From SAR324 cluster bacterium (GTDB taxonomy: Bacteria > SAR324 > NAC60-12): a stretch of DNA of 64,000 nt. Location: contig JADFZZ010000003.1 of the NCBI GenBank assembly GCA_015232315.1, positions 156,732-220,731 on the forward strand. The letters are read 5' to 3'. The notes under the pieces are model-generated. The model saw only the letters and a program-made list of their open reading frames with translations. It searched no databases and was not told where the DNA came from. The position numbers were made by a program, and so were the translations under genes. This document shows positions 1-64,000 of the stretch, one piece after another. Numbering within the stretch: position 1 is the stretch's first letter; each line of letters begins with the position of its first letter.

Positions 1-356
1 ATTCTGACTTGAATGAATAACACACTCACAATGTTGAGTGAAATCATTATAGGCAAGGTAATCAATCCCCCGAACCCCGTCGCAAAGCCTGAAAAACCGG
101 CTTTGGCATCTTCAGCAAGAATCAGGTCATTTATTTTTTGGTCTAAGCTTCCATTTCCTTGAAGATATTTTTGGGCTAAATCGTCAGCAGACTTTAATCC
201 GCTCACTCCAGGTTCTAACGCGAAGGCATAGGTCCATTCCAGAGAACGAATCATCAGGCCATCTTTGTTTTTATCCTTTCTAGTAAACAAATCCCCTATG
301 GATCTCACAGGAACTTGTTTACGCATATTGCCCTTATTTTTTTCAGTCTTTTCCAT
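1..356 (-). CDS. Partial CDS (5' part only, continues beyond window start), EcsC-like protein
   Basis: ATG at 356 (minus) lies 7 nt downstream of AGGAGG (rc of 364-369). The frame stays open to position 1, so it is absent from the ORF track. Translation MEKTEKNKGNMRKQ...DAKAGFSGFATGFGGLITLPIMISLNIVSVLFIQVR resembles the Gly-rich/hydrophobic core of EcsC-family proteins. Confidence 0.45.
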   Translation of the reverse strand, partial: MEKTEKNKGNMRKQVPVRSIGDLFTRKDKNKDGLMIRSLEWTYAFALEPGVSGLKSADDLAQKYLQGNGSLDQKINDLILAEDAKAGFSGFATGFGGLITLPIMISLNIVSVLFIQVR

Positions 357-580
357 AATAAACCTCCTGATAATCAATAGTTTACTGTCATATTCACTGA
401 TTTGGTCATAAACGGTTGCTAAATACAACCCACCTCAAATCGGGTAAAAAATATTGCTTTATTTATGAGGGCACACCCTAAGTCGTTTCAGAAAACGTAT
501 ACTTTGAACGGGTGAAAAATTCATTTTTTGTGTATTCTCGAAGAAGACAAAAATTACCCCACTTCTTCATCGAGAGTATT

Positions 581-1140
581 ATGATATCTATCGCATTCAG
601 CAAAAAAGACATTCAAGAACTTCAATATGAAAGGTACCATTATCCCCATCCCCGAGTTCAACAAAGGATAGAGGCCATCTATCTAAAAAGTAAAAATCTT
701 TCTCACCGTGAAATTTGTCGATTATGTCAAATTAGTGACAAAAAGTTTAAGTAAATGGTTGAATTTGTATCAAACGGGTGGATTATCAAGGCTTAAACAA
801 TTTGGAGGGCGTGGGCAACCCAGTAAACTCAATCATCATACCACTGATATAAAAACTTATTTTCAAAATAATCCTCCCCGTACCAGTGGAGAAGCCCAGG
901 AAAAAATCGAGGAACTCACAGGAATTAAACGGAGTCCCTCTCAAGTGAGAGAATTTCTCCATCGAGAAGGCTTTGATTATCGCAAAGCAGGTTGTTTTCC
1001 TGGTAAAAACCTCGATGAAACCAAATTCAATGTTTATATTCCAAATACTATGACCATTTTGATGATGTTTCTCATGCGATTAATGACTGTATTGAGCAGG
1101 CTCCTATAAACCATTCAAAAAAGATTAACTCATTGTTATC
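581..1140 (+). pseudogene. Decayed IS630/Tc1-mariner-family transposase (frameshifted, DDE core deleted)
   Basis: Track ORFs 512-754 and 708-1109 together read as the HTH N-terminus of an IS630-type transposase (REICRLCQIS / SLSKWLNLYQTGGLSRL ... SPSQVREFLHREGFDYRKA). The frame switches at the A-run 740-744. No DDE catalytic core follows. A third frame near 1060-1190 reads a transposase-like C-terminal tail (DHFDDVSHAINDCIEQAPINHSKKINSLL). Confidence 0.6.
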
Positions 1141-1148
1141 ATGGAATT

Positions 1149-2147
1149 TTAAAAATATGAGAAAAATGAACTTTTTACCCGTTTGAAGTATACTTCATTC
1201 AAGAGATTTTTTAGGGCGTTTTTTTCATTTTCGGGTGTGAACAATGCACTCCGGCGGGTGACATGTTCTCTCAAGTTTTGCAGGAAATCAGGTTGCCTGA
1301 ATATTTTTTCCATCAGAACGGCCAGAGCCTTCGTATCCTGTGCGGGGAAATATCCCTGATAATCCGATCCCAGCAAACCAATATTTCCATCAATGCGGGA
1401 TGCCAGCACAGGAGTGCCTAGAACACATGCTTCCGACACCACATTAGCGCCTCCCTCCATCAAGGAAGAGATCACCATTGCCTGACTTTTGGCTATCAAC
1501 CGACGGGTTTTCCATGATTGTAAATTGCCGAGCCATTGATAGCGGGGATTTTCTTGTGTTTCCTTAAACAATCGCTGTTCCATGTCCGCGGAAAGAGGTT
1601 CACCCGCATGAAGAATTCTCAAGGGAATATCCTGTGCCACCAGTCTTGAAGCGTCCGCTGTTCTGAAGGGATCTTTGACTGCCCTCATGTGCCCCACCAC
1701 ACAAATGTCAAACCACTCACGGTTTTTTACAGGCTGTTGCGTCAAGGGGATGCAAGACTGATAAATCAATCGTGTTTTGACCTGATTTTCAGGAGAGAGC
1801 GCCGGAATTCCCAATTCATGCAACACCACGATCCGTTCAGCCCATTCCATTGAGAGCCTGGCTTCAGCGGAATGGTGAATGTCATGATGCAGATCGGTTC
1901 CAGTCAAGACCAGAATAAGCGGACGACCTCCACGCAGGGTTTGAAATTTAAGGATGGATTCATGACTTTTTAAAGCGTGCAAGGCAATCAGCACATCACA
2001 CGATTGCCGTTCATAACGCTCTGAGATCGCAACCCGGCATCCCAGTTCCCGCAGGATTCTGCCCCAGCGGAGCGTTGTGATCCTGTTGCCTTTGCGGGAA
2101 CCCGCGGAAGCCGGTGTGACGATCAATACCTTCAGCGCTTTTTCCAT
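1149..2147 (-). CDS. GT-B glycosyltransferase, SenB-like (selenosugar/thiosugar synthase family candidate)
   Basis: 332 aa. The N-terminus VLIVTPASAGSRKGNRITTLRWGRILRELG ... LILVLTGTDLHHDI matches my recollection of the SenB-type family. The C-terminal half carries a GT4-like EGGANVVSEA region. It overlaps the upstream methyltransferase gene by 16 nt, indicating an operon. Confidence 0.6.
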   Translation of the reverse strand: MEKALKVLIVTPASAGSRKGNRITTLRWGRILRELGCRVAISERYERQSCDVLIALHALKSHESILKFQTLRGGRPLILVLTGTDLHHDIHHSAEARLSMEWAERIVVLHELGIPALSPENQVKTRLIYQSCIPLTQQPVKNREWFDICVVGHMRAVKDPFRTADASRLVAQDIPLRILHAGEPLSADMEQRLFKETQENPRYQWLGNLQSWKTRRLIAKSQAMVISSLMEGGANVVSEACVLGTPVLASRIDGNIGLLGSDYQGYFPAQDTKALAVLMEKIFRQPDFLQNLREHVTRRSALFTPENEKNALKNLLNEVYFKRVKSSFFSYF

Positions 2148-2890
2148 ACCGTCATCTCTGAAAAAGTATGTTGAAATTTTCGACTGGTTTCTCGTATGAC
2201 AAATTCCAGCGGCTCAGGTGGTGCCAGCAATTGAAAAGATGATTCAAAAATTCGGGACATCGCCTCGAACGTATTGAAAAATCGTCCATCCTCATGAAAA
2301 CCTCCAAGCCATTTGTCACGTGGAGTGAATTCTTCCAGCCAGGTGCAGGGGGTTGTTATGAATAAAATGCCTCCTGAAACCAGACGTTGTTGGATTTGTT
2401 GAAGAAACTTCGCTGGAGACGAAAGCCGGTCAATCAGGTTACAGGCAAGAACCAGATTATAATTTTTCGGTAAAAACTCCAGAAACTGTACATCTGCCTG
2501 AACGAAATCAATTTCCGCGCTATTTTGAAATAATCCAAGATTTTCAAGGTTGATCGAACGCTGTGACCGCAACAAACCTTCCTCCTGAACACTCCATGAA
2601 AACGTTCCTGTTTTTTGCAGGGTTTTGCAGGTGTTAATGAAGGAACACGAAAGATCAACACCCGTTACATGTTTAAAATCACGAGCCAACTCAAAGCAGG
2701 AACGTCCCACCGCACATCCCAGATCAAGCGCAAGTCCCTTATCCGCGTTAGCAACATATTTCCGTGCATAAGACACACATCGTTGAGGAAAATTATCTAC
2801 ATTCAAACAGGATGGTCCATAATGAAATTCGAGATACATGGAAAGCGTTTCTGAGGTTTCATAGACCTGATCAGAATCAGACATATTCAT
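2132..2890 (-). CDS. SAM-dependent methyltransferase, stand-alone OvoA C-terminal type (putative 4-mercaptohistidine N1-methyltransferase)
   Basis: 252 aa. SAM motif I is LDLGCAVGRSCFELA. The N-terminal YETSETLSMYLEFHYG is the hallmark I associate with this family. Its start overlaps the upstream gene's stop as ATGA. Confidence 0.6.
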   Translation of the reverse strand: MNMSDSDQVYETSETLSMYLEFHYGPSCLNVDNFPQRCVSYARKYVANADKGLALDLGCAVGRSCFELARDFKHVTGVDLSCSFINTCKTLQKTGTFSWSVQEEGLLRSQRSINLENLGLFQNSAEIDFVQADVQFLEFLPKNYNLVLACNLIDRLSSPAKFLQQIQQRLVSGGILFITTPCTWLEEFTPRDKWLGGFHEDGRFFNTFEAMSRIFESSFQLLAPPEPLEFVIRETSRKFQHTFSEMTVWKKR

Positions 2891-4272
2891 GACTCTCTGG
2901 CACAGGTTCGGAATCCCACAAAAACATCATTGCGGTGAGGAAGATAGGCTTGCCGATAAGTGCCCCGAATGAGCGATGAGGACGTCGCACAGGAGCCTCC
3001 ACGGGTCACTTTATGATAACCGAACTGTAACGTGGACATGAAGGGATACATATCCACACTGAAACCGTTATAGGGTAAGAATTGAGAGGAAGTCCATTCC
3101 CAGACAGTTCCAATCATCTGAATGCAACCAAATGGACTTGGGCTGGTATTCAGGGCATAAACAGGAAGTCTTGCCAACCGGGTTGCGTCCATATCCACGT
3201 TGGTTTCATCCATGATATTTCCCCAGGGATATCGGCGAAATGCAGGCGCCTCCCTGTTGTCCAGTGCGGCGGCTTCCCATTCAAATTCGGTGGGCAGTCG
3301 TCTACCGGCCCATTGGCACCAGGCTTCAGCCTCCCAATAACTGACATGTCTGACTGGATAATCAGGTTCCAGCGGAAGCCACTGGTCAAAATGTTTTTCC
3401 CACCAGCGCCCCTCCTGTTTTTTCCAGTAGACAGGATGAGGAACTTTTATATCCGCACCCTGCACCTGGAGTGGGGAATTCAGTCTGGTTTGAAGCCATT
3501 TTTTTCCACCCCAACTCCAGAGATCTTCACGTTCATAGCCTCTGTCTTCGACAAACTCCTGATATTGCTGATTGGAGACCAGTGTTTTTGAGATGCGGAA
3601 CGGTTCAAGATGATGAATGAAGCCCGGTTTTTCGTTATCAAAGGCAAAGTACTCCATGGCAAAATCCTTATGCTCGGCAGGCATACCAATGTGATAGGCG
3701 CCTCCGGGGATTTCGGTGTCTCCTGCTGATGTTTCAAAACGGAATTCAACAGCAGAATTTTGTGAAAAATCCGGTTTGGGATATCCCAATGTTTGACGAC
3801 ACCAGATCAAGGATTCGATATGCATGTTCTGATGAAAAATCGCGTATTTATAAAGATAGAGATCTTTCGGCGTCAAGGGTTTCTGGTCAATTCTGTTCCG
3901 AATGAGTTCATACACCGCGGCCATGTATGACATTGTGGTTTCACGAGAAGGAATCAATCCCGGGATCCATCGATCTTCATGATCAATGTCAAAAGAATCC
4001 CAGATATTATCAAACCCGGGCATCAATGGCGGGTTATGATCCAGTGCGCGTAAAATAAACACCTCATAAAAAAACGCGGAATGTCCCAATTCCCAGACAG
4101 GTGGATTGATTCCCTGATGATAGGGAACATTCCGTTGTTGTGCCGTCAGTGTGTCCAGCAATGAACGTGTTCTTTCTAAAGTTTGCTCAAAGGCATTCAG
4201 TAATATTTTTTTATCATCCATCAGATTTCCAGAATTAAAAGACAGGGTTGAACAGCAATTTGAGCAGGGCAA
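2887..4272 (-). CDS. Non-haem iron sulfoxide/selenoxide synthase, OvoA N-terminal / EgtB / SenA superfamily
   Basis: DinB-like N-half with an H-x3-H-x-E iron motif (HQNMHIE). FGE-sulfatase-type C-half (...WEWTSSQF...RGGSCATSS...). The start is either TTG 4272 or ATG 4221 (MDDKKILLNAFEQ). Confidence 0.75.
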   Translation of the reverse strand: MPCSNCCSTLSFNSGNLMDDKKILLNAFEQTLERTRSLLDTLTAQQRNVPYHQGINPPVWELGHSAFFYEVFILRALDHNPPLMPGFDNIWDSFDIDHEDRWIPGLIPSRETTMSYMAAVYELIRNRIDQKPLTPKDLYLYKYAIFHQNMHIESLIWCRQTLGYPKPDFSQNSAVEFRFETSAGDTEIPGGAYHIGMPAEHKDFAMEYFAFDNEKPGFIHHLEPFRISKTLVSNQQYQEFVEDRGYEREDLWSWGGKKWLQTRLNSPLQVQGADIKVPHPVYWKKQEGRWWEKHFDQWLPLEPDYPVRHVSYWEAEAWCQWAGRRLPTEFEWEAAALDNREAPAFRRYPWGNIMDETNVDMDATRLARLPVYALNTSPSPFGCIQMIGTVWEWTSSQFLPYNGFSVDMYPFMSTLQFGYHKVTRGGSCATSSSLIRGTYRQAYLPHRNDVFVGFRTCARES

Positions 4273-4320
4273 ACTGAAAACTAAAATTCAGTCTTATTGA
4301 AAGGTGCCCCTCCGACCAAA

Positions 4321-4513
4321 TTATTTTCACCTGTGCAGGTACTTTTTTGCCACGAAGTACACAAAGAACACAAAGTAAAAAAGGGAATATGCACCAGAAA
4401 ACTTGAAAATCAGGGTTTTACTGAGGTCTTCATTTATATAAAAACCTTTTTATTCGTGTTCTTAGCGTTCTTAGCGGCTCATTTTCAAACCACCTGCACA
4501 GGTGGAAAATAAT
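4321..4513 (+). repeat. MITE-like palindromic element, family 2 (~180 bp), copy 1
   Basis: Terminal inverted repeats are ttattttcacctgtgcagg / cctgcacaggtggaaaataa. The internal arms cacgaagtacacaaagaacacaaag and cgtgttcttagcgttcttagcgg are mutually complementary. Near-identical copies occur at 25139-25325 and 41188-41376. Confidence 0.85.
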
Positions 4514-4548
4514 TGCCAGAATCAATTTCAATGGTTGTAATGACGGCT

Positions 4549-6291
4549 CTAATCCCAACGTTTGACCACTCTGCCTGAATGCGTATTTTTGGAAAAACCG
4601 GCTGGTGTCACCGCGACTTTTCCATTGACGAGAACATACTCAATTCCTGACGGATATTGATTCGGAACTTCAGGGGTGCTGTTACTGCGGATGGTTGCAG
4701 GATCAAACACCACCAGATCGGCATAATATCCTTTTCTGACCAGGCCCCGTTTTTTGATGCCAAGTTGTCTGGCGGGCAAACTGGTCGATTTCCGGATCGC
4801 TTCAGGCAGAGTCAGTAATTTTTCATCCCTGACATATTTTGAAAGAATTTTGGGATAGGTGTCATAAAACAAATGGCTGGGTTTCCCGAAGCCCATCAGG
4901 ATGGTATCTGTGACAATGGACACGTTGGGATCCTGAATGGCCGCATAGACGCTCCGTTCTGTGAATTCATCGCCGGGAAAAGTCGGGGTTTCAAAGACCA
5001 GCACATTTCCGTCTTCTTCAACCAGAATGTCACAAATGGCATCAAACGGATGTTGTCCCCGTTCCTTGCCGATCTGTACAAAATGTTTGCCTTCATATTG
5101 TTTGTTCTGTGCACTCACCACACTCATTAAAAATATGGACTTAAATCCCATCACCTTGAAAAAATTCATGGACCATGTGTTTCCCTCACGATGAGGCCAT
5201 TCTGATTTTCCACTACGAATGGCACGGTAGATGATCCGGCGAATATCCTTGTCCGCAATGCGTTGTAGCACTTTTTGCTGATCTCCGGTGAGCACCCACG
5301 GAGGAAAAAACGCCAGGGCATGCGTGAATCCTGTTCCGGTCGGCATGGCGTCAATGCCAAGGGGAAGTCCCCGGGCAATTTCACGGGTGATGGTCTTCAA
5401 TTGTTTTTTGAGCGGCAGATCAAGTGGTAGCGGAACTTTAACTTTTTTATACAACTGCGCCATGGCCCGAGCGGCGGAATTGGTGACAGCATCAACCATT
5501 TGACTGACATGCGGCAACCAGAAAAAATGCGAAATCTGGACTTTGACATTGGTTTTCCGGCTGATCTCAAGCACTTCTTCAATGGCTTGGGGCAATGTGT
5601 TGGAATAGCTTCTCAAATGACTGGTGAAAACCGCGTCATTGCGTACCAGAATTTCAGCCAGGTTTTCCAACTCCTGTTCGTCGGAAGAGACCCCCGGGAA
5701 ATACATGAGTCCCGTGCTCATTCCCAGTGCTCCGGCTTCCAGTCCTTCTTCGAGGTCATAGCGCATGGTCTTCATGGCGTCAGGAGATGGCAGTTCATTT
5801 TTTAATCCCTGCGCGGCAATCCGCAACATTCCATGAGGAACCAGCAAACCGCAGTTCAGGGCAAGTCCACCATCCGCATCCAGGGCCTGAATAAACTCCC
5901 CGAATTTTTCCCAACGGATGAACGAATTGGCATCCTGACTGATCATCGCTTCCATGTAGGTGAAGGCGGCAGCAACATGATTTTTTGACAGAGGAGCCAT
6001 TCCCATTCCGCAATTGCCACCCACGAAGGTCGTGATTCCCTGACGCAAAAGCGGTTCAAGAATATCCGGATGATGCGGCATGTGAATTACCAGATCCGCA
6101 TGGCTGTGCACATCAATGAATCCGGGACACACGACATTTCCGCCGGTGTTGATGCGTTGTGCCGCTTCGGCATGCCGTAAATCGCCAATATCCACGATCC
6201 GGTCATCACGTATGCCAACATCAGCGACATAAGGTGCTTTCCCACTGCCGTCATGAATGAGTCCATTTTCCAGAATGATATCAAATTCCAT
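4549..6291 (-). CDS. D-aminoacylase / N-acyl-D-amino-acid deacylase family amidohydrolase
   Basis: GFIDVHSHAD metal-binding motif and amidohydrolase-3-like layout, with C-terminal ...YADLVVFDP.... ATG 6291 has GGTGGA upstream. The track ORF starts at GTG 6306. Confidence 0.75.
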   Translation of the reverse strand: MEFDIILENGLIHDGSGKAPYVADVGIRDDRIVDIGDLRHAEAAQRINTGGNVVCPGFIDVHSHADLVIHMPHHPDILEPLLRQGITTFVGGNCGMGMAPLSKNHVAAAFTYMEAMISQDANSFIRWEKFGEFIQALDADGGLALNCGLLVPHGMLRIAAQGLKNELPSPDAMKTMRYDLEEGLEAGALGMSTGLMYFPGVSSDEQELENLAEILVRNDAVFTSHLRSYSNTLPQAIEEVLEISRKTNVKVQISHFFWLPHVSQMVDAVTNSAARAMAQLYKKVKVPLPLDLPLKKQLKTITREIARGLPLGIDAMPTGTGFTHALAFFPPWVLTGDQQKVLQRIADKDIRRIIYRAIRSGKSEWPHREGNTWSMNFFKVMGFKSIFLMSVVSAQNKQYEGKHFVQIGKERGQHPFDAICDILVEEDGNVLVFETPTFPGDEFTERSVYAAIQDPNVSIVTDTILMGFGKPSHLFYDTYPKILSKYVRDEKLLTLPEAIRKSTSLPARQLGIKKRGLVRKGYYADLVVFDPATIRSNSTPEVPNQYPSGIEYVLVNGKVAVTPAGFSKNTHSGRVVKRWD

Positions 6292-6349
6292 AAAGGGTAT
6301 TTCCACCAGGGTTCAAGGAATAGTGCATGAAGATCGCTTCAAAGAATAC

Positions 6350-7261
6350 TCATTCTTCACGCAGTGATGAGGAGGATGTGGGGGTTGGCACTATTTTTCC
6401 CGCATTGAGAGAACGGAGTGTTCCGTTTACTGCTTCGGAAGAACGCTCTGTCGCAAGGGGAATGATCACCGGCAGGGCATGTCTCACAATGCTGACAGAT
6501 ACTTTTTGTGCTTTGGTATGAAAATCCAGAATGGAAAACTCCAACGGGTTGATCAGTGATTCAGCCATCACTTCTTCAGAGTTCCCCACTGTTTTCGGCC
6601 GCTTTTTGTATAAGGATTCCAACCAGGGTTTCCAGTTTTTTAATCCGTTTTTTGCAGGTTGCAGGCGTAATCTGCTGTCATTGTGGATTTCATTCAGTGT
6701 CATGCTCATGGAATTCAGTGACGTGGGATGCAAATACACTTTGTGGCAATAAGTCCGATCGGGTAGTGGTTGATGGTCCAGGCAAACTGAAAACCGGCGT
6801 TCCCCCTCTGGAATTGTGATCAGGGCATCTTTCCAGAAATAGATTGTTTCTCTGGAACGATATTCATAATCAGCACGAGCCAGATCAAAGGTAAAAGTAT
6901 GGCCTGCCTTGAAAACCTGCATGGCATGATTCAGGGATTGCGGACGGATCAAAGAGCCAAAAATTTCAAAATGACTCAAGGGCCAGAATCCCGGACTCAG
7001 GTTTTGCCGCAACTCATCAGGGCATTTCATCAATGCGTTCAGCGCATGGAACATGGTGAGAGAATTGCCCAGATAAATGATTTTTTTCCACCCGTCAGAG
7101 ATCATCTGGGACGTCAGGTCAGCAATCGACAGTTGAGGTGTTGTGCACACAAAGGTGAGAGGCACACAGTGTTCTTCAAACAGCGACTGGTGCTGTTTCC
7201 AAAACAGCGAAATCGGCTGATTGTCAAAACTGTCGATGATGAAGCACGTAGAAAGTTTCAT
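6350..7261 (-). CDS. Hypothetical protein (faint, degenerate diacylglycerol-kinase/YegS-like N-terminal fold)
   Basis: 303-aa ORF filling the gap between neighbouring genes. KKIIYLGNSLTMFHALNALM sits where lipid kinases carry GGDGT. No confident family assignment. Confidence 0.5.
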   Translation of the reverse strand: MKLSTCFIIDSFDNQPISLFWKQHQSLFEEHCVPLTFVCTTPQLSIADLTSQMISDGWKKIIYLGNSLTMFHALNALMKCPDELRQNLSPGFWPLSHFEIFGSLIRPQSLNHAMQVFKAGHTFTFDLARADYEYRSRETIYFWKDALITIPEGERRFSVCLDHQPLPDRTYCHKVYLHPTSLNSMSMTLNEIHNDSRLRLQPAKNGLKNWKPWLESLYKKRPKTVGNSEEVMAESLINPLEFSILDFHTKAQKVSVSIVRHALPVIIPLATERSSEAVNGTLRSLNAGKIVPTPTSSSSLREE

Positions 7262-7268
7262 GGCATTC

Positions 7269-7880
7269 TCAAGATTGCGTCAATGGCTGAAGCGCCTGTT
7301 CCACCTGATCATGAAGTTCTTCCAGTGAGCCATTGTTGGTAATCACACAATGAGCGTAAGCCTTCCGTTCTTCATGGGTTAGCTGAGCCTGCAAGCGGGC
7401 TCTTGCCTGATCTTCAGTATAATTCTTATAGTCAACCAGACGTCTAATGGCATGATTCTCATCCGTGGTCACCACCCACACTTCATGACAGGACTTATGC
7501 CATCCGGCTTCAATCAGTATCGCGGCTTCAAGAAAAACAATTTTCTGCCCGGAAAGTTGTTTTATTTCTTCAGCAAACATCCGGGCAATCTGCGGACGGG
7601 AAATAGCATTGAGCTGTTTCAGTTTTTCCGGATCGGCAAACACTACATTTCCAAGTGCCTTGCGGTTGATGGTCTGGTCTTCATTCAAGATATCCGGCCC
7701 AAATATTGCTACTATTTTTCTGTAGCCTTCGTGTTCGGGGTGCAATACCCGATGTCCCAACTGGTCCGCGTCAATGACAGGCAGATTTTTTTGTTTTAAA
7801 TATTGTGTAACCGCGCTCTTGCCTGAGGCGATACTTCCTGTGATGCCAATAATTTTAGGGCTTGAGGGATGAGGGAGCAT
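7269..7880 (-). CDS. coaE: Dephospho-CoA kinase
   Basis: 203 aa. P-loop IGITGSIASGKS followed by VIDADQLGHRVL, the typical CoaE layout. Confidence 0.9.
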   Translation of the reverse strand: MLPHPSSPKIIGITGSIASGKSAVTQYLKQKNLPVIDADQLGHRVLHPEHEGYRKIVAIFGPDILNEDQTINRKALGNVVFADPEKLKQLNAISRPQIARMFAEEIKQLSGQKIVFLEAAILIEAGWHKSCHEVWVVTTDENHAIRRLVDYKNYTEDQARARLQAQLTHEERKAYAHCVITNNGSLEELHDQVEQALQPLTQS

Positions 7881-7968
7881 ATTGTTTTTATCAGCCGACT
7901 TGAATTTTAATAAAGCAACAGCATAATGCGCTGAATTTTTTTATGATAAACCTGTTATGAGAGAGACC

Positions 7969-9363
7969 ATGAGTATCGTTGTTCAAAAATTTGGAGGAAC
8001 CAGTCTGGGAAACAGTGACCGATTGAAGAATGTCGCGGGAATTATCAAAAATACCATCACCTCCCGGGATCTGGTTGTGGTAGTTTCAGCGCTGAGCAGT
8101 TATACCAAAGCGGAAGGAACCACCAACCGGTTATTGCAGGCAGGACAACTTGCCATTCAGGGCGGAGATTTTTCCAAGGTGATTGATCTGATTGAAGACA
8201 CCCATTTGACGGCATTGACACAATCCATCAAAAATCCGATGATCCGCGAAGAAATCAAGGAATATATTCATCATGAACTTCGATCTCTCAAGTCTTTTCT
8301 CGAAGCGATCCATGTGATTCGGGAAATTTCACCCAGATCGCATGACGTGATTGTCGGAACCGGCGAACGGCTGTCTGCCAGGCTGATGTCAGGGGTGTTG
8401 AGAGATCAGAATGTGGATGCGGTGTATGTTGATCTTTCCGAGATTTTACCGGGAACCCGCAACGTGCTGGATAAAAGCTATTACAGAGATCTGCAGAAAC
8501 TGATTGTAGAACATCTTCCCGAAAATCGGAAAACTGTAGCCATTGTCACAGGTTTTTTTGGTTTTGTTTATGGTGGCATCGTTGCCAGTATCGGACGTGG
8601 CTATTCAGACCTGACAGCCGCACTGATCGCCGCGGAACTCAAGGCTGAGGAATTACAAATCTGGAAAGAAGTGGATGGAATCTTCACCGCGGATCCCAGA
8701 AAAGTACCCACCGCCACAGTTCTGGATTACATCACTCCGGCAGAGGCTGCTGAATTGACCTATTTCGGTTCGGAAGTGTTGCATCCCTTCACCATGGAAC
8801 GGGCTATTGAAGCGTCTGTGCCGATTCGAATCAAAAACACCTTCACGCCTGAAAAACCGGGAACCGTTATTTTACCGTCTTCTCAAACTGTTGCACAGAC
8901 GAACCAGAAACAAACCGCTGTCGCTGTGACCACAAAAAAAGACGTAGTGATTATCAACATTCACTCCAACCGGATGCTGCATGCGTCAGGATTCATGTCC
9001 AAAGTGTTCAGCACTTTTCAGAAATTCGGAGTGATCGTGGATCTGATCGCGACTTCCGAAGTCAATATCTCCTGCACTTTAGATGACGCGGACCATCTGG
9101 AAGAGGTGATCAGGGATCTGGAGGGACTGGCCGATGTTACGATTTCCAGGAACAAAGCTATTCTAAGTCTGGTGGGCGAACGCATGAAATATGTTCCCGG
9201 AACGGCTGGTAAAATGTTCACGGCGCTGGCGCAACATAACATCAATATTGAAATGATTTCCCAGGGCGCGTCTGAAATCAATATTTCCTGTGTCATCCGT
9301 CAGGAAGATGCTGAGAAAGCGTTGAATGTGATCCATAAGACATTTCTGGAAAATAACGGATGA
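7969..9363 (+). CDS. Aspartate kinase (monofunctional, with C-terminal ACT domains)
   Basis: MSIVVQKFGGTSLG N-terminus. ACT-like C-terminal repeats (ILSLVGERM..., NISCVI...). ATG 7969 follows GAGAGAG. The track ORF starts at 7957. Confidence 0.9.
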   Translation: MSIVVQKFGGTSLGNSDRLKNVAGIIKNTITSRDLVVVVSALSSYTKAEGTTNRLLQAGQLAIQGGDFSKVIDLIEDTHLTALTQSIKNPMIREEIKEYIHHELRSLKSFLEAIHVIREISPRSHDVIVGTGERLSARLMSGVLRDQNVDAVYVDLSEILPGTRNVLDKSYYRDLQKLIVEHLPENRKTVAIVTGFFGFVYGGIVASIGRGYSDLTAALIAAELKAEELQIWKEVDGIFTADPRKVPTATVLDYITPAEAAELTYFGSEVLHPFTMERAIEASVPIRIKNTFTPEKPGTVILPSSQTVAQTNQKQTAVAVTTKKDVVIINIHSNRMLHASGFMSKVFSTFQKFGVIVDLIATSEVNISCTLDDADHLEEVIRDLEGLADVTISRNKAILSLVGERMKYVPGTAGKMFTALAQHNINIEMISQGASEINISCVIRQEDAEKALNVIHKTFLENNG

Positions 9364-9986
9364 AACAACAACAGATTGACCAGCTATTCATAAAACTGAG
9401 CGAAGCCATTCCAGATCCGACCACGGAATTGGTTCATAACAATCATTTTGAATTGCTGGTCGCTGTCATGTTGAGTGCCCAGGCAACAGACAAGTCCGTC
9501 AATCAGGTCACGCCAGCGCTCTTTGCGAGTTTTCCAACACCGGCTTTGATGGCAGAGGCAGGCGAACACGCCCTTCTGGAAAAAATAAAAACCATTGGAT
9601 TGGCAAAAACCAAGGCCCGAAATATTATAAAAACCTGCCGGATTCTTGTAGAAAAACATCAGGGAGAAGTGCCGGCAGACCGTGACGCCTTGGAAGCCCT
9701 TCCCGGTGTGGGTCGAAAAACAGCCAACGTGATTCTGAACACAGCGTTTCATGTACCAGTGATCGCGGTGGACACCCATGTTTTCAGGGTCTCAAACCGA
9801 ACCGGACTGGCCCCCGGAAAAACGCCGCTGGAGGTAGAAGAAAACCTGATGAAGTTTGTTCCCGAACGCTGGAAACAAGATGCCCACCATTACCTGATCC
9901 TTCACGGACGTTATGTCTGCAAAGCCAGAAATCCCACATGTGACACCTGCGCTGTTTCGCTGGAATGTGAACATCATGAGATTTGA
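9360..9986 (+). CDS. nth: Endonuclease III
   Basis: HhH-GPD motif LPGVGRKTANVIL and a C-terminal 4Fe-4S cluster loop C-x6-C-x2-C-x5-C (CKARNPTCDTCAVSLEC). Start overlaps the aspartate kinase stop. Confidence 0.92.
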   Translation: MKQQQIDQLFIKLSEAIPDPTTELVHNNHFELLVAVMLSAQATDKSVNQVTPALFASFPTPALMAEAGEHALLEKIKTIGLAKTKARNIIKTCRILVEKHQGEVPADRDALEALPGVGRKTANVILNTAFHVPVIAVDTHVFRVSNRTGLAPGKTPLEVEENLMKFVPERWKQDAHHYLILHGRYVCKARNPTCDTCAVSLECEHHEI

Positions 9987-10432
9987 TCGAAGGGGATGAA
10001 CTGTATACTAAAATTGGAAAAAACACGCTCCCCGTGGAATCTCTGGGTTGGACGTTGGTCCTGAGGGAACGATCTTCGCACTTTTTGTGGGCCCTGGAAT
10101 GTGGCCGCAAAGATCGGAAACTATTCAAGAAAGCAAAGAAAAAACTCAAACAAATGATCCGAAAAACAGGAGATTTGTCCCTGTTAACGGACGGAGAGCG
10201 ACGTTGTGGCAATTTACTGTTTGAAATCTGTAACCAGAGCATCCTCAGACCCAACAGAACCTGGATTCCCAGCAAATTCATGCCAATCATGTCGAAGCGT
10301 TCAATGCTTCCCTCCGAAGACGCTGTGCCGGATATCGCGGAAAACTGTCTACTCATTCTTGATACAAGGATCATCAAAACAAGTGTAGACCTCAACAGTC
10401 AGATGGGACAAATTTTTCATGTGACTCAATAG
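9983..10432 (+). pseudogene. DDE transposase fragment (IS1-like), lacking N- and C-terminal parts
   Basis: GDELYTKIGKN...GWTLVLRERSSHFLWALECGRKDRKLFKKA...LLTDGERRCGNLL resembles the DE..(Y/W)..(I/V)GKK / ...TD... core of IS1-type InsB proteins. It begins directly at the nth stop, and its 3' end is overlapped by the convergent CDF gene. Confidence 0.4.
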
Positions 10433-11338
10433 TGATTTATAATACTCAGGCTGTTTGGGAAAATGGGTGACAAGCGAGATGATCGATCCGCAGTGTTCAG
10501 GCCCTACTTTCCATAAATGCAGATCAGAAATCCGGTTATCCGAGTCCGCCTCAATTGTCTTTTTTATTTCAATTTTTTGACCTTCTTCCATAGTGCTGTC
10601 CAACAGGATGGGGCTTGTTTCTTTCAACAATCCAACAGCCCAAACGGTGATAACGCCGGCACCGGCGATTCCGATGACGGGATCCAGCCAGTTCCAGCCA
10701 AGGTATTTTGCGAACAACAGAGCGATCATCGCCAGCAGGGAGGTCATCATATCCGCAAGCACATGGAGGTATGCGGCCTTGAGATTGTGGTCGTGGTGGT
10801 CATGGTCATCGTCATCGTCATGGTGGTGGGCATCATGATCGTGGTGGTGGTGGTGCCCGTGTTCATGATGGCCATGGTGTCCCCGCAACAGAAAGGCGCT
10901 GAAGAGATTGATCAACAGACCAAAAAAAGCGACTCCGATGGCTTCATTGAAATGGATCTCCTGAGGCGTGAATAGACGTTGCACCGATTCGATTGCCATG
11001 ATCAGGGCGACAACTGCCAGGGCGACAGCGCTGGCAAATCCGCCAAGGACGCTGACTTTTCCGCTTCCAAAAGTAAATTGGGGATTTTGAGCGTTCCTGG
11101 CCGCATATTGATAGGCGAAGATGGTGATCGAAAACGCGGCCGCATGGGTGCCCATATGCCACCCATCTGCCAACAGTGCCATGGAGCCAAAAGCGATACC
11201 GGCGGTGATTTCAAGAACCATGGTCGTGGCGGTCAGGAACAGAACCTGTTTCGTTCTTTTTTCTCCCTGTTCCTGGATGGATGCAAAATCATGGGAGTGC
11301 TGCCATTTTTCAAGCGTTTGAGTGTGCATTTTTCTCAT
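10349..11338 (-). CDS. Cation diffusion facilitator, CzcD/ZitB-like, with a long His/Asp-rich cytoplasmic loop
   Basis: 329 aa, six TM segments, HSHDF N-terminus, loop HHGHHEHGHHHHHDHDAHHHDDDDDHDHHDHN, and a C-terminal CDF domain. An alternative start exists at 11329. Confidence 0.88.
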   Translation of the reverse strand: MRKMHTQTLEKWQHSHDFASIQEQGEKRTKQVLFLTATTMVLEITAGIAFGSMALLADGWHMGTHAAAFSITIFAYQYAARNAQNPQFTFGSGKVSVLGGFASAVALAVVALIMAIESVQRLFTPQEIHFNEAIGVAFFGLLINLFSAFLLRGHHGHHEHGHHHHHDHDAHHHDDDDDHDHHDHNLKAAYLHVLADMMTSLLAMIALLFAKYLGWNWLDPVIGIAGAGVITVWAVGLLKETSPILLDSTMEEGQKIEIKKTIEADSDNRISDLHLWKVGPEHCGSIISLVTHFPKQPEYYKSLLSHMKNLSHLTVEVYTCFDDPCIKNE

Positions 11339-11366
11339 CCTTCAACAGGGGTTCATCAATGAAAAA

Positions 11367-12035
11367 TTATCCAATTTTCCAGACAAAGATATTTTTGACA
11401 ATTTCTTCGTCCAGCGCCAGTTCCATTTGTTCAAACTTGATACAGAAAGCGGGTTTTTTACGATGCATCGCGACCACCACACCCGGCATGAGTCCAAAAG
11501 ACATCAACTGGTGCCAATTCGAGTGACTTCCGGGTTTGATGTAGGTAATTTTCCCTTGCTCACCTGGCTCAAGTTCATTCAACGGTGTCACGGTTTTATT
11601 GACAGTCCGATGACCATTTTTACAGCAGGGGCCTTGGGGGATCGGCCTTCCATCAGGGCAAACTTCGGGATGTCCCAGCAGGGTACAAATGGATTCTTCG
11701 ACTTCAGGAAGCAGACTGTGTTCAACCTGGCATGCGATTCTTTCCATTTCCGTTTTTTTCAGTTTCAGGATGCTGGTAACCAGCACTTCCGCCAGCCGGT
11801 GCCGTCGGATAATGGCCTCCGCGTGTTCTTTTCCCTTGCTCGAAAAAACCACCTTGTCGGTCGTCTTCACAATCATGCCTTGTTGTTCTAAGGCTAACAG
11901 ATCCTCAGCAATGATGTCTGTGGAACATTTTTTTTGAATGTCGGTTAAAGAATATTTTTTATTTTCTCCCGCACACCAAATGGCTTCCAGGACTTCTTCC
12001 TGTCGCTCATTGATTCTCAATTGCATCTCAGTCAT
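11367..12035 (-). CDS. DtxR-family metal-dependent regulator fused to a FeoA domain
   Basis: N-terminal winged HTH and RRHRLAEVLV (DtxR hallmark). C-terminal FeoA/SH3-like LEPGEQGKITYIKPG...LMSFGLMPGVVVAM. ATG 12035 is preceded by AGGAG. The track ORF start at 12083 would overlap feoB. Confidence 0.8.
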   Translation of the reverse strand: MTEMQLRINERQEEVLEAIWCAGENKKYSLTDIQKKCSTDIIAEDLLALEQQGMIVKTTDKVVFSSKGKEHAEAIIRRHRLAEVLVTSILKLKKTEMERIACQVEHSLLPEVEESICTLLGHPEVCPDGRPIPQGPCCKNGHRTVNKTVTPLNELEPGEQGKITYIKPGSHSNWHQLMSFGLMPGVVVAMHRKKPAFCIKFEQMELALDEEIVKNIFVWKIG

Positions 12036-12052
12036 TAAGAAACTCCTTTTTT

Positions 12053-14053
12053 TTAGACAAACGTTACGCCCAGCCAACGGCAAACATGATTCACGATACT
12101 ACACAGGATAATGGCATACGCCACGACAGCAATCATAATCGTAGAGGCGGCGCGGTTACCTCTTTCCTTGAACAGAACAATGATCGCGTTGATGCAAGGA
12201 GCCAGAAAAATCATCAGTAACAGATTCACAACCAACTGAAGGTTGGTATAAAGTCCTCGCAGGTGTTCAAGCTCAGCGGCACCACTTTCTCTACGAATCA
12301 TTGTTTTGATAAAAACCTGGATACTTTGCTCAGGCAACCCCAAAGCACTGTCGATCATTGGCCCAAAGGCTGTCTCAACAAATCTCAATCCCCCAAATCG
12401 CTGAAACAGAAAAACAACAATCGCGGCAAATATGAAAACCGGGACGGCTTCTTTCATGAAAAAATAAGTTTTGATGGCTGACATCTTGACTACATCCATC
12501 AATTTGGGAACACGCATGGTTGGTATTTCAAACACCATGGAACTGCTGCCGCCAACCATGATTTTATTGGCCACCATCCCCGCGAAAATCAGTTGTGAAA
12601 AAATGAAGAAAAACACTGTAATTGTCGCTGAGACCGGCAGGCTGTCCAGAATAATAAACATCACCGCGATCAATGGGGCACAGGGCATACAGAGAAAAAG
12701 TAAAAAAGAAGCAATGTTCTTTTCTTTATCGGTATTCAGGACTCGGGTTGTCAGGATTGCCATGGTGACACAGGAAAAACCCATGGTTAATGGAATGACG
12801 CCCTTACCGTTGAGTCCCATTTTTCTGAAAATGCGATCCAGCAAAATGGCAATACGAGGTAAATATCCGGAATCTTCCAAAATCCCGAAGGCGATGTAAA
12901 AGCAGAATATGACGGGCAATACCAACCCTAACGCCAGAAAAACCCCTGTGGGCAACACGCCAAAATCCGGGTCAACCAGCATATCTCTGAAAAATTCACT
13001 GGGAAGGTAAGAAACAAGTTGTGTTGTCCAGGGGATCAGGAATCCATCAAACAGGGTGCCATTGATGGTATCCACCAGAAACGTCGCGCCAAACGCCCCC
13101 ACAAAATAATACATCAGGGTCACCACCCCAAACGCAATGGGAATACCAGTGCTGAGCTGGGTACACCAGTCACCAAAGCGTAAAACCAAGGGATTTTCTG
13201 AAGGGGGTTCTTTGGTTTGCACCTCTTCAGCAAGTTTTGTTGCTTCTTTGTTGTAAAGGTTACTGAGGGGAATTTCAAAGGTGGTTGGGGATTCTTGCCG
13301 GTATTCTTCAGCCAACTGTTGTAACTGTAGTAGCATTCCGGATCCGTATTTTCGTTCAACATAGGTTTCAATCCCGATGTCTCCTGACAGCAGAAGCAGG
13401 CCAATCGCACGGGATGACAGTTGTTGCGGCGATAGCAGTTTTTCTACCAACTCCAGGTACTGTTCAACCTTATCGGAATAGTGGAGTAAAGCCTTCGGTT
13501 TTCTGGCGTGTCCTAATCCTGCGACTAATTCCGGAACTCCGATGCCTTCCCGGGCAATGGTGGTGAAAACAGGTATCCCTAATTTTTCTGAAAGTTTGTG
13601 ATAATTGATCGAAATGCCTCTCGAGGGTGCTTCATCCACCATGTTCACTACAAACACCATCGGCAGACCATACTCCGCATACTGTAATGTGAGGGCCAGT
13701 GATTGTTTCAATTTTTTAGCGTCTGCTAACAATATGATGCAAGGCTGATGGTCTTCAATTCCAGGCATTAAGAACACATCTCGTGAGGCGCGTTCATCTT
13801 CATTTTGCGAAAAAAGAGAATAAATGCCCGGCGTGTCATAAATGGAACTGTCCAGACCTTTTATCTGCCCCCTCGACACTGAAACGGTTGTTCCGGGAAT
13901 GTTAACACTCAAATTCTGAGAACCAGACAGTCTGGAAAACAAGGTTGATTTACCAACATTCATGTTTCCAATGATGACCGCGTTAGACGCAGCCAGGGTC
14001 GACGTTTCGCAGGCATCGTGTTGATCAGAATGGCATTTTTTACATTTAGTCAT
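12053..14053 (-). CDS. feoB: Ferrous iron transporter FeoB
   Basis: 666 aa. G-domain GNMNVGKSTLFSRLSG followed by a polytopic membrane domain. It carries an unusual Cys/His-rich N-terminal extension, MTKCKKCHSDQHDAC. Confidence 0.92.
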   Translation of the reverse strand: MTKCKKCHSDQHDACETSTLAASNAVIIGNMNVGKSTLFSRLSGSQNLSVNIPGTTVSVSRGQIKGLDSSIYDTPGIYSLFSQNEDERASRDVFLMPGIEDHQPCIILLADAKKLKQSLALTLQYAEYGLPMVFVVNMVDEAPSRGISINYHKLSEKLGIPVFTTIAREGIGVPELVAGLGHARKPKALLHYSDKVEQYLELVEKLLSPQQLSSRAIGLLLLSGDIGIETYVERKYGSGMLLQLQQLAEEYRQESPTTFEIPLSNLYNKEATKLAEEVQTKEPPSENPLVLRFGDWCTQLSTGIPIAFGVVTLMYYFVGAFGATFLVDTINGTLFDGFLIPWTTQLVSYLPSEFFRDMLVDPDFGVLPTGVFLALGLVLPVIFCFYIAFGILEDSGYLPRIAILLDRIFRKMGLNGKGVIPLTMGFSCVTMAILTTRVLNTDKEKNIASFLLFLCMPCAPLIAVMFIILDSLPVSATITVFFFIFSQLIFAGMVANKIMVGGSSSMVFEIPTMRVPKLMDVVKMSAIKTYFFMKEAVPVFIFAAIVVFLFQRFGGLRFVETAFGPMIDSALGLPEQSIQVFIKTMIRRESGAAELEHLRGLYTNLQLVVNLLLMIFLAPCINAIIVLFKERGNRAASTIMIAVVAYAIILCSIVNHVCRWLGVTFV

Positions 14054-14322
14054 AAATCACAAACTCAGGGGTTCAACGGATTGACTGGCTTGCGGAAACG
14101 TGTGTTCGCCAGAACTTTACAGGTGATACGTTCAACGTTCCAAAGCACAAATTATCTTGCTATTGTGTAGGGGAAAACTAATGCTCACCAATAGCAAATT
14201 GGTCATTTCGTATATGGTTAATATTGTGCAAAGTCAATTGGTTAAATTGAGAAATTTGAGAATTGCCAGAGCTTTGGTAATTTGTTTTTTGGACAACATG
14301 ACACTTCAATAAAAGGAACATT

Positions 14323-14946
14323 ATGGGCGATTGTTGCAGTAACGCGGGATGCGAAATTGAAAAACTCAGAGAGCGGCAATATGGAACTTTAAAATGGGTA
14401 TTGATCATCAACGCAACCATGTTTCTGGTGGAAATGACCGCGGGAATCATGGCTCATTCGACAGCCCTCCTTGCCGATTCATTGGACATGTTGGGTGATG
14501 CCATTACCTATGGTTTCAGCTTGTATGTGGTCAACCGATCAATGCTGTGGAAAGCAAAAGCCTCGCTATTGAAAGGCGGGATCATGGCCAGCTTCGGAGT
14601 GTTTGTGTTGGGAGAAGCCGTCTACAAGATTTTGTATCCAACCGTTCCAACCTATGAAACCGTTGGTGCGATTGGTCTTCTAGCTCTGGTCGCAAATGCT
14701 TATTGTCTGTTCCTTTTGTGGCAACATAGATCTGAAGACATCAACATGCGTTCTGTTTGGCTTTGCTCCCGAAATGATATCATTGCCAATGTATCAGTTT
14801 TAGCTTCCGGGGTGGGTGTTTGGCTGACTCACGAACAGTGGCCCGATATTGTTGTGGGGCTTGGAATTGCGACCCTCTTTTTACAAACTTCGTTTCATGT
14901 CATTAAAGAAGCCCTGGCTGTAGTCCCCGAAAGCCAAAATGCATGA
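14323..14946 (+). CDS. Short cation diffusion facilitator (transmembrane domain only)
   Basis: 207 aa. TM2 motif LLADSLDMLGD. Six TM segments, and the protein ends right after TM6 with no cytoplasmic CTD. Cys-rich N-terminus MGDCCSNAGCE. Confidence 0.75.
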   Translation: MGDCCSNAGCEIEKLRERQYGTLKWVLIINATMFLVEMTAGIMAHSTALLADSLDMLGDAITYGFSLYVVNRSMLWKAKASLLKGGIMASFGVFVLGEAVYKILYPTVPTYETVGAIGLLALVANAYCLFLLWQHRSEDINMRSVWLCSRNDIIANVSVLASGVGVWLTHEQWPDIVVGLGIATLFLQTSFHVIKEALAVVPESQNA

Positions 14947-15281
14947 TGTTTTATTTGGACTATAAATATAAAAATTACCTCTTGAAAAGTAATTTAATTC
15001 GTATATAAGAAGATTATTCACTTCATAAGGTAATTTTTTATTAACAGGAGACGACACATCTCCAAATGAAACAACTTGAAAGGCAGGGGTTTATGATTTC
15101 GGAAATAATAATTGTTATTGCGACAATCTATTTTGGATACATTTTTTTCACAAAAGTGTCTCAGTTCTTCAGCAAGGTATTTCGGGTTGTGACATTGATT
15201 TATTTGGAAGATAAAATCCGGGCCATTAATGAAAGGGGCGCCTCTGCTTAAAAATCCAGAGGCCTGAGGCGATGATGGGTT

Positions 15282-15716
15282 TTATACGAAATGAACATGT
15301 CCTTTGGCCTCCAAATCCCTGAGGACCGTTTGGCAAAACCCTTGTTTTCCTCTGATAAGAAAGGTTTTACGCTCTCCTTTTTCATGTGTAAACAAGCCCC
15401 ACAACAGTTCAACTTTTTTATAATCGGGGCTGGTCCACTCAATTTTGAATTCTTCATCGACCTGAGTCATCTTTTTAAGGGAGAAACCTAAGGAAGAGAC
15501 TGGAATCTGCTTACGTTTCCGCTTAAAGGTTTCTTCTGTGATGACGATTGGTTTTGCTTGTTCAAGCTCATTTGTTTTATGCGTTTTTTGTGTAATGACA
15601 ATTGGCACAGTTTCAATTTTTTCCTGCCGCTGAGCGTTTTTCCCCACTGTAGAAACAGCAATCAGTTTTCTATTCATTTTTGAATTTTCCGGCAATTTTT
15701 TGAATTTTTTATGCAT
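15282..15716 (-). CDS. Hypothetical protein, translationally coupled to mamK copy 1
   Basis: ATG 15716 follows GGAGGAG with a 5-nt spacer and overlaps the mamK-1 stop (ATGCATAA). 144 aa with a Lys-rich N-half. The C-half reads FSLKKMTQVDEEFKIEWTSPDYKKVELLWGLF.... No family recognised. Confidence 0.6.
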   Translation of the reverse strand: MHKKFKKLPENSKMNRKLIAVSTVGKNAQRQEKIETVPIVITQKTHKTNELEQAKPIVITEETFKRKRKQIPVSSLGFSLKKMTQVDEEFKIEWTSPDYKKVELLWGLFTHEKGERKTFLIRGKQGFCQTVLRDLEAKGHVHFV

Positions 15717-17241
15717 TAACTCCTCCTTCAATGACTTCGCCTAATTCATTCCAGTTTTCAACTGGAACCTCCATCGCAATTTTCAAAGCTCCATGACATC
15801 CCGCAAAATCAGGATCTTCAACACCTGTCACATAGACCGACCCATAATCCCTCAGATGTTCCTGCAAAACTTTATCCAGCCCTTTTATCCTGGAACAACG
15901 TCCTGAAAGATAGATGTTATTCAAGGTATCATCCTGATCTTCCGGATCAATCCGTTGTAGCAGTGTTTCCATACAATCCAGGATCGGTTCGATCAAGGTT
16001 TCACAGGCTGTTCTGATTTCTCTGGTAAGGTCAAACTGTTGAGGTTTCCCCGCTACCCTTAACGTCACAATCACCGATTTTTCGGGTTTACCGACAAAGG
16101 CATGCTGCTCTTTGATCGATTGTACCTGTTTTTTTGAAATTTGAACTTCGGGAAAGTGTTCTGAAATCAATTTTTTTAATATGTGATCAATATAATCCCC
16201 TCCCTGGGCAATCGTTAATTGCTCCTCGTCTTCAGGAATTTTTCCTGTCAAAACACAGATATCCGTCGTGCCGGCACCAATATCGATCACAATCGCATGA
16301 TTCAATTTCCCTAATCCATAGGCCACCATGAATGGCTCAGAAACAACAAGTGTTGTCCCTGCCAAATCCCGGGCCAGTTTGAGGAGATCTTCCTTGTGGT
16401 TGAATGATGTTCTTGCGGGGACACCAATGACAAGGGAAATGTCGTCGTGTTCCCCGGGTTGTGCCAGCTTCACCGCATGCTCAAGAATTAATCTGGCAGA
16501 ATCCATTTCTGTTGCTTTGATCACACCAGCTTCCAGTGGATAATGGATATCAAGCGATGATTGTTTCGAAAGAGCCTCTTCGCCAATCGCTTTTGTTCCA
16601 TTCAACAACTGAGCTCCAATAAGATCCTTCGGATAACCCACGACTGAAGGAAACATGGCTTTTGCGCCTCTATTGGATTGAACCGCGGTTTTTGATGTAC
16701 CCAGTTCAATGCCGATTCTCAGTTGATTGCTTGAATCTTTATTCATCGCGGAACCCCCAGGTTGTTTTGAATCAGTGGTCATTATTTTTTTAGCGGCCTG
16801 GATGTTTTGTGCCAGTTCCTCAACTTTACGGAGCAAGCTCCCGTGTGAGGGTTTTTGCGGTGCGGCTGGTGATTCAACGGATGATTTCGTTGATTCTTTT
16901 TCATGAGTTGCTTCACGTTTCAGGGGCTCCTTTTTTGTTTTATTGTTGCCTGATTGAGCGTCTGCTTCTGTTGTGAGCGATTTTGGGCCTGTCTTGTCAT
17001 TCCTGGCCGTGGTTCCCAGTATGGCATTTTTCACCAGGGATACGGCAGAGGTTTTATCTTTTTTTTCAGGCTCATCCGCAGATGCGGATTCATCAATTTT
17101 TTCAGAGGCCTTAAACGTTTCCACAACATGTTCTTTGGCGGTTAGGGTTTCCTCAGTCTGATCATCAGCATCTGGTTGACCAGCAATCTTGTCAGGATTG
17201 CCTAATAACATCCCCATGATGTCTGGTGTGTTTTTACGCAT
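15709..17241 (-). CDS. mamK: Actin-like magnetosome filament protein MamK (copy 1) with a ~170-aa acidic/Lys-rich N-terminal extension
   Basis: The C-terminal ~337 aa are colinear with the copy at 31042-32067 and carry actin-fold motifs (LRIGIELGTSKT, VIDIGAGTTDI, IYLSGRCS). ATG 17241 overlaps the parA-like stop (ATGCGTAA). An internal alternative start lies at ATG 16746 (MNKDSSNQLRIG). Confidence 0.85.
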   Translation of the reverse strand: MRKNTPDIMGMLLGNPDKIAGQPDADDQTEETLTAKEHVVETFKASEKIDESASADEPEKKDKTSAVSLVKNAILGTTARNDKTGPKSLTTEADAQSGNNKTKKEPLKREATHEKESTKSSVESPAAPQKPSHGSLLRKVEELAQNIQAAKKIMTTDSKQPGGSAMNKDSSNQLRIGIELGTSKTAVQSNRGAKAMFPSVVGYPKDLIGAQLLNGTKAIGEEALSKQSSLDIHYPLEAGVIKATEMDSARLILEHAVKLAQPGEHDDISLVIGVPARTSFNHKEDLLKLARDLAGTTLVVSEPFMVAYGLGKLNHAIVIDIGAGTTDICVLTGKIPEDEEQLTIAQGGDYIDHILKKLISEHFPEVQISKKQVQSIKEQHAFVGKPEKSVIVTLRVAGKPQQFDLTREIRTACETLIEPILDCMETLLQRIDPEDQDDTLNNIYLSGRCSRIKGLDKVLQEHLRDYGSVYVTGVEDPDFAGCHGALKIAMEVPVENWNELGEVIEGGVNA

Positions 17242-17971
17242 AGACCCTCTCGGTAAGTTGTTCATAATCTATTGCGCCTTGAGATTGAGGAGCAAATTCA
17301 TAGATGGTTTGCGCATATCCCGGTGCTTCAGAGAGTCGAACATTGTAATGAATCGGATTACAAAGTCGATCAGGATAAAATTCTTCCAACTGTTTTAATA
17401 TTTCTACAGATTTTTTAACGCGTCCATCCAGAAAAGTAGGGACAATATAGCGTAATTTTAAGTTTTTATTGTATTTCTGAACAGCTTCCACACTCTTGAT
17501 AAAGCTTGAAAGGCCATGAATGGTCATGACTTCCAGTGAAATCGGGCACAGAATTTCTTCAGCATAAAACAGGACATTCAAGGTCACTGAATCCCACCCC
17601 GGTGAGGTATCGACCAATACAAAATCAAACTTTTTTTCAATGGATGTGAACGCTTCTGAAAGGGTGTATTCCCCCCCGAGGTCTGTTCTGTCAATCAAAC
17701 GTTTGATCCCGGCTATTTCACGTCCTCCCGCGATAATCCACAGATTTTCTCTGACTTGAATGGTTGCCTCATCCACGCCACAGTCCCCAGTGATCACATC
17801 TGACAGATTCACTTTAGGTTTCAAACCAAACATGAAAGACACCTGCCCCTGTGTATCAGTGTCCAACAGCAAGACCCTGGCCCCTTTTTTCGCAAGGCCG
17901 GCAGCGAGATTCACTGCCGTCGTGGTTTTTGCGACCCCCCCCTTACTCAATGATATGGCAATTTTTCTCAT
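17234..17971 (-). CDS. ParA/MinD-family P-loop ATPase
   Basis: Deviant Walker A SKGGVAKTT, then LLLDTDTQG and Walker B FVLVDTSPG. ATG 17971 follows GGAGA. The track ORF begins at TTG 18016. Confidence 0.85.
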   Translation of the reverse strand: MRKIAISLSKGGVAKTTTAVNLAAGLAKKGARVLLLDTDTQGQVSFMFGLKPKVNLSDVITGDCGVDEATIQVRENLWIIAGGREIAGIKRLIDRTDLGGEYTLSEAFTSIEKKFDFVLVDTSPGWDSVTLNVLFYAEEILCPISLEVMTIHGLSSFIKSVEAVQKYNKNLKLRYIVPTFLDGRVKKSVEILKQLEEFYPDRLCNPIHYNVRLSEAPGYAQTIYEFAPQSQGAIDYEQLTERVYA

Positions 17972-18204
17972 TCTTGATCTCCGAATAGGGTACTTCCTCC
18001 TTGATGTATCTACCAACTAGGTTCGTTTAACATGCTGCCACAAAGGATGCAAGCCCTCTGGAAAACAGGAATCAAAGGTGGAAACGGCCATCACATACTC
18101 ATAAGTTGGCTGAAGAATTTTAAACACAACCTTTATAGAACATTTCAGGGCAGTTAAAGACAAAAATCATGTCAATATACCCAATTTTTATTTTATTTTT
18201 TCCT

Positions 18205-18233
18205 TTGATATTCTCATTTAATCCGTGTAGTTT
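18205..18233 (+). promoter_or_regulatory. Candidate sigma70-type promoter for the mamI-1 operon
   Basis: TTGATA-17 nt-TAGTTT within the 270-bp AT-rich divergent intergenic region between the parA-like gene and mamI-1. Sequence pattern only. Confidence 0.25.
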
Positions 18234-18289
18234 GCCGCTGATCATCACTTTATCTCAGTGAAAACCTGTCTCCAGTCATCTTTTTTTGA

Positions 18290-18547
18290 GTGAGAAAAAT
18301 GAAAATTTTAAATTTTGAAACCAATGATATAAAAAATAAGCTGAAACTAGACAGTATGCCCAACGGGAATCTATTTGTCGGATTGGTGGTCTGCCTCCTT
18401 GGTTTTTGGGGACTCTATGTCTGGTGGTGGTCTGTTGCGGAAGTGTTACGGGGAGTTGTGCCCATTATCCTTATTTTATTCGGTTTGGTTGCAATTGGCG
18501 CAGGTATCTCTAAAAAACAAACCAATAACCAGGTCGATGAAAAATAA
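18290..18547 (+). CDS. mamI: MamI (copy 1)
   Basis: Two-TM hairpin with the hallmark GFWGLYVWWWSVAEVLRGVVPI, matching GLWSLFIWWWSVAEFLRGFTPI in copy 2. The start is uncertain (GTG 18290, ATG 18299 or ATG 18356). Confidence 0.8.
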   Translation: MRKMKILNFETNDIKNKLKLDSMPNGNLFVGLVVCLLGFWGLYVWWWSVAEVLRGVVPIILILFGLVAIGAGISKKQTNNQVDEK

Positions 18548-18558
18548 AAAAGGCTGTT

Positions 18559-20091
18559 ATGAGTTCTGATACTGGAAATTGTCCCAGAAGATTGCGCAAA
18601 TATTTTTACATGATTCCAATCGCTTCAGTCGCGCTTGTTTTTTTCCTGTACTGGAACGATATGTTCTTTGACAATCGTACTCACAAAGGGACGACCGCAG
18701 AGATGTTCAGTGTGGCCTTCAATGCGTTGACAGGAGGTGATAATCCGACGACTTCTGTACAGGCACGTCAAAATCCAATGCCTTATGCCCAAAATCCTGT
18801 TGCCGTGCCTGTGGCGCAAGCCCCTCAGAATACGATGATATATGGACAACAGCCCTTTGCGAATTCGCCTCAAAATGCCACGACTCTTGCCCAAACTCCC
18901 TTTGTCGTGCCTGTAGTCCAGGCCCCTCAGAATAAGATGAGTTTTGCGCAAACCCCCTATGCTGTTCAGGTTGTTGAATCGCCCTTCACTCGAGTTGCTG
19001 AGTTTGCTAAACAAACTGTAGTGAATATCAGTGCGTTGCGTTTTACCGGTGCGCAACAAAATATGCAACCGGATACTCAGCAACCTACGTTCACCGCACC
19101 ATTCAGTGGTCAGGCCGTTGAAAGTATCGGTTCGGGGGTGATTGTTACGCAAGATGGGTATATTGTTACAAATTTTCATGTTGTTGAAAATGCTGATGAA
19201 ATTTTTGCGACAGTTTTTTTAAATAATGGATCGACCCAGTATCATGCCGATGTCATTCAATTATCTGAACTGCTGGATCTCGCGCTCATCAAAATTGAGC
19301 CGGCGACGCCTTTACAACCGGCACCTTTGAGTGATGAGAATCGCGTCATCAGAGTGGGCGAAGAAGTGTTGGCCATCGGCAGTCCTTTTGGTCTTGATCA
19401 AACAGTGAGCAAAGGAATCATTTCAGGCTTAAAAAAATCAATCCGGATTGATAACATTACCCACAAAAACCTGATCCAGACTGATGCCGCGATTAATCGT
19501 GGAAACTCCGGAGGCCCGCTGGTTGATATGGCCGGTTATGTGATCGGAGTTAACACCGCGATTTTTACTCCAACCGCTTCTTTCGTGGGAATCAGTTTTG
19601 CCATCCCATCGACCGAGGTTATCGAATTTCTGGAAGGTCTCATCACACTCCCCACGGTGCAGCCAAACTTGAACACTCCTGCAACAGCAACTCGAGTCGC
19701 AGGGCAAAAACTACCCTCAGTTATTGGCGAAAATCGCTTTTCAATACCTCCGTATGTTCCTTCGCAGGGGATGAACGTTGCCTTTAATCCCAATGGAAAC
19801 ATTGTGGAGTGGATGGGCGCCGAACTGACCGACATCACAACGGCCATACAAAAGAATTTTAATCTGGATAGCGGTGCGTTTCTGACCAATGTGTATTCCG
19901 GATCGAATGCCGACAAGGCCGGATTGCAACCTGGCGATGTGATATTCAGGGTTGATGGCAGGCCCGTTGGAAATGTCAATGAGCTGATCAATTTTGCTGA
20001 TCAAAATGGCGGTACCGCTCGTGTGTCAGTCATCAGGAATGGTCAAAAACGCAACATTGATATTGATATTGACAACAATAAAGCCCCTTGA
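18559..20091 (+). CDS. mamE: MamE-like HtrA/trypsin-type serine protease with one PDZ domain and no magnetochrome (copy 1)
   Basis: 510 aa: TM, Gln/Pro-rich linker, intact triad contexts TNFHVV / LDLALIKI / GNSGGP, and a C-terminal PDZ (GLQPGDVIFRVDG). No CxxCH motif anywhere in the protein. Confidence 0.85.
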   Translation: MSSDTGNCPRRLRKYFYMIPIASVALVFFLYWNDMFFDNRTHKGTTAEMFSVAFNALTGGDNPTTSVQARQNPMPYAQNPVAVPVAQAPQNTMIYGQQPFANSPQNATTLAQTPFVVPVVQAPQNKMSFAQTPYAVQVVESPFTRVAEFAKQTVVNISALRFTGAQQNMQPDTQQPTFTAPFSGQAVESIGSGVIVTQDGYIVTNFHVVENADEIFATVFLNNGSTQYHADVIQLSELLDLALIKIEPATPLQPAPLSDENRVIRVGEEVLAIGSPFGLDQTVSKGIISGLKKSIRIDNITHKNLIQTDAAINRGNSGGPLVDMAGYVIGVNTAIFTPTASFVGISFAIPSTEVIEFLEGLITLPTVQPNLNTPATATRVAGQKLPSVIGENRFSIPPYVPSQGMNVAFNPNGNIVEWMGAELTDITTAIQKNFNLDSGAFLTNVYSGSNADKAGLQPGDVIFRVDGRPVGNVNELINFADQNGGTARVSVIRNGQKRNIDIDIDNNKAP

Positions 20092-20150
20092 TGAATACAG
20101 TTCCTCAAAAACCAATACAAAAATGACACAGACTCAACTCTAGATTCACA

Positions 20151-20325
20151 TAGATTAGCGTGAGTTCGGGATAATGATTATCATGGAATAGACATTCCCC
20201 TAACCCCTTTCCAAGGGGGAATTATGAAGCAATCCACCGAGATAATCCCCTTTGAGGGGGGCTTGGGGGGGCAATGCGGATTTAATTCGCTTTAATTTCT
20301 TAATCCCGAACTCACGTTAGATTAG
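20151..20325. repeat. MITE-like element related to family 1 (variant with its own termini)
   Basis: Terminal inverted repeats are agattagcgtgagttcggga / tcccgaactcacgttagatt. It contains the family hairpins cccctaacccctttccaaggggg and cccctttgagggggg, but in swapped order. Confidence 0.7.
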
Positions 20326-20362
20326 AAATATCCACCAAATTAGAAAACGTGGCAGGAAAGCA

Positions 20363-21118
20363 ATGAATGATTTAAGTAAATATTTTTTGCCAATGGCGTT
20401 GCTCATTTTTGCGGGTATTCTCCTAGTCAACCTGTTTGATTCACCCGATTATGAGAAGGTCAGGGAACCGGTCGAGTCTGAGCCTGTCACCGCCAAAGAG
20501 GTAGTAGGCATGCCGGTCGCCATGACGGCTCCCATGACCACAAATCCCACGGTGCCTTCCTATATTTCCCCCACGATACAATTGGCGGAAGGGCATTGGC
20601 AGGGCATGGAAACGATTCCCCTGTCCGTTGAAATTAAAAAAAAGCTGAATATTCCCCTGTCAATGGAAGGCGTTCTCATTGATGAAGTGACACTGAGTTC
20701 CTTCGAGTCAGGTGTGGTCGCTGGTGATATCCTGGTTGCGATTGCCCGGAATAAAGTTAGAACCATTGAAGATGTAGAGCGACTTTCAAAACAGGTAAGA
20801 GAATCAAGCAGTGTTTTATTAACGGTGGTCAGAAAGAACAGAACTTTAGAATTTGTACTTAAAAGCAAAGATATTTTGGGGTTTTCACAATCTGAAACCG
20901 CACCGATGATTCTCCCCAGTGATATCATGCCGCATCCCTATCGTGGGGAGTGTGTGAGTTGCCATCCTATCGGAACAATTGGGCATATCACACCTGACCC
21001 TGACGGGATTCCGTTACCTGTACCAACTATCAGGGTAGGGGCCGTCAGTCCGCATAGAGATCGAGGTCCCTGTGAGGCCTGCCATGTGATAATAGCCAAT
21101 AAACAGACATTGAGATAG
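20363..21118 (+). CDS. mamP: MamP-like (or MamE-Cter-like) PDZ protein with two magnetochrome domains
   Basis: 251 aa: N-terminal TM, a PDZ (GVVAGDILVAIARNKV), then PHPYRGECVSCHPIG and PHRDRGPCEACHVI (two CxxCH units in magnetochrome context). RBS GGCAGGAAAG. Confidence 0.75.
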   Translation: MNDLSKYFLPMALLIFAGILLVNLFDSPDYEKVREPVESEPVTAKEVVGMPVAMTAPMTTNPTVPSYISPTIQLAEGHWQGMETIPLSVEIKKKLNIPLSMEGVLIDEVTLSSFESGVVAGDILVAIARNKVRTIEDVERLSKQVRESSSVLLTVVRKNRTLEFVLKSKDILGFSQSETAPMILPSDIMPHPYRGECVSCHPIGTIGHITPDPDGIPLPVPTIRVGAVSPHRDRGPCEACHVIIANKQTLR

Positions 21119-21216
21119 TTTTGAGGTGTTGAGATAGTATTCTGTGATTTTCTCATGTTTGTGATGCGATGCGTCCTTAAATTTTTATTACTATTAACCC
21201 CCGGGATTTAAATTTT

Positions 21217-21987
21217 ATGGTGGAGGAATACCAATCTCCGTTAGAGGACAAAAAAGAACGTTTCCAGCGCATGAAGGAGATGGCGGAACGGTTGTTCCAT
21301 GAGATAAAGCCCAAGAAAAAACCACTTCAGATCAAGCGCCAGGGACCTGTCATTTGGGTTTCTATTTTAGCGGCCATCGTGTTGCTGGTGACGGTCCTTA
21401 TCGAGATCAATATTTTTATTCTTAATGAAGAGAAGGCGCTGGCGGCAACGGCTAATGTGCAAACATCGTTGCAACGCCGGGCGGATTTGTTTGTGAATAT
21501 TGTCAATGTGGCACTCAACCAGGCTGTGCTGGAATATGAATTAATCCAGTATGTCGCGGATTCACGATCTCAACTTACAAAAGTGAAGGATCTCGACACG
21601 GCAAAGCTAAAGCTGGAGGCTATCGAAAACCTGAAAAAAGGTTCCCCCTCCGAATTTTCTATGACCAAACTGACAGCGTTGGTGGAACAATACCCTCAAA
21701 TAAAATTTTCATCGACTTACGCCTTATTGATTAATCAGTTGATGGAAATGGAAAACCAGATTACCAGAAGGCGAGTGCTTCAAAATGAAGCTATACGGAT
21801 GTATAACACTGCAATCACTCAATTCCCCTGGAATTATCTTGCGCAGATGACTGGCTTTCATCATTATCAGTACTATGAAATGAAAGACAAAACGTCGCAC
21901 ACTGTTCCCGTTTTACAGTCGGATATGTTTAATGAATTATTGCCTGACGTAACACGTTCCACGAACCAACCACCGGTTAACGAATAA
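21217..21987 (+). CDS. mamQ: MamQ (LemA family), copy 1
   Basis: 256 aa: N-terminal TM and LemA core (LQRRADLFVNIVN...YPQIKFSSTY...RRRVLQNEAIRMYNTAITQFPWN). Paralogue of 36070-36813. Confidence 0.85.
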   Translation: MVEEYQSPLEDKKERFQRMKEMAERLFHEIKPKKKPLQIKRQGPVIWVSILAAIVLLVTVLIEINIFILNEEKALAATANVQTSLQRRADLFVNIVNVALNQAVLEYELIQYVADSRSQLTKVKDLDTAKLKLEAIENLKKGSPSEFSMTKLTALVEQYPQIKFSSTYALLINQLMEMENQITRRRVLQNEAIRMYNTAITQFPWNYLAQMTGFHHYQYYEMKDKTSHTVPVLQSDMFNELLPDVTRSTNQPPVNE

Positions 21988-22004
21988 ATCAAGGTTGTAT
22001 AAAA

Positions 22005-22472
22005 ATGGCCAAAGACAAGAAAAAAGGAAGGAATCAAATCATCCTTATACTGGTGTTGATCGCCTTGGTAATTTCCGGTGGAACAGGTGTTATTTTAAGG
22101 CATGAACTGACTCATCGTGAGGCCGGTTTGATTTTTGGACATTTCCCGAAACCCACAGAACCTCGTTTGATGCAACCCATCGTCAATCGGGTACTGGGCA
22201 CAGAACCTAAAAAAGTTCTCATTAGACGCATTCCTAAAATCAGTAGCAATATGCGCATGCCTCATGCCTACTGGGGGGAATGCAGTAGATGTCATTTGTA
22301 CAGTGATAAAACGGTCAATTATAGCGCGACACCAGTAGGAAAGTTACTGGGAGAAGTTTCATCCATTAAAAAAGTAGGTCCACGCATCAGGCCTGATTCA
22401 TTCATGCCCCATCCTGCCGCAGGGCGATGTATCATGTGTCATGATATTGTCATAGACAGTAGTAAATCTTAA
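22005..22472 (+). CDS. mamT: MamT-like double-magnetochrome protein
   Basis: 155 aa: TM, then MPHAYWGECSRCHLY and MPHPAAGRCIMCHDIV (two CxxCH units preceded by P-H). Confidence 0.6.
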   Translation: MAKDKKKGRNQIILILVLIALVISGGTGVILRHELTHREAGLIFGHFPKPTEPRLMQPIVNRVLGTEPKKVLIRRIPKISSNMRMPHAYWGECSRCHLYSDKTVNYSATPVGKLLGEVSSIKKVGPRIRPDSFMPHPAAGRCIMCHDIVIDSSKS

Positions 22473-22543
22473 TTCATCTCAATGGTGTCACCTCTCCAAA
22501 ATCATCTGGTCGTCAACTGTTGCACTTATAAAAGAGATCAATC

Positions 22544-23869
22544 ATGTCAATGATCGCAAGCTGGCTCTGGAATCCTCTGCTCAGCTTTATATATATTGAA
22601 CTGGGTGTGCTGATACTCGTCCTCACTGGATTTGCCGCCTGGCGTAACGTGATTCCAGCTCTAAGGAACAGTTGGACGCAAAGAAACCTCCATAAAAAAC
22701 AAGAGGATGACCATGCTCGTTATATCTCACCTGTTCATGGATTTTTTGCCGCACTGGCCGCAAGCGTTGGCGTTGGTAATTTAGCGGGTGTCGGTACTGC
22801 CATTCATCTGGGAGGCCCGGGGGCCTTGTTCTGGATGTGGGTTTCAGCACTGGTTGGGATGAGTTTTCGTTTGTGTTCTGTCTGGTTGGCAATGCGTTAT
22901 CAAAGCGAGGATCACACAGATCTGGCTTATGCAACGCCCATGTCCTACTTGCAACGATTACAACCGGGTTGGGCCTGGATTCCTGTGGCGTTGGCCACCC
23001 TGTTGATGGTTAAGGGCTTTATCACCTCCAATCTGATTCAATCCAACTCCGTTGCTCATGCGTTGCAGGACGAATTGGGAATTTCCAGTTTTCTGGTTGC
23101 AATCTGCATGTCTGCTCTGGTGGCGTTTGTGATTCTTGGCGGGATGCAGAGAATCGTAGATTTCAGTGTGACAGTGGCGCCCTGGATGGTGCTGGTTTAT
23201 TTCATTGGTGGAATGGTCATTTTATTATCAAACCTGTCAGCCACTGTTCAGGTTATTGGTCTGGTTTTTAAGCATGCTTTCACACCTTATTCCGCCACTG
23301 GTGGACTGATTGGTTATGGCGTTCTGCAAAGCATCCAGTTTGGAACATCCAGAGGCATTTTTTCGCATGCCTCTGGAATCGGAGTTGCCCCGTTTCTTCA
23401 TGCAACGAATAATGCCAGTAAAAAGGATAATGCCTATCTTGCCGCATTTGTTCCCGTTGTAGATACCTTGATTGTCTGTTCGGTGACAGGCCTGGTCATC
23501 CTGACTGTTGGAAACTGGACCCGGTTCAATGGTGCCTATTTAACCTCTTCCTCTTTTCAGTCGTTTTATGGAAACTGGGGCGTTGTGATGCTCATGACTT
23601 GTTTGGTCGTCTTTGCGTTCACCACCATGATCAGTTGGGCCTATTATTCTGAACGATGTTATCAATACCTTGGCGGAACAAGAATCCGGGCATTCCGTTG
23701 GTTCTTTGTGTTCATCACGTTTTGCGGTCCTTTTCTTCCAGTTCGCCTGATTTGGTCAGTTGCGGATATCATGATTGGATTGGTCATTATTATCCATCTC
23801 TTCCCTCTGGTTTATCTGGTTCTACAGCATCGAGATGATTTACTGAGAGAATTGGTTGGCGATCACTGA
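22544..23869 (+). CDS. Alanine/glycine:cation symporter (AGCS) family transporter
   Basis: 441 aa. Signature ALAASVGVGNLAGVGTAIHLGGPGALFWMW. Polytopic membrane protein. Confidence 0.8.
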   Translation: MSMIASWLWNPLLSFIYIELGVLILVLTGFAAWRNVIPALRNSWTQRNLHKKQEDDHARYISPVHGFFAALAASVGVGNLAGVGTAIHLGGPGALFWMWVSALVGMSFRLCSVWLAMRYQSEDHTDLAYATPMSYLQRLQPGWAWIPVALATLLMVKGFITSNLIQSNSVAHALQDELGISSFLVAICMSALVAFVILGGMQRIVDFSVTVAPWMVLVYFIGGMVILLSNLSATVQVIGLVFKHAFTPYSATGGLIGYGVLQSIQFGTSRGIFSHASGIGVAPFLHATNNASKKDNAYLAAFVPVVDTLIVCSVTGLVILTVGNWTRFNGAYLTSSSFQSFYGNWGVVMLMTCLVVFAFTTMISWAYYSERCYQYLGGTRIRAFRWFFVFITFCGPFLPVRLIWSVADIMIGLVIIIHLFPLVYLVLQHRDDLLRELVGDH

Positions 23870-24285
23870 GAAAAACCTCTGTTGATAAATCCGGTTAAAA
23901 TCATTCAGCATCGGTGTAATGGCATGAAATCATTCATGTAATCTGTTTTTTTTTGGGGGGGGTAGTAAAAAGATTTGTCCATAAAAATGTTTTTTATCAT
24001 GAATAAAAATATATTAAATATATAGTTTATTGTTGAAATTGTTGCATCAATTGGCTATCTACCCAGTGGGTACAGATTGCACTGTTTTTTATTCCTTTGA
24101 TCTCATCAGGGGGTGGCTTGGAAGTTGCTCATGCTGATTTTGTTTGTGCAATCAGAAAACAGGAGTTCCGTAAAACTCCCGTTTGCTCATTTGCATGAAG
24201 TAGTAACAGTAACTGTTCTCGTCGAAAAATCAGATGAGAAAATTGGTACTTACGTACCGTAATCGTTGAATAATAAGGAGACGAT

Positions 24286-24528
24286 ATGATTGATAAATTG
24301 GGTGATCTTGTTGAGTATGGTATAGAAGGGATCGAATATATTGGCACGGGTTGCAAAACAGTTGCCGGATGTGACTCTTATAGTTTTTATACTGGCACAA
24401 AAGCCGCGGCGTTTTTTGGTATCGGGGGAATCGGTTTTTCAGTGCTTGGACCGGCAATCTTGCTTTTGCTGGCTGTAGGTGGAGTGTATTGGTGGTATCT
24501 GAGCAATCAACCCGGTGAGGTTGAATAG
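24286..24528 (+). CDS. Small membrane protein, unknown function
   Basis: Strong RBS AAGGAGA 6 nt upstream. 80 aa with a Gly-rich C-terminal TM, AAFFGIGGIGFSVLGPAILLLLAVGGVYWWYL. Confidence 0.5.
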   Translation: MIDKLGDLVEYGIEGIEYIGTGCKTVAGCDSYSFYTGTKAAAFFGIGGIGFSVLGPAILLLLAVGGVYWWYLSNQPGEVE

Positions 24529-24680
24529 GAACAAACTACAGGTTTCTTTATGGTGGAAACCTTTGTAAAACCCGCGTTTGCGGGAACGAGGCCCAGCTTC
24601 GTAAGTAGGAACCGTGCCCTATGTCACAGGGCATGTTCAAAAATCCTTGATGTGATTAAAACTAAATTTAGAGGAATGAT

Positions 24681-25007
24681 ATGCCTGAATCAAAGGTTTT
24701 GGAAAGTGAGTTTACGATGAAATCGTATGTATTAGCGTTCATGAGTTATCTTGGCATTTTATGTTTGGTGCCAATCCTGTTGAATAAGGATGATGAATAT
24801 GTTTATTTCCATGCCCGGCAAGGATTAGTATTGTGGATATGGAGCGTCATTGCGATTTTCGCACTCTATATTCCTGTCATTGGACAATTCTTCTTCGGCT
24901 TATCTGCTTTTATCATCTTAATATATTCATTTGTCGGGATAACTTCCGTATTGCTGGCCAAAGCCTGGAAACTTCCGTTTGTTGGTGATTGGTCAGAAAA
25001 ATTATAA
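24681..25007 (+). CDS. Small multi-TM protein, DUF4870-like
   Basis: RBS AGAGGAA. 108 aa. ...LNKDDEYVYFHARQGLVLWIW... resembles the F-H-A-x-Q motif of DUF4870-type membrane proteins. Confidence 0.55.
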   Translation: MPESKVLESEFTMKSYVLAFMSYLGILCLVPILLNKDDEYVYFHARQGLVLWIWSVIAIFALYIPVIGQFFFGLSAFIILIYSFVGITSVLLAKAWKLPFVGDWSEKL

Positions 25008-25138
25008 AAAAAGAGATGAGATCGGAGTTCAACTCACAAAATGCTCCCTTGAAGTCAGTTGGTTTTTAGTCGAAAAAACTATGGATCAACTGATTTTCGT
25101 CCATATCCAATAATGTATTCTCATGATAATCAATTTTT

Positions 25139-25325
25139 AGAGCTGTGCAGGTACTTTTTTAGCCACGAAGTACACGAAGAACACAAAGTAAAAAAGGGAA
25201 TATGCACCAGAAAACTTGAAAATCAGGGTTTCACGGAGGACTTCATTTATATAAAAAACCTTTTTTTTCGTGTTCTTAGCGTTCTTAGCGGCTCATTTTC
25301 AAACCCACCTGCACAGCTCGAATAA
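25139..25325 (+). repeat. MITE-like palindromic element, family 2, copy 2
   Basis: Near-identical to 4321-4513. Termini are gagctgtgcaggt / acctgcacagctc. Track ORF 25059-25325 merely reads through it. Confidence 0.85.
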
Positions 25326-25749
25326 TTTGAGGATGAAATCCTGTGACCGGTCACCACGGTAGTTCACTTCTTCTGATACAGCAGGAGTTTTCTACATAAA
25401 AAACATGAGAGCATGGTTCTGAGAATACATGCGTCATAGCTGAAAATTTGTTAGAGGTGTTTTTATTCAGACATTAACAATCAATATCCCCTTAACAGCG
25501 TAATAAATGTGTAGTCTGAGCAGGAAAAAATTCTTTTTTGAAAGTTAAACCAATCCCAGACAGAAAACGTTAGTTTTGGCGCCCCTGGAAGCCGGATCAA
25601 GTCCGGCATGACAATCACTCCACAGTGTCATTCCGGGCGAAGACCCGGAATCCAGAAAATTCCACAAAACTACACATTTCTGCTTAGGTTTGGTTTATTT
25701 CAGAATTGTGTCATGTTTCGGTGCTAAGTATAAAAAATGGAGTTGTGAT

Positions 25750-25944
25750 ATGCCAAGTATAGTTGTAGGAACATTGTCTTTTGCTTTAGGATTGTGGAGT
25801 TTGTTCATTTGGTGGTGGTCTGTGGCTGAATTTTTACGGGGATTCACACCTATCGCTCTCATATTGTTCGGACTGATTGCCATAGGCGCATCAATGTCCA
25901 CAAAGGAAAACAGGACAAAGGACAAAAAGGATAATGACTTATGA
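25750..25944 (+). CDS. mamI: MamI (copy 2)
   Basis: ATG 25750 lies 7 nt after GGAG. 64 aa: MPSIVVGTLSFALGLWSLFIWWWSVAEFLRGFTPIALILFGLIAIG. The stop overlaps the mamE-2 start (ATGA). Confidence 0.85.
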   Translation: MPSIVVGTLSFALGLWSLFIWWWSVAEFLRGFTPIALILFGLIAIGASMSTKENRTKDKKDNDL

Positions 25945-28679
25945 GTATTAAAGATACCTGTCCTCAACGAGAAACTTGCTTGAACAGTGATGATTGTGGC
26001 GATAAAAAGATTTGTCCGCAAAGATATAAAAAATATATCGTCATCACTGCAATCATTTCTTTAATTTTTGTATTTGCGGTCGTCCGATACGAATTGTATG
26101 ACGAATACTATGGCTCACAGAAAAATACCAGCCATCATGCGATCTTCCCGACACCGGATGCAAATCAATATCAGCCTCGGAACCCTGTGCCTGGTCCATC
26201 GCTGTCTCAACAAAATACTCAGCCTGGCAATGGTAATGGCGGTCCATATCGTTCACCAAACCCCAATGGAGGTCACCGTTCCCCCCCCAATAACGGCCCA
26301 CTCCGATCACAGAATCCTAATGGAGGAGGTCCATACCGTTCACAAAATCCTGTGAATGCTGTTGCTGTGGCGCAAACTCAAACTCCGATGGCAACCATGC
26401 CTGTCCAGCAAAGCCCCCTGGTACAGATAATCGAGTTTGCCAAACAAACGGTGGTGAACATCAGTACAATTCGCCCTATATCTACCCAAAAACAGAATCA
26501 AAATCCGAATCAGCAAGCTGGATTCACTTCACCTAATAGTGGTGAAGGAATGGAAAGTATCGGATCAGGCGTAATTGTCACCCAGGATGGGTATATTGTC
26601 ACCAATTATCATGTTGTGCAAAAATCACCGGATCTTTACGTCATCGTTTTCACAGACAATGGAACATCCCAGTACCCTGCTGAGATCATTGCCATGTCAG
26701 AACGACTTGATCTGGCGTTGATAAAGATTGAACCGAATATGATGCTTCAACCAGCTCCCTTGAGTAATGATCGCAGACTCAGCCTGGGCGAAGAAGTCGT
26801 CGCGATTGGCAGTCCTTTTGGTCTGGACCAGACTGTGAGTAAAGGGATCATTTCCGGCTTAAAAAAATCAATCAGAATTGACAACATCACCCATAAGAAT
26901 CTGATCCAGACAGATGCCGCCATCAATCGGGGGAATTCTGGAGGACCATTGATTGATATGACCGGTTATGTCATTGGGATAAACACAGCCATTTATGTCC
27001 CATCCGCGTCTTTTGCAGGGATCAGCTTTGCGGTTTCTTCCAAGGATGCGATCGAATTTTTAGAGGACTTGATTCGGTTACCACGCATTCAGCCAAATCT
27101 GAATGCCCATGCAAAAGCAATTAGGGTCGCGGCGGTAAACGCACCGGCAATTGTGGCCGGAACGCCCAATCCGCATGGTGATAGAGGTCCCTGTGAACTA
27201 TGTCATCAGATTATCGGAAATCAATCCACCGGACAGTTCAACAATGCCATGCCTGTCGCGGCGGTCATTGCGCCACCCATCATGGCAGGTGCCGCCATGC
27301 CGCATGGCGACAGGGGACCTTGCGAACAATGTCATCAAATCATCAATCCAACTCAGTCTAATGCGGCCATGCCTGTCGCCGCGATCATTGCGCCACCCAT
27401 CATGGCAGGTGCCGCCATGCCACATGGTGACAGGGGACCTTGCGAACAATGTCATCAAATCATTGGCAATCAATCACCTGGACAGCAATTCGCTGCTTCC
27501 CCCAATGTTGTCGCGCAACAGAATCAATTCGCCATGCCACCCGGACGTTATCAGGGGAATCAGGTTCCAGGCCAACCACAGGGAGCAAATGTGGCGTTCA
27601 CTGTGCCAAACATGGATTTGGAGTGGATGGGGGCCTTCCTGAAACAAATGACTCAAGATGTCGGTGGCGGTGTGTTTTTAAGTGCGATTACACCGAATTC
27701 CAAGGCACAGAAAGCTGGTTTGCAAGCAGGTGATATCATCTTTCGGGTGGAGGGGAAAAAAATACTGGATCCAAAAGATCTGATTGAGTTTACAAAGAAT
27801 ATCAATGATACCGCACGCGTGTCAGTGATCAGGAATGGGAATAAGCAGGATATCTTTGTGGACCTGCAGAACAAACCCGCGCCTGTTGACAATGTCGGTC
27901 CACCGGAAGTAACTCCACCAGATCAACCTGCGGCAGTAGGAAATGGTATTCAACAACCGATTGCTGGAAATGGTGCTGAACCACCGTTTGCTGGAAATGG
28001 TGCTGAACCACCGTTTGCGGGAAATGGTATTCAGCGTCCTCCCAGACGCAGACCAGCTCTGACTGAACTTGAATTATTAGGAATGGAGCTTACCCCGAAT
28101 ATGAACGGACAAGCTCAAGTCACTGATATTGGACGTAATTCAGTGGCATTCCGGTCTGGCATTCGAATGAATGATCTGATTCTTTCAATTGATCAGGTTC
28201 CCATTGAGTCACTTGCCACCGTCAATGAGTTGATCAATATCAACCAACCGGACAATGCTATTGAAATTGTACGGGGTAACCGTCAATTTTTTATCAGACT
28301 CACCGACAACCCCATGCCACAGAATCAACAGGCAATGGCTGGAAATGTCGCTTTGCAGAACCGTATGTCGGCAAATCAAGGGGGTGGGGCAGTGAATGGA
28401 GCTATGCAGAATCCTGCACCAGGACCAGCAGTCACAGAACTGGAAATATTAGGAATGGAAATTAAACCCACTCCAGAGGGCGGGGCGCTTGTAAGAAATG
28501 TTGATATCAATACCCTGGCATACAATGCGGGAATTCGAAAAAATGATATCATCGTCTCAATTGATCAGGTTCCAATAAAAGATCTTGCTACGATGCAGGA
28601 AATGATCAACGTCAAACAACCCGATAATCTGGTTGAAATTGCGAGAAATAATCGTAAGCAATTTTTAACTCTTAAATAA
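25941..28679 (+). CDS. mamE: MamE (copy 2): protease core + three magnetochromes + three PDZ domains
   Basis: 912 aa: Cys-rich N-terminus, TM, Pro/Asn/Gly-rich linker, intact triad contexts TNYHVV / LDLALIKI / GNSGGP. Three magnetochrome units each read PHGDRGPC-E-x-CHQII. Three PDZ-like segments follow. Confidence 0.9.
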   Translation: MSIKDTCPQRETCLNSDDCGDKKICPQRYKKYIVITAIISLIFVFAVVRYELYDEYYGSQKNTSHHAIFPTPDANQYQPRNPVPGPSLSQQNTQPGNGNGGPYRSPNPNGGHRSPPNNGPLRSQNPNGGGPYRSQNPVNAVAVAQTQTPMATMPVQQSPLVQIIEFAKQTVVNISTIRPISTQKQNQNPNQQAGFTSPNSGEGMESIGSGVIVTQDGYIVTNYHVVQKSPDLYVIVFTDNGTSQYPAEIIAMSERLDLALIKIEPNMMLQPAPLSNDRRLSLGEEVVAIGSPFGLDQTVSKGIISGLKKSIRIDNITHKNLIQTDAAINRGNSGGPLIDMTGYVIGINTAIYVPSASFAGISFAVSSKDAIEFLEDLIRLPRIQPNLNAHAKAIRVAAVNAPAIVAGTPNPHGDRGPCELCHQIIGNQSTGQFNNAMPVAAVIAPPIMAGAAMPHGDRGPCEQCHQIINPTQSNAAMPVAAIIAPPIMAGAAMPHGDRGPCEQCHQIIGNQSPGQQFAASPNVVAQQNQFAMPPGRYQGNQVPGQPQGANVAFTVPNMDLEWMGAFLKQMTQDVGGGVFLSAITPNSKAQKAGLQAGDIIFRVEGKKILDPKDLIEFTKNINDTARVSVIRNGNKQDIFVDLQNKPAPVDNVGPPEVTPPDQPAAVGNGIQQPIAGNGAEPPFAGNGAEPPFAGNGIQRPPRRRPALTELELLGMELTPNMNGQAQVTDIGRNSVAFRSGIRMNDLILSIDQVPIESLATVNELININQPDNAIEIVRGNRQFFIRLTDNPMPQNQQAMAGNVALQNRMSANQGGGAVNGAMQNPAPGPAVTELEILGMEIKPTPEGGALVRNVDINTLAYNAGIRKNDIIVSIDQVPIKDLATMQEMINVKQPDNLVEIARNNRKQFLTLK
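27244..27470 (+). repeat. Tandem 120-bp duplication inside mamE-2 (duplicated magnetochrome unit)
   Basis: 27244-27343 and 27364-27463 are nearly identical and encode AMPVAA(V/I)IAPPIMAGAAMPHGDRGPCEQCHQII twice. Confidence 0.9.
27939..28046 (+). repeat. Four tandem 27-bp units inside mamE-2
   Basis: They encode GNGIQQPIA-GNGAEPPFA-GNGAEPPFA-GNGIQRPP. The two central units are identical at the DNA level except the last codon. Confidence 0.85.
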
Positions 28680-28695
28680 ATAGGGGGGATCCAGT

Positions 28696-30816
28696 ATGGC
28701 TAGTGGAGAAAGTAATCAAATAAGAAGACAGTCTACAAGACAAGCAGATGCATCAGAGACTGTTCTGCAATTGAACAGGCTTGAGACAAACCCCTGGAGA
28801 AATACCGGGGAGAGTTCACGAATTTCTTCGTCAATTATCACAAGAACCTTGCCTCGATCAAATAATGAAGATTCTGACCAGCCAAGGAACTTTGTCAAAT
28901 TTTCAGAAAACGAAAATCCATGGAAAAAAGCTGAAACCCAACAACCCGAAAAGGTCGGACCCCTGAACATTACTAAAAGGACCCATGTATACCATGCAAC
29001 GAATAATCCATGGGATCGAGCCGCTGAGCGAGAGCGTATAGCCGCGGAACAACGCCTTGCGGCGCAAAAGGCTGAAGAGGAAGCAAAAGCGGCAATTGCC
29101 GAGCAGGAACGACAATTGAGAGAAGCCGAACTGGAACGCATCACAGTTCAACGGGCTTTGGATGAAAGAAAAGCGGCAATTGCCGGGCAGGAACGACAAT
29201 TGAGAGAAGCCGAGTTGAAACGTTTGACTGAGCAGAAAAAAGAAGAGACTCGAAGAGCGGCTTTGGCTGAACAGGAGCTTCAGGCAAAAGAAGCTGAACT
29301 GAAGCGTTTGGCCGCACAAAAAGAAACTGAGGCCCGAAGAGCGGCGTTGGCTGAGCAGGAGCTTCAGGCAAAAGAAGCTGAACTGAAGCGCTTAACTGAA
29401 CAAAAAGCGGCAGAGGCGGGAAGATTGGCCTTGGTAGAACAGGAACTTCTGGCAAAACAACGGGAACTTGAACAGCAATCCTCGAAGGAAAAAGAAAAAG
29501 AGTACCTTGCCGAACAGGAAATTCAGACAACTGAAGAAGATTCGGAAACGCAGGATTCCGAACATGAGCAGGAACTTCAGGCAAAAGAAGCTGAACTGAA
29601 AATTTTAGCTTCGGAGAAGGCCGAAGAAGAAAGAAAAATTGCTTTGCTTGAGCAGGAGCGTCAGGCAAAAGAAACCGAATTGAAGCGTTTGGCCGCGGAG
29701 AAAACCGAAGACGAGAAAAGAGCCGCGATGGCAGAGCAGGAGCGTCAGGCAAAAGAAACCGAATTGAAGCGTTTGGCTGCGGAGAAAGCCGAAGACGAGA
29801 AAAGAGCCGCGATGGCAGAGCAGGAGCGTCAGGCAAAAGAAGCCGCATTAGAACTTCAAGTTGCTCAGAAAGCAGCAGAAACAAGAAAAGCGGCTCTTGC
29901 AGAGCAAGAACGTCAGTTAAAGGAAGTAGAGCAGGAACTTCACGCAGCACAGAAGGCCGAAGAAGAAAGAAGATTTGCCCTGTATGAACAAGAACGTCTG
30001 GCAAAGGAAGCTGAGGAGGACCGTTTGGAAAAGGAAGCAGAATTAGAAAAACAAGCCTTTGAAATTCCCGGTGAAAATACAAGCCGACGGGGTTTTAATA
30101 TTCCTAAAATCATGCTGGAACGCCAATCTGTTCAGGAACGTCAGGCAAAAGAAAAGGCAGAGGCTGAACTGAAAGCTTCTCAAGTAGCCCGGGAAGACCG
30201 GGCAAAAGAAAAAGCAGAGGCTGAAAGAACCGCATCCCTTGCGACCAGCGAAAGTCAGGCCCGTGAAGTGGAATCTGAACCACGGGTATCCCCGGAGAAA
30301 ACCACAAAGGTAGAAAATGAAACAGCACTGGTTGTTGTTAATACAAAGCAAAAGAAAAAAAGGTCTATAGCGGTTTCAGGTGTTGGAAGCAAACGTGTGT
30401 CTCTCCCAAAAGTGCGTGAGACTTCTGATAAAACAGACACTGTCAGGAAAAAAGTTGGTTTCGGATTTTTTAGAGCTAAAGCAAAAGGAGAAACCGAAAC
30501 CAAAAATGAAAATTCAGTCATCAAACCGGCTTTGCAAAGCCGACTTGGTTTTCGTAAAAAGGTAGAAACTGAAAATTCTGAAGCCAGGTCACAAACACCT
30601 AAAAAAATAAATTTCGGGAAATCCTTCAAATTACCGGATTTTTCAATAGCGTCATCCAAACCAAAACAGAAAATCAGTATTGAGGTTTCAGGAACTAAAG
30701 AAGCATCAACTTCCGAAACTGAAACGTCTTTAATCAAAGCCAGGTCAGGGAATACACTGGACTCTGGAAAAAAACTTTTTACTTCCTATGAAGTAAAAAG
30801 AAAGAAAAAAGCATAA
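28696..30816 (+). CDS. Highly charged repeat / coiled-coil protein at the mamJ position
   Basis: 706 aa. A G-rich RBS lies upstream. About eleven tandem 28-aa E/K/A/Q-rich repeats (e.g. AEQERQAKETELKRLAAEKAEDEKRAAM) are followed by a Ser/Lys-rich tail. No family recognised. Confidence 0.8.
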   Translation: MASGESNQIRRQSTRQADASETVLQLNRLETNPWRNTGESSRISSSIITRTLPRSNNEDSDQPRNFVKFSENENPWKKAETQQPEKVGPLNITKRTHVYHATNNPWDRAAERERIAAEQRLAAQKAEEEAKAAIAEQERQLREAELERITVQRALDERKAAIAGQERQLREAELKRLTEQKKEETRRAALAEQELQAKEAELKRLAAQKETEARRAALAEQELQAKEAELKRLTEQKAAEAGRLALVEQELLAKQRELEQQSSKEKEKEYLAEQEIQTTEEDSETQDSEHEQELQAKEAELKILASEKAEEERKIALLEQERQAKETELKRLAAEKTEDEKRAAMAEQERQAKETELKRLAAEKAEDEKRAAMAEQERQAKEAALELQVAQKAAETRKAALAEQERQLKEVEQELHAAQKAEEERRFALYEQERLAKEAEEDRLEKEAELEKQAFEIPGENTSRRGFNIPKIMLERQSVQERQAKEKAEAELKASQVAREDRAKEKAEAERTASLATSESQAREVESEPRVSPEKTTKVENETALVVVNTKQKKKRSIAVSGVGSKRVSLPKVRETSDKTDTVRKKVGFGFFRAKAKGETETKNENSVIKPALQSRLGFRKKVETENSEARSQTPKKINFGKSFKLPDFSIASSKPKQKISIEVSGTKEASTSETETSLIKARSGNTLDSGKKLFTSYEVKRKKKA
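29030..30050 (+). repeat. Array of 84-bp (28-codon) tandem repeats within the 706-aa gene
   Basis: Units 29651-29734 and 29735-29818 are almost identical. Earlier units (about 29270-29440) form a second near-identical pair, and the outer units are more diverged. Confidence 0.85.
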
Positions 30817-31041
30817 TCATTTTCTAAAATTTGTAATCGTAAAAAATTTCCTGCTGTCAATAATTTGGTGAAGAAATCCTGTGGTTTCCCACGATGTCAT
30901 CCCCGTGAAAACGGGGAACCAGGAGTGCGCCGATGGATTCCGTGTCAAGCACGGAATGACGCCGGGCAAAGGTTTGAACCGGATGCCATCGTCAGAAAAT
31001 TTACAGCGGGAAAAATTATTAGTCCAATCATGAGGGGGTAT

Positions 31042-32067
31042 ATGAAAAAAACACAATTGAGAATAGGTATTGATCTTGGCACATCAAGAACAGCAGTTCG
31101 TTCAGACCGTGGCGCAAAAGCCGTTTTTCCATCGGTGGTCGGGTATCCACGAGACATTATTGGAACCAAGCTGTTGAATGGAACAAAAGCCGTGGGTGAT
31201 GATGCCATTGAAAAAAGGTCATACTTGACGCTGATCAATCCTCTGGATTTGGGCGTGATCAAGGAAACAAGTGAAATCGATATGGAAGCGGCAAAAGATA
31301 TTTTGGAACATGCCATAGCGATTACGCAACCGGAAGAACATGATGAGATTTGTGCTGTGATTGGTGTTCCTGCCAGAGCCTCCTTTTCCAACAAGGAAAC
31401 TCTGCTTCGCTTGGCAAAAGAACTGACTGAAGTGACACTGGTCGTTTCTGAACCATTCATGGTGGCCTATGGGATGGGCAAACTGAACAAGGCTATCATG
31501 ATTGATATTGGTGCCGGAACAACGGATATTTGCGCGTTGAAAGGGGTTGTGCCCAATTCAGAGGATCAGGTTACAATCTCAAAAGGCGGAGATCATATTG
31601 ACCATCTGTTGAAGGCGATGATACAGGAACATTACCCTGATATTCAGATCACCAAACGCGTTGTTCAGAATATTAAAGAAAAATACTCCTTCGTTGGAGA
31701 CATCAAAGAACCGGTGATCGTTCAGTTCAGAGCCAATGGAAAACCCAAGGAATATGATGTGTCTAAAGAAATAAAAGCCGCCTGTGAATCTTTGATAGCG
31801 CCGATTGTCGAGCAGGTTGAATATTTACTGGTCCGGTTTGATCCTGAAGATCAGGAAGAAGCATTACTGAATATTTATCTTGCTGGAAACGGATCTCTGA
31901 TCAGGGGCCTGGACAAAGCAATCGCGGAAAAACTGAAGGAATGTGGTGAGGTCAAGGTGTCCTGTGTGGCTGATCCTGATTTTGCAGGATGCAATGGGGC
32001 CTTGAAGCTCGCGGTGGATCTGCCGATTGAGCACTGGCATCAAATCGGAGACGTCATAGGATCTTAA
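31042..32067 (+). CDS. mamK: Actin-like magnetosome filament protein MamK (copy 2)
   Basis: ATG 31042 follows GAGGGGG. 341 aa with LRIGIDLGTSRT, MIDIGAGTTDI and IYLAGNGS. The track ORF start at 30865 runs through REP-like hairpins and is unlikely to be real. Confidence 0.9.
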   Translation: MKKTQLRIGIDLGTSRTAVRSDRGAKAVFPSVVGYPRDIIGTKLLNGTKAVGDDAIEKRSYLTLINPLDLGVIKETSEIDMEAAKDILEHAIAITQPEEHDEICAVIGVPARASFSNKETLLRLAKELTEVTLVVSEPFMVAYGMGKLNKAIMIDIGAGTTDICALKGVVPNSEDQVTISKGGDHIDHLLKAMIQEHYPDIQITKRVVQNIKEKYSFVGDIKEPVIVQFRANGKPKEYDVSKEIKAACESLIAPIVEQVEYLLVRFDPEDQEEALLNIYLAGNGSLIRGLDKAIAEKLKECGEVKVSCVADPDFAGCNGALKLAVDLPIEHWHQIGDVIGS

Positions 32068-32071
32068 ACTC

Positions 32072-32299
32072 ATGGTAATGGCAAAACGCATTTTTTCATT
32101 CATTCTATGGGCATTGGTCCTGGTTTTTACCCTGGAAAATTTTGATATTGTCCAGGTGCGATTTATTGCAGGGCCTCTTGTGAAAATGCCCCTTGCGTTT
32201 GTTTTGGTGATCGGCTTTGTTGCCGGTTATCTACTTGCCGCAATCAGCACAAGAATAAAAATATACAAGCGTGACAGAGAACTGGAAGATAATGATTAA
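32072..32299 (+). CDS. mamL: MamL-like small two-TM protein (LapA-domain-like)
   Basis: 75 aa. FSFILWALVLVFTLENFDIVQVRFIAGPLVKMPLAFVLVIGFVAGYLL followed by a basic/acidic tail. It sits between mamK and mamM, as mamL does in mamAB operons. Confidence 0.45.
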   Translation: MVMAKRIFSFILWALVLVFTLENFDIVQVRFIAGPLVKMPLAFVLVIGFVAGYLLAAISTRIKIYKRDRELEDND

Positions 32300-32319
32300 A
32301 GCGGAACGATCGGTCAAAA

Positions 32320-33222
32320 ATGCAATTTTCTAAATGTACTGTTTGTTATAAAACAATTGGCTGGACGGGGCTTGTCTCCAATATTTTTCTGTCAGGCTTG
32401 AAGTTGTTTGTCGGGATCGTCGCAGGCTCGCAGGCGCTGATTGCGGACGCGATGTATTCATTTAAAGATCTCATTTCGTCGGTTCTGATCATCATCGGAT
32501 TGAAAATTTCCTTAAAACCGGTTGATCTTGAGCACCCTTACGGGCATGGCAAGGTTGAATTTATCCTTACCTTGGTGGTCAGTGTGGTCTTTATCGGTTT
32601 GACGGGATTAATACTCCTGTTGACCATGGACCATTTTTTTCAGGGCTACCACAAACCACCTCACCTTATCGCGTTAGCTGTCGCTGTATTTTCCGTCGTC
32701 GCGAATCTGTTCCTGTTCAAATATACCAGATGTGTTTCGACTCAAATCAACAGTCCAATGGTCAAAACCTTATCCAAGCATCATGGTGCTGACGCCTTGT
32801 CATCCGTCGCTGTTTCGGCGGGTATCATCGGCGCGCATTACATGGGCCTGATCTGGATGGATTCGCTGGTAGCCGTCTTTGAAACGATCCATCTGTTATA
32901 TCTCGGTGTTGAGATATTCTGGGAATCGTTTAAAGGTTTGATGGATTATTCCGCTCCAGCCGATGTTTTGAGAAAAATTCAACAGACAGTATTGGACTTT
33001 GACGAGGTAAAGACGGTAGAAACCCTCAAAACAAGGCAAGTTGGACAAGGTATATGGATTGATATTGTGATTGGAGTGAATCCTGATTTGAGAGTGGATG
33101 AAGCCTATGATGTCGGGTGTCAGGTTGAAGCTGTGCTGTTTGAAACGATCGAGCATGTGGCCGCTGTGAATGTACGTTTTGGAGCTCATGATTCCAGAAA
33201 ACTCCTTACTCAAGGATTGTAA
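32320..33222 (+). CDS. mamM: MamM (CDF family)
   Basis: 300 aa. The N-terminus MQFSKCTVCYKTIGW, the TM2 site LIADAMYSFKD (Tyr/Asp) and TM5 HHGADALSS match what I recall of MamM. A C-terminal CDF domain is present. Confidence 0.85.
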   Translation: MQFSKCTVCYKTIGWTGLVSNIFLSGLKLFVGIVAGSQALIADAMYSFKDLISSVLIIIGLKISLKPVDLEHPYGHGKVEFILTLVVSVVFIGLTGLILLLTMDHFFQGYHKPPHLIALAVAVFSVVANLFLFKYTRCVSTQINSPMVKTLSKHHGADALSSVAVSAGIIGAHYMGLIWMDSLVAVFETIHLLYLGVEIFWESFKGLMDYSAPADVLRKIQQTVLDFDEVKTVETLKTRQVGQGIWIDIVIGVNPDLRVDEAYDVGCQVEAVLFETIEHVAAVNVRFGAHDSRKLLTQGL

Positions 33223-33224
33223 TC

Positions 33225-35072
33225 ATGAAAAAAGAACAATTTTTTTGTGAAAGCCAGTGGAAAATAGGAGCGGCATTTCTGACAATTATCGCTGTTTCCT
33301 TATTTTTCTGGGGTGTCCATATTCTTACGGAGCACCACGAATACAACATCTCCTATGTTCCAGAGACATCGACTCCGGATTCTGCCAAGGCAGTTTCAGT
33401 CAAAGCTGAAGTTGCTCAAAAACCTGTATTTCCAGCCGATTTTGAAAAGACGATTGTCTCGATTGGAATTGACAGTGGCCAGGATACTCCACTTGCGATA
33501 TTAGGTTCGGGGGTCCTTGTCAGCGATGATGGGCATATTGTGACGGCTGACCATTTGGTTGCCGGTTTATCCGGTTTACATGTTCTGCAAAACAATGTTC
33601 GTTATGAATCACATCTCATCAAAAGAGTTGCCAAGTCCAACATAGCCCTCTTGAAAATTGAATCACTCAAAGCCTTTCCCTTTACCTCCATTGATTGTTC
33701 GATGATTGAAATTGGTACGCCTGTTTACGCGTTTGGAAGGGATCAAGGGATCATAGCAAAAGAAGGCATTGCCCGGAATACAGGTGTGTCTCTGGCCATC
33801 AATGACATGATCTATCCTGACCTGATCACAACTGACGCGATCTATACCTGGGCTCAAAGCGGTGGACCCTTGATGAATGTTTTCGGCAATATGGTAGGAC
33901 TGAACATCGCGATCAGTGGCCCACAGAATTCGATTCAGGGTTTTGCTGTACCGGCACCAACTATTTGCTCAAAATTCCGAGAGATTGTTCACGTTGATTC
34001 GATCACAAATATTAAGGTTTATGCCGGGGGCCTCACCAGTCAGTTCTGGAAAAACACCAGAGAAACAGCGAGTGAATACGCTACTCAAATTCGAAATACG
34101 ATTGAATCCAGTTCATCATCTGACTTGATGGTCTACATCGAAGGGAATAAGGGGGATCTCTGGAAACAAGCCAGATTTGTCGCGGATCGAATGGCTGAAA
34201 TCTACAATAAGGCTGATGGGATCAACTACTTGAACAATGCGGTGAGTGATCCTGAACTCAATTTTTTCGGCTACCATATCAGTGGGGTTATCGGACTCCT
34301 GCTCCTCGGGTTTGTCTCCGGTATCAGTGCCGGTATGGTGACAATGGGCGGTGGGATCATTAAAGTCAGTGGCTTGATGATTATTTTTGGCTATGGTCTG
34401 ATCATCATCCGGCCTGTGGCCTATATCACTAATATATTTGTCTACAGTGCCGCGGCCCTGCGTTACAAAAAAGACAATCTGATTTCCTGGCACAACGTAA
34501 AACCGCTCATTCCATTTGCGCTTTTTGGTTTCGTTTTTGGCTATTTTACAGGGATTTATTTAAACAATTCAACAATCAGAATGATGCTTGGGATATATGC
34601 GTTATTGATTGGAATAAAAGTGGTCACAGAAATTATAAGAAGCGCCATGGGATATCCTGAATTTGAAGGGATTTCTCAAAACCAGACAGGTCATCGCTTC
34701 AAAAATAGCTGGCTGGGATTGCCGATGGGAGTTATGAGTGGTATTTTGGGAATCAGCGGGGGTGTCATTGAGGTTCCATTACAGCGTTATGTTGCCAAAG
34801 TTCCTTTGAAAGAGGCCATTGCCAACAGCTCCGTGTTAGTTTTCTGGACATCTTCACTGGGTGCTGTAATCTCCATGGTGCATGGTGCGGGGATTGGCGC
34901 GTTTGAGATCGATACCCCTCTGATCCTGGCATTGATTGTAATACCCGGTGCGTATTTCGGTGGAATGGTGGGAGCATGGCTTACCAAAATAATGCCGATA
35001 AACCTCCTCAAGAGTATCTACTGTGTCTTGATGTTCTTAATTGCGGCACGAATGATGTTATTCACTTTTTAA
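33225..35072 (+). CDS. mamO: MamO: trypsin-like domain fused to a TauE/SafE-type transporter
   Basis: 615 aa. N-terminal protease-like domain (GSGVLVSDDGHIVTADHLV; SNIALLKIE; AQSGGPLMN). The C-terminal ~250 aa have two TauE-type half-repeats (MGGGIIKVSG..., ISGGVIEVPLQ...). Confidence 0.88.
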   Translation: MKKEQFFCESQWKIGAAFLTIIAVSLFFWGVHILTEHHEYNISYVPETSTPDSAKAVSVKAEVAQKPVFPADFEKTIVSIGIDSGQDTPLAILGSGVLVSDDGHIVTADHLVAGLSGLHVLQNNVRYESHLIKRVAKSNIALLKIESLKAFPFTSIDCSMIEIGTPVYAFGRDQGIIAKEGIARNTGVSLAINDMIYPDLITTDAIYTWAQSGGPLMNVFGNMVGLNIAISGPQNSIQGFAVPAPTICSKFREIVHVDSITNIKVYAGGLTSQFWKNTRETASEYATQIRNTIESSSSSDLMVYIEGNKGDLWKQARFVADRMAEIYNKADGINYLNNAVSDPELNFFGYHISGVIGLLLLGFVSGISAGMVTMGGGIIKVSGLMIIFGYGLIIIRPVAYITNIFVYSAAALRYKKDNLISWHNVKPLIPFALFGFVFGYFTGIYLNNSTIRMMLGIYALLIGIKVVTEIIRSAMGYPEFEGISQNQTGHRFKNSWLGLPMGVMSGILGISGGVIEVPLQRYVAKVPLKEAIANSSVLVFWTSSLGAVISMVHGAGIGAFEIDTPLILALIVIPGAYFGGMVGAWLTKIMPINLLKSIYCVLMFLIAARMMLFTF

Positions 35073-35133
35073 TCCGGGATAATTTCGGGAGCAACCCTGA
35101 CTTGATTATCAAGTAATTACCGGGGCTCTCATA

Positions 35134-35281
35134 CAATGTCATCAACTCTGAATGGTGCTGAGCATTAATTCCCCCTTGGTTTAAGGGGGATAGGGGGATG
35201 TAATTCTGAGTGTTAAATCCCCCATACCCCCTTTGTAAAGGGGGATTATCCAGCGAAGAATTTTTTAAGTTGACGACATTG
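35134..35281 (-). repeat. MITE-like element, family 1 (~150 bp), with flanking direct repeat
   Basis: Termini are caatgtcatcaac / gttgacgacattg. The core carries hairpins cccccttggtttaaggggg and ccccctttgtaaaggggg. GGGCTCTCATA occurs at 35123-35133 and again at 35281-35291. Confidence 0.85.
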
Positions 35282-35400
35282 GGCTCTCATAGCCCGATGT
35301 GTTCGGAGGAACTCCGTATAAAAATAACAAAGACCGAATCAGAACGCATGCCATTGAGTGTCTGGTTCGTACAAAAAACAATCGTTAATGTGGAGAAACC

Positions 35401-36063
35401 ATGGCAAATAAAAAGAAAATAGAGGTTGATGTTGATTTTTCAGATACCCTCAGTTTTTACCTGCATTCCGGATTGAAGACAGCGCAGAAAATTTCTGATG
35501 CGTCGATTGAGTGGTATCGGAACATTTTTTCTCTCGAAAATGAGGAAAAAACTGATTATTTTTATGCCAAAGGAATTGATCACGCAAAGAAAGGAAAATA
35601 CGCAAAGGCGATTCCCTTACTAAGCGCAGTCCATCAGGGCATGCCCCAGGATGCTGAGGTATTACACTATCTTGGACTATCCTATCTGAAAACAGGTGAA
35701 GAAGAGAAGGGACTCGCCTGTTTGGAAAAAGTGACAAAAATTGAAGGAACCCATACAAAAACAATGATCCTGCTTGGTTTGCTCTATAGCAAAAAGAAGG
35801 ACTATGAAAAAGCGGTCGCGGTTCTTGAAAATGCGGTTGCCTATGAAAAAAAGGATCCCGCGCTGTATTATCGCCTGGGGTTTGCGTATGATAATCTGAA
35901 AAAACATGACAAGGCCATTCAATGTTTTGAAAAAGCACTTGATCTGGATCCCGACAATGTCAATGTTTGCCAGGCTCTTGGACTTGCGCATGAGTCTCAG
36001 GGAAATCGGGACGAGGCCGTTGCGTATTTCAAGAAAGCCCTGGAAATGGAAGAGAAAGTGTGA
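35401..36063 (+). CDS. mamA: MamA (TPR protein)
   Basis: 220 aa. Consecutive TPR units (AEVLHYLGLSYLKTGEEEKGLACLEKV..., ALYYRLGFAYDNLKKHDKAIQCFEKAL..., NVCQALGLAHESQGNRDEAVAYFKKAL). It follows mamO, as in mamAB operons. Confidence 0.8.
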   Translation: MANKKKIEVDVDFSDTLSFYLHSGLKTAQKISDASIEWYRNIFSLENEEKTDYFYAKGIDHAKKGKYAKAIPLLSAVHQGMPQDAEVLHYLGLSYLKTGEEEKGLACLEKVTKIEGTHTKTMILLGLLYSKKKDYEKAVAVLENAVAYEKKDPALYYRLGFAYDNLKKHDKAIQCFEKALDLDPDNVNVCQALGLAHESQGNRDEAVAYFKKALEMEEKV

Positions 36064-36069
36064 GGCCCT

Positions 36070-36813
36070 ATGGGGGATGAAACCACAATTGACAGGGAAC
36101 AAGAGGAACGAATACGCCGCACAAGAGAACTGGCGGAGCGTTTGTTTCAGGATGAAATCAACCCCAAAAAAGCATCCCGCAAGAAAAAACAAGGTCCTAT
36201 CGTTTTAATTTATTTCATAGGATTTATTGTTTTTGCGATTTCAGTCTTATACCGTGTCAATATGTTCATTAGTTTGGAAGAAGAAGTTTTTGCCTCGGTG
36301 GGACAGATTGATGTCGCGTTGCAAAGACGAATGAATTTATTTGAGAATATTGTGAACACAACACTCAATCAAGGGATTCTGGAATATAAAATTGTTAAAA
36401 ATGTCGCGGATTCCCGTGCGGGTTTTGCTCAAAATTCTGAACTCAGTGGTGTGGTTGACAACCTGGAAAATCTGGAGGCTCTTAAATCCTCACTCGAGGG
36501 GGCTTCTTTTTCCAAACTGATTGCGCTGATGGAACAATATCCGGAAATAAAATTTTCAGACAACTATTCCCGGTTGATCAACAACCTGGTTGATCTGGAA
36601 GATCTCCTGCTTAGAAAACGAGATGCCCGAATTGAACAAATCCGCATTTACAATACCGCGATTACCACGTTTCCTTCAACGTTTCTCGCAAAAATAACAG
36701 GGTTTAAGCGCTATGAATATTTCGAAATGGAGCTACAGTCCCTCCATAACGTGCCAATGTTGAAACCAACTATGTTTAAGCGACTTTTACCTGAATCCAG
36801 GAAGAGCCCATGA
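36070..36813 (+). CDS. mamQ: MamQ (LemA family), copy 2
   Basis: 247 aa. LemA core (LQRRMNLFENIVN...YPEIKFSDNY...RIEQIRIYNTAITTFPSTF). Colinear with copy 1. Confidence 0.88.
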   Translation: MGDETTIDREQEERIRRTRELAERLFQDEINPKKASRKKKQGPIVLIYFIGFIVFAISVLYRVNMFISLEEEVFASVGQIDVALQRRMNLFENIVNTTLNQGILEYKIVKNVADSRAGFAQNSELSGVVDNLENLEALKSSLEGASFSKLIALMEQYPEIKFSDNYSRLINNLVDLEDLLLRKRDARIEQIRIYNTAITTFPSTFLAKITGFKRYEYFEMELQSLHNVPMLKPTMFKRLLPESRKSP

Positions 36814-37676
36814 GATTTGAAGCCTGTAAACAATGCCGAACTGAACAGGGGATCCACTCCTTTTTAGTCAATCTGTTCATGGCCCTTTTTAAAGGGGTGC
36901 TGGGTGTTTTAACCGGAAGCGCGGCGCTGGTCGCTGACGGGTTGCATTCTTCAGCCGATGTGATCGCCACCAGTGTGACCATGGTCAGCGTTTGGATATC
37001 CGGAAAACCGGCAAGTAAATCCTATGCGTATGGCTATGGAAATATTCAGTTTATTTCCGCGGCAATTGTTGGAATGATCCTGTTGTTAGGTGCGCTTTAC
37101 TTATTTGTAAACGCCACCATCAACATCGTCAGTGGTCTCATCGAAAGCCCCAATATGCTGGCCGTGATTGGCGCCATCGTTTCTATCACCATGAATCAGT
37201 TATTGTTCCATTATCAAAAGTGTGTCGGGCAGGAAAACAACAGTCCGGCAATCATGTCCAATGCCTGGGACAATCGTTCGGATGCGCTTTCCTCAGCGGC
37301 GGTGTTGTTTGGAATCATTGTGGCTGTTTTAGGTTTTCCGATCGCGGATCCCTTGGCGGCTATCGCTGTTTCACTCGTAATCGTCAAGATCGCTGTTGAA
37401 CTTCTTATCGATGCGGTCAATGGATTGATGGATCATTCACCAGATATCACTGAATTGCATGAAGTTTATCGTGTTGCTGAAAGCATTGAAGGGGTTCGTG
37501 GTATTTCATCCCTTAAAATGAGACGTCATGGTGAAATAACACTGGTTGATATTGGAATCAAAGTTCCCCCGGATATGAGAGTTTATGAAGGCGATTTAAT
37601 TGCTCTGGCGGTGAAGGTAAAAGTTTCCAAATCCATGGAGCATGAAACGGACGTTCAAGTTTTTGTAGGAGTTTGA
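36810..37676 (+). CDS. mamB: MamB (CDF family)
   Basis: 288 aa. The N-terminus MRFEACKQCRTEQ, TM2 LVADGLHSSAD (His/Asp) and TM5 WDNRSDALSS (Asp/Asp) match my recollection of MamB. ATGA overlap with the mamQ-2 stop. Confidence 0.88.
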   Translation: MRFEACKQCRTEQGIHSFLVNLFMALFKGVLGVLTGSAALVADGLHSSADVIATSVTMVSVWISGKPASKSYAYGYGNIQFISAAIVGMILLLGALYLFVNATINIVSGLIESPNMLAVIGAIVSITMNQLLFHYQKCVGQENNSPAIMSNAWDNRSDALSSAAVLFGIIVAVLGFPIADPLAAIAVSLVIVKIAVELLIDAVNGLMDHSPDITELHEVYRVAESIEGVRGISSLKMRRHGEITLVDIGIKVPPDMRVYEGDLIALAVKVKVSKSMEHETDVQVFVGV

Positions 37677-37677
37677 A

Positions 37678-38256
37678 ATGAGGCCAAAAGAGTTTTCAGT
37701 TCCCATGGGAATTGTTGTGCTGATTGTTATATCGATTCTCGCGATTGGTTATAATAATAAATTAACCAAAGAAAATTCATTGCCGCCAACCGACCCGAAT
37801 CAGCAGGATCTGACTCAATCGACACTACATCCAGCAGTTCAAGGGGTTCCGCAAACACCTGATATCCCAGTGCAGATGGCTCCACAAACTCAGTCAACGA
37901 TTCCTACTCAAGTTCCCTTGAAAGCAGCTCCAACAAGGTTCAGAGATCCCCTCATAGTGACGTTCAGCGGGACTATTACGGCTGCGCATGAAATTGTTGA
38001 TCAAGGTGGGATGACGCATATGTTTATTCAAAATGACATGGGTCTGGAACAGGAAATATCTGTGGCACCAGCATGGTATCTTGTATTCATTGGTTGCCCT
38101 TTAGCCACTGGAACGTATGTCGATGGGAAAGGTTTTGTTTTCGATAGAATGGATGGTGACGCGTCGATTTACGCGAAAAAAATTCGCCTGGCAACAGGAG
38201 TTTGTCGATTCCGCAATGATGAAGGATTTGCGCTTTGGTCTGATCGGTTGAGATAG
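37678..38256 (+). CDS. Single-pass membrane protein at the mamS position (possible MamS-like)
   Basis: 192 aa: N-terminal TM, Pro/Gln-rich linker, and a C-terminal globular part ...VAPAWYLVFIGCPLATGTYVDGKGFVFDR...CRFRNDEGFALWSD. Tightly coupled to mamB (1-nt spacer). Homology to MamS could not be verified here. Confidence 0.6.
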   Translation: MRPKEFSVPMGIVVLIVISILAIGYNNKLTKENSLPPTDPNQQDLTQSTLHPAVQGVPQTPDIPVQMAPQTQSTIPTQVPLKAAPTRFRDPLIVTFSGTITAAHEIVDQGGMTHMFIQNDMGLEQEISVAPAWYLVFIGCPLATGTYVDGKGFVFDRMDGDASIYAKKIRLATGVCRFRNDEGFALWSDRLR

Positions 38257-38280
38257 CAGGGCTGTTCCGTTCTCTGGTAG

Positions 38281-38300
38281 GACGGGACTACGTGCCCGTC
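38281..38300 (+). terminator. Weak hairpin downstream of mam module 2
   Basis: gacggg-actacgtg-cccgtc (6-bp stem), with a T-run 12 nt later. It could equally be a REP-like repeat. Confidence 0.25.
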
Positions 38301-38336
38301 AAACATACGATTTTTGGTGTTGGCGGGGCCTGTAAT

Positions 38337-38494
38337 CCAATGTCGTCAACTTAAGAAATTTTTCGCTGGGAAATCCCCCTTTACAAAGGGGGCCAGGGGG
38401 ATTTAACGCTCAGAATGACATCCCCCTAACCCCCTTGAACCAAGGGGGAATGGAGACACAGGACCATTCAAAATGCTTAAGTTGACGACATTGG
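38337..38494 (+). repeat. MITE-like element, family 1, with a perfect 19-bp TIR
   Basis: ccaatgtcgtcaacttaag ... cttaagttgacgacattgg. The core carries ccccctttacaaaggggg and cccccttgaaccaaggggg. Imperfect flanking duplication GCCTGTAATCC / GCATGTAATCC. Confidence 0.9.
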
Positions 38495-38679
38495 CATGTA
38501 ATCCCCGCCTACCATCCGGTTGACGCTCAAAATAAGGAGAAATGAACAGCCCTGACTGGATACCTGCCTTCGCAGGTAGGACATTGAAGGGCAAACTGTA
38601 AACTAAAATGCAGTCTTTTTGAGAAGAAAAATTAAAACAGATTGGGGAAAAAGCGTTCTCTGTTTTGGGGCATTTTTAG

Positions 38680-39531
38680 CTAAATGAAATGCGTTGACAG
38701 ACTCTCGATCGCATCAGAATCTTTCATGATATATTCAATCAACGATAACAGATAAACAATCTCCCTGCTCATCTCTTTCATCTCAGAATAATACCATTCC
38801 GCCTGCTGATCCTCGTTTTTCCTGAGAGCCTCCACCGTATTTTGGGCCACTTCATGAAAAAACACATGCAACTCATCCAGTTTTTTAATCTCTTGGATTG
38901 AATTGTAATGTTGTGCTTGGAGATTTTTAGTCCAAAACCCGAGATCGCACTCAGTTGCTGTTGCCAGCGATGTGTGTCGTCCTCGATTTTTGAAGGCGGA
39001 AGGCATATTTTCTGTCCATTGCACATGCTTCAATCGCACATGACTGACCTGAAGTGGACTACCAAGGTTCTGTTCCGGATCACGCTGAGTCTTGGTGTTC
39101 ATGAGATAATCCAGCAAAGAACTCAAGGGATGCGACATCTTTTCCTGGCGCTCCTGCATTTGCGTTGAGGCAAGTTCCAATTCTGTCAAAAGATAGATAA
39201 TCTCCCGACTTACTTCAGTCAGACTTTCCAGCTTCAGATTGATTTCCTCCGTGGTTTTATCCGTCCGGTTTGACATAAGTTCGGAAACTTTGTCATGAAA
39301 CTGAGTATGAACAGAATCCAGCCGTTGAACCGCGTCAAACTGATGAAACTTTTTCAATCCTGAAGCCTTCAACCATAAACCCAAATCGCATTCCATATGG
39401 TTATCGACAGGAGAAAGTGTCTCCTCATTTGTCAGTGCCTGTTTCAAATCAAACATCCATTTCAAATGCAGGATTCTGGCAATATTCACATCGAGAGTTT
39501 CACTATTTTTTCGCATAGACCGATTCTCCAT
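38680..39531 (-). CDS. Stand-alone protein with two tandem CZB (chemoreceptor zinc-binding) domains
   Basis: Two complete CZB signatures: HLKW...CDLGLW...HTQFH and HVQW...CDLGFW...HVFFH. Each is followed by a helical segment containing REI(I/V)YLL. Confidence 0.8.
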   Translation of the reverse strand: MENRSMRKNSETLDVNIARILHLKWMFDLKQALTNEETLSPVDNHMECDLGLWLKASGLKKFHQFDAVQRLDSVHTQFHDKVSELMSNRTDKTTEEINLKLESLTEVSREIIYLLTELELASTQMQERQEKMSHPLSSLLDYLMNTKTQRDPEQNLGSPLQVSHVRLKHVQWTENMPSAFKNRGRHTSLATATECDLGFWTKNLQAQHYNSIQEIKKLDELHVFFHEVAQNTVEALRKNEDQQAEWYYSEMKEMSREIVYLLSLIEYIMKDSDAIESLSTHFI

Positions 39532-39739
39532 TCAACTTCACAAAAGTAATTTCAAAATTTCCCTGAGATTCTCACAACCGGGCTATGGCCCACAACTGCT
39601 TTCCCATACACTCATAAATTTTCATAATCAAGAGTAGTTTTTATCTCAGTTCAATTGACTTATTCCTGATGATCTTATATGTGAAGCTGGTGATCTGATT
39701 GTTAACAATTTTGCATTAATTTATGAACGTGAACCAAAC

Positions 39740-41161
39740 ATGGGACTCTTGATGGAAAAACAACCGGTTCTATTAATCATAGATGATGAGCCAGACCTTT
39801 GGGAGACGATCAAAAACGCTCTCAAGCGGGAAGCCTATGAACTGGTATTTGCTCAAAATGGAAAGCAGGGTCTTGAGCTTTTTCATGAAAGAACTCCCAG
39901 CCTCATTCTATTGGATTTACGCATGCCGGGCATGAACGGCCTGGAGTTTCTGCAAACCATCAAACCAGAACCCTCTGATCCATATTTTGTTTATGTTTTG
40001 ACAGGACATGGAAACAATGAAGATGTTAAAGCTTGTTATGCGGCAGGAGCTCACGGGTTTTTACGTAAACCTTTCAACATCCATGAGCTTCGTGGAGTCT
40101 TGAAACGAAGCATTCAGCTCATTAAAAACAGGGAATTAAGTTCTAACAACAAAGATGCTTACGTCGATTTTATTGTAAACAGCTCCAACTGTCGTACACC
40201 GGAACAATTAACTGAAACCTTCTTCGAAGCTGTCAAACGCCTTTATTTTGAAAACTGGGGTTCACTCAACGTTTCAATCCTTACCAGGAATGAGGGGAGC
40301 GTTTTTGGACTTTCAGACCAAACCTCAGTTGTGAAAGATGGTGCCGCACTTGAGCGGACAGACTTAAATTCTGTCACGAACCTGAGTGCCTTGGAACAGA
40401 AAATATTAAAAAAAACATTGAATGAATATACGGTTGAAACCAAAGAAGGTCAGGCAAAGGATGCACCCACAGTCCATGCCGCCTGGGCAATTTTCTGGGA
40501 ACTGGAGGGGGATCCTGCTGATTCAAGTGGGCTGGCGGTCCTCATACGCAATTATCCATCGCTTGAATGTTCTGATGAAACTCAGTTGGCAACGAGGAAA
40601 AATATCAGGGAAGACATTGAGAATGCTGTGGCCAAGATGCTTGAACGGGTTTCTGAAGTTATGGAAAAACTCAACACCCAAAGAAAGCTGAAAGAAACCA
40701 ATGCTTTGCTGGAAAAACAAAAAACCGAACTTGAACATGAACGGGAAACAACTAAAAAGATTGTGCTTTTCTCTGTGCAGGAATTTCAGGTCATCTTTGA
40801 GGACAGCAATGACAATCAGGAAAAACAGATGGAACTTTGGGAAAACGCGCTCGCCTCTGTTAAAGAATCCTTCAATAAAGCCCTTGAGGCCACTGAAAAT
40901 ACGGTTAGAAGTCGAAATCAACAAATTTCAATGTGGAGGGATTCTGTGGATCAAGTGACCCGGTCCTTCACACAGGCAATGTCCTGTTTCACCGAATTGC
41001 AACCCGGCCAGCAGACCTTTCTGACGAATCTGAATAAACTGAAATCCCTTTACAGTGACACGGATTTGAATGAAAAACTAACACCCGGACAAATGAGTCA
41101 TACCGACGTGTCGGGCCAACAGGAAAACGTTGATGACCTGCTGGCCTCCTTAGGCTTGTGA
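39740..41161 (+). CDS. Response-regulator receiver protein with unknown central domain, coiled coil and CheZ-type C-terminal peptide
   Basis: 473 aa. REC with IIDDE, LLDLRMP, LTGHG, FLRKP. The C-terminus ...SGQQENVDDLLASLGL resembles the CheZ C-terminal CheY-binding peptide (...QDQVDDLLDSLGF). Confidence 0.8.
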   Translation: MGLLMEKQPVLLIIDDEPDLWETIKNALKREAYELVFAQNGKQGLELFHERTPSLILLDLRMPGMNGLEFLQTIKPEPSDPYFVYVLTGHGNNEDVKACYAAGAHGFLRKPFNIHELRGVLKRSIQLIKNRELSSNNKDAYVDFIVNSSNCRTPEQLTETFFEAVKRLYFENWGSLNVSILTRNEGSVFGLSDQTSVVKDGAALERTDLNSVTNLSALEQKILKKTLNEYTVETKEGQAKDAPTVHAAWAIFWELEGDPADSSGLAVLIRNYPSLECSDETQLATRKNIREDIENAVAKMLERVSEVMEKLNTQRKLKETNALLEKQKTELEHERETTKKIVLFSVQEFQVIFEDSNDNQEKQMELWENALASVKESFNKALEATENTVRSRNQQISMWRDSVDQVTRSFTQAMSCFTELQPGQQTFLTNLNKLKSLYSDTDLNEKLTPGQMSHTDVSGQQENVDDLLASLGL

Positions 41162-41187
41162 AACTCAGCGTCCGGAAACCCGATCAA

Positions 41188-41376
41188 AAGTTTCCACCTG
41201 TGCAGGTGGTTTGAAAATGAGCCACCAAGAACGCTAAGAACACGAAAAAAAGGTTTTTTATATAAATGAAGTCCTCCGTGAAACCCTGATTTTCAAGTTT
41301 TCCGGTGTATATTCCCTTTTTTACTTTGTGTTCTTCGTGTACTTCGTGGCTGAAAAAGTACCTGCACAGCTCGATG
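41188..41376 (-). repeat. MITE-like palindromic element, family 2, copy 3 (inverted)
   Basis: Its reverse complement is near-identical to 25139-25325. Track ORF 41184-41441 merely reads through it. Confidence 0.85.
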
Positions 41377-41425
41377 TTATTTATTGAACGTTTCTTAGCC
41401 GGATAATACATCTTCAGAAAATAAA

Positions 41426-43693
41426 ATGAAAAAACTGCCACTCATTTTGATCATTGACGATGAAACCGATATTTGGGATGTGATTTCGCACGCCCTCAAA
41501 CGGGAGTCTGTTGAGTTGATCTTCGCGAAAAACGGGAAGGAAGGCCTGGAACTTTTTTATGAACGGAAGCCCCTTGTGGTGCTTCTTGATCTGCGCATGC
41601 CTGTCATGAACGGAATGCGCTTTCTGGAAACGCTCCAACCCAAACATTCAGACCCTTATTCTGTGCTGGTTTTAACCGGTCATGGGGACGATGAAGAAGT
41701 AAAAATCTGTTACCAATCGGGCGTTCATGGATTTCTGCGTAAACCAATCAATGTGTTTGAACTTCGTGGACTGCTCCTGCAGACGATTGAACTGAAACAG
41801 GCACAGGTTGATTTAAAAAATCAGTTTGAACAACTCCGGCAACTCCAGCTTGAGAAAGATCAGGAATCGCATCGGTTAGCCGATGAACAAGACATTTCCG
41901 GTTTTTTCAGCTCTGTGTTTTATCTGTTTGTTCTGGCCAACCTGGAAGAACGGTCGGTGGATGAAATTCTCGAATCCGCTGAAGACTTTTTAAAAAATGA
42001 GATGAAGCTCGATGTCGTATTGATGCTGGACTCCGAAAAATCTAACAGTGTTTTTCAGGAAGGAGAACAGGAGCTTTTGCTAAGGGCTGTCATTTCCGGA
42101 GAATCCATCACTCGTCTGGAACAGGCCTTCATCTGCTATGTCCCGCCGTTGGCTGTTCTGGTGAGAGATCAAGTCAATATTGATCAGGATAAAATTCAGA
42201 CTTTCGTTTCAGCGGCCGCGTCACGACTGCTCTTCGCCATTGCGGAAGAAAACAAACGTATCATGAACAGAATCCTGGAAGAGGCCATTTTCATGGTCAA
42301 TTCCAGGGGGAAAATCGAGCCGGGTTTCAGTGATGTGTGTTTATCCATGTTTCAAATCAAAGATCGGGAGCAGTTTATTGAAATGCTTCCCGGTGAATTG
42401 TTGTTCGGGAAAAACGCTAAAGCGGAACAATTCTTTGAATGGCTTCAGTTATGTTATAACAGTTTTCTGGATTTTGATGATTTGGTGGCTGTTCAACCCT
42501 CTGAACTTCTTACTGAAGAGGGCAGATGCTTAAGTTTGAAAATGAGTCCGGTCTATAATAATGATCGACAACTGCATTTCATTTTGTTCAAATTGACTGA
42601 CATCACTGAACAAAAACTTCAACGTGCCAAAGTCACGGAAGAGGAAGAACACAATGCGATGATCATCAAAGTCGCCTCCGATCAGGAAGGCTTTCTCCAG
42701 TTACTGGATGAGGTGGAGATGTTATTTCTGGAAATTTACGGGGAATTGAGCCTGCCTGAGGAGGAACTCAATATCCAGAAACTGTTTCGCTATTTTCACA
42801 CTCTCAAAGGCGGAACAGCCAGTTACGGCATGAAACGTGTCGCCGCCGCGTTCCATGAACTTGAAAATCAACTGACCCTCTTTCAGGATTCCTTTCAGTC
42901 TATTGATCTAATATTCATTTCCCAAATGCTCAACAACACCAACGAAGTTCAGGCGCTTTACAACCAGACCCTGGAATACCTCAACGCCTTTATCCCTCAG
43001 GCTCCCGGCAAATCCCGCGAAAAAAACTATAAGGTTTCTGAATTAAAAGTTAAAAAGGTTGAAGAGGCCGCCGCCAGAATTCTGCCGATTCCCCTGTTAC
43101 AACCGATACTGATCGAAGTGGATCGTTTGCGGATGGAACCGATTGGCTCACGCTTCAAAAGACTGGTCTTCATGGTGGAAGAACTTTCCACCCGTTTCAA
43201 TAAACTGGTGGAAGTCAAACTTGTCGGGACAGACCTCGAAGTTCATATAGAGCCCCTGAGATACTTTTTGGGAACCCTGGTCCATTTGATCCGGAATTGT
43301 GTGGATCATGGGATTGAAGAACCGGAAACGAGAATCCGCAACGGTAAACCCGAAACCGGCACAATCACCATTAAAACCTTTAAAGAAGGAAATCTCTTAA
43401 AAATTTCGATTGCGGATGATGGAAAAGGGATTGATGTCAGAACCCTTGCGAGAATCGCTCTGGAAAAAAAGTTGATGAACGAAGAAGCCCTCGAAGCCGC
43501 CACAGAACAGGACTTGCTACAACTCATTTTCGCAGCTGGTTTTTCTACAAAAGAGGAAATTTCGGATATTTCCGGACGTGGTGTGGGAATGGGCGCCATC
43601 AAGAGCGCTGTGGAGGCTCTGCGAGGGTCCATCAGCATCATCAGCACGTTGGGCGAAGGAACAACCTTCGAAATTGCTATCCCCCATTTTTAA
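41426..43693 (+). CDS. REC - GAF/PAS-like - HPt - CheA-type ATPase kinase lacking a CheW-like domain
   Basis: 755 aa. REC (IIDDE, LLDLRMP, LTGHG, FLRKP). HPt motif FHTLKGGTASYG. CheA P4-type boxes HLIRNCVDHGIE, DDGKGID, GRGVGM, GEGTTFEIAIP. The protein ends 3 aa later. Confidence 0.85.
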   Translation: MKKLPLILIIDDETDIWDVISHALKRESVELIFAKNGKEGLELFYERKPLVVLLDLRMPVMNGMRFLETLQPKHSDPYSVLVLTGHGDDEEVKICYQSGVHGFLRKPINVFELRGLLLQTIELKQAQVDLKNQFEQLRQLQLEKDQESHRLADEQDISGFFSSVFYLFVLANLEERSVDEILESAEDFLKNEMKLDVVLMLDSEKSNSVFQEGEQELLLRAVISGESITRLEQAFICYVPPLAVLVRDQVNIDQDKIQTFVSAAASRLLFAIAEENKRIMNRILEEAIFMVNSRGKIEPGFSDVCLSMFQIKDREQFIEMLPGELLFGKNAKAEQFFEWLQLCYNSFLDFDDLVAVQPSELLTEEGRCLSLKMSPVYNNDRQLHFILFKLTDITEQKLQRAKVTEEEEHNAMIIKVASDQEGFLQLLDEVEMLFLEIYGELSLPEEELNIQKLFRYFHTLKGGTASYGMKRVAAAFHELENQLTLFQDSFQSIDLIFISQMLNNTNEVQALYNQTLEYLNAFIPQAPGKSREKNYKVSELKVKKVEEAAARILPIPLLQPILIEVDRLRMEPIGSRFKRLVFMVEELSTRFNKLVEVKLVGTDLEVHIEPLRYFLGTLVHLIRNCVDHGIEEPETRIRNGKPETGTITIKTFKEGNLLKISIADDGKGIDVRTLARIALEKKLMNEEALEAATEQDLLQLIFAAGFSTKEEISDISGRGVGMGAIKSAVEALRGSISIISTLGEGTTFEIAIPHF

Positions 43694-43703
43694 TCAGGAA
43701 AAG

Positions 43704-46031
43704 ATGGAACATCTGGAAAAACTGAAAATTCTGGTACTCGATGATGAAACCGATCTCTGGGAAACCATTCAGGATGCTTTGAAACGGGAACCTTATGAAT
43801 TACACTTTGCCAAAAATGGCAGGGAAGGGTTAGAGCGTTTTTATGAAGTGAAACCCATCGCTGTCCTGCTTGACTTACGCATGCCCGTCATGGACGGTTT
43901 CGCCTTTCTGGACAAGCTTCGTCCAAACCGGGAAGATCCGTATTTTGTTCTTGTCCTCTCGGGTCATGGGGATGATGACGATGTGAAAGCCGCTTATCAG
44001 TTGGGCGCGCAGGGATTCCTTCGCAAGCCGTTCAATGTGTTTGAACTCCGGGGAATCCTCAAACAAAATATTGACTTAAAACAAACGCAAAACCATTCAA
44101 AACAGGAATTACAGCGTCTCTATCAGGAACAATTACAGGAAGCCGCCCGCCTGAAAGCCGAGCAGGAAATATCGGCCTTTTTCAGTTCGGTGTTCTATTT
44201 TGTGCTGGAAAATCTCGAGGAGAGGTCCCCTGAAGAAATATTGGCCTCCATTGAAAGTTTCCTGCGGGATGAAATGCGTCTGGATGTCGCGGTAATTCTG
44301 GATTCCCGACAACAACTGAACAGCTTCAATACCGTGGAAAAAGAACTACTGCTCAATGCGGAAGCGGAAGGAGAACTGATTTTTCGGGAAGGCGGTTATC
44401 TCATCTGCCTGATACGCCCCCTGTATGTCCTGATCAGAAATCCGCCGGATGATTTCGACCAGGACAAACTCCACACCTTTGTTTCTACCGCGGCGTCACG
44501 CCTGGGTTTCGCGATTGCCCAGGACAGCAAACGGATCATGCATGAGGTGTTTGAAGAAGCCGTACTCTTGATCAACAGTCTCGGAGAGATTGAACCCGGC
44601 TTCACTGATATTTGTTTGAAGTTGTTCCATATTGCCGATAAGGCCACGTTTCTGCAAACAACACCGGGAACCCTGATGTATGGAAACACCCCTGACGCGG
44701 AACACTTTCAGGAATGGATTCGCTTATGTTTTGAGGGGGCGCTGGATTTTTCGGACATGCGTGCGTTGCAACCGACAGAAATGAAATCCCCGGACCACAA
44801 AATTCTGGAGATAGAGATGATCCCTATCCGTGATAAGGATCAGAGTTTGAAATTTATATTGATAAAATTTAAAGACGTCACCGCCTTGCGTGAACAGCAG
44901 GTTGAACTTGAACACCAGCAACATGTGCAGTTAGCAACCCTGAAAGTCATCAAAAATCGATCAGCATTCCTGAATTATTATCGCCTGGTGATGGATAGTT
45001 TTTCCAGTCAGGACGCAATCTTATCGGTTCCGCATACTGATCTGATTCGTTCGTTACATACCGCAAAAGGGATGTCAGGTGTCTTTTACCTGAAAGGCAT
45101 CCAGCAAAAATGTCATGATGCCGAAACCCTGTTAAAACTTGAACCGACACTTTCACCGGGAAGTTCTGTGATCGAATTGATCCAATCCATTGCTGACTGG
45201 CTTCAGGATTTCATCAACAAAGAGGTTTTACACTGGGTTCTGGGGGAAGATGACCGGTCCTTCACCGTTGACAAAAACTGGTTTTTACATATCCAGCGTC
45301 AGTTTCAGGTTCAAACGGATTTCACGCAGAACAGGGTTCAGCATCTTCTGCGGCAAATCACCTTCATCCCGTTGATATCTCTGTTCAAGCATTTTGAAAC
45401 GGTTCTGCAGGATTTGGCAGTGGCTCGGGGTAAAAGTCTGTACCCTCTCATGATCAATGACGATTCCGGCATTTTTGTACCACCGAAGGTATTGGATAAC
45501 TTAATAAACTCCATGAGTCATCTCTTTCGCAATGCGGTCGATCATGGCATAGAAACCACTGAGACCAGGACCATGCTGGATAAAAATGAAATGGGTCGTA
45601 TTGATCTTCATTTAGAAAGTGATGCGACTCACCTGATCATCCGGGTTTCAGATGATGGACAAGGCATTGATCAAAACAAACTGTTGAAGCATGCCGTCTC
45701 AAAAAACCTGATTTCGGCTGAAAAAGCCACAACGCTGAACAACGATGAAATCCGGCATCTGGTTTTTTGGGATGGCCTATCCACAAAAGAAGAAGTTGAT
45801 CTGGTGAGCGGTCGAGGTGTCGGGATGAGTGATGTGAGAGCCTCATGCAGGGAACTTGGCGGCACCATTGATTATCAAACCGGGATTGGTAAAGGAACCA
45901 TCTGGACCATCGCTCTGCCCCTGGAACGTATTTATGGCGAACTGGTTCCGCCTGAATACTATGCGTTGAACATTGTTGAATCTGTCCCTGAAAAGTCGGG
46001 GGTTGGTCCTGTTTTCTGTCACAAATTGTAG
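43704..46031 (+). CDS. REC - GAF/PAS-like - HPt - CheA-type ATPase kinase (paralogue of 41426-43693)
   Basis: ATG 43704 follows AGGAAAAG. 775 aa. Same REC signatures, HPt LHTAKGMSGVF, ATPase boxes HLFRNAVDHGIE, DDGQGID, GRGVGM, GKGTIWTIALP. No P5-like domain. Confidence 0.85.
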   Translation: MEHLEKLKILVLDDETDLWETIQDALKREPYELHFAKNGREGLERFYEVKPIAVLLDLRMPVMDGFAFLDKLRPNREDPYFVLVLSGHGDDDDVKAAYQLGAQGFLRKPFNVFELRGILKQNIDLKQTQNHSKQELQRLYQEQLQEAARLKAEQEISAFFSSVFYFVLENLEERSPEEILASIESFLRDEMRLDVAVILDSRQQLNSFNTVEKELLLNAEAEGELIFREGGYLICLIRPLYVLIRNPPDDFDQDKLHTFVSTAASRLGFAIAQDSKRIMHEVFEEAVLLINSLGEIEPGFTDICLKLFHIADKATFLQTTPGTLMYGNTPDAEHFQEWIRLCFEGALDFSDMRALQPTEMKSPDHKILEIEMIPIRDKDQSLKFILIKFKDVTALREQQVELEHQQHVQLATLKVIKNRSAFLNYYRLVMDSFSSQDAILSVPHTDLIRSLHTAKGMSGVFYLKGIQQKCHDAETLLKLEPTLSPGSSVIELIQSIADWLQDFINKEVLHWVLGEDDRSFTVDKNWFLHIQRQFQVQTDFTQNRVQHLLRQITFIPLISLFKHFETVLQDLAVARGKSLYPLMINDDSGIFVPPKVLDNLINSMSHLFRNAVDHGIETTETRTMLDKNEMGRIDLHLESDATHLIIRVSDDGQGIDQNKLLKHAVSKNLISAEKATTLNNDEIRHLVFWDGLSTKEEVDLVSGRGVGMSDVRASCRELGGTIDYQTGIGKGTIWTIALPLERIYGELVPPEYYALNIVESVPEKSGVGPVFCHKL

Positions 46032-46058
46032 GGGCGAACCTGTGTGTTCGAACTGATA

Positions 46059-46346
46059 CCAATGTCGTCAACTTAAGGCGTTCTTCGCCGTGGAATCCCC
46101 TTTTCAAAGGGGTCATGGGGGATTTAAAGCTCAGAATAACATCCCACTAACCCCCTTGAACCAAGGGGAATTGGTGCCAGCGCCTTCACAATGTCGTCAA
46201 CTTAAGGCGTTCTTCGCCGTGGAATCCCCCTTTTCAAAGGGGTCATGGGGGATTTAAAGCTCAGAATAACATCCCCCGCCCCAGCACCCTTAAACCAAGG
46301 GGGAATTGGTGCCAGCACCTTCACAGGGCTTAACTTAACAGACGTG
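46059..46346 (+). repeat. Two head-to-tail family-1 MITE copies (46059-46188 truncated, 46189-46346 complete)
   Basis: Both begin caatgtcgtcaacttaaggcgttcttcgccgtggaatcccc. Only the second has a right end, and it is of the other subtype (cttaacttaacagacgtg). Confidence 0.85.
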
Positions 46347-46628
46347 GACGAGACGTCAGGAACCAGAGTAGTGTTAAAAAACTTTTGATCGGGTACTTAC
46401 CATCCGGTTGACGCTAAGGAACATTCGAAAAATAAAACAGATAAATTCTCCGAACAATATTTCCTGTCGGGCACACGTAGAGACGCGCTATAGCACGTCT
46501 CTACAGACCAGAACAGGAGAGACTGGATTGGAAAATGTTTACAACTTATTCTTTTGCCGTTCCTAAAATCATAAGAACAACCCCGGGTGTACTGTCGGCG
46601 CAATCCGTTTCATTAAAAGGTTTCAAAC

Positions 46629-49508
46629 ATGCTGCATATAGGCATTATCGGTGGATCTCAAAAACAGATTGATACCTTACTGGCCATCCATAACACCAAT
46701 AAAGTCCCCTTTTTTTCCAGATCAAATGCTGTCATTTCCGTGATTGAAGCGGAGGAATCCGCAGAGGAATTGCTGATTGATGCATTGTTTTATGTGTCGC
46801 CAGTCAGTCATCTGGAACATGATTCAAAGCAGGCGAGAGCGTCCATGAAATGGATCCGGGGACTCCGGAACTACTCCTCTTATGGCGTCCGGAAAACGAT
46901 ACGAGGTTGTCACCATCTGTTGATCGGAGACATTCCACAGTATTTGAACCAGATCAAAAAAATGGATATAGATCTGTTTGTTCATTTTCAGGAGAACCCT
47001 GAATGGCAAATCGTCGACAGCATAGAACTCTTGTTCCATAAGAGGGACTTGATTGAAATGCCCGAGATCCATTCTGTGACAGATTCCTCCAAAAACACGC
47101 GTCAAGCCTCAACGAATGTCCGTATCCCTGTCAGTGAAATCGATACAGTCCGGTTTCAGGAAAACGGGGATAATGAGAAGGCGTCCTTGAACGAATCATC
47201 GCCCCGGTTTCATTCGGTGCGCCTGAAAGATCAGGAAGGAGCCCAAACGATTGCGGAACTGAAGGGTGTGGATATTCCGTTTCAAAATATCACCTCCCTG
47301 ACTTTCAAGCAAAAAGGCCAGGGCAGGATGTCCCTGCCCGTTGATTCAATCCAGGCCTTGAAATCCGGGAAACACAACGTTTGGGCGCTGGAATTATTCG
47401 AATTGTGGAAAATCCGGGAAAAAGTATGTGCTTCGGGGACATTTCAGTTACGTCTGGACGCGACAGCCTTCAAAGACCTGGTCATTGATGAGGCTTCCTA
47501 TCTGCCGATCAGATTGAATCATGCTCTTTCGCGGGTCAACCGCCGGTGTGAAGCGCAACAATGGGACAAGTACATGGAATTCCGGACCTTCAGTCTTCAG
47601 GAACGTCCTGTTTTGATCGCGCTTGACGCGGATTTGGCGGCCATCCTGGTGAAACAGATCGGGAACATCGGGTTCAAGGATGTACGGATCATTACCAATG
47701 ATGATGAACTCGGGCAGACACTGAATGAATGCCATCTCTTCAATGAAAATCAGGAGTTTTCAACCACAGTCAAGTTTCCTACCTTAATCACGACCCAGGC
47801 TCGACAAGCGCAGATTAAACAACAATATCCGGCAATCCAATGTTATGGAATTCCCGGGTTTGACCTCATTGATCCCAAAAATATCGGGCAAAACGCGGAA
47901 CGGGAACTTTTAAAAAATGAAGTCGAAAACAAGATTCAGAGTCTCCTGCAAGAGGCTGAAAACAACCCCTTGCAGACGTTTTACCTCAAAATCGTTCATC
48001 TGTTCATGATGTACCAGCTTGAGGAAAATACCACTGATATCATCGCCAAACTGCAGAAACAGACGGAACATTTTATTGGAAATTTATCCAGACTGTTTCA
48101 GGCGGAAGCCCGGAAAATTCAGGAACAGAAGAATCTAAAACTGAAAATAGAGGCTAAAATCAAAGAATTGAACGCGGAGATTACCAAATTAAACCTTGCG
48201 ATCACTGAGGCGGAACAAAAAATCAAAAAACTGGATGGAGCTTTGCAGCAAAAAAAGGCCCTGACGGATCAAATGGCTGAACAGGAACATACCGTGAATG
48301 ATCTCAAAGACCAAATCAGCGCGACAATCCTGGAACAGGAAAAACTGAAACTGGAAGTCGAGGCCGACCGTGCGGATCGTGAGCAAACTACTCTGCAACT
48401 GGAAGAACTTAAAAAAAAGTATGATGATTTGTTGTTCCAGCACGAAAAAAATAAAGTGATTTTCGGTACGCCGGAGCAGGTCGCAAGAATCAAAAAACAG
48501 ATTCAAAAATTCCCTGCACGGAAACAGTCGCTGGAGGACCAGATTGCGGCAACTCAAAATATGCTCGACACACTGTCTGTTGCGGTGAAGCAACTCAACG
48601 GAACACAAAATAAATGTGCTCAACTCGAAACGCGTCTGAAAAATGAGAAGCATACCCTGGAACAGTTATCCGAAAAAGTGGAAGTCACCATGGGAAAACA
48701 TGAACGGGCCTTGAAGGCGTTTCTGTTGCATCATGAGAAGGTTACAAGCCGTTTGAATCTGGTTCAGGAAGCCTTGAATAAACTGAACCTCCGCTATCAA
48801 AAACTCAGCACCGATCTGATGGGGCGTGAATCGGCCTACCAACAGGAAAAGAGCCATGCTGAGTCGTTTGGTCAAAAAATTCTGAACTGGATCAGAAATA
48901 TCGGGGACATCAGTGAACTGGGCGAAGGGCTTTCCACTCTGGGAAACGAGGCCGATGTGGGCTTGCGGGAAATTAAAGAACTGATTGAGATGATCAATAA
49001 ATTGATGACTCTGCGGAAAATTCAGGATGCCGACCAGTCCCTGGTAACAGATGTCATGGCGACCCTGGAGAAAAATTTCACTTTTTATCATTTGCCGCAA
49101 CTGGAACAACTGGAGGCTCCGCTCGTTTTTATCGGGGACAAGATGAATTATCCTGTTTTCACCAACAAGTTACTGTCCATGGTTCAGGCCAATGAACAAA
49201 AGGGCGTCACGTTGAACTGGGATCGGTTTGAACATACCAATGTCTCATTTTCCAAACAGATCATCCTGCTCGACCTTTCAGATCGGGCCGACGATGAAGA
49301 ACTTCATGCGAAAGTCGGTGAGTTTTGCATGCAACTGGCGTTGCAAAACTTTATGATCATCCTGTTACCTGATGAAGTTCTCTTTGACCCTAAATGGCAG
49401 GTCTTCAGAAGCATGTCACTCTGCCTTCCCGCAAAACATCTGGACACCTTTCTGGCACCGCCCTTGTTCCAATGGATGCAAAACATCCAAAAATGGAATG
49501 CGCTGTAG
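46629..49508 (+). CDS. Large coiled-coil protein, unknown function
   Basis: 959 aa. The central ~330 aa are heptad-rich (KIKELNAEITKLNLAITEAEQKIKKLDGALQQKK...). The globular N- and C-terminal parts have no recognisable catalytic motifs. Confidence 0.75.
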   Translation: MLHIGIIGGSQKQIDTLLAIHNTNKVPFFSRSNAVISVIEAEESAEELLIDALFYVSPVSHLEHDSKQARASMKWIRGLRNYSSYGVRKTIRGCHHLLIGDIPQYLNQIKKMDIDLFVHFQENPEWQIVDSIELLFHKRDLIEMPEIHSVTDSSKNTRQASTNVRIPVSEIDTVRFQENGDNEKASLNESSPRFHSVRLKDQEGAQTIAELKGVDIPFQNITSLTFKQKGQGRMSLPVDSIQALKSGKHNVWALELFELWKIREKVCASGTFQLRLDATAFKDLVIDEASYLPIRLNHALSRVNRRCEAQQWDKYMEFRTFSLQERPVLIALDADLAAILVKQIGNIGFKDVRIITNDDELGQTLNECHLFNENQEFSTTVKFPTLITTQARQAQIKQQYPAIQCYGIPGFDLIDPKNIGQNAERELLKNEVENKIQSLLQEAENNPLQTFYLKIVHLFMMYQLEENTTDIIAKLQKQTEHFIGNLSRLFQAEARKIQEQKNLKLKIEAKIKELNAEITKLNLAITEAEQKIKKLDGALQQKKALTDQMAEQEHTVNDLKDQISATILEQEKLKLEVEADRADREQTTLQLEELKKKYDDLLFQHEKNKVIFGTPEQVARIKKQIQKFPARKQSLEDQIAATQNMLDTLSVAVKQLNGTQNKCAQLETRLKNEKHTLEQLSEKVEVTMGKHERALKAFLLHHEKVTSRLNLVQEALNKLNLRYQKLSTDLMGRESAYQQEKSHAESFGQKILNWIRNIGDISELGEGLSTLGNEADVGLREIKELIEMINKLMTLRKIQDADQSLVTDVMATLEKNFTFYHLPQLEQLEAPLVFIGDKMNYPVFTNKLLSMVQANEQKGVTLNWDRFEHTNVSFSKQIILLDLSDRADDEELHAKVGEFCMQLALQNFMIILLPDEVLFDPKWQVFRSMSLCLPAKHLDTFLAPPLFQWMQNIQKWNAL

Positions 49509-49819
49509 ACCCCTCATTTTCCTCCATTGTAATTAATTTTTTTCCTCCCGGCTAAAATAGATTTTTTGGCATGGTCTTTGTTATATTCTGTCCTGAAGGT
49601 CAGATGTTGTCCTGAATCTCATATCCTGTATTGCTTTTATGCAATAAAACAGGTTATAGCTAACATGATGTGTTCCGGGTTTCTGATTCCCGATGTTTTG
49701 TAAAAACCTCATCGAACCAGTCCTGATCACATCACAAACGCAGGAGACAGACTCCACGTATTGAGCATTCTTCAACTGGAATGCGGAAATATTGAATAAC
49801 CTTTTGCAATAAAAACGAT

Positions 49820-50185
49820 ATGTCCAAGAAAGCTTTGGTAATGGATGATTCACCGATTATCCGGAAAATGTTGACACATGGCCTGACCCGTTCGTTTGGC
49901 TTTGAGGTCATTGAAGCCGAAAATGGTCAGGATGGATTGACAAAGACCTCCCAACACGAGTTTGATTTGATTTTTTCCGATATCAATATGCCGGTCATGA
50001 CGGGGGTAGAATTTCTTGAAAAGTTCCGTAGCACCAACACCACAACCCCGGTGTTCATGCTTACCTCGGAAAAAGAAGATGTTTACAAACAAAAATGTCT
50101 GGATTTAGGAGCAACCGATTTTTTCAAAAAGCCGTTCAAACCAAATACCATCGAAGCCGCGTTGAAACAACTTCTGGAGGGGTGA
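49820..50185 (+). CDS. cheY: Single-domain response regulator, CheY-like
   Basis: 121 aa. VMDDS, FSDINMP (acceptor Asp), MLTSE (Thr), FFKKP (Lys). Confidence 0.85.
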   Translation: MSKKALVMDDSPIIRKMLTHGLTRSFGFEVIEAENGQDGLTKTSQHEFDLIFSDINMPVMTGVEFLEKFRSTNTTTPVFMLTSEKEDVYKQKCLDLGATDFFKKPFKPNTIEAALKQLLEG

Positions 50186-50233
50186 TCAGGCTGATTCATC
50201 AATTGCCAGACTTCTGGTTCCCATGCTCTGCGT

Positions 50234-50388
50234 CAAGGCTGTTAAGTTAAGAAATTACCTGCGAGAAAATCCCCCTTTTCAAAGGGGGCATGGGGGATTT
50301 AACGCTCAGAGTTACATCCCCCTAACCCCCCTTAAACCAAGGGGGAATTGGTGCCAGTGACTTCACAGGGCTTAACTTAACAGACGTG
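50234..50388 (+). repeat. MITE-like element, family 1, flanked by an 11-bp direct repeat
   Basis: Termini are caaggctgttaagttaag / cttaacttaacagacgtg. ATGCTCTGCGT occurs at 50223-50233 and 50389-50399. Confidence 0.9.
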
Positions 50389-50414
50389 ATGCTCTGCGTG
50401 GGAACCTCCGGGGG

Positions 50415-50566
50415 CAATGTCGTCAACTTAAGGCGTTCTGCGCCGGGGAAGCCCTCTTTTCAAAGGGGGCTTGGAGGATTTAACGCTCAGAATTACATCC
50501 CCCTAACCCCCTTGAAACAAGGGGGAATTGAAACACAGCACCATTCAGAATGCTTAACTTCTAACA
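50415..50566 (+). repeat. MITE-like element, family 1, with a degenerate right end
   Basis: It starts caatgtcgtcaacttaaggcg, has a conserved core, and its right terminus is decayed (cttaacttctaacacc). It lies 26 bp after the previous copy. Confidence 0.8.
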
Positions 50567-50577
50567 CCTGAAAACAA

Positions 50578-53500
50578 ATGGGTATAGTCATTGAACTGAG
50601 AGACTACAAAGACAATAGTGACAGTGGCGACTTGCCGTTAGGCAAAGACAGCTTTCAGGAAGTGACAACGGCCAGACAGTTGGTCGCGTTTGTCAAAAAG
50701 ACTGAAGGCAGTTGCGCTCTGACGATCAATTTGCCCAAAGTTGAATTGGCTAAAGCCATTCCCCAATTGGTTGAGTTACTGCACAAAAGCAATCCGGCAA
50801 TCCAGAAGCATGTGCTGGAAATCCTTGGCAATATGGGAATGCCGGAAGTCGTTCCCCACATCATTCCTTATTGTTTTCAACCAGACCCCTATCTCAAAGC
50901 CCAGGCAGTCAAGTCGCTCGAACTGTTGGGGCAACCGTCGGCGATCCTGCCCTTGAAAGATTTGCTCAATGATAAAAATCAACGCATTCAGAAAATTGTC
51001 AGGAATGCCTTGAGTAAACTCATCAGCAATGAATTTTTGTTGACGATGGTCAGCAACGAAGAAGAAAAATCAGGAATTTCTACAGAAGAAACATTCTTTG
51101 AGCTGATTTCTATCTTCAATGAAGAAGAATTCCATAATTTGTCTCCCGGCACAATGAAGTCAATTATTGAATTCTTCCGTAAAAATCATGAGAAAGCCCG
51201 ACGAACCGAAGAAAAACTCCTGCAAAAGCAATGGGAAGCCGATGCGGTAACGCAAAAATTATTTGAACTGCAACAGCAGTTGAAACAGAAATACTCTGAA
51301 TCCAGACTGGAACTCGATCTTTTCAGGAAAAGTATTTTGTCCCACACCGAAGAGCGGCATCTCTTACCGGGGGTGATCGACACTCAAAGTCATGAGTTGG
51401 AGCAGTTACATACACGTTTTGATGATCTTACCCGTGAAAACGCTGACGCCAAACTTGAGATTTCAAAGTTGCTGGCCACGCTTGAAGAGCAAAGGTCACA
51501 ACACAGGGCATCCCTGGCAACCCGGGAAACAGAAGCCGAGGCGGATGAAATCGGGTTGGAGCAAGCCTTAACCGCATCTCTCGAAGAAAATGAAACAGAA
51601 AATGAGGATGACGAACTAGAGCTGGAAGAGTCTTTAGGCGCTCTTGATTCAGCCTCCGACAACGAATTGACAGCGGAACATTTTGATCCGGGCATTGTAA
51701 TCTTTAATGAAGAAATCCTGGACGATCTGCTACTCAATGATCAAGCCCTTGAGTCCAGTGCACCGGCCAAACGGATGTTGTCTGAAAAAATTGTGATGGT
51801 CGAGCAAAATCATGATGCGTCAGACTACCTCAAAAGTTTGTTGAGATATGCCGGCTTTTCCAACATTGTGGTGTTTCATGATGGCCGACTTGCTTATGAA
51901 ACAATCCGTCAATCCCATGATACCATCAGCCTGATTCTGACGGCACGGTCTATTCCGCAAATGAACGGTCTGGAACTGTTAACCAAAGTGCGATCGTTTG
52001 AACAGGAAGACGGCTTGAAACCCTGTCCGGTGTTGATGATCACTGAAGATCTCAACACCTACAAAGTCAATGAACTCCACAAAGCCGGAGCAGCCGAAGT
52101 ATTTCCAAGGTTATTTATTCCTGAAAACTTCGTTGACAGGGTTATTCACCATTCTGGCGCCGAAAAGGCCTTGAGTGCTTCGAATCTGACCCTGGAGGCG
52201 GCCAAAGAAGAACTGCTCAATCTTGCTAAAACCTGTCAAGTCCAGTTTTGTAAAACCACTAAAAAACGCATCACCCTGTCTGTCAAATTCCCTCAGGATC
52301 TTCGTGCCGCGCCAACACGCATTCCCGGATTTCAGGAGATTTTTAAAACACTCATCGAATTCAGCATCGTTTCCGCGGTAAACCGCTCAACAGTCACTCT
52401 GCATTTCAAATCAACGGACTCATCCCGCGATTCAGTATTCCAGTTGAACGCCAGTTTTATTCCAGACAAAGGGAACACTTTTCTTTCTCTGGAAAATCAA
52501 TTCAATGATTTAGAGGACGTTGCCTCTGGAGAATTGAAAGAAGTTCAGAACACGGATACCCTGGGACAAAAATTCATCCAGATCACACTGGCGTTCTCAC
52601 AGCAGGGAATGATTCAATCCACTAAAGATGGACGTCACTCCAGTGAAGACTTCGATGATGAAGAAGTCTTTGATTTACTGGACGATCTGGAAGAAGACGG
52701 AAGCGATATCCAGAAAATTGTCTCCTCCCTGCATAAACTTTGTGAGGAAGAACCGTTCCGGTTGTTTTCAGTATTGGACTATCTCCATGATGGCCATTTC
52801 GAACAGGCTCACCGGGAAATTTTAGAAATGTTGCAGAAGTTGGACAGGGTCGATATCATCCCCTATTTAATCCGGCGTTTTCCTCAACTGCACAAGGAAT
52901 ACAAGCTGTGGACACTGTCCTTCATTGCTGAAAAAGATCTCAAAGCAGGACTGTACTTTATCATCAGTGTTCTCCGGGACGAGGATGAAGAAGTTCGGCA
53001 TCGGGTTCTGTCGGTTCTGCTCAAGCATTTTGACGCGTCTTTTCTGCACCTGTTGATGCATTCTTTTGTCCGTACCTTCCACCTGCCACGGACGATCAAA
53101 CAGACCGATATCCTCAGACGCCTTCCGCCAAAGGAACGCTCGGCGTTTTTTCAGGTTCTGTTGTACAATGAATCCTTTGAACTATCGGTTCCGTTCCTGT
53201 TCGGCTATCTGGACGCGGCGGCGCCCTATGAACAAGAATCGATTTACACTGCGTTGGCGGCCCAGGAATCGCTGGCGTATCTGGCTGAAGAACAGACAGA
53301 AATTCTCAAAAACCATTTTGAACAACAGCACGTTCTGCGACGTTTGCCTCGAATCACCTTGAGTTTGTTGCTGTCCACCAAGGCCGATCTGCTGAAATGG
53401 TTGATGAAACAGATCAAGCCCGCTCATTGGGTCGAAGTCTTCAAAGCAAGATTTGTGAAAGACATCAAATCAGGCTGGGAAGCCATGGGCATGTTTGTTC

Positions 53501-54426
53501 AGGAGGGAATGCAGGAAATACTCGATCATATCGTCCAGGCCGATGAATTGCTGGAAGCTGAGACTCTGGCAGAAGATCAGGAAAAAGAGATTTATCGAAT
53601 GCTTCACATGAGTAAAGGCATTGCCTTGAGTCTGGACCTGGAAATATTGGTCGCACTCTATCATTATGTGGAAGATCTGTGGTCCCATACCTTGAACAGG
53701 GACGACATGGATTTGGCAGAGTTGGACACTTTTAAAAAGCACTATAAATGCTTGCTCGATGTGACAAAAGCCGCTTCACGGATCTTGCGTCTGGCTGAAC
53801 ATGACGACTCCTTCCTGCGTGAAAAAATCGCGCTCAACAGTGTTTTCCCGAGAATGCAGCACCTCTTCAATAAATTGACAACGATGCTGAGAAAAAAAGC
53901 AACGTTGACCCTGCTCGAAGAAAAAGAGTTTTACCTGAACCCGAATTTGCTGAATTCCTTGAATGAGATGCTTATTCAATTATTAAAAAACAGTGTGGAC
54001 CATGGTGTGGAACTGAGTGAAGCCCGTCTTCGGGCCGGGAAATCTGAGGTTGGTGAAATTCAGTTGAGAATTGGTGAAAACAACGGGAACCTTCAGATCA
54101 TTGTTTCTGATGATGGCCAGGGACTTCAAATTGAGAGAATCGCAAAAAAATGTATTGAGAAAAATTTGTTGACTGAAGCTCAGGCAACGGCTCTTCTGAC
54201 AGACCCTGCCAGACACCATGAACTGTATGAGTTTATTTTTGCGTCTCAATTCAGCACAGCTCAAACCACCTCTGAGGTTTCCGGACGAGGCGTTGGTATG
54301 GATATCATCAAATCAGAATTGAATGACATGGGTGGAACGATCGCTATCGAATCAAAAGCCGGAATCGGCAGTTCCTTCATTCTTCAAATCCCCTTGCAGG
54401 AAAATCAAATCGTAACTGAAGCCTGA
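50578..54426 (+). CDS. HEAT-repeat / pseudo-receiver / HPt / CheA-type ATPase giant kinase
   Basis: 1282 aa: N-terminal HEAT/PBS-lyase-type repeats, a coiled coil, an acidic tract, and a REC-like fold without an acceptor Asp (LILTARSIPQMNG). More HEAT-like repeats follow, then HPt LHMSKGIALS and ATPase boxes LLKNSVDHGVE, DDGQGLQ, GRGVGM, GIGSSFILQIP. No P5 domain. Confidence 0.8.
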   Translation: MGIVIELRDYKDNSDSGDLPLGKDSFQEVTTARQLVAFVKKTEGSCALTINLPKVELAKAIPQLVELLHKSNPAIQKHVLEILGNMGMPEVVPHIIPYCFQPDPYLKAQAVKSLELLGQPSAILPLKDLLNDKNQRIQKIVRNALSKLISNEFLLTMVSNEEEKSGISTEETFFELISIFNEEEFHNLSPGTMKSIIEFFRKNHEKARRTEEKLLQKQWEADAVTQKLFELQQQLKQKYSESRLELDLFRKSILSHTEERHLLPGVIDTQSHELEQLHTRFDDLTRENADAKLEISKLLATLEEQRSQHRASLATRETEAEADEIGLEQALTASLEENETENEDDELELEESLGALDSASDNELTAEHFDPGIVIFNEEILDDLLLNDQALESSAPAKRMLSEKIVMVEQNHDASDYLKSLLRYAGFSNIVVFHDGRLAYETIRQSHDTISLILTARSIPQMNGLELLTKVRSFEQEDGLKPCPVLMITEDLNTYKVNELHKAGAAEVFPRLFIPENFVDRVIHHSGAEKALSASNLTLEAAKEELLNLAKTCQVQFCKTTKKRITLSVKFPQDLRAAPTRIPGFQEIFKTLIEFSIVSAVNRSTVTLHFKSTDSSRDSVFQLNASFIPDKGNTFLSLENQFNDLEDVASGELKEVQNTDTLGQKFIQITLAFSQQGMIQSTKDGRHSSEDFDDEEVFDLLDDLEEDGSDIQKIVSSLHKLCEEEPFRLFSVLDYLHDGHFEQAHREILEMLQKLDRVDIIPYLIRRFPQLHKEYKLWTLSFIAEKDLKAGLYFIISVLRDEDEEVRHRVLSVLLKHFDASFLHLLMHSFVRTFHLPRTIKQTDILRRLPPKERSAFFQVLLYNESFELSVPFLFGYLDAAAPYEQESIYTALAAQESLAYLAEEQTEILKNHFEQQHVLRRLPRITLSLLLSTKADLLKWLMKQIKPAHWVEVFKARFVKDIKSGWEAMGMFVQEGMQEILDHIVQADELLEAETLAEDQEKEIYRMLHMSKGIALSLDLEILVALYHYVEDLWSHTLNRDDMDLAELDTFKKHYKCLLDVTKAASRILRLAEHDDSFLREKIALNSVFPRMQHLFNKLTTMLRKKATLTLLEEKEFYLNPNLLNSLNEMLIQLLKNSVDHGVELSEARLRAGKSEVGEIQLRIGENNGNLQIIVSDDGQGLQIERIAKKCIEKNLLTEAQATALLTDPARHHELYEFIFASQFSTAQTTSEVSGRGVGMDIIKSELNDMGGTIAIESKAGIGSSFILQIPLQENQIVTEA

Positions 54427-54591
54427 ACAATAGTAAGCGTTCAGCCGTCAGTTATCAGTACGATATTTTTTGCTATTGAGTTATAATGCTTCTGAAGCGT
54501 ATAAACACTGAAAGCTGAATAATGAAAGCTGAACGCTTACGAACAATATTCTGTTCAGGTGTCAGTTTGACACCAAATCAATAGGAGAAAT

Positions 54592-54891
54592 ATGCTACCC
54601 ACTACTGAAAAAAAAAATGACCGTATTACAGCACGAGTGCCTACAGATATACGCGAACGTCTGATAGAAGCCGCAGCGTTTTCTGGAGCGACCCTGAACC
54701 AGTTTTTAATCCAGGCCGCAATTGAAAAGGCCAACACAATCCTTGAAAAAGAACGGATCATCCATCTCTCTTATCATGATGCGGAAGTATTTTTTAAGGC
54801 ACTGGAAAATCCCCCCAAGCCCAATCAACGTTTACGGAAAGCCATAACAAAATATAAAGATTCAGGCCTCTATGAACCCGTTCAAGATTGA
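54592..54891 (+). CDS. Type II antitoxin, DUF1778 / TacA-like (RHH)
   Basis: 99 aa. RITARVPTDIRERLIEAAAFSGATLNQFLIQAAIEKA. Overlaps the downstream GNAT gene by 20 nt. Confidence 0.85.
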   Translation: MLPTTEKKNDRITARVPTDIRERLIEAAAFSGATLNQFLIQAAIEKANTILEKERIIHLSYHDAEVFFKALENPPKPNQRLRKAITKYKDSGLYEPVQD

Positions 54892-55375
54892 GCTACTGAC
54901 AACAAAACATCACAAACAGAAATTTGATTGTGGTGTGAAAGAACTTAATCATTACCTTCAATCAATGGCATCTCAACATGCCACTAAAGGAATTTCCAGA
55001 ACTTTTGTTCTCGTACATCCTCAGGAACCAGAGAATATCCTGGGGTTTATCACTCTGTCCATCTGTGAGATTAACGCTCAAATACTTCCAACGCAGTTCG
55101 CCAAGAAGTTTCCCTCTAAAGTTCCTGGCGCAAAGATTGGTCGATTAGCCATCTCCCGAAAACATCAACGACAAGGATTAGGAGAACTCTTGATGCTTCA
55201 TGCAATGAATCAAACGCTTCTGGTTCATCATGTCTTTGGCCTTACCGGAGTATTAGTTGATGCTAAACATGAACAGGCACAACAGTATTACATCCGCTAT
55301 GGATTTATCCCATTACCCCAAATACCACTGACGTTATTTCTTCCGATAAAAACTCTCTTGGAAGCATTTAAATGA
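54872..55375 (+). CDS. GNAT-family acetyltransferase toxin (TacT/AtaT-like)
   Basis: 167 aa. FDCGVKELNHYLQ..., RLAISRKHQRQGLGELLMLHA (acetyl-CoA site), ...YYIRYGFIPL. The pairing with a DUF1778 gene is typical. Confidence 0.85.
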   Translation: MNPFKIELLTTKHHKQKFDCGVKELNHYLQSMASQHATKGISRTFVLVHPQEPENILGFITLSICEINAQILPTQFAKKFPSKVPGAKIGRLAISRKHQRQGLGELLMLHAMNQTLLVHHVFGLTGVLVDAKHEQAQQYYIRYGFIPLPQIPLTLFLPIKTLLEAFK

Positions 55376-55415
55376 ACAATCGCAATTGTTCGAGAAAGCC
55401 AACAGGGAAAACGCA

Positions 55416-56642
55416 ATGACTAATAAAGTTATCGATCTGTACCACTACAGAGATCCATCCTCCACCATGGAGACTGTCCTGACGCTTTTGTCGAAATGGT
55501 CACAAAAATCCCGGGAGCAGGCAAACCTTGATCATTTGAGATTAAGGAGCCTCCTGCCAGCCCTGTTTCTGGAATTCAACCATTATGAAATGGAGCTCAG
55601 AATCAAAGTGATCGATCTGCTGGCACAGGCTCAGATTTCAGAAGCTGTGCCCTTTCTGGTTGCCTATCTGAGTGATTCTGACCCGGAAATGAAAGCAAGT
55701 GTAATTCAGGCCCTGGGCGTGCTGAAGAATCACTTTGCGGTTCTGCCTTTGAAAAACGCCTATGATCATGAATCCCCGGAACTCAGGCAGGAGATTCTCA
55801 AAGCACTGAGCCTGCTGGTGGACGATGTGTTCTTTTCTCATTTTTTGGGGAGTGATCCAAATCTGAACAGAATTACGATTGCCATGGAACTTCTGGACAT
55901 GCTCTCGTCCGAAAATCAGCAATTACTATCTCCCCGGGGATTCAGAATGTTCCTGGATCAACTGCTTCCACATTTTTTAAAAATCCGACGTGCGGATTTT
56001 GATGTAAAAACATTAAAACAGACCATAAACACACTCGAAAATGAATTACATACGCATCATGATCAACATGAGCGTGCCCTTGAAACAATGAAATTCCAAA
56101 TGAAAATCCAGCATTTGCAGTTACAGGGTTTTCTGGAAGTTCCTTCTGCCCGGGATGTTTTGGAAAGTGACGCGCCTGTTGAGGAAAAACCGTACCCTGT
56201 GCAACCTCAAAAGTTTTTGAGTTTGAAGGAGGTGATTATTCAGGCAAACAAAAGTGTCCTTGAAGAAGACACCCGTAACAATGTGAGGAAAAAGGTAACC
56301 TTTACCAAAACGCTACAGCTCGAACCTTCGATGGCTGAGAACTTACTGTTGCTTCTGAAACACCTCATGAGCCTGGCAAATTCAATTGCGAGACCAGACC
56401 GGAAGGTTCAGATCCGGATCAATGACATACACGCGGATCAACCTAGCACTTCCACTATTATCACGATGAAAGGAACCGCCGTTGATCCAACCTCACTTGA
56501 ACGTTTGATCTCAACCCATCCCGTGTATCAGGAACTGAAAAGAACGGTTTCTTTTCTTGGCTGGACAGTAGACAGAACCATGGATCGTGGTGATTTCTGT
56601 ATCACGATTCAGGTAAAATCTCCCTCTTCAACTTTACCTTGA
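55416..56642 (+). CDS. HEAT-repeat protein, paralogue of the N-terminal part of the 1282-aa kinase
   Basis: About 408 aa from ATG 55416 (the track ORF begins at TTG 55386). VIDLYHYRD... and the HEAT units (AVPFLVAYLSDSDPEMKASVIQALGVL...) parallel VIELRDYKD... and PHIIPYCFQPDPYLKAQAVKSLELL in the larger protein. No HPt or ATPase boxes. Confidence 0.7.
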   Translation: MTNKVIDLYHYRDPSSTMETVLTLLSKWSQKSREQANLDHLRLRSLLPALFLEFNHYEMELRIKVIDLLAQAQISEAVPFLVAYLSDSDPEMKASVIQALGVLKNHFAVLPLKNAYDHESPELRQEILKALSLLVDDVFFSHFLGSDPNLNRITIAMELLDMLSSENQQLLSPRGFRMFLDQLLPHFLKIRRADFDVKTLKQTINTLENELHTHHDQHERALETMKFQMKIQHLQLQGFLEVPSARDVLESDAPVEEKPYPVQPQKFLSLKEVIIQANKSVLEEDTRNNVRKKVTFTKTLQLEPSMAENLLLLLKHLMSLANSIARPDRKVQIRINDIHADQPSTSTIITMKGTAVDPTSLERLISTHPVYQELKRTVSFLGWTVDRTMDRGDFCITIQVKSPSSTLP

Positions 56643-56702
56643 AAACAATAAGGAATTGTAAAAGAATCAATTGTAAAAGTTTGCTCGTGCCCTACGTCCC
56701 GT

Positions 56703-56856
56703 TCAGGGCTGTTAAGTTAAGAAATTACCTGCGAGAAAATCCCCCTTTTCAAAGGGGGCAGGGGGATTTAAAGCTCAGAATAACATCCCCCTAACCCCCT
56801 TAAACCAAGGGGGAATTGGTGCCAGTGCCTTCACAGTGCTTAACTTAACAGACGTG
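56703..56856 (+). repeat. MITE-like element, family 1, flanked by a 10-bp direct repeat
   Basis: Termini are tcagggctgttaagttaag / cttaacttaacagacgtg. TACGTCCCGT occurs at 56693-56702 and 56857-56866. Confidence 0.9.
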
Positions 56857-56925
56857 TACGTCCCGTGGTTCCTAACCAGAAAGTTTTCCCTGTTATTTTT
56901 TGAACGTTCCTAACAGTTGTTTCCT

Positions 56926-58050
56926 ATGATTGAGCACAAAATTATCATTGTTGATGATGAAATGATCATCCGGCATATGATAGAAAAAAAATTATCAGAT
57001 CAGGGTATTGAGGTGCTTCAGGCAACCGATGGACTCAGTGGACTCCAATTGATTCTTGAACATCCTGAGGTCAAACTTATTGTGACTGATTATAAAATGC
57101 CCCGGATGGATGGTTTTACCATGCTGAAAAAAGCCAGAGAGATCCGCTCGGACTTTCGTTTTATTCTGATGTCCGGTCATGCTCAAGGAGGCGATATTAT
57201 TGATGCCTTGAGGTTGTCTGCCAGTGATTTTTTTATTAAACCGTTCAATTTGGGGACTTTTTCGACATCCATCAAACGCAATTTGATTGAAATCGAGCAG
57301 GAAGCCACACAAAAGCACCTACAGGAACAATTGCTCCAGTCTGCCAAATTGGCTTCCATCGGGGAGTTAGCCACTGGAATTGCTCATGAAATAAATCAAC
57401 CACTGTCCTATATCAGCGGCCATGTTCAAACACTTCTGGAAGATATTGAACTGGAAGATGTCACCTTGAAGGAGGTTTATGCTTTAATGAAAGAGTTCGA
57501 AAAACGCATCGGGCGAATCAACTCCATAATATCCCATCTCCGCTTCTTTGGTCGTGAGCACGGATCAACATTCAGTGAGACAAATCTGGTCGATGTTTTC
57601 GAAAGCTGTCTGCTACTCCTCAACGAAAAAATTCGCCTCAGAAGCATTGAACTGAAATTTGAACACAGTGAAAATCTGCCTTTGATCAAAGGAAATTCTC
57701 ATCAGTTGGAGCAGGTGTTGATCAACTTGTTCCAAAATGCCATTGACGCTCTGGAACATCGAAACGATGGGCGCATCACCGTTCAAATCAACCATCATCC
57801 TGAAAAGGAGGTCATTGAGATACGCTTTACAGACAATGGAAGCGGCATTTCACCCAAGGATTTAGGTCACATTTTTGATCCGTTCTTCACGAAAAAACCG
57901 GTAGGAAAGGGGACGGGTCTCGGGCTATCCATCTCGTTTGGCATCATCCAGGCCCATCGGGGAACCATTGTCTGTGAGTCGGAACTCAATAAGGGAACCT
58001 GTTTCATCATCACCTTACCGACACCAACGGATCGAGAACAGACAGACTAA
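56926..58050 (+). CDS. Hybrid REC - HisKA - HATPase_c sensor histidine kinase
   Basis: REC (IVDDE, IVTDYKMP, LMSGH, FFIKP). H-box GIAHEINQPLSYI, N-box NLFQNAIDAL, G1 DNGSGI, G2 GTGLGLSIS. The track ORF begins at TTG 56917. Confidence 0.88.
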   Translation: MIEHKIIIVDDEMIIRHMIEKKLSDQGIEVLQATDGLSGLQLILEHPEVKLIVTDYKMPRMDGFTMLKKAREIRSDFRFILMSGHAQGGDIIDALRLSASDFFIKPFNLGTFSTSIKRNLIEIEQEATQKHLQEQLLQSAKLASIGELATGIAHEINQPLSYISGHVQTLLEDIELEDVTLKEVYALMKEFEKRIGRINSIISHLRFFGREHGSTFSETNLVDVFESCLLLLNEKIRLRSIELKFEHSENLPLIKGNSHQLEQVLINLFQNAIDALEHRNDGRITVQINHHPEKEVIEIRFTDNGSGISPKDLGHIFDPFFTKKPVGKGTGLGLSISFGIIQAHRGTIVCESELNKGTCFIITLPTPTDREQTD

Positions 58051-58063
58051 GGGGCCGCCAAAC

Positions 58064-58092
58064 GTAGAGACGGGTTTGAAACCCGTCTCTAC
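58064..58092 (+). terminator. Stem-loop 14 nt after the kinase stop (possible intrinsic terminator or REP-like hairpin)
   Basis: gtagagacgggt-ttgaa-acccgtctctac (12-bp perfect stem) followed by cggttatttcttt. A related hairpin, gtagagacg...cgtctctac, occurs at 46477-46504. Confidence 0.5.
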
Positions 58093-58214
58093 CGGTTATT
58101 TCTTTATGCCCCCTAAACCTGAAGGCAATGATTGATTTTATGACAGAATTTTAATCTTGTGAATGTGCCGTCAATCATTATTCTGACGCCCTTGATTATT
58201 TCCGGGGTAACGTT

Positions 58215-58367
58215 CACGTTTGTTACGTTAAGCACTGTGAAGGCACTGGCACCAATTCCCCCTTGGTTTAAGGGGGTTAGGGGGATGTTATTCTGAGCTT
58301 TAAATCCCCCATGCCCCCTTTGAAAAGGGGGATTTTCTCGCAGGTAATTTCTAACTTAATAGCCTTG
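58215..58367 (-). repeat. MITE-like element, family 1 (inverted orientation)
   Basis: Reverse complement of the 56703-type copy. Imperfect flanking duplication (G)GGGTAACG(TT) / (A)GGGTAACG(CG). Confidence 0.85.
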
Positions 58368-58485
58368 AGGGTAACGCGTGTGTCTCCTGATTCATCTTTC
58401 GTCAGTTTTTTTACATCAATCTGGTTCGGGAATTGTTCCAGCCAAGAATTATGATCTATTTTTTCAATGATTGTCTGATAATAAA

Positions 58486-59640
58486 ATGAAAACACAGACC
58501 GCCTCAGATCCCTATTCCTTTGACCGTATTTCTCCTGCTCCTGTTTCCGCTGACCAATGCACAGATTGCCGTAGCTATTTAATCTCTCTTTCTTTTTTCG
58601 CGAACGTAATTTTTGTGGTGATAGAAGGGTTTGTTGGAATCATGGCCGGTAGTCATGCCCTGGTCGCGGGCGCACTGCATTCACTGTCAGACACCACCAC
58701 TTTTGGCCTGAATTATTTTGAGGATCGGCGGCATTTAGCCAACGTACAAAAGGTGAATCCGGGCATCAATGTTTTCATGGGTGTCACCATGTTCATCGCG
58801 GGGGCCTGGATATGTGCCCGCAGTGTGTCGGCTCTTGTGATCAATGACCCCTATCGTCCCGGACTCATGGGGCTTTCGGTCGCGGCGATTTCAGTCGGCC
58901 TCAACTGGTATCTGTGGAATTTATCAAAATGTGTCTATGAAAATCACAAAGACCAGCGCGTCAACATCTGCAAGATTCAAAACACCCTCAATTTTTTTTC
59001 AGCGGTATTGACACTGACTGGCGTTTTGCTGGCTGATCTTGGTTTTGTATTTTTTGACCCCCTGTTTGCCGTTTTTATTGCTCTCACCATGATTTTCGCT
59101 TCCTCGTCCATCCTGCGAGAGACCTTTGGGGCCGATGATAATTTTACGCCGAAATCCAGGATGGTGATTTATCTGGTCATAGCCTTCCATGCCGCAATCA
59201 TTATATTCTTTGTGACGGCTACAACCATCAAAGTCCTTGATAGCCGCAATGTGATTCTTATTCCTTCAGAAGGCACAACGCTCGATAGCAAAATAGATTC
59301 CAGGCTGGGAAGATCCAACTATTTTATCATTTACGATATTCGCACTGACAGTGCTGTCACTGTGATCAATACAGACCGGAATGTCGAAGGGGACGTGAGC
59401 CACAACTTAATTGGTGTGATCGATGAGTACAACGTCGGTGTTGTGATCGCGCCGCATGTTGGCAAAGAAGTGTTTGATAAACTGGTATCAAAAAAGACAG
59501 CGATGTATTATGACGGTCACAATGTCACTGTCAACCAGGCCTTGCAGGATCAACAATCCGGACTTCTGGAGCAGGCTACAATCAACAACGTGGATCGTGG
59601 CTATGGCCGTAATGTTGTCAAATGGCTCAGTGTCTGGTAA
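58486..59640 (+). CDS. CDF-like membrane domain fused to a NifX/NifB-C-terminal-like (Nitro_FeMo-Co type) domain
   Basis: About 384 aa from ATG 58486. TM2 SHALVAGALHSLSD is CDF-like with Gly in place of the first Asp. After an extra TM, the C-terminal ~110 aa (SRLGRSNYFIIYD...VGVVIAPHVGKEVFDKL...MYYDGHNVTVNQAL) match the NifX-type cofactor-binding fold pattern. Confidence 0.65.
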   Translation: MKTQTASDPYSFDRISPAPVSADQCTDCRSYLISLSFFANVIFVVIEGFVGIMAGSHALVAGALHSLSDTTTFGLNYFEDRRHLANVQKVNPGINVFMGVTMFIAGAWICARSVSALVINDPYRPGLMGLSVAAISVGLNWYLWNLSKCVYENHKDQRVNICKIQNTLNFFSAVLTLTGVLLADLGFVFFDPLFAVFIALTMIFASSSILRETFGADDNFTPKSRMVIYLVIAFHAAIIIFFVTATTIKVLDSRNVILIPSEGTTLDSKIDSRLGRSNYFIIYDIRTDSAVTVINTDRNVEGDVSHNLIGVIDEYNVGVVIAPHVGKEVFDKLVSKKTAMYYDGHNVTVNQALQDQQSGLLEQATINNVDRGYGRNVVKWLSVW

Positions 59641-59757
59641 GTACTCGACCATAAATCTTTAACCATTTTTTCTGGTTCCCTACCTCTGGTGGGGAACCCT
59701 CCTTATCCCCCTCCGGTGGCTTGCCAACGAGCCGTGGAAGGGCACCAGAGGTGCGTT

Positions 59758-59952
59758 ATGGAACGGTTCCCGACGAGATGTCTTGAAGCACAAAAAACAG
59801 GTAATGAACGATTAAGTCGAATGGAAACACGTCTGGCTCATGTAGAGCATGAGCTTCATTCAGGGTTCCATGAACTCAGTTCAAAAATGGATCAAACTCG
59901 CCAGGAAACAGTTGATTTATTACGTCAACTCGTCACAAACACCCGAAAATAA
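59758..59952 (+). CDS. Small hypothetical helical protein
   Basis: ATG 59758 follows GAGGTG. 64 aa: MERFPTRCLEAQKTGNERLSRMETRLAHVEHELHSGFHELSSKMDQTRQE.... No family recognised. The longer track ORF (from 59689) reads through a hairpin repeat. Confidence 0.3.
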   Translation: MERFPTRCLEAQKTGNERLSRMETRLAHVEHELHSGFHELSSKMDQTRQETVDLLRQLVTNTRK

Positions 59953-60041
59953 AAACTAAATGCCCCCAAAAAAGCCAAAATCATTATTCGCCCCTACCGA
60001 TTGCATTCCGTTCCACTTCGTTTTCCCCAAAAGAGATCTAC

Positions 60042-61193
60042 ATGTCTGACAACCTGAGTCAGCTTCTCAGTGAAACTGATTTGTTCCGAATTAATCGAAA
60101 AGGCCGGTTTTTAATGTGTGAGTTATTGACCGCGCATCAAACCCTGACCACGAGTTATGTGAATGGGGGCTTCAGGGAAAACCAGAAATGGCTGATCAAT
60201 CACCAAAGCTGTGAAGCGTCGGCTCATGAGGAGGTACATTCCAGAATCGCGGAACTTGGACAGGCCCGATACCACACAACCATTTGCGATTCCTTCGGGT
60301 TTTCTGAGGAGCAGGTTTCTCTGATGAGCACCGCGGCCAACATGCACTATGCCGCTGTCAAACAGGAAACATTTCGTGACATGACTGTAACAGCTTGTGT
60401 GACCGCAGGCGTTCAGGGCAATGCTTCTCGCAGTGGCGACCCCGCCAAATATGATGAATCCTTCAAGGGCTGGAATGAAGTCCCACCAGAGGGAACCATC
60501 AATACATTGCTGTTGATCAATGTGCCCTTAACTCCTGCCGCCGTGACCAGATCTGTTGTGACAATGACTGAAGCCAAAAGCGCGGCGTTGGAAGAACTGT
60601 CTGTGGGAAGCCGATATTCTCAAGGCTTGGCCACAGGAACCGGGACAGACCAGTTTTGTATTGCCTCACCGATTGCCCCTGAACAATACTCAAAAACATG
60701 GACTGGCGCTCATACAAAAATTGGTGAGTTGATCGGCAAAGCTGTCACTTTATCAACCAGAGAAGCCTTGCGCTGGCAAAATGGTCTGGAAATGTCTTAT
60801 ACCCGAAGTGTGTTTCACATCCTGCAACGGTATGGATTGACTGAAGCAGTCTGGAACCAAATGCTTGCCCGTTTTTCAACAGAGCAGGAACTTCGATTGT
60901 TCAAAGCAAATCAAAAGGCTTTTATCTACGATCCTCAAATTTCCTGCGGTGCCTTCACCCTTGCGGTTTTGCTTGATAAACAACGTTATGGCGTCATCCC
61001 TGAAGCGGTTGTTGCTGAACAGATTGTTCATGAGCTTGCCTTGCTGATGTGTGTTTTAGGGCAGAATCACCAACAATTTGCCGCAAATCTGCATACCTTG
61101 AAACAGAATTCACTCCCGCCACTTGAACTGTTTGTGTATGCCATTGTGGAAGGAACCAGACTGAAATGGTCTGAGAAGGAGAATAGCGCATGA
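60042..61193 (+). CDS. cbiZ: Adenosylcobinamide amidohydrolase CbiZ
   Basis: 383 aa. VTACVTAGVQGNASRSGDP ... GTINTLLLINVPLTPAA...TEAKSAALEEL...ATGTGTDQFCIA matches the CbiZ pattern. Confidence 0.8.
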   Translation: MSDNLSQLLSETDLFRINRKGRFLMCELLTAHQTLTTSYVNGGFRENQKWLINHQSCEASAHEEVHSRIAELGQARYHTTICDSFGFSEEQVSLMSTAANMHYAAVKQETFRDMTVTACVTAGVQGNASRSGDPAKYDESFKGWNEVPPEGTINTLLLINVPLTPAAVTRSVVTMTEAKSAALEELSVGSRYSQGLATGTGTDQFCIASPIAPEQYSKTWTGAHTKIGELIGKAVTLSTREALRWQNGLEMSYTRSVFHILQRYGLTEAVWNQMLARFSTEQELRLFKANQKAFIYDPQISCGAFTLAVLLDKQRYGVIPEAVVAEQIVHELALLMCVLGQNHQQFAANLHTLKQNSLPPLELFVYAIVEGTRLKWSEKENSA

Positions 61194-62149
61194 TTTCCTG
61201 CCTTACTGTTCTGATCGGAATGTTGTTGCTGGACGCCTTGCTTGGAGATCCCCGTGTTGCCTGGCATCCTGTTTGTCTGATAGGCCGATCCTTGAGTTTT
61301 TTTGAGGAAAAACTGCGTCAAATCGGCTGGAATGGTTATATCGGCGGAATACTCCTGTTTTTTTGTCTGGCTGTGACATGGGTGCTGCCTGTGACAGGGA
61401 TCATGATCTGGCTTGCCAGAGAAATGCCGATCGCTGGCTGGCTGTTTCAGATTATAACCGGATTTTTCCTGCTGGCGATACACTCCCTGTTGGCACATTC
61501 CTGGAACATACTGAAAGCCGCTGATTCAGGCAATCTGGATCTGGCCCATCAGGAAACAGCGAAACTGGTAGGACGGGATACCGCACCCATGAGTCTGGAT
61601 GATTGCAGACGATCGGCGGTTGAGAGCATGGGCGAAAGCTTGACGGATGGAATCATCGCACCCCTGTTTTATTATTTTCTGCTGGGAATTCCCGGAATGC
61701 TGATGTTTAAAATCATCAGTACGATGGACTCCATGGTGGGATATAAAACGGAAAAGTACCTGAAATTCGGCTGGTTTGGCGCACGGGCTGATGATGTCCT
61801 CAATTATATCCCTGCCCGACTCAGTTTTATTCTAATCACCTTGCTTGCCTCGGTGTTACCCGGTTATTCAGGACGGTATGCTTTCAAAATCGGCTGGTCT
61901 CAGCATCATCTGATCCCCGGTCCCAATGCCGGCTGGAGTGAAGCCGCAATGGCCGGAGCACTGCGTATCAGAATTGCGGGGCCTATCTGGAAAAAAGGTG
62001 TGAAGGTCACAGATCTCTGGATTGGAGACTCTCAAGATCCTGAGGCCTGCTCTCATGGTGAGGTGTTTAAAACCATGGCTATGGTCGTCTTGAGTTCCCT
62101 GGTGTTCTGTATGATTTCAATAGTTACGATTTTCTGGATTGTCGGATAA
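61190..62149 (+). CDS. cobD: Adenosylcobinamide-phosphate synthase CobD/CbiB
   Basis: 319 aa. LLDALLGDPRVAWHPVCLIGR N-terminal hallmark. Membrane protein. Start overlaps the cbiZ stop (ATGA). Confidence 0.88.
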   Translation: MISCLTVLIGMLLLDALLGDPRVAWHPVCLIGRSLSFFEEKLRQIGWNGYIGGILLFFCLAVTWVLPVTGIMIWLAREMPIAGWLFQIITGFFLLAIHSLLAHSWNILKAADSGNLDLAHQETAKLVGRDTAPMSLDDCRRSAVESMGESLTDGIIAPLFYYFLLGIPGMLMFKIISTMDSMVGYKTEKYLKFGWFGARADDVLNYIPARLSFILITLLASVLPGYSGRYAFKIGWSQHHLIPGPNAGWSEAAMAGALRIRIAGPIWKKGVKVTDLWIGDSQDPEACSHGEVFKTMAMVVLSSLVFCMISIVTIFWIVG

Positions 62150-62157
62150 GACAGACC

Positions 62158-62892
62158 ATGCGAGATGAATTATTCAAACATCCGGAATCATCCAAAAAAT
62201 TTGAATTCAACGAAGCGGTCGCCAATGTTTTTGAGGACATGCTGTCGCGCTCAATTCCATTTTATCAGGAAGTGCTTCGACTCACCGGGGAATTAACCCT
62301 GAAATTCTGTCATCCCGGCAGCGTGATTTATGATCTGGGATGTTCCACTGGAACCCTGATTCATTATCTGGCGGATCTCATCGCCCCCTTCCGGATTCCG
62401 GTAACCATCAAGGGAATTGACTCCTCACAGGCGATGCTGGACAAGGCCAGAAGCCAAAGTAACTCAAGCCATGAACCGTTAGCCATCGAATGGATTTGTG
62501 GTGATATCCAGACAACACCAATACTCAAGCCGACCGTAATCATCCTGAATTACACCCTGCAGTTCGTTTCTCCAGAGACCCGTCAAGCTTTTGTTACAAA
62601 ACTCCATGCTGAACTGGAACCGGGCGGCCTGTTGATCATGAGTGAAAAATTACGGTCTGATCAGCTTGTGGTCCGTGAACTGGAAACCGAATGTTATGAA
62701 AGTTTGAAACGACGTCATGGATATTCAGAAATAGAAATTTCCAGAAAACGACAGGCTCTGGAAAATGTTCTGGTTAGTTTCTCTCTGGAGGATAACCTGT
62801 CTCTGTTGCGGAACGCCGGTTTTGAATCTTCGGGTATCGCCTTCAAATGGCATAATTTCGCGACCTTCTGGGCTGTAAAAGATCCTATGTGA
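62158..62892 (+). CDS. cmoA: Carboxy-S-adenosyl-L-methionine synthase
   Basis: 244 aa. FEFNEAVANVFEDMLSRSIPFYQEV, YDLGCSTG, LNYTLQFV, GYSEIEISRKRQALENVL are colinear with E. coli CmoA. Confidence 0.88.
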   Translation: MRDELFKHPESSKKFEFNEAVANVFEDMLSRSIPFYQEVLRLTGELTLKFCHPGSVIYDLGCSTGTLIHYLADLIAPFRIPVTIKGIDSSQAMLDKARSQSNSSHEPLAIEWICGDIQTTPILKPTVIILNYTLQFVSPETRQAFVTKLHAELEPGGLLIMSEKLRSDQLVVRELETECYESLKRRHGYSEIEISRKRQALENVLVSFSLEDNLSLLRNAGFESSGIAFKWHNFATFWAVKDPM

Positions 62893-62920
62893 TCGGTCCT
62901 TGAACCTTCTCAGGCATTCT

Positions 62921-64000
62921 ATGAAAACCCCTCCAAAATCGGGCACTCCGTTGTCTTACTGGAATTTTATCATTCCAATGTTCAGTTTGAATTTTTGTGT
63001 GTTTGTGGATCATCTGATGATGATTCCGCTCAGTGGGCAAATTGCCGGGGATATTGGCATGTCCATCGAAAACAGCGCGATGCTGGTCTCGGCGTATCCG
63101 TTTGCCGCAGCCGTTTCTCTGGTGTTACTGGCCCCCTTCTCGGACAGGATCGGCCGTAAACGCATGTTGTTGTTCCTGACCCTTGGATTTGCCTTTGCCA
63201 CCCTGGGGATCACGTTTTCGAAAAACATCATCCTGGTCTTTTTATTCAGAATTCTGGCCGGAGTATTTGGCGGACCGATTGTGCCAAACGCCCTGGCCTT
63301 TGCGGGAGATTCGTTTGAAGGTCCGCTGAGGACCCGGGCACTGACCAATCTCATGCTGGCGTTTTCTGTTTCATCCATTCTGGGTGTCCCTTTTGGTGCG
63401 GCACTTGGGGATATGTTTGGCTGGGAAGCCGCCTTCTATGCGGTTTCAACCGGTTCATTCCTGTGTTGTCTGATTTTATTGAAATTGCAGGCGGTGCCGA
63501 CCGGTGCTGAACGCGGCAGAATATCCCGGCAATATGTCGAATTGATATCCTTATGGAAAGAACCTTATATCCGGCGGGTATTTTATCTTCAGATTTTCAT
63601 GATGATCGGATTGTTTGGCATGGTTCCCAATCTCAGCGCCTGGCTTGGCACCAACTGGCAGATGACGTCCACTCAAATCGGACTGCTTTATACCCAGGGC
63701 GGTGTCGCGGCGGTGATCTCCAATATTCTGGCCGGAAGATTGATGCGGGCAGGCTATAAACTGGAACTCATCACCGCGGGATCCCTGATTATGGGAGTTA
63801 CAATGATGATGTTCACCCTGGAGTTTTTCACCATGGCCACCGCAGGATTGGTCTTTGCCGGCATCATGTTTGGCGGAACCATCCGTATGCCGGCCTTTCA
63901 GATCATCCTGTCCGAGATTGTAGATATTTCACGACGGGGCCGATTGATGTCCATGAGCATGATTGTGGCCAACATGATCATGGGACTGGGGGGAATCTGG
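62921..64000 (+). CDS. MFS transporter (partial, 3' end beyond window)
   Basis: ATG 62921. The frame is open to 64000 (360 codons), so it is absent from the track. FSDRIGRKRMLL (MFS motif A-like) and multiple TM segments. Confidence 0.8.
   Translation, partial: MKTPPKSGTPLSYWNFIIPMFSLNFCVFVDHLMMIPLSGQIAGDIGMSIENSAMLVSAYPFAAAVSLVLLAPFSDRIGRKRMLLFLTLGFAFATLGITFSKNIILVFLFRILAGVFGGPIVPNALAFAGDSFEGPLRTRALTNLMLAFSVSSILGVPFGAALGDMFGWEAAFYAVSTGSFLCCLILLKLQAVPTGAERGRISRQYVELISLWKEPYIRRVFYLQIFMMIGLFGMVPNLSAWLGTNWQMTSTQIGLLYTQGGVAAVISNILAGRLMRAGYKLELITAGSLIMGVTMMMFTLEFFTMATAGLVFAGIMFGGTIRMPAFQIILSEIVDISRRGRLMSMSMIVANMIMGLGGIW

Follow-up and report, generated by a model that had tools for sequence, protein, structure and literature searches.

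The closest described relatives of the protein analysed here are the magnetosome transporters MamB and MamM, which, like it, have a six-helix cation diffusion facilitator (CDF) domain with an N-terminal CxxC, a Cys at the end of TM4 and an H-x3-D pair in TM2. Its membrane-domain fold is also that of the YiiP/FieF and ZnT transporters, in which the positions of transport site A align one to one with its own. In canonical CDFs, the cytoplasmic domain is a metal-sensing regulator. Proteins of the Nitro_FeMo-Co superfamily hold inorganic metal clusters or cofactors, non-covalently in the case of the orange protein (ORP), and the known members are soluble and cytoplasmic. A NifX/NifB-type domain also occurs in the magnetosome-cluster protein FmpB (DMR_41100) of D. 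magneticus RS-1, which combines it with a PDZ domain and with magnetochrome domains working outside the cytoplasm, and was named after a fewer-magnetic-particles phenotype (PMC4287615).

Here we describe a protein that joins a CDF membrane domain and a NifX-like domain in one chain. It is encoded in a 64,000-nucleotide stretch of DNA from a SAR324 cluster bacterium (the window), where its coding sequence runs from an ATG start over 58486..59640 (+), stop codon included, and specifies 384 aa (ORF list). The same ORF has an alternative TTG start at 58471.

Results

Domain composition and predicted fold

The N-terminal part of the CDF-NifX protein matched the six-helix Cation_efflux membrane domain (Pfam PF01545) over residues 35-214 (58588..59127, +), with E 1.1e-16 and 61.7 bits against a cutoff of 26.6, and the match spanned positions 3-194 of the 198 in the profile. 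A CDF-NifX profile matched YiiP with E 4e-15, and the full-length CDF model TIGR01297 gave 60.6 bits, under its cut-off of 82.35. The AlphaFold2 model (pLDDT 85.1, pTM 0.78) contained helices at residues 22-54, 57-82, 92-119, 126-153, 157-184, 190-216 and 222-253, followed by an alpha/beta domain at 256-360, and Foldseek matched its membrane part to YiiP/ZnT structures. The extra seventh helix (residues 222-253; 59149..59244, +) was predicted with pLDDT >90 and is the hydrophobicity peak of the protein (Kyte-Doolittle 2.6). Pfam gave no match in the protein to ZT_dimer (PF16916), the cytoplasmic C-terminal domain of CDFs. In its place, residues 254-360 (59245..59565, +) form a NifX/orange-protein-like alpha/beta domain, which matched PF02579 (Nitro_FeMo-Co) over residues 267-355 (E 2.3e-10, 41.1 bits against a cutoff of 26.3). 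The C-terminus also matched the sequences of TM1290 (1rdu, E 5e-8), ORP (2wfb) and MTH1175 in the PDB, with 28% identity. In Foldseek, the domain superimposed on D. gigas ORP (2wfb) with a TM score of 0.91 and an rmsd of 1.2 A, and reached 0.80 for TM1290 (1rdu) and 0.68 for NafY (1p90). ORP, TM1290, MTH1175 and NifX/NafY thus share the Nitro_FeMo-Co fold with it. These results bear out a preliminary description of the sequence, which had proposed a CDF-like N-terminal part of ~200 aa, an added transmembrane helix and a NifX-type domain replacing the usual CDF C-terminal domain, and had left the domain assignments to profile searches.

A family traced to lineages with magnetosome genes

A word-indexed homology search with the single protein as query returned nothing beyond the protein itself except one weak CDF, and it was an exhaustive HMMER search of 1.84 billion clustered proteins that revealed a family, with the full architecture in ~22 clusters at 50% identity and 39 non-redundant sequences. 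Related loci were located with a degenerate DNA pattern on Q165-I198, which produced 27 matches, two of them by chance (L002 from Thioclava and L023). The members that could be traced belong to SAR324 (the window), Nitrospirota, Omnitrophota, Planctomycetota, UBA10199 and Bdellovibrionota, that is, to at least six phyla, and individual hosts include Ca. Magnetomonas plexicatena and Bacteriovoracia genomes. The preliminary description had asked whether the architecture is common in non-magnetotactic anaerobes; it turned out to be rare, and all members that we could assign to a named genome belong to lineages in which magnetosome genes have been reported or shown. For eight of the nine genome matches, a tie to magnetosome genes could be made: two are called magnetotactic in Lin 2020, two (nwag_bin3 and nCal2_bin1) share only the isolate-name/accession style of that study, two have MamB/MamM-like genes as neighbours, and two probably represent the Bacteriovoracia genomes for which gene clusters have been reported. 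Most members are metagenome sequences. Judged from the traceable members, the family is apparently small, conserved and found almost only in magnetosome-making bacteria.

The family also appears to be undescribed so far, as the literature on magnetosomes and NifX/NifB-type domains yielded no description of it, only that of FmpB. Its identity with Mad17 or Mad30 was rejected because these are FeoB and FeoA homologues (PMC9376291; PMC10278575). A greigite-specific role was likewise rejected, since members occur in magnetite-type lineages (this window, with its MamP/MamT/MamS set, and Ca. Magnetomonas) and in Bdellovibrionota, which are reported without greigite clusters.

Within the family, the seventh helix was hydrophobic in all 39 members, and the chain closed with a conserved tail, 'A-x3-N-V-..-G-x-G-R-..-W-L-x-P-W' (59566..59637, +), that ends in the invariant W384. 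Its residues A364 and W384 were present in 39/39 sequences, W380 in 38/39 and N368 in 37/39, and the AlphaFold2 confidence was low over residues 372-384. The W-L-x-P-W end and a GDVS loop are the family's own motifs when compared with the Nitro_FeMo-Co superfamily.

A modified, putative metal pathway of the MamB/MamM type

Profile alignment to Shewanella YiiP equated H65 with D47 and D69 with D51, so that the TM2 half of transport site A, H65-x3-D69 (58678..58692, +), is kept. In TM5, the motif C162-x-x-Q165-N166-x-x-N169 (58969..58992, +) carries amides in place of H/D-x3-D: Q165 and N169 align with H155 and D159 of YiiP, and also with the D-x3-D of MamB. Site A of the family therefore reads H/D/Q/N, as against D/D/H/D or H/D/H/D in YiiP and the ZnTs, and Q-x3-N in TM5 as against D/H-x3-D in MamB/MamM. 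D69 was present in all 39 members, H65 in 35, Q165 in 38, and N166 and N169 in 37 each; D191 was also invariant (39/39) and C162 was found in 34/39. The retention of these intramembrane polar residues at a mean identity of 37% across the 39 sequences suggests that the metal pathway is under functional constraint. Two positions conserved elsewhere in the family differ in the SAR324 protein, which has E47 for K and G62 for D/E; this counts against the accessory role preferred below. It had been proposed that site A is partly lost, with a Gly in place of its first Asp and no H/D-x3-D in TM5. The TM5 part of this proposal was right, and the substitution is near-invariant family-wide; the TM2 half is intact, and the Gly had been mis-assigned, because G62 occupies the Asp position of 'ALxAD', one helical turn before the ligand pair. 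The family further lacks the CDF TM2-TM3 loop signature and, compared with MamB/MamM, has a 9-residue deletion of the 'PYGHGKxE' loop.

Conserved cysteines link the protein to the same clade. The predicted cytoplasmic CxxC at the N-terminus (C25 and C28; 58558..58569, +), present in 32/39 and 33/39 sequences, respectively, was shared in the alignment of the window's CDFs by its MamB and MamM and was absent from its two ordinary CDFs. C149 (58930..58932, +; 33/39), at the cytoplasmic end of TM4, is equivalent to the Cys conserved in the MamB/MamM clade; it aligned with the window's MamB and MamM and with MamB-like CDFs, and was again absent from the two ordinary CDFs. The best NCBIfam matches of the protein were MamM and MamB, although the MamB/MamM equivalogs NF033616/NF033615 gave only 62.9 and 63.7 bits, far under their 350-bit cut-offs, when the true MamB and MamM of the window scored 375.7 and 388.4 bits on the equivalog models. 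Conversely, a profile of the family's transmembrane domain gave 117 bits for the MamB of the window, 90 for its MamM, and 39 and 28 for the two ordinary CDFs. The profile scores and the shared cysteines suggest that the CDF-NifX protein derived from the MamB/MamM branch of CDFs, whose genes are found in the same genomes as the family and sometimes in the same clusters.

Topology and ligands of the NifX-like domain

Where MamB/MamM carry a cytoplasmic C-terminal domain, the family has the seventh helix and the NifX-like domain, and with respect to YiiP/ZnT this helix, in the absence of ZT_dimer, would reverse the side of the C-terminus. From the N-in fold of CDFs, the additional helix and the positive-inside rule taken together, the NifX-like domain probably lies in the magnetosome lumen or the periplasm, which sets it apart from the known members of its superfamily. 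Over the 39 members, the mean number of K+R per loop was 4.9, 2.5, 2.2 and 3.6 for the loops predicted to be cytoplasmic, and 0.3, 0.9 and 0.05 for those outside. We counted in favour of the same orientation a protein (P0033) that consists of a CDF including its cytoplasmic domain, then a transmembrane helix, and then the same NifX-like domain.

The preliminary description had assigned the domain to a family binding Fe-S or FeMo-type clusters. The superfamily match holds; however, the domain is unlikely to bind an Fe-S or FeMo-type cofactor that is assembled in the cytoplasm and ligated by Cys, because it has no Cys or His conserved across the 39 members and is most likely extracytoplasmic. 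Its sequence also points to no particular ligand, which counts against the iron-binding role proposed below. A Cys-ligated Fe-S site was rejected altogether, as 30 of the 39 members have no Cys at all in this domain. By analogy with ORP, a non-covalently held inorganic species would fit better. Neither the window nor any of the related loci yielded nif genes.

Outside the family, the closest relatives of the C-terminal domain were signal-anchored NifX-like proteins (P0143, P0179, P0140 and a 234-aa protein of L033), the only proteins matched by the family C-domain profile (83, 78, 58 and 54 bits); the profile did not match the NifX-like proteins without a transmembrane segment in the same loci, a contrast that we also counted in favour of the outward orientation. 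Unlike the family members, each is a polypeptide of its own, anchored at the N-terminus, with the loop 'N-E-x-H-A-V-G-L-R' instead of 'G-D-V-S' and without the W-L-x-P-W end. Their genes adjoin those of Fer4_5, PDZ, magnetochrome and CDF-CDF proteins. In Planctomycetota (L032), such a gene directly precedes a CDF pair within a mam-like cluster, and in Omnitrophota (L033) one shares a cluster with a CDF pair and stands four genes upstream of the pair; as judged from these arrangements, the signal-anchored gene and the CDF pair are the unfused version of the CDF-NifX protein. FmpB, compared here by domain description, has no transporter, and the CDF-NifX protein had no MCR or PDZ match in Pfam; FmpB was not among the matches in the homology search with the family C-domain profile.

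Gene neighbourhoods

The last of the window's mam genes is mamS, which extends to 38256; the ~20 kb between it and the CDF-NifX gene are occupied by two-component signalling genes. The gene is flanked by a histidine kinase gene and by cobalamin salvage genes (CbiZ, CbiB), a terminator precedes it at 58064-58092, and it appears to be monocistronic. Its placement at the edge of a magnetosome island, as first described, was therefore loose, and the distance from the mam genes and the apparent monocistronic setting count against a magnetosome-accessory role. We gave up the idea of a tie to the cobalamin genes downstream, since this neighbourhood was repeated in no related locus.

Elsewhere, many family loci adjoin mam-like genes, FeoB, Fur or signal-anchored NifX-like genes. 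The magnetosome-type neighbours encode MamB/MamM-like proteins, MamK, MamQ, a MamP-like magnetochrome protein and an LG-repeat magnetosome protein; in L003 and L008, only a PAS-domain gene separates the CDF-NifX gene from a MamB/MamM-like pair. In L015 and L018, the gene just upstream of the family member encodes a NifX+PDZ protein analogous to FmpB, and other neighbours encode FeoB, DtxR-FeoA and Fur (five loci). Regulators recur as well, with PAS proteins in three loci and CZB proteins in three. No Mo, Cu or cobalamin genes recurred among the neighbours of the family. In four loci (L005, L006, L007 and L010), magnetosome genes could not be recognised over the 7-8 kb examined per locus, which counts against a magnetosome role.

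Discussion

The reading that we prefer, and to which we give about even credence, is that CDF-NifX is a MamB-derived accessory magnetosome protein coupling the passage of iron to a lumenal domain that binds an inorganic iron species. The N-terminus would lie in the cytoplasm, with the three MamB-type cysteines and a family-specific fourth, and the six CDF helices would form a modified metal pathway with H65/D69 of TM2 and Q165/N169 of TM5 at its central site. The seventh helix would then take the chain back across the membrane, with the NifX-like domain in the lumen (topologically the periplasm) and, as we assume, directly over the exit of the pathway. Fe(II) would pass the altered site A, which has a single carboxylate in place of two or three, so that the proton coupling or the form of the substrate would probably be unlike those of MamB/YiiP. 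The emerging iron would be bound non-covalently by the lumenal domain in the form of a small inorganic species (oxo/hydroxo or sulfido), and either held or passed to the redox (magnetochrome) and nucleation machinery. The handling of an iron intermediate rather than simple efflux, already suggested in the preliminary description, is a reasonable candidate role, and a MamB-type pathway joined to an outward-facing domain of a cluster-binding superfamily would be a concrete candidate for the iron hand-off from transporter to crystal (magnetite or greigite).

The modified pathway also admits a reading in which nothing is transported. Neutral amides occupy two of the four ligand positions of site A, and ZnT8 mutants with Asp-to-Asn changes of this kind are transport-deficient. 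One of the Foldseek matches was precisely the ZnT8 D110N/D224N double mutant (6xpd). As the site-A amides resemble CDF-inactivating mutations, and as the TM2-TM3 signature and the cytoplasmic regulatory/dimerisation domain have been lost, transport may be absent in the family; the CDF part could then be a scaffold that pairs with MamB/MamM, which the genomes also encode, and tethers the lumenal NifX-like domain at the exit of an active transporter, much as MamM stabilises MamB and ZnT6 serves ZnT5. The proximity of the gene to MamB/MamM-like pairs in L003 and L008 agrees with such an auxiliary subunit. However, hydrophobic residues should gradually take over the intramembrane positions of a mere scaffold, whereas H65, D69, Q165, N166, N169 and D191 are kept in 35-39 of the 39 members, and we regard this possibility as rather unlikely. 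More doubtful still is that the NifX-like domain acts as a lumenal or periplasmic sensor, which would detect the iron load or a mineral precursor and gate the pathway instead of carrying iron. The precise replacement of the metal-sensing domain of canonical CDFs and the recurrent regulators nearby, from Fur, PAS and CZB proteins to the two-component genes of the window, are consistent with sensing; the occurrence of related domains as free, signal-anchored proteins or fused to PDZ without a transporter fits a carrier or scaffold better.

Least probable, in our view, is ordinary metal homeostasis with no link to magnetosomes, for instance if the protein exports some other metal or, like the orange protein, handles a Mo/Cu-sulfide cluster. 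The NCBI label is merely 'cation transporter', the mam genes of the window are not adjacent, some loci have housekeeping neighbours only, and the closest structure is that of a Mo-Cu cluster-binding protein. Against this stand the scarcity of the architecture, the MamB-clade signatures of the transmembrane domain, the ties of eight of nine genome matches to magnetosome genes (two of them only by isolate-name/accession style), and the neighbourhoods, in which Mo, Cu and cobalamin genes do not recur.

Beyond the accessory role that we favour, we tentatively suggest that lumen-facing NifX-like domains could be a conserved but overlooked magnetosome module outside Alphaproteobacteria, holding the first polynuclear iron species after transport. 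If so, the CDF-NifX fusion would be a 'Rosetta stone' that places this module in physical contact with a MamB-type iron transporter, and the amide-substituted pore would imply a transport mode unlike the proton-coupled antiport of known CDFs; the Q/N-substituted site lends itself as a natural experiment on ion coupling in CDFs. For magnetosome formers in deep-branching phyla, the family is moreover a candidate marker gene; its present annotation there is only the one carried by MBF0237617.1, a near-identical homologue (99%) in a SAR324 MAG that is labelled 'cation transporter'.

A CDF membrane domain fused to a NifX-like domain

The gene at 58486-59640 (+) has an ATG start, with an in-frame TTG at 58471, and encodes a protein of 384 aa. 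Pfam searches assigned residues 35-214 to Cation_efflux (61.7 bits) and residues 267-355 to Nitro_FeMo-Co (41.1 bits), both above the gathering score, and did not find ZT_dimer. MamM and MamB were the top NCBIfam matches, at ~63 bits, well short of the 350 bits that serve as their cut-offs, and in a sequence search the C-terminus matched TM1290 (1rdu), the Desulfovibrio gigas orange protein (2wfb) and MTH1175. The structure was modelled with AlphaFold2 using a 22-sequence family alignment as input. The model was confident (pLDDT 85.1, pTM 0.78), being uncertain solely at residues 1-19 and 372-384, and comprised seven long helices (22-54, 57-82, 92-119, 126-153, 157-184, 190-216 and 222-253), after which residues 256-360 formed an alpha/beta domain. 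In Foldseek, YiiP and ZnT structures were matched by the membrane part, and the C-terminal domain matched the orange protein with a TM-score of 0.91 and an rmsd of 1.2 A. Since Pfam, the structure model and Foldseek agreed, the CDF plus NifX-type architecture of the preliminary description was correct. A profile search of the 64-kb window revealed no second NifX-like domain.

Apart from one weak CDF, a word-indexed homology search returned only the query protein. An exhaustive HMMER search covering 1.84 billion cluster representatives gave 28 proteins at E <= 1e-30, and 21 of them, the query aside, were full-length relatives (31-41% identity, 355-434 aa) aligned from residue ~21 to 384. These and the sequences out of the recovered loci made up 39 non-redundant members of the CDF-NifX family, with pairwise identities of 24-78% (mean 37%). 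The family alignment showed conservation of an N-terminal CxxC (C25 in 32/39, C28 in 33/39), of H65 (35/39) and D69 (39/39) in TM2, C149 at the end of TM4 (33/39), C162 (34/39), Q165 (38/39), N166 (37/39) and N169 (37/39) in TM5, and D191 in TM6 (39/39). The LGRxxYF, N295 and GDVS loop motifs were conserved in the C-domain, as were N368 (37/39), W380 (38/39) and W384 (39/39) in the C-terminal tail. At two positions the protein departed from its relatives: E47 (58624-58626) replaced a Lys found in 38 of the 39 members and G62 (58669-58671) an Asp/Glu found in 37, residues that MamB/MamM also have. Both residues recurred in a 99% identical protein from an independent SAR324 assembly, so these were not sequencing errors; the change may represent a lost TM1-TM2 ion pair.

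Probable kinship to MamB/MamM and a modified metal site

The family membrane-domain profile scored 117 bits against the MamB of the window and 90 against MamM, while the two ordinary CDFs scored 39 and 28. In addition, the CxxC and C149 were common to the family and to the window's MamB, MamM and MamB-like CDFs, and absent in the two ordinary CDFs. Because of these shared Cys signatures and the top scores of MamB/MamM, the CDF-NifX family appears to be a branch of the magnetosome CDF clade. A 9-residue deletion has removed the TM2-TM3 'PYGHGKxE' loop present in MamB/MamM, and the 'LMD' linker and cytoplasmic domain have been lost as well.

The same profile aligned to Shewanella YiiP (E 4e-15), pairing H65, D69, Q165 and N169 with D47, D51, H155 and D159, respectively, which are the site-A ligands of YiiP. 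Since H65 and D69 align to D47 and D51, the TM2 half of site A is intact. The Gly that had been read as replacing a site-A Asp, G62, takes the place of the Asp conserved in 'ALxAD', a turn ahead of the site, and is not a ligand. On the other hand, the altered TM5 half noted in the same description was confirmed by alignment, the stretch reading Q-N-T-L-N in the CDF-NifX protein, D-N-R-S-D in the window's MamB and H-H-G-A-D in its MamM.

The NifX-like domain is predicted to face outward

YiiP structures have established that CDFs have six helices and that their N-terminus is cytoplasmic, so a seventh helix would place the C-terminal domain on the far side of the membrane. Residues 226-244, within this helix, exceeded every other part of the protein in hydrophobicity, and the helix was hydrophobic in all family members. 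Family-wide, mean Lys+Arg counts were 4.9, 2.5, 2.2 and 3.6 in the loops predicted as cytoplasmic and 0.3, 0.9 and 0.05 in those predicted outside. One relative, P0033, consisted of a complete CDF including its cytoplasmic domain, then a TM helix and the same NifX-like domain with an LSPW ending. Beyond the family, the closest relatives of the C-domain (54-83 bits) carried a signal anchor at the N-terminus. On the basis of hydrophobicity, loop charges, P0033 and the signal-anchored relatives, we infer that the domain faces the periplasm or the magnetosome lumen, in which case folding and any ligand uptake must happen outside the cytoplasm. Cys was absent from the NifX-like domain in 30 of the 39 members, and the 39-member alignment contained no conserved His in it.

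TM-less NifX-like proteins of the same loci (L019 2765-4051 and 5555-6151; L027 731-1135; L032 5024-5431) did not match the family C-domain profile, which further supports the outward placement; they include a 428-aa CDF, ZT_dimer and NifX fusion in L019, with no helix between. Thus, two distinct NifX-like lineages accompany magnetosome-type CDFs.

Occurrence and gene neighbourhoods

A degenerate DNA pattern over Q165-I198 was run on one-genome-per-species bacterial and archaeal genomes and on metagenomes. It matched 10 loci in genomes, 9 of them true homologues, and 17 in metagenomes, 16 of them true. Four of the nine genomes carried names and accessions in the style of Lin et al. 2020: nXX_bin1 (UBA10199) and nS315_bin20 (Omnitrophota), both named there as magnetosome-cluster carriers (PMC7602337), and nCal2_bin1 (Omnitrophota) and nwag_bin3 (Planctomycetota), tied to that set by isolate-name and accession style. 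In two further Omnitrophota, just one PAS-domain gene separated the CDF-NifX gene from a MamB/MamM-like pair. Two Bacteriovoracia genomes with the gene came from the Black Sea and Saanich Inlet, both sites of reported Bacteriovoracia with magnetosome clusters (PMC13200544), and Ca. Magnetomonas plexicatena (Nitrospirota) had a further member.

Neighbours included Fur (5 loci), FeoB (3), DtxR-FeoA (2) and PAS proteins (3). CZB proteins lay directly downstream of the closest homologues in three loci (L011 11187-11714, L012 and L022). Magnetosome-type neighbours were MamQ in L013, MamK and a HEAT protein in L004, and a MamP-like magnetochrome protein with an LG-repeat magnetosome protein in L011. 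A NifX+PDZ protein was encoded immediately upstream in L015 and L018. In nCal2_bin1, a block of HTH, NifX-like, Fer4_5, PDZ, magnetochrome, CDF and CDF genes was located ~4 kb from the CDF-NifX gene, and a Planctomycetota genome had a CDF pair in a similar block with a signal-anchored NifX-like gene directly upstream; another anchored NifX-like gene adjoined PDZ, magnetochrome and Fer4_5 genes. Loci L005, L006, L007 and L010 had no such neighbours in the 7-8 kb examined for each. Locus L009 had none in its 8 kb, but the same gene with a 10-kb flank (L033) had such a block ~4 kb away. That NifX-like and CDF genes are neighbours or near-neighbours elsewhere and fused here argues for a shared function.

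Putative role of the CDF-NifX protein

Each of the two domains is already known, as is the concept of magnetosome CDFs in general. The only paper found to link a NifX domain to magnetosomes was the RS-1 genetic screen (PMC4287615), in which FmpB combines such a domain with magnetochrome and PDZ domains, and no description of the fusion was found in the open-access main texts searched. Relative to these, the new elements are the conserved seven-helix architecture, the amide-substituted site as read from the alignments, the probable outward-facing domain and the apparent restriction of the family, across phyla, to genomes with magnetosome genes.

The best-supported explanation, to which we give an even chance, is that of a putative MamB-derived accessory magnetosome protein passing iron to a lumenal iron-holding domain. 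Iron would pass through the modified site (one His, one Asp and two amides) and reach the NifX/orange-protein-like domain, which would bind an inorganic iron species without covalent bonds and keep it for use in redox reactions and nucleation by the respective machinery. That polar residues within the membrane are so strictly conserved argues for a metal pathway in use. This conservation also weighs against the main rival, which we consider rather unlikely, namely that the membrane part, with its altered TM5 half, no longer transports and anchors the lumenal domain next to MamB/MamM, as ZnT6 with ZnT5. A NifX-like domain acting as a sensor-gate seems improbable, and a role unrelated to magnetosomes slightly more so. 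The CDF-NifX protein gives direct experimental access to the step that links iron transport with crystal nucleation.

Surroundings of the gene in the window

SAR324 magnetotactic genomes with Proteobacteria-like gene clusters have been described (Lin et al. 2020, PMC7602337). Here, the mam region (18.5-38.3 kb) encoded MamE, MamP, MamQ, MamT, a second MamE with magnetochrome domains, MamK, MamM, MamO, MamA, MamQ, MamB and MamS. The block to its left (10349-18016) resembled the mad17/mad30/mad28/mad29 set, with a CDF (10349-11338), a DtxR-FeoA fusion (11367-12083), FeoB (12053-14053), a 207-aa CDF without any C-terminal domain (14323-14946), an actin-like protein (15709-17265) and a ParA-like ATPase (17234-18016). 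Homologues of this DtxR-FeoA and FeoB adjoin CDF-NifX genes in L017 and L021. Mad17 and Mad30 are proposed iron-uptake components of deep-branching magnetotactic bacteria (PMC9376291, PMC10278575); as they are FeoB and FeoA homologues, assignment of the CDF-NifX family to either was rejected.

An AGCS-family alanine/sodium-type amino acid carrier gene (22544-23869, 326 bits) lay between mamT and the second mamE block, and a protein with two chemoreceptor zinc-binding (CZB) domains was encoded just past mamS (38680-39531, -). No Pfam or NCBIfam match was obtained for a 108-aa membrane protein inside the mam region (24681-25007), a 706-aa protein between the second MamE and MamK (28696-30816) or a 959-aa protein inside the two-component array (46629-49508).

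This array, ~18 kb of contiguous response-regulator, histidine-kinase and HEAT-repeat genes (39740-58050), included several receiver-kinase hybrids, one CheY-like protein, a 1282-aa HEAT+receiver+kinase protein (50578-54426) and a HEAT-repeat protein (55386-56642). Arrays of this type are also reported beside Bdellovibrionota magnetosome clusters (PMC13200544). The CDF-NifX gene sits past the array in the window. Upstream of the gene lie a strong terminator-like hairpin (58064-58092) and a repeat element, and downstream the genes for CbiZ, CbiB and a methyltransferase; an 87-aa ORF in the 400-nt gap before cbiZ (59689-59952) had no family match. The repeat element is intergenic, ~130-160 nt long, with an internal G/C-rich palindrome, and resembles a miniature mobile element or a REP-like repeat. 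Its two inverted copies (56720-56861, +; 58210-58352, -) are 90% complementary and flank a response-regulator/histidine-kinase gene (56917-58050), and its 32-nt core occurs again at 50268-50299 (+).
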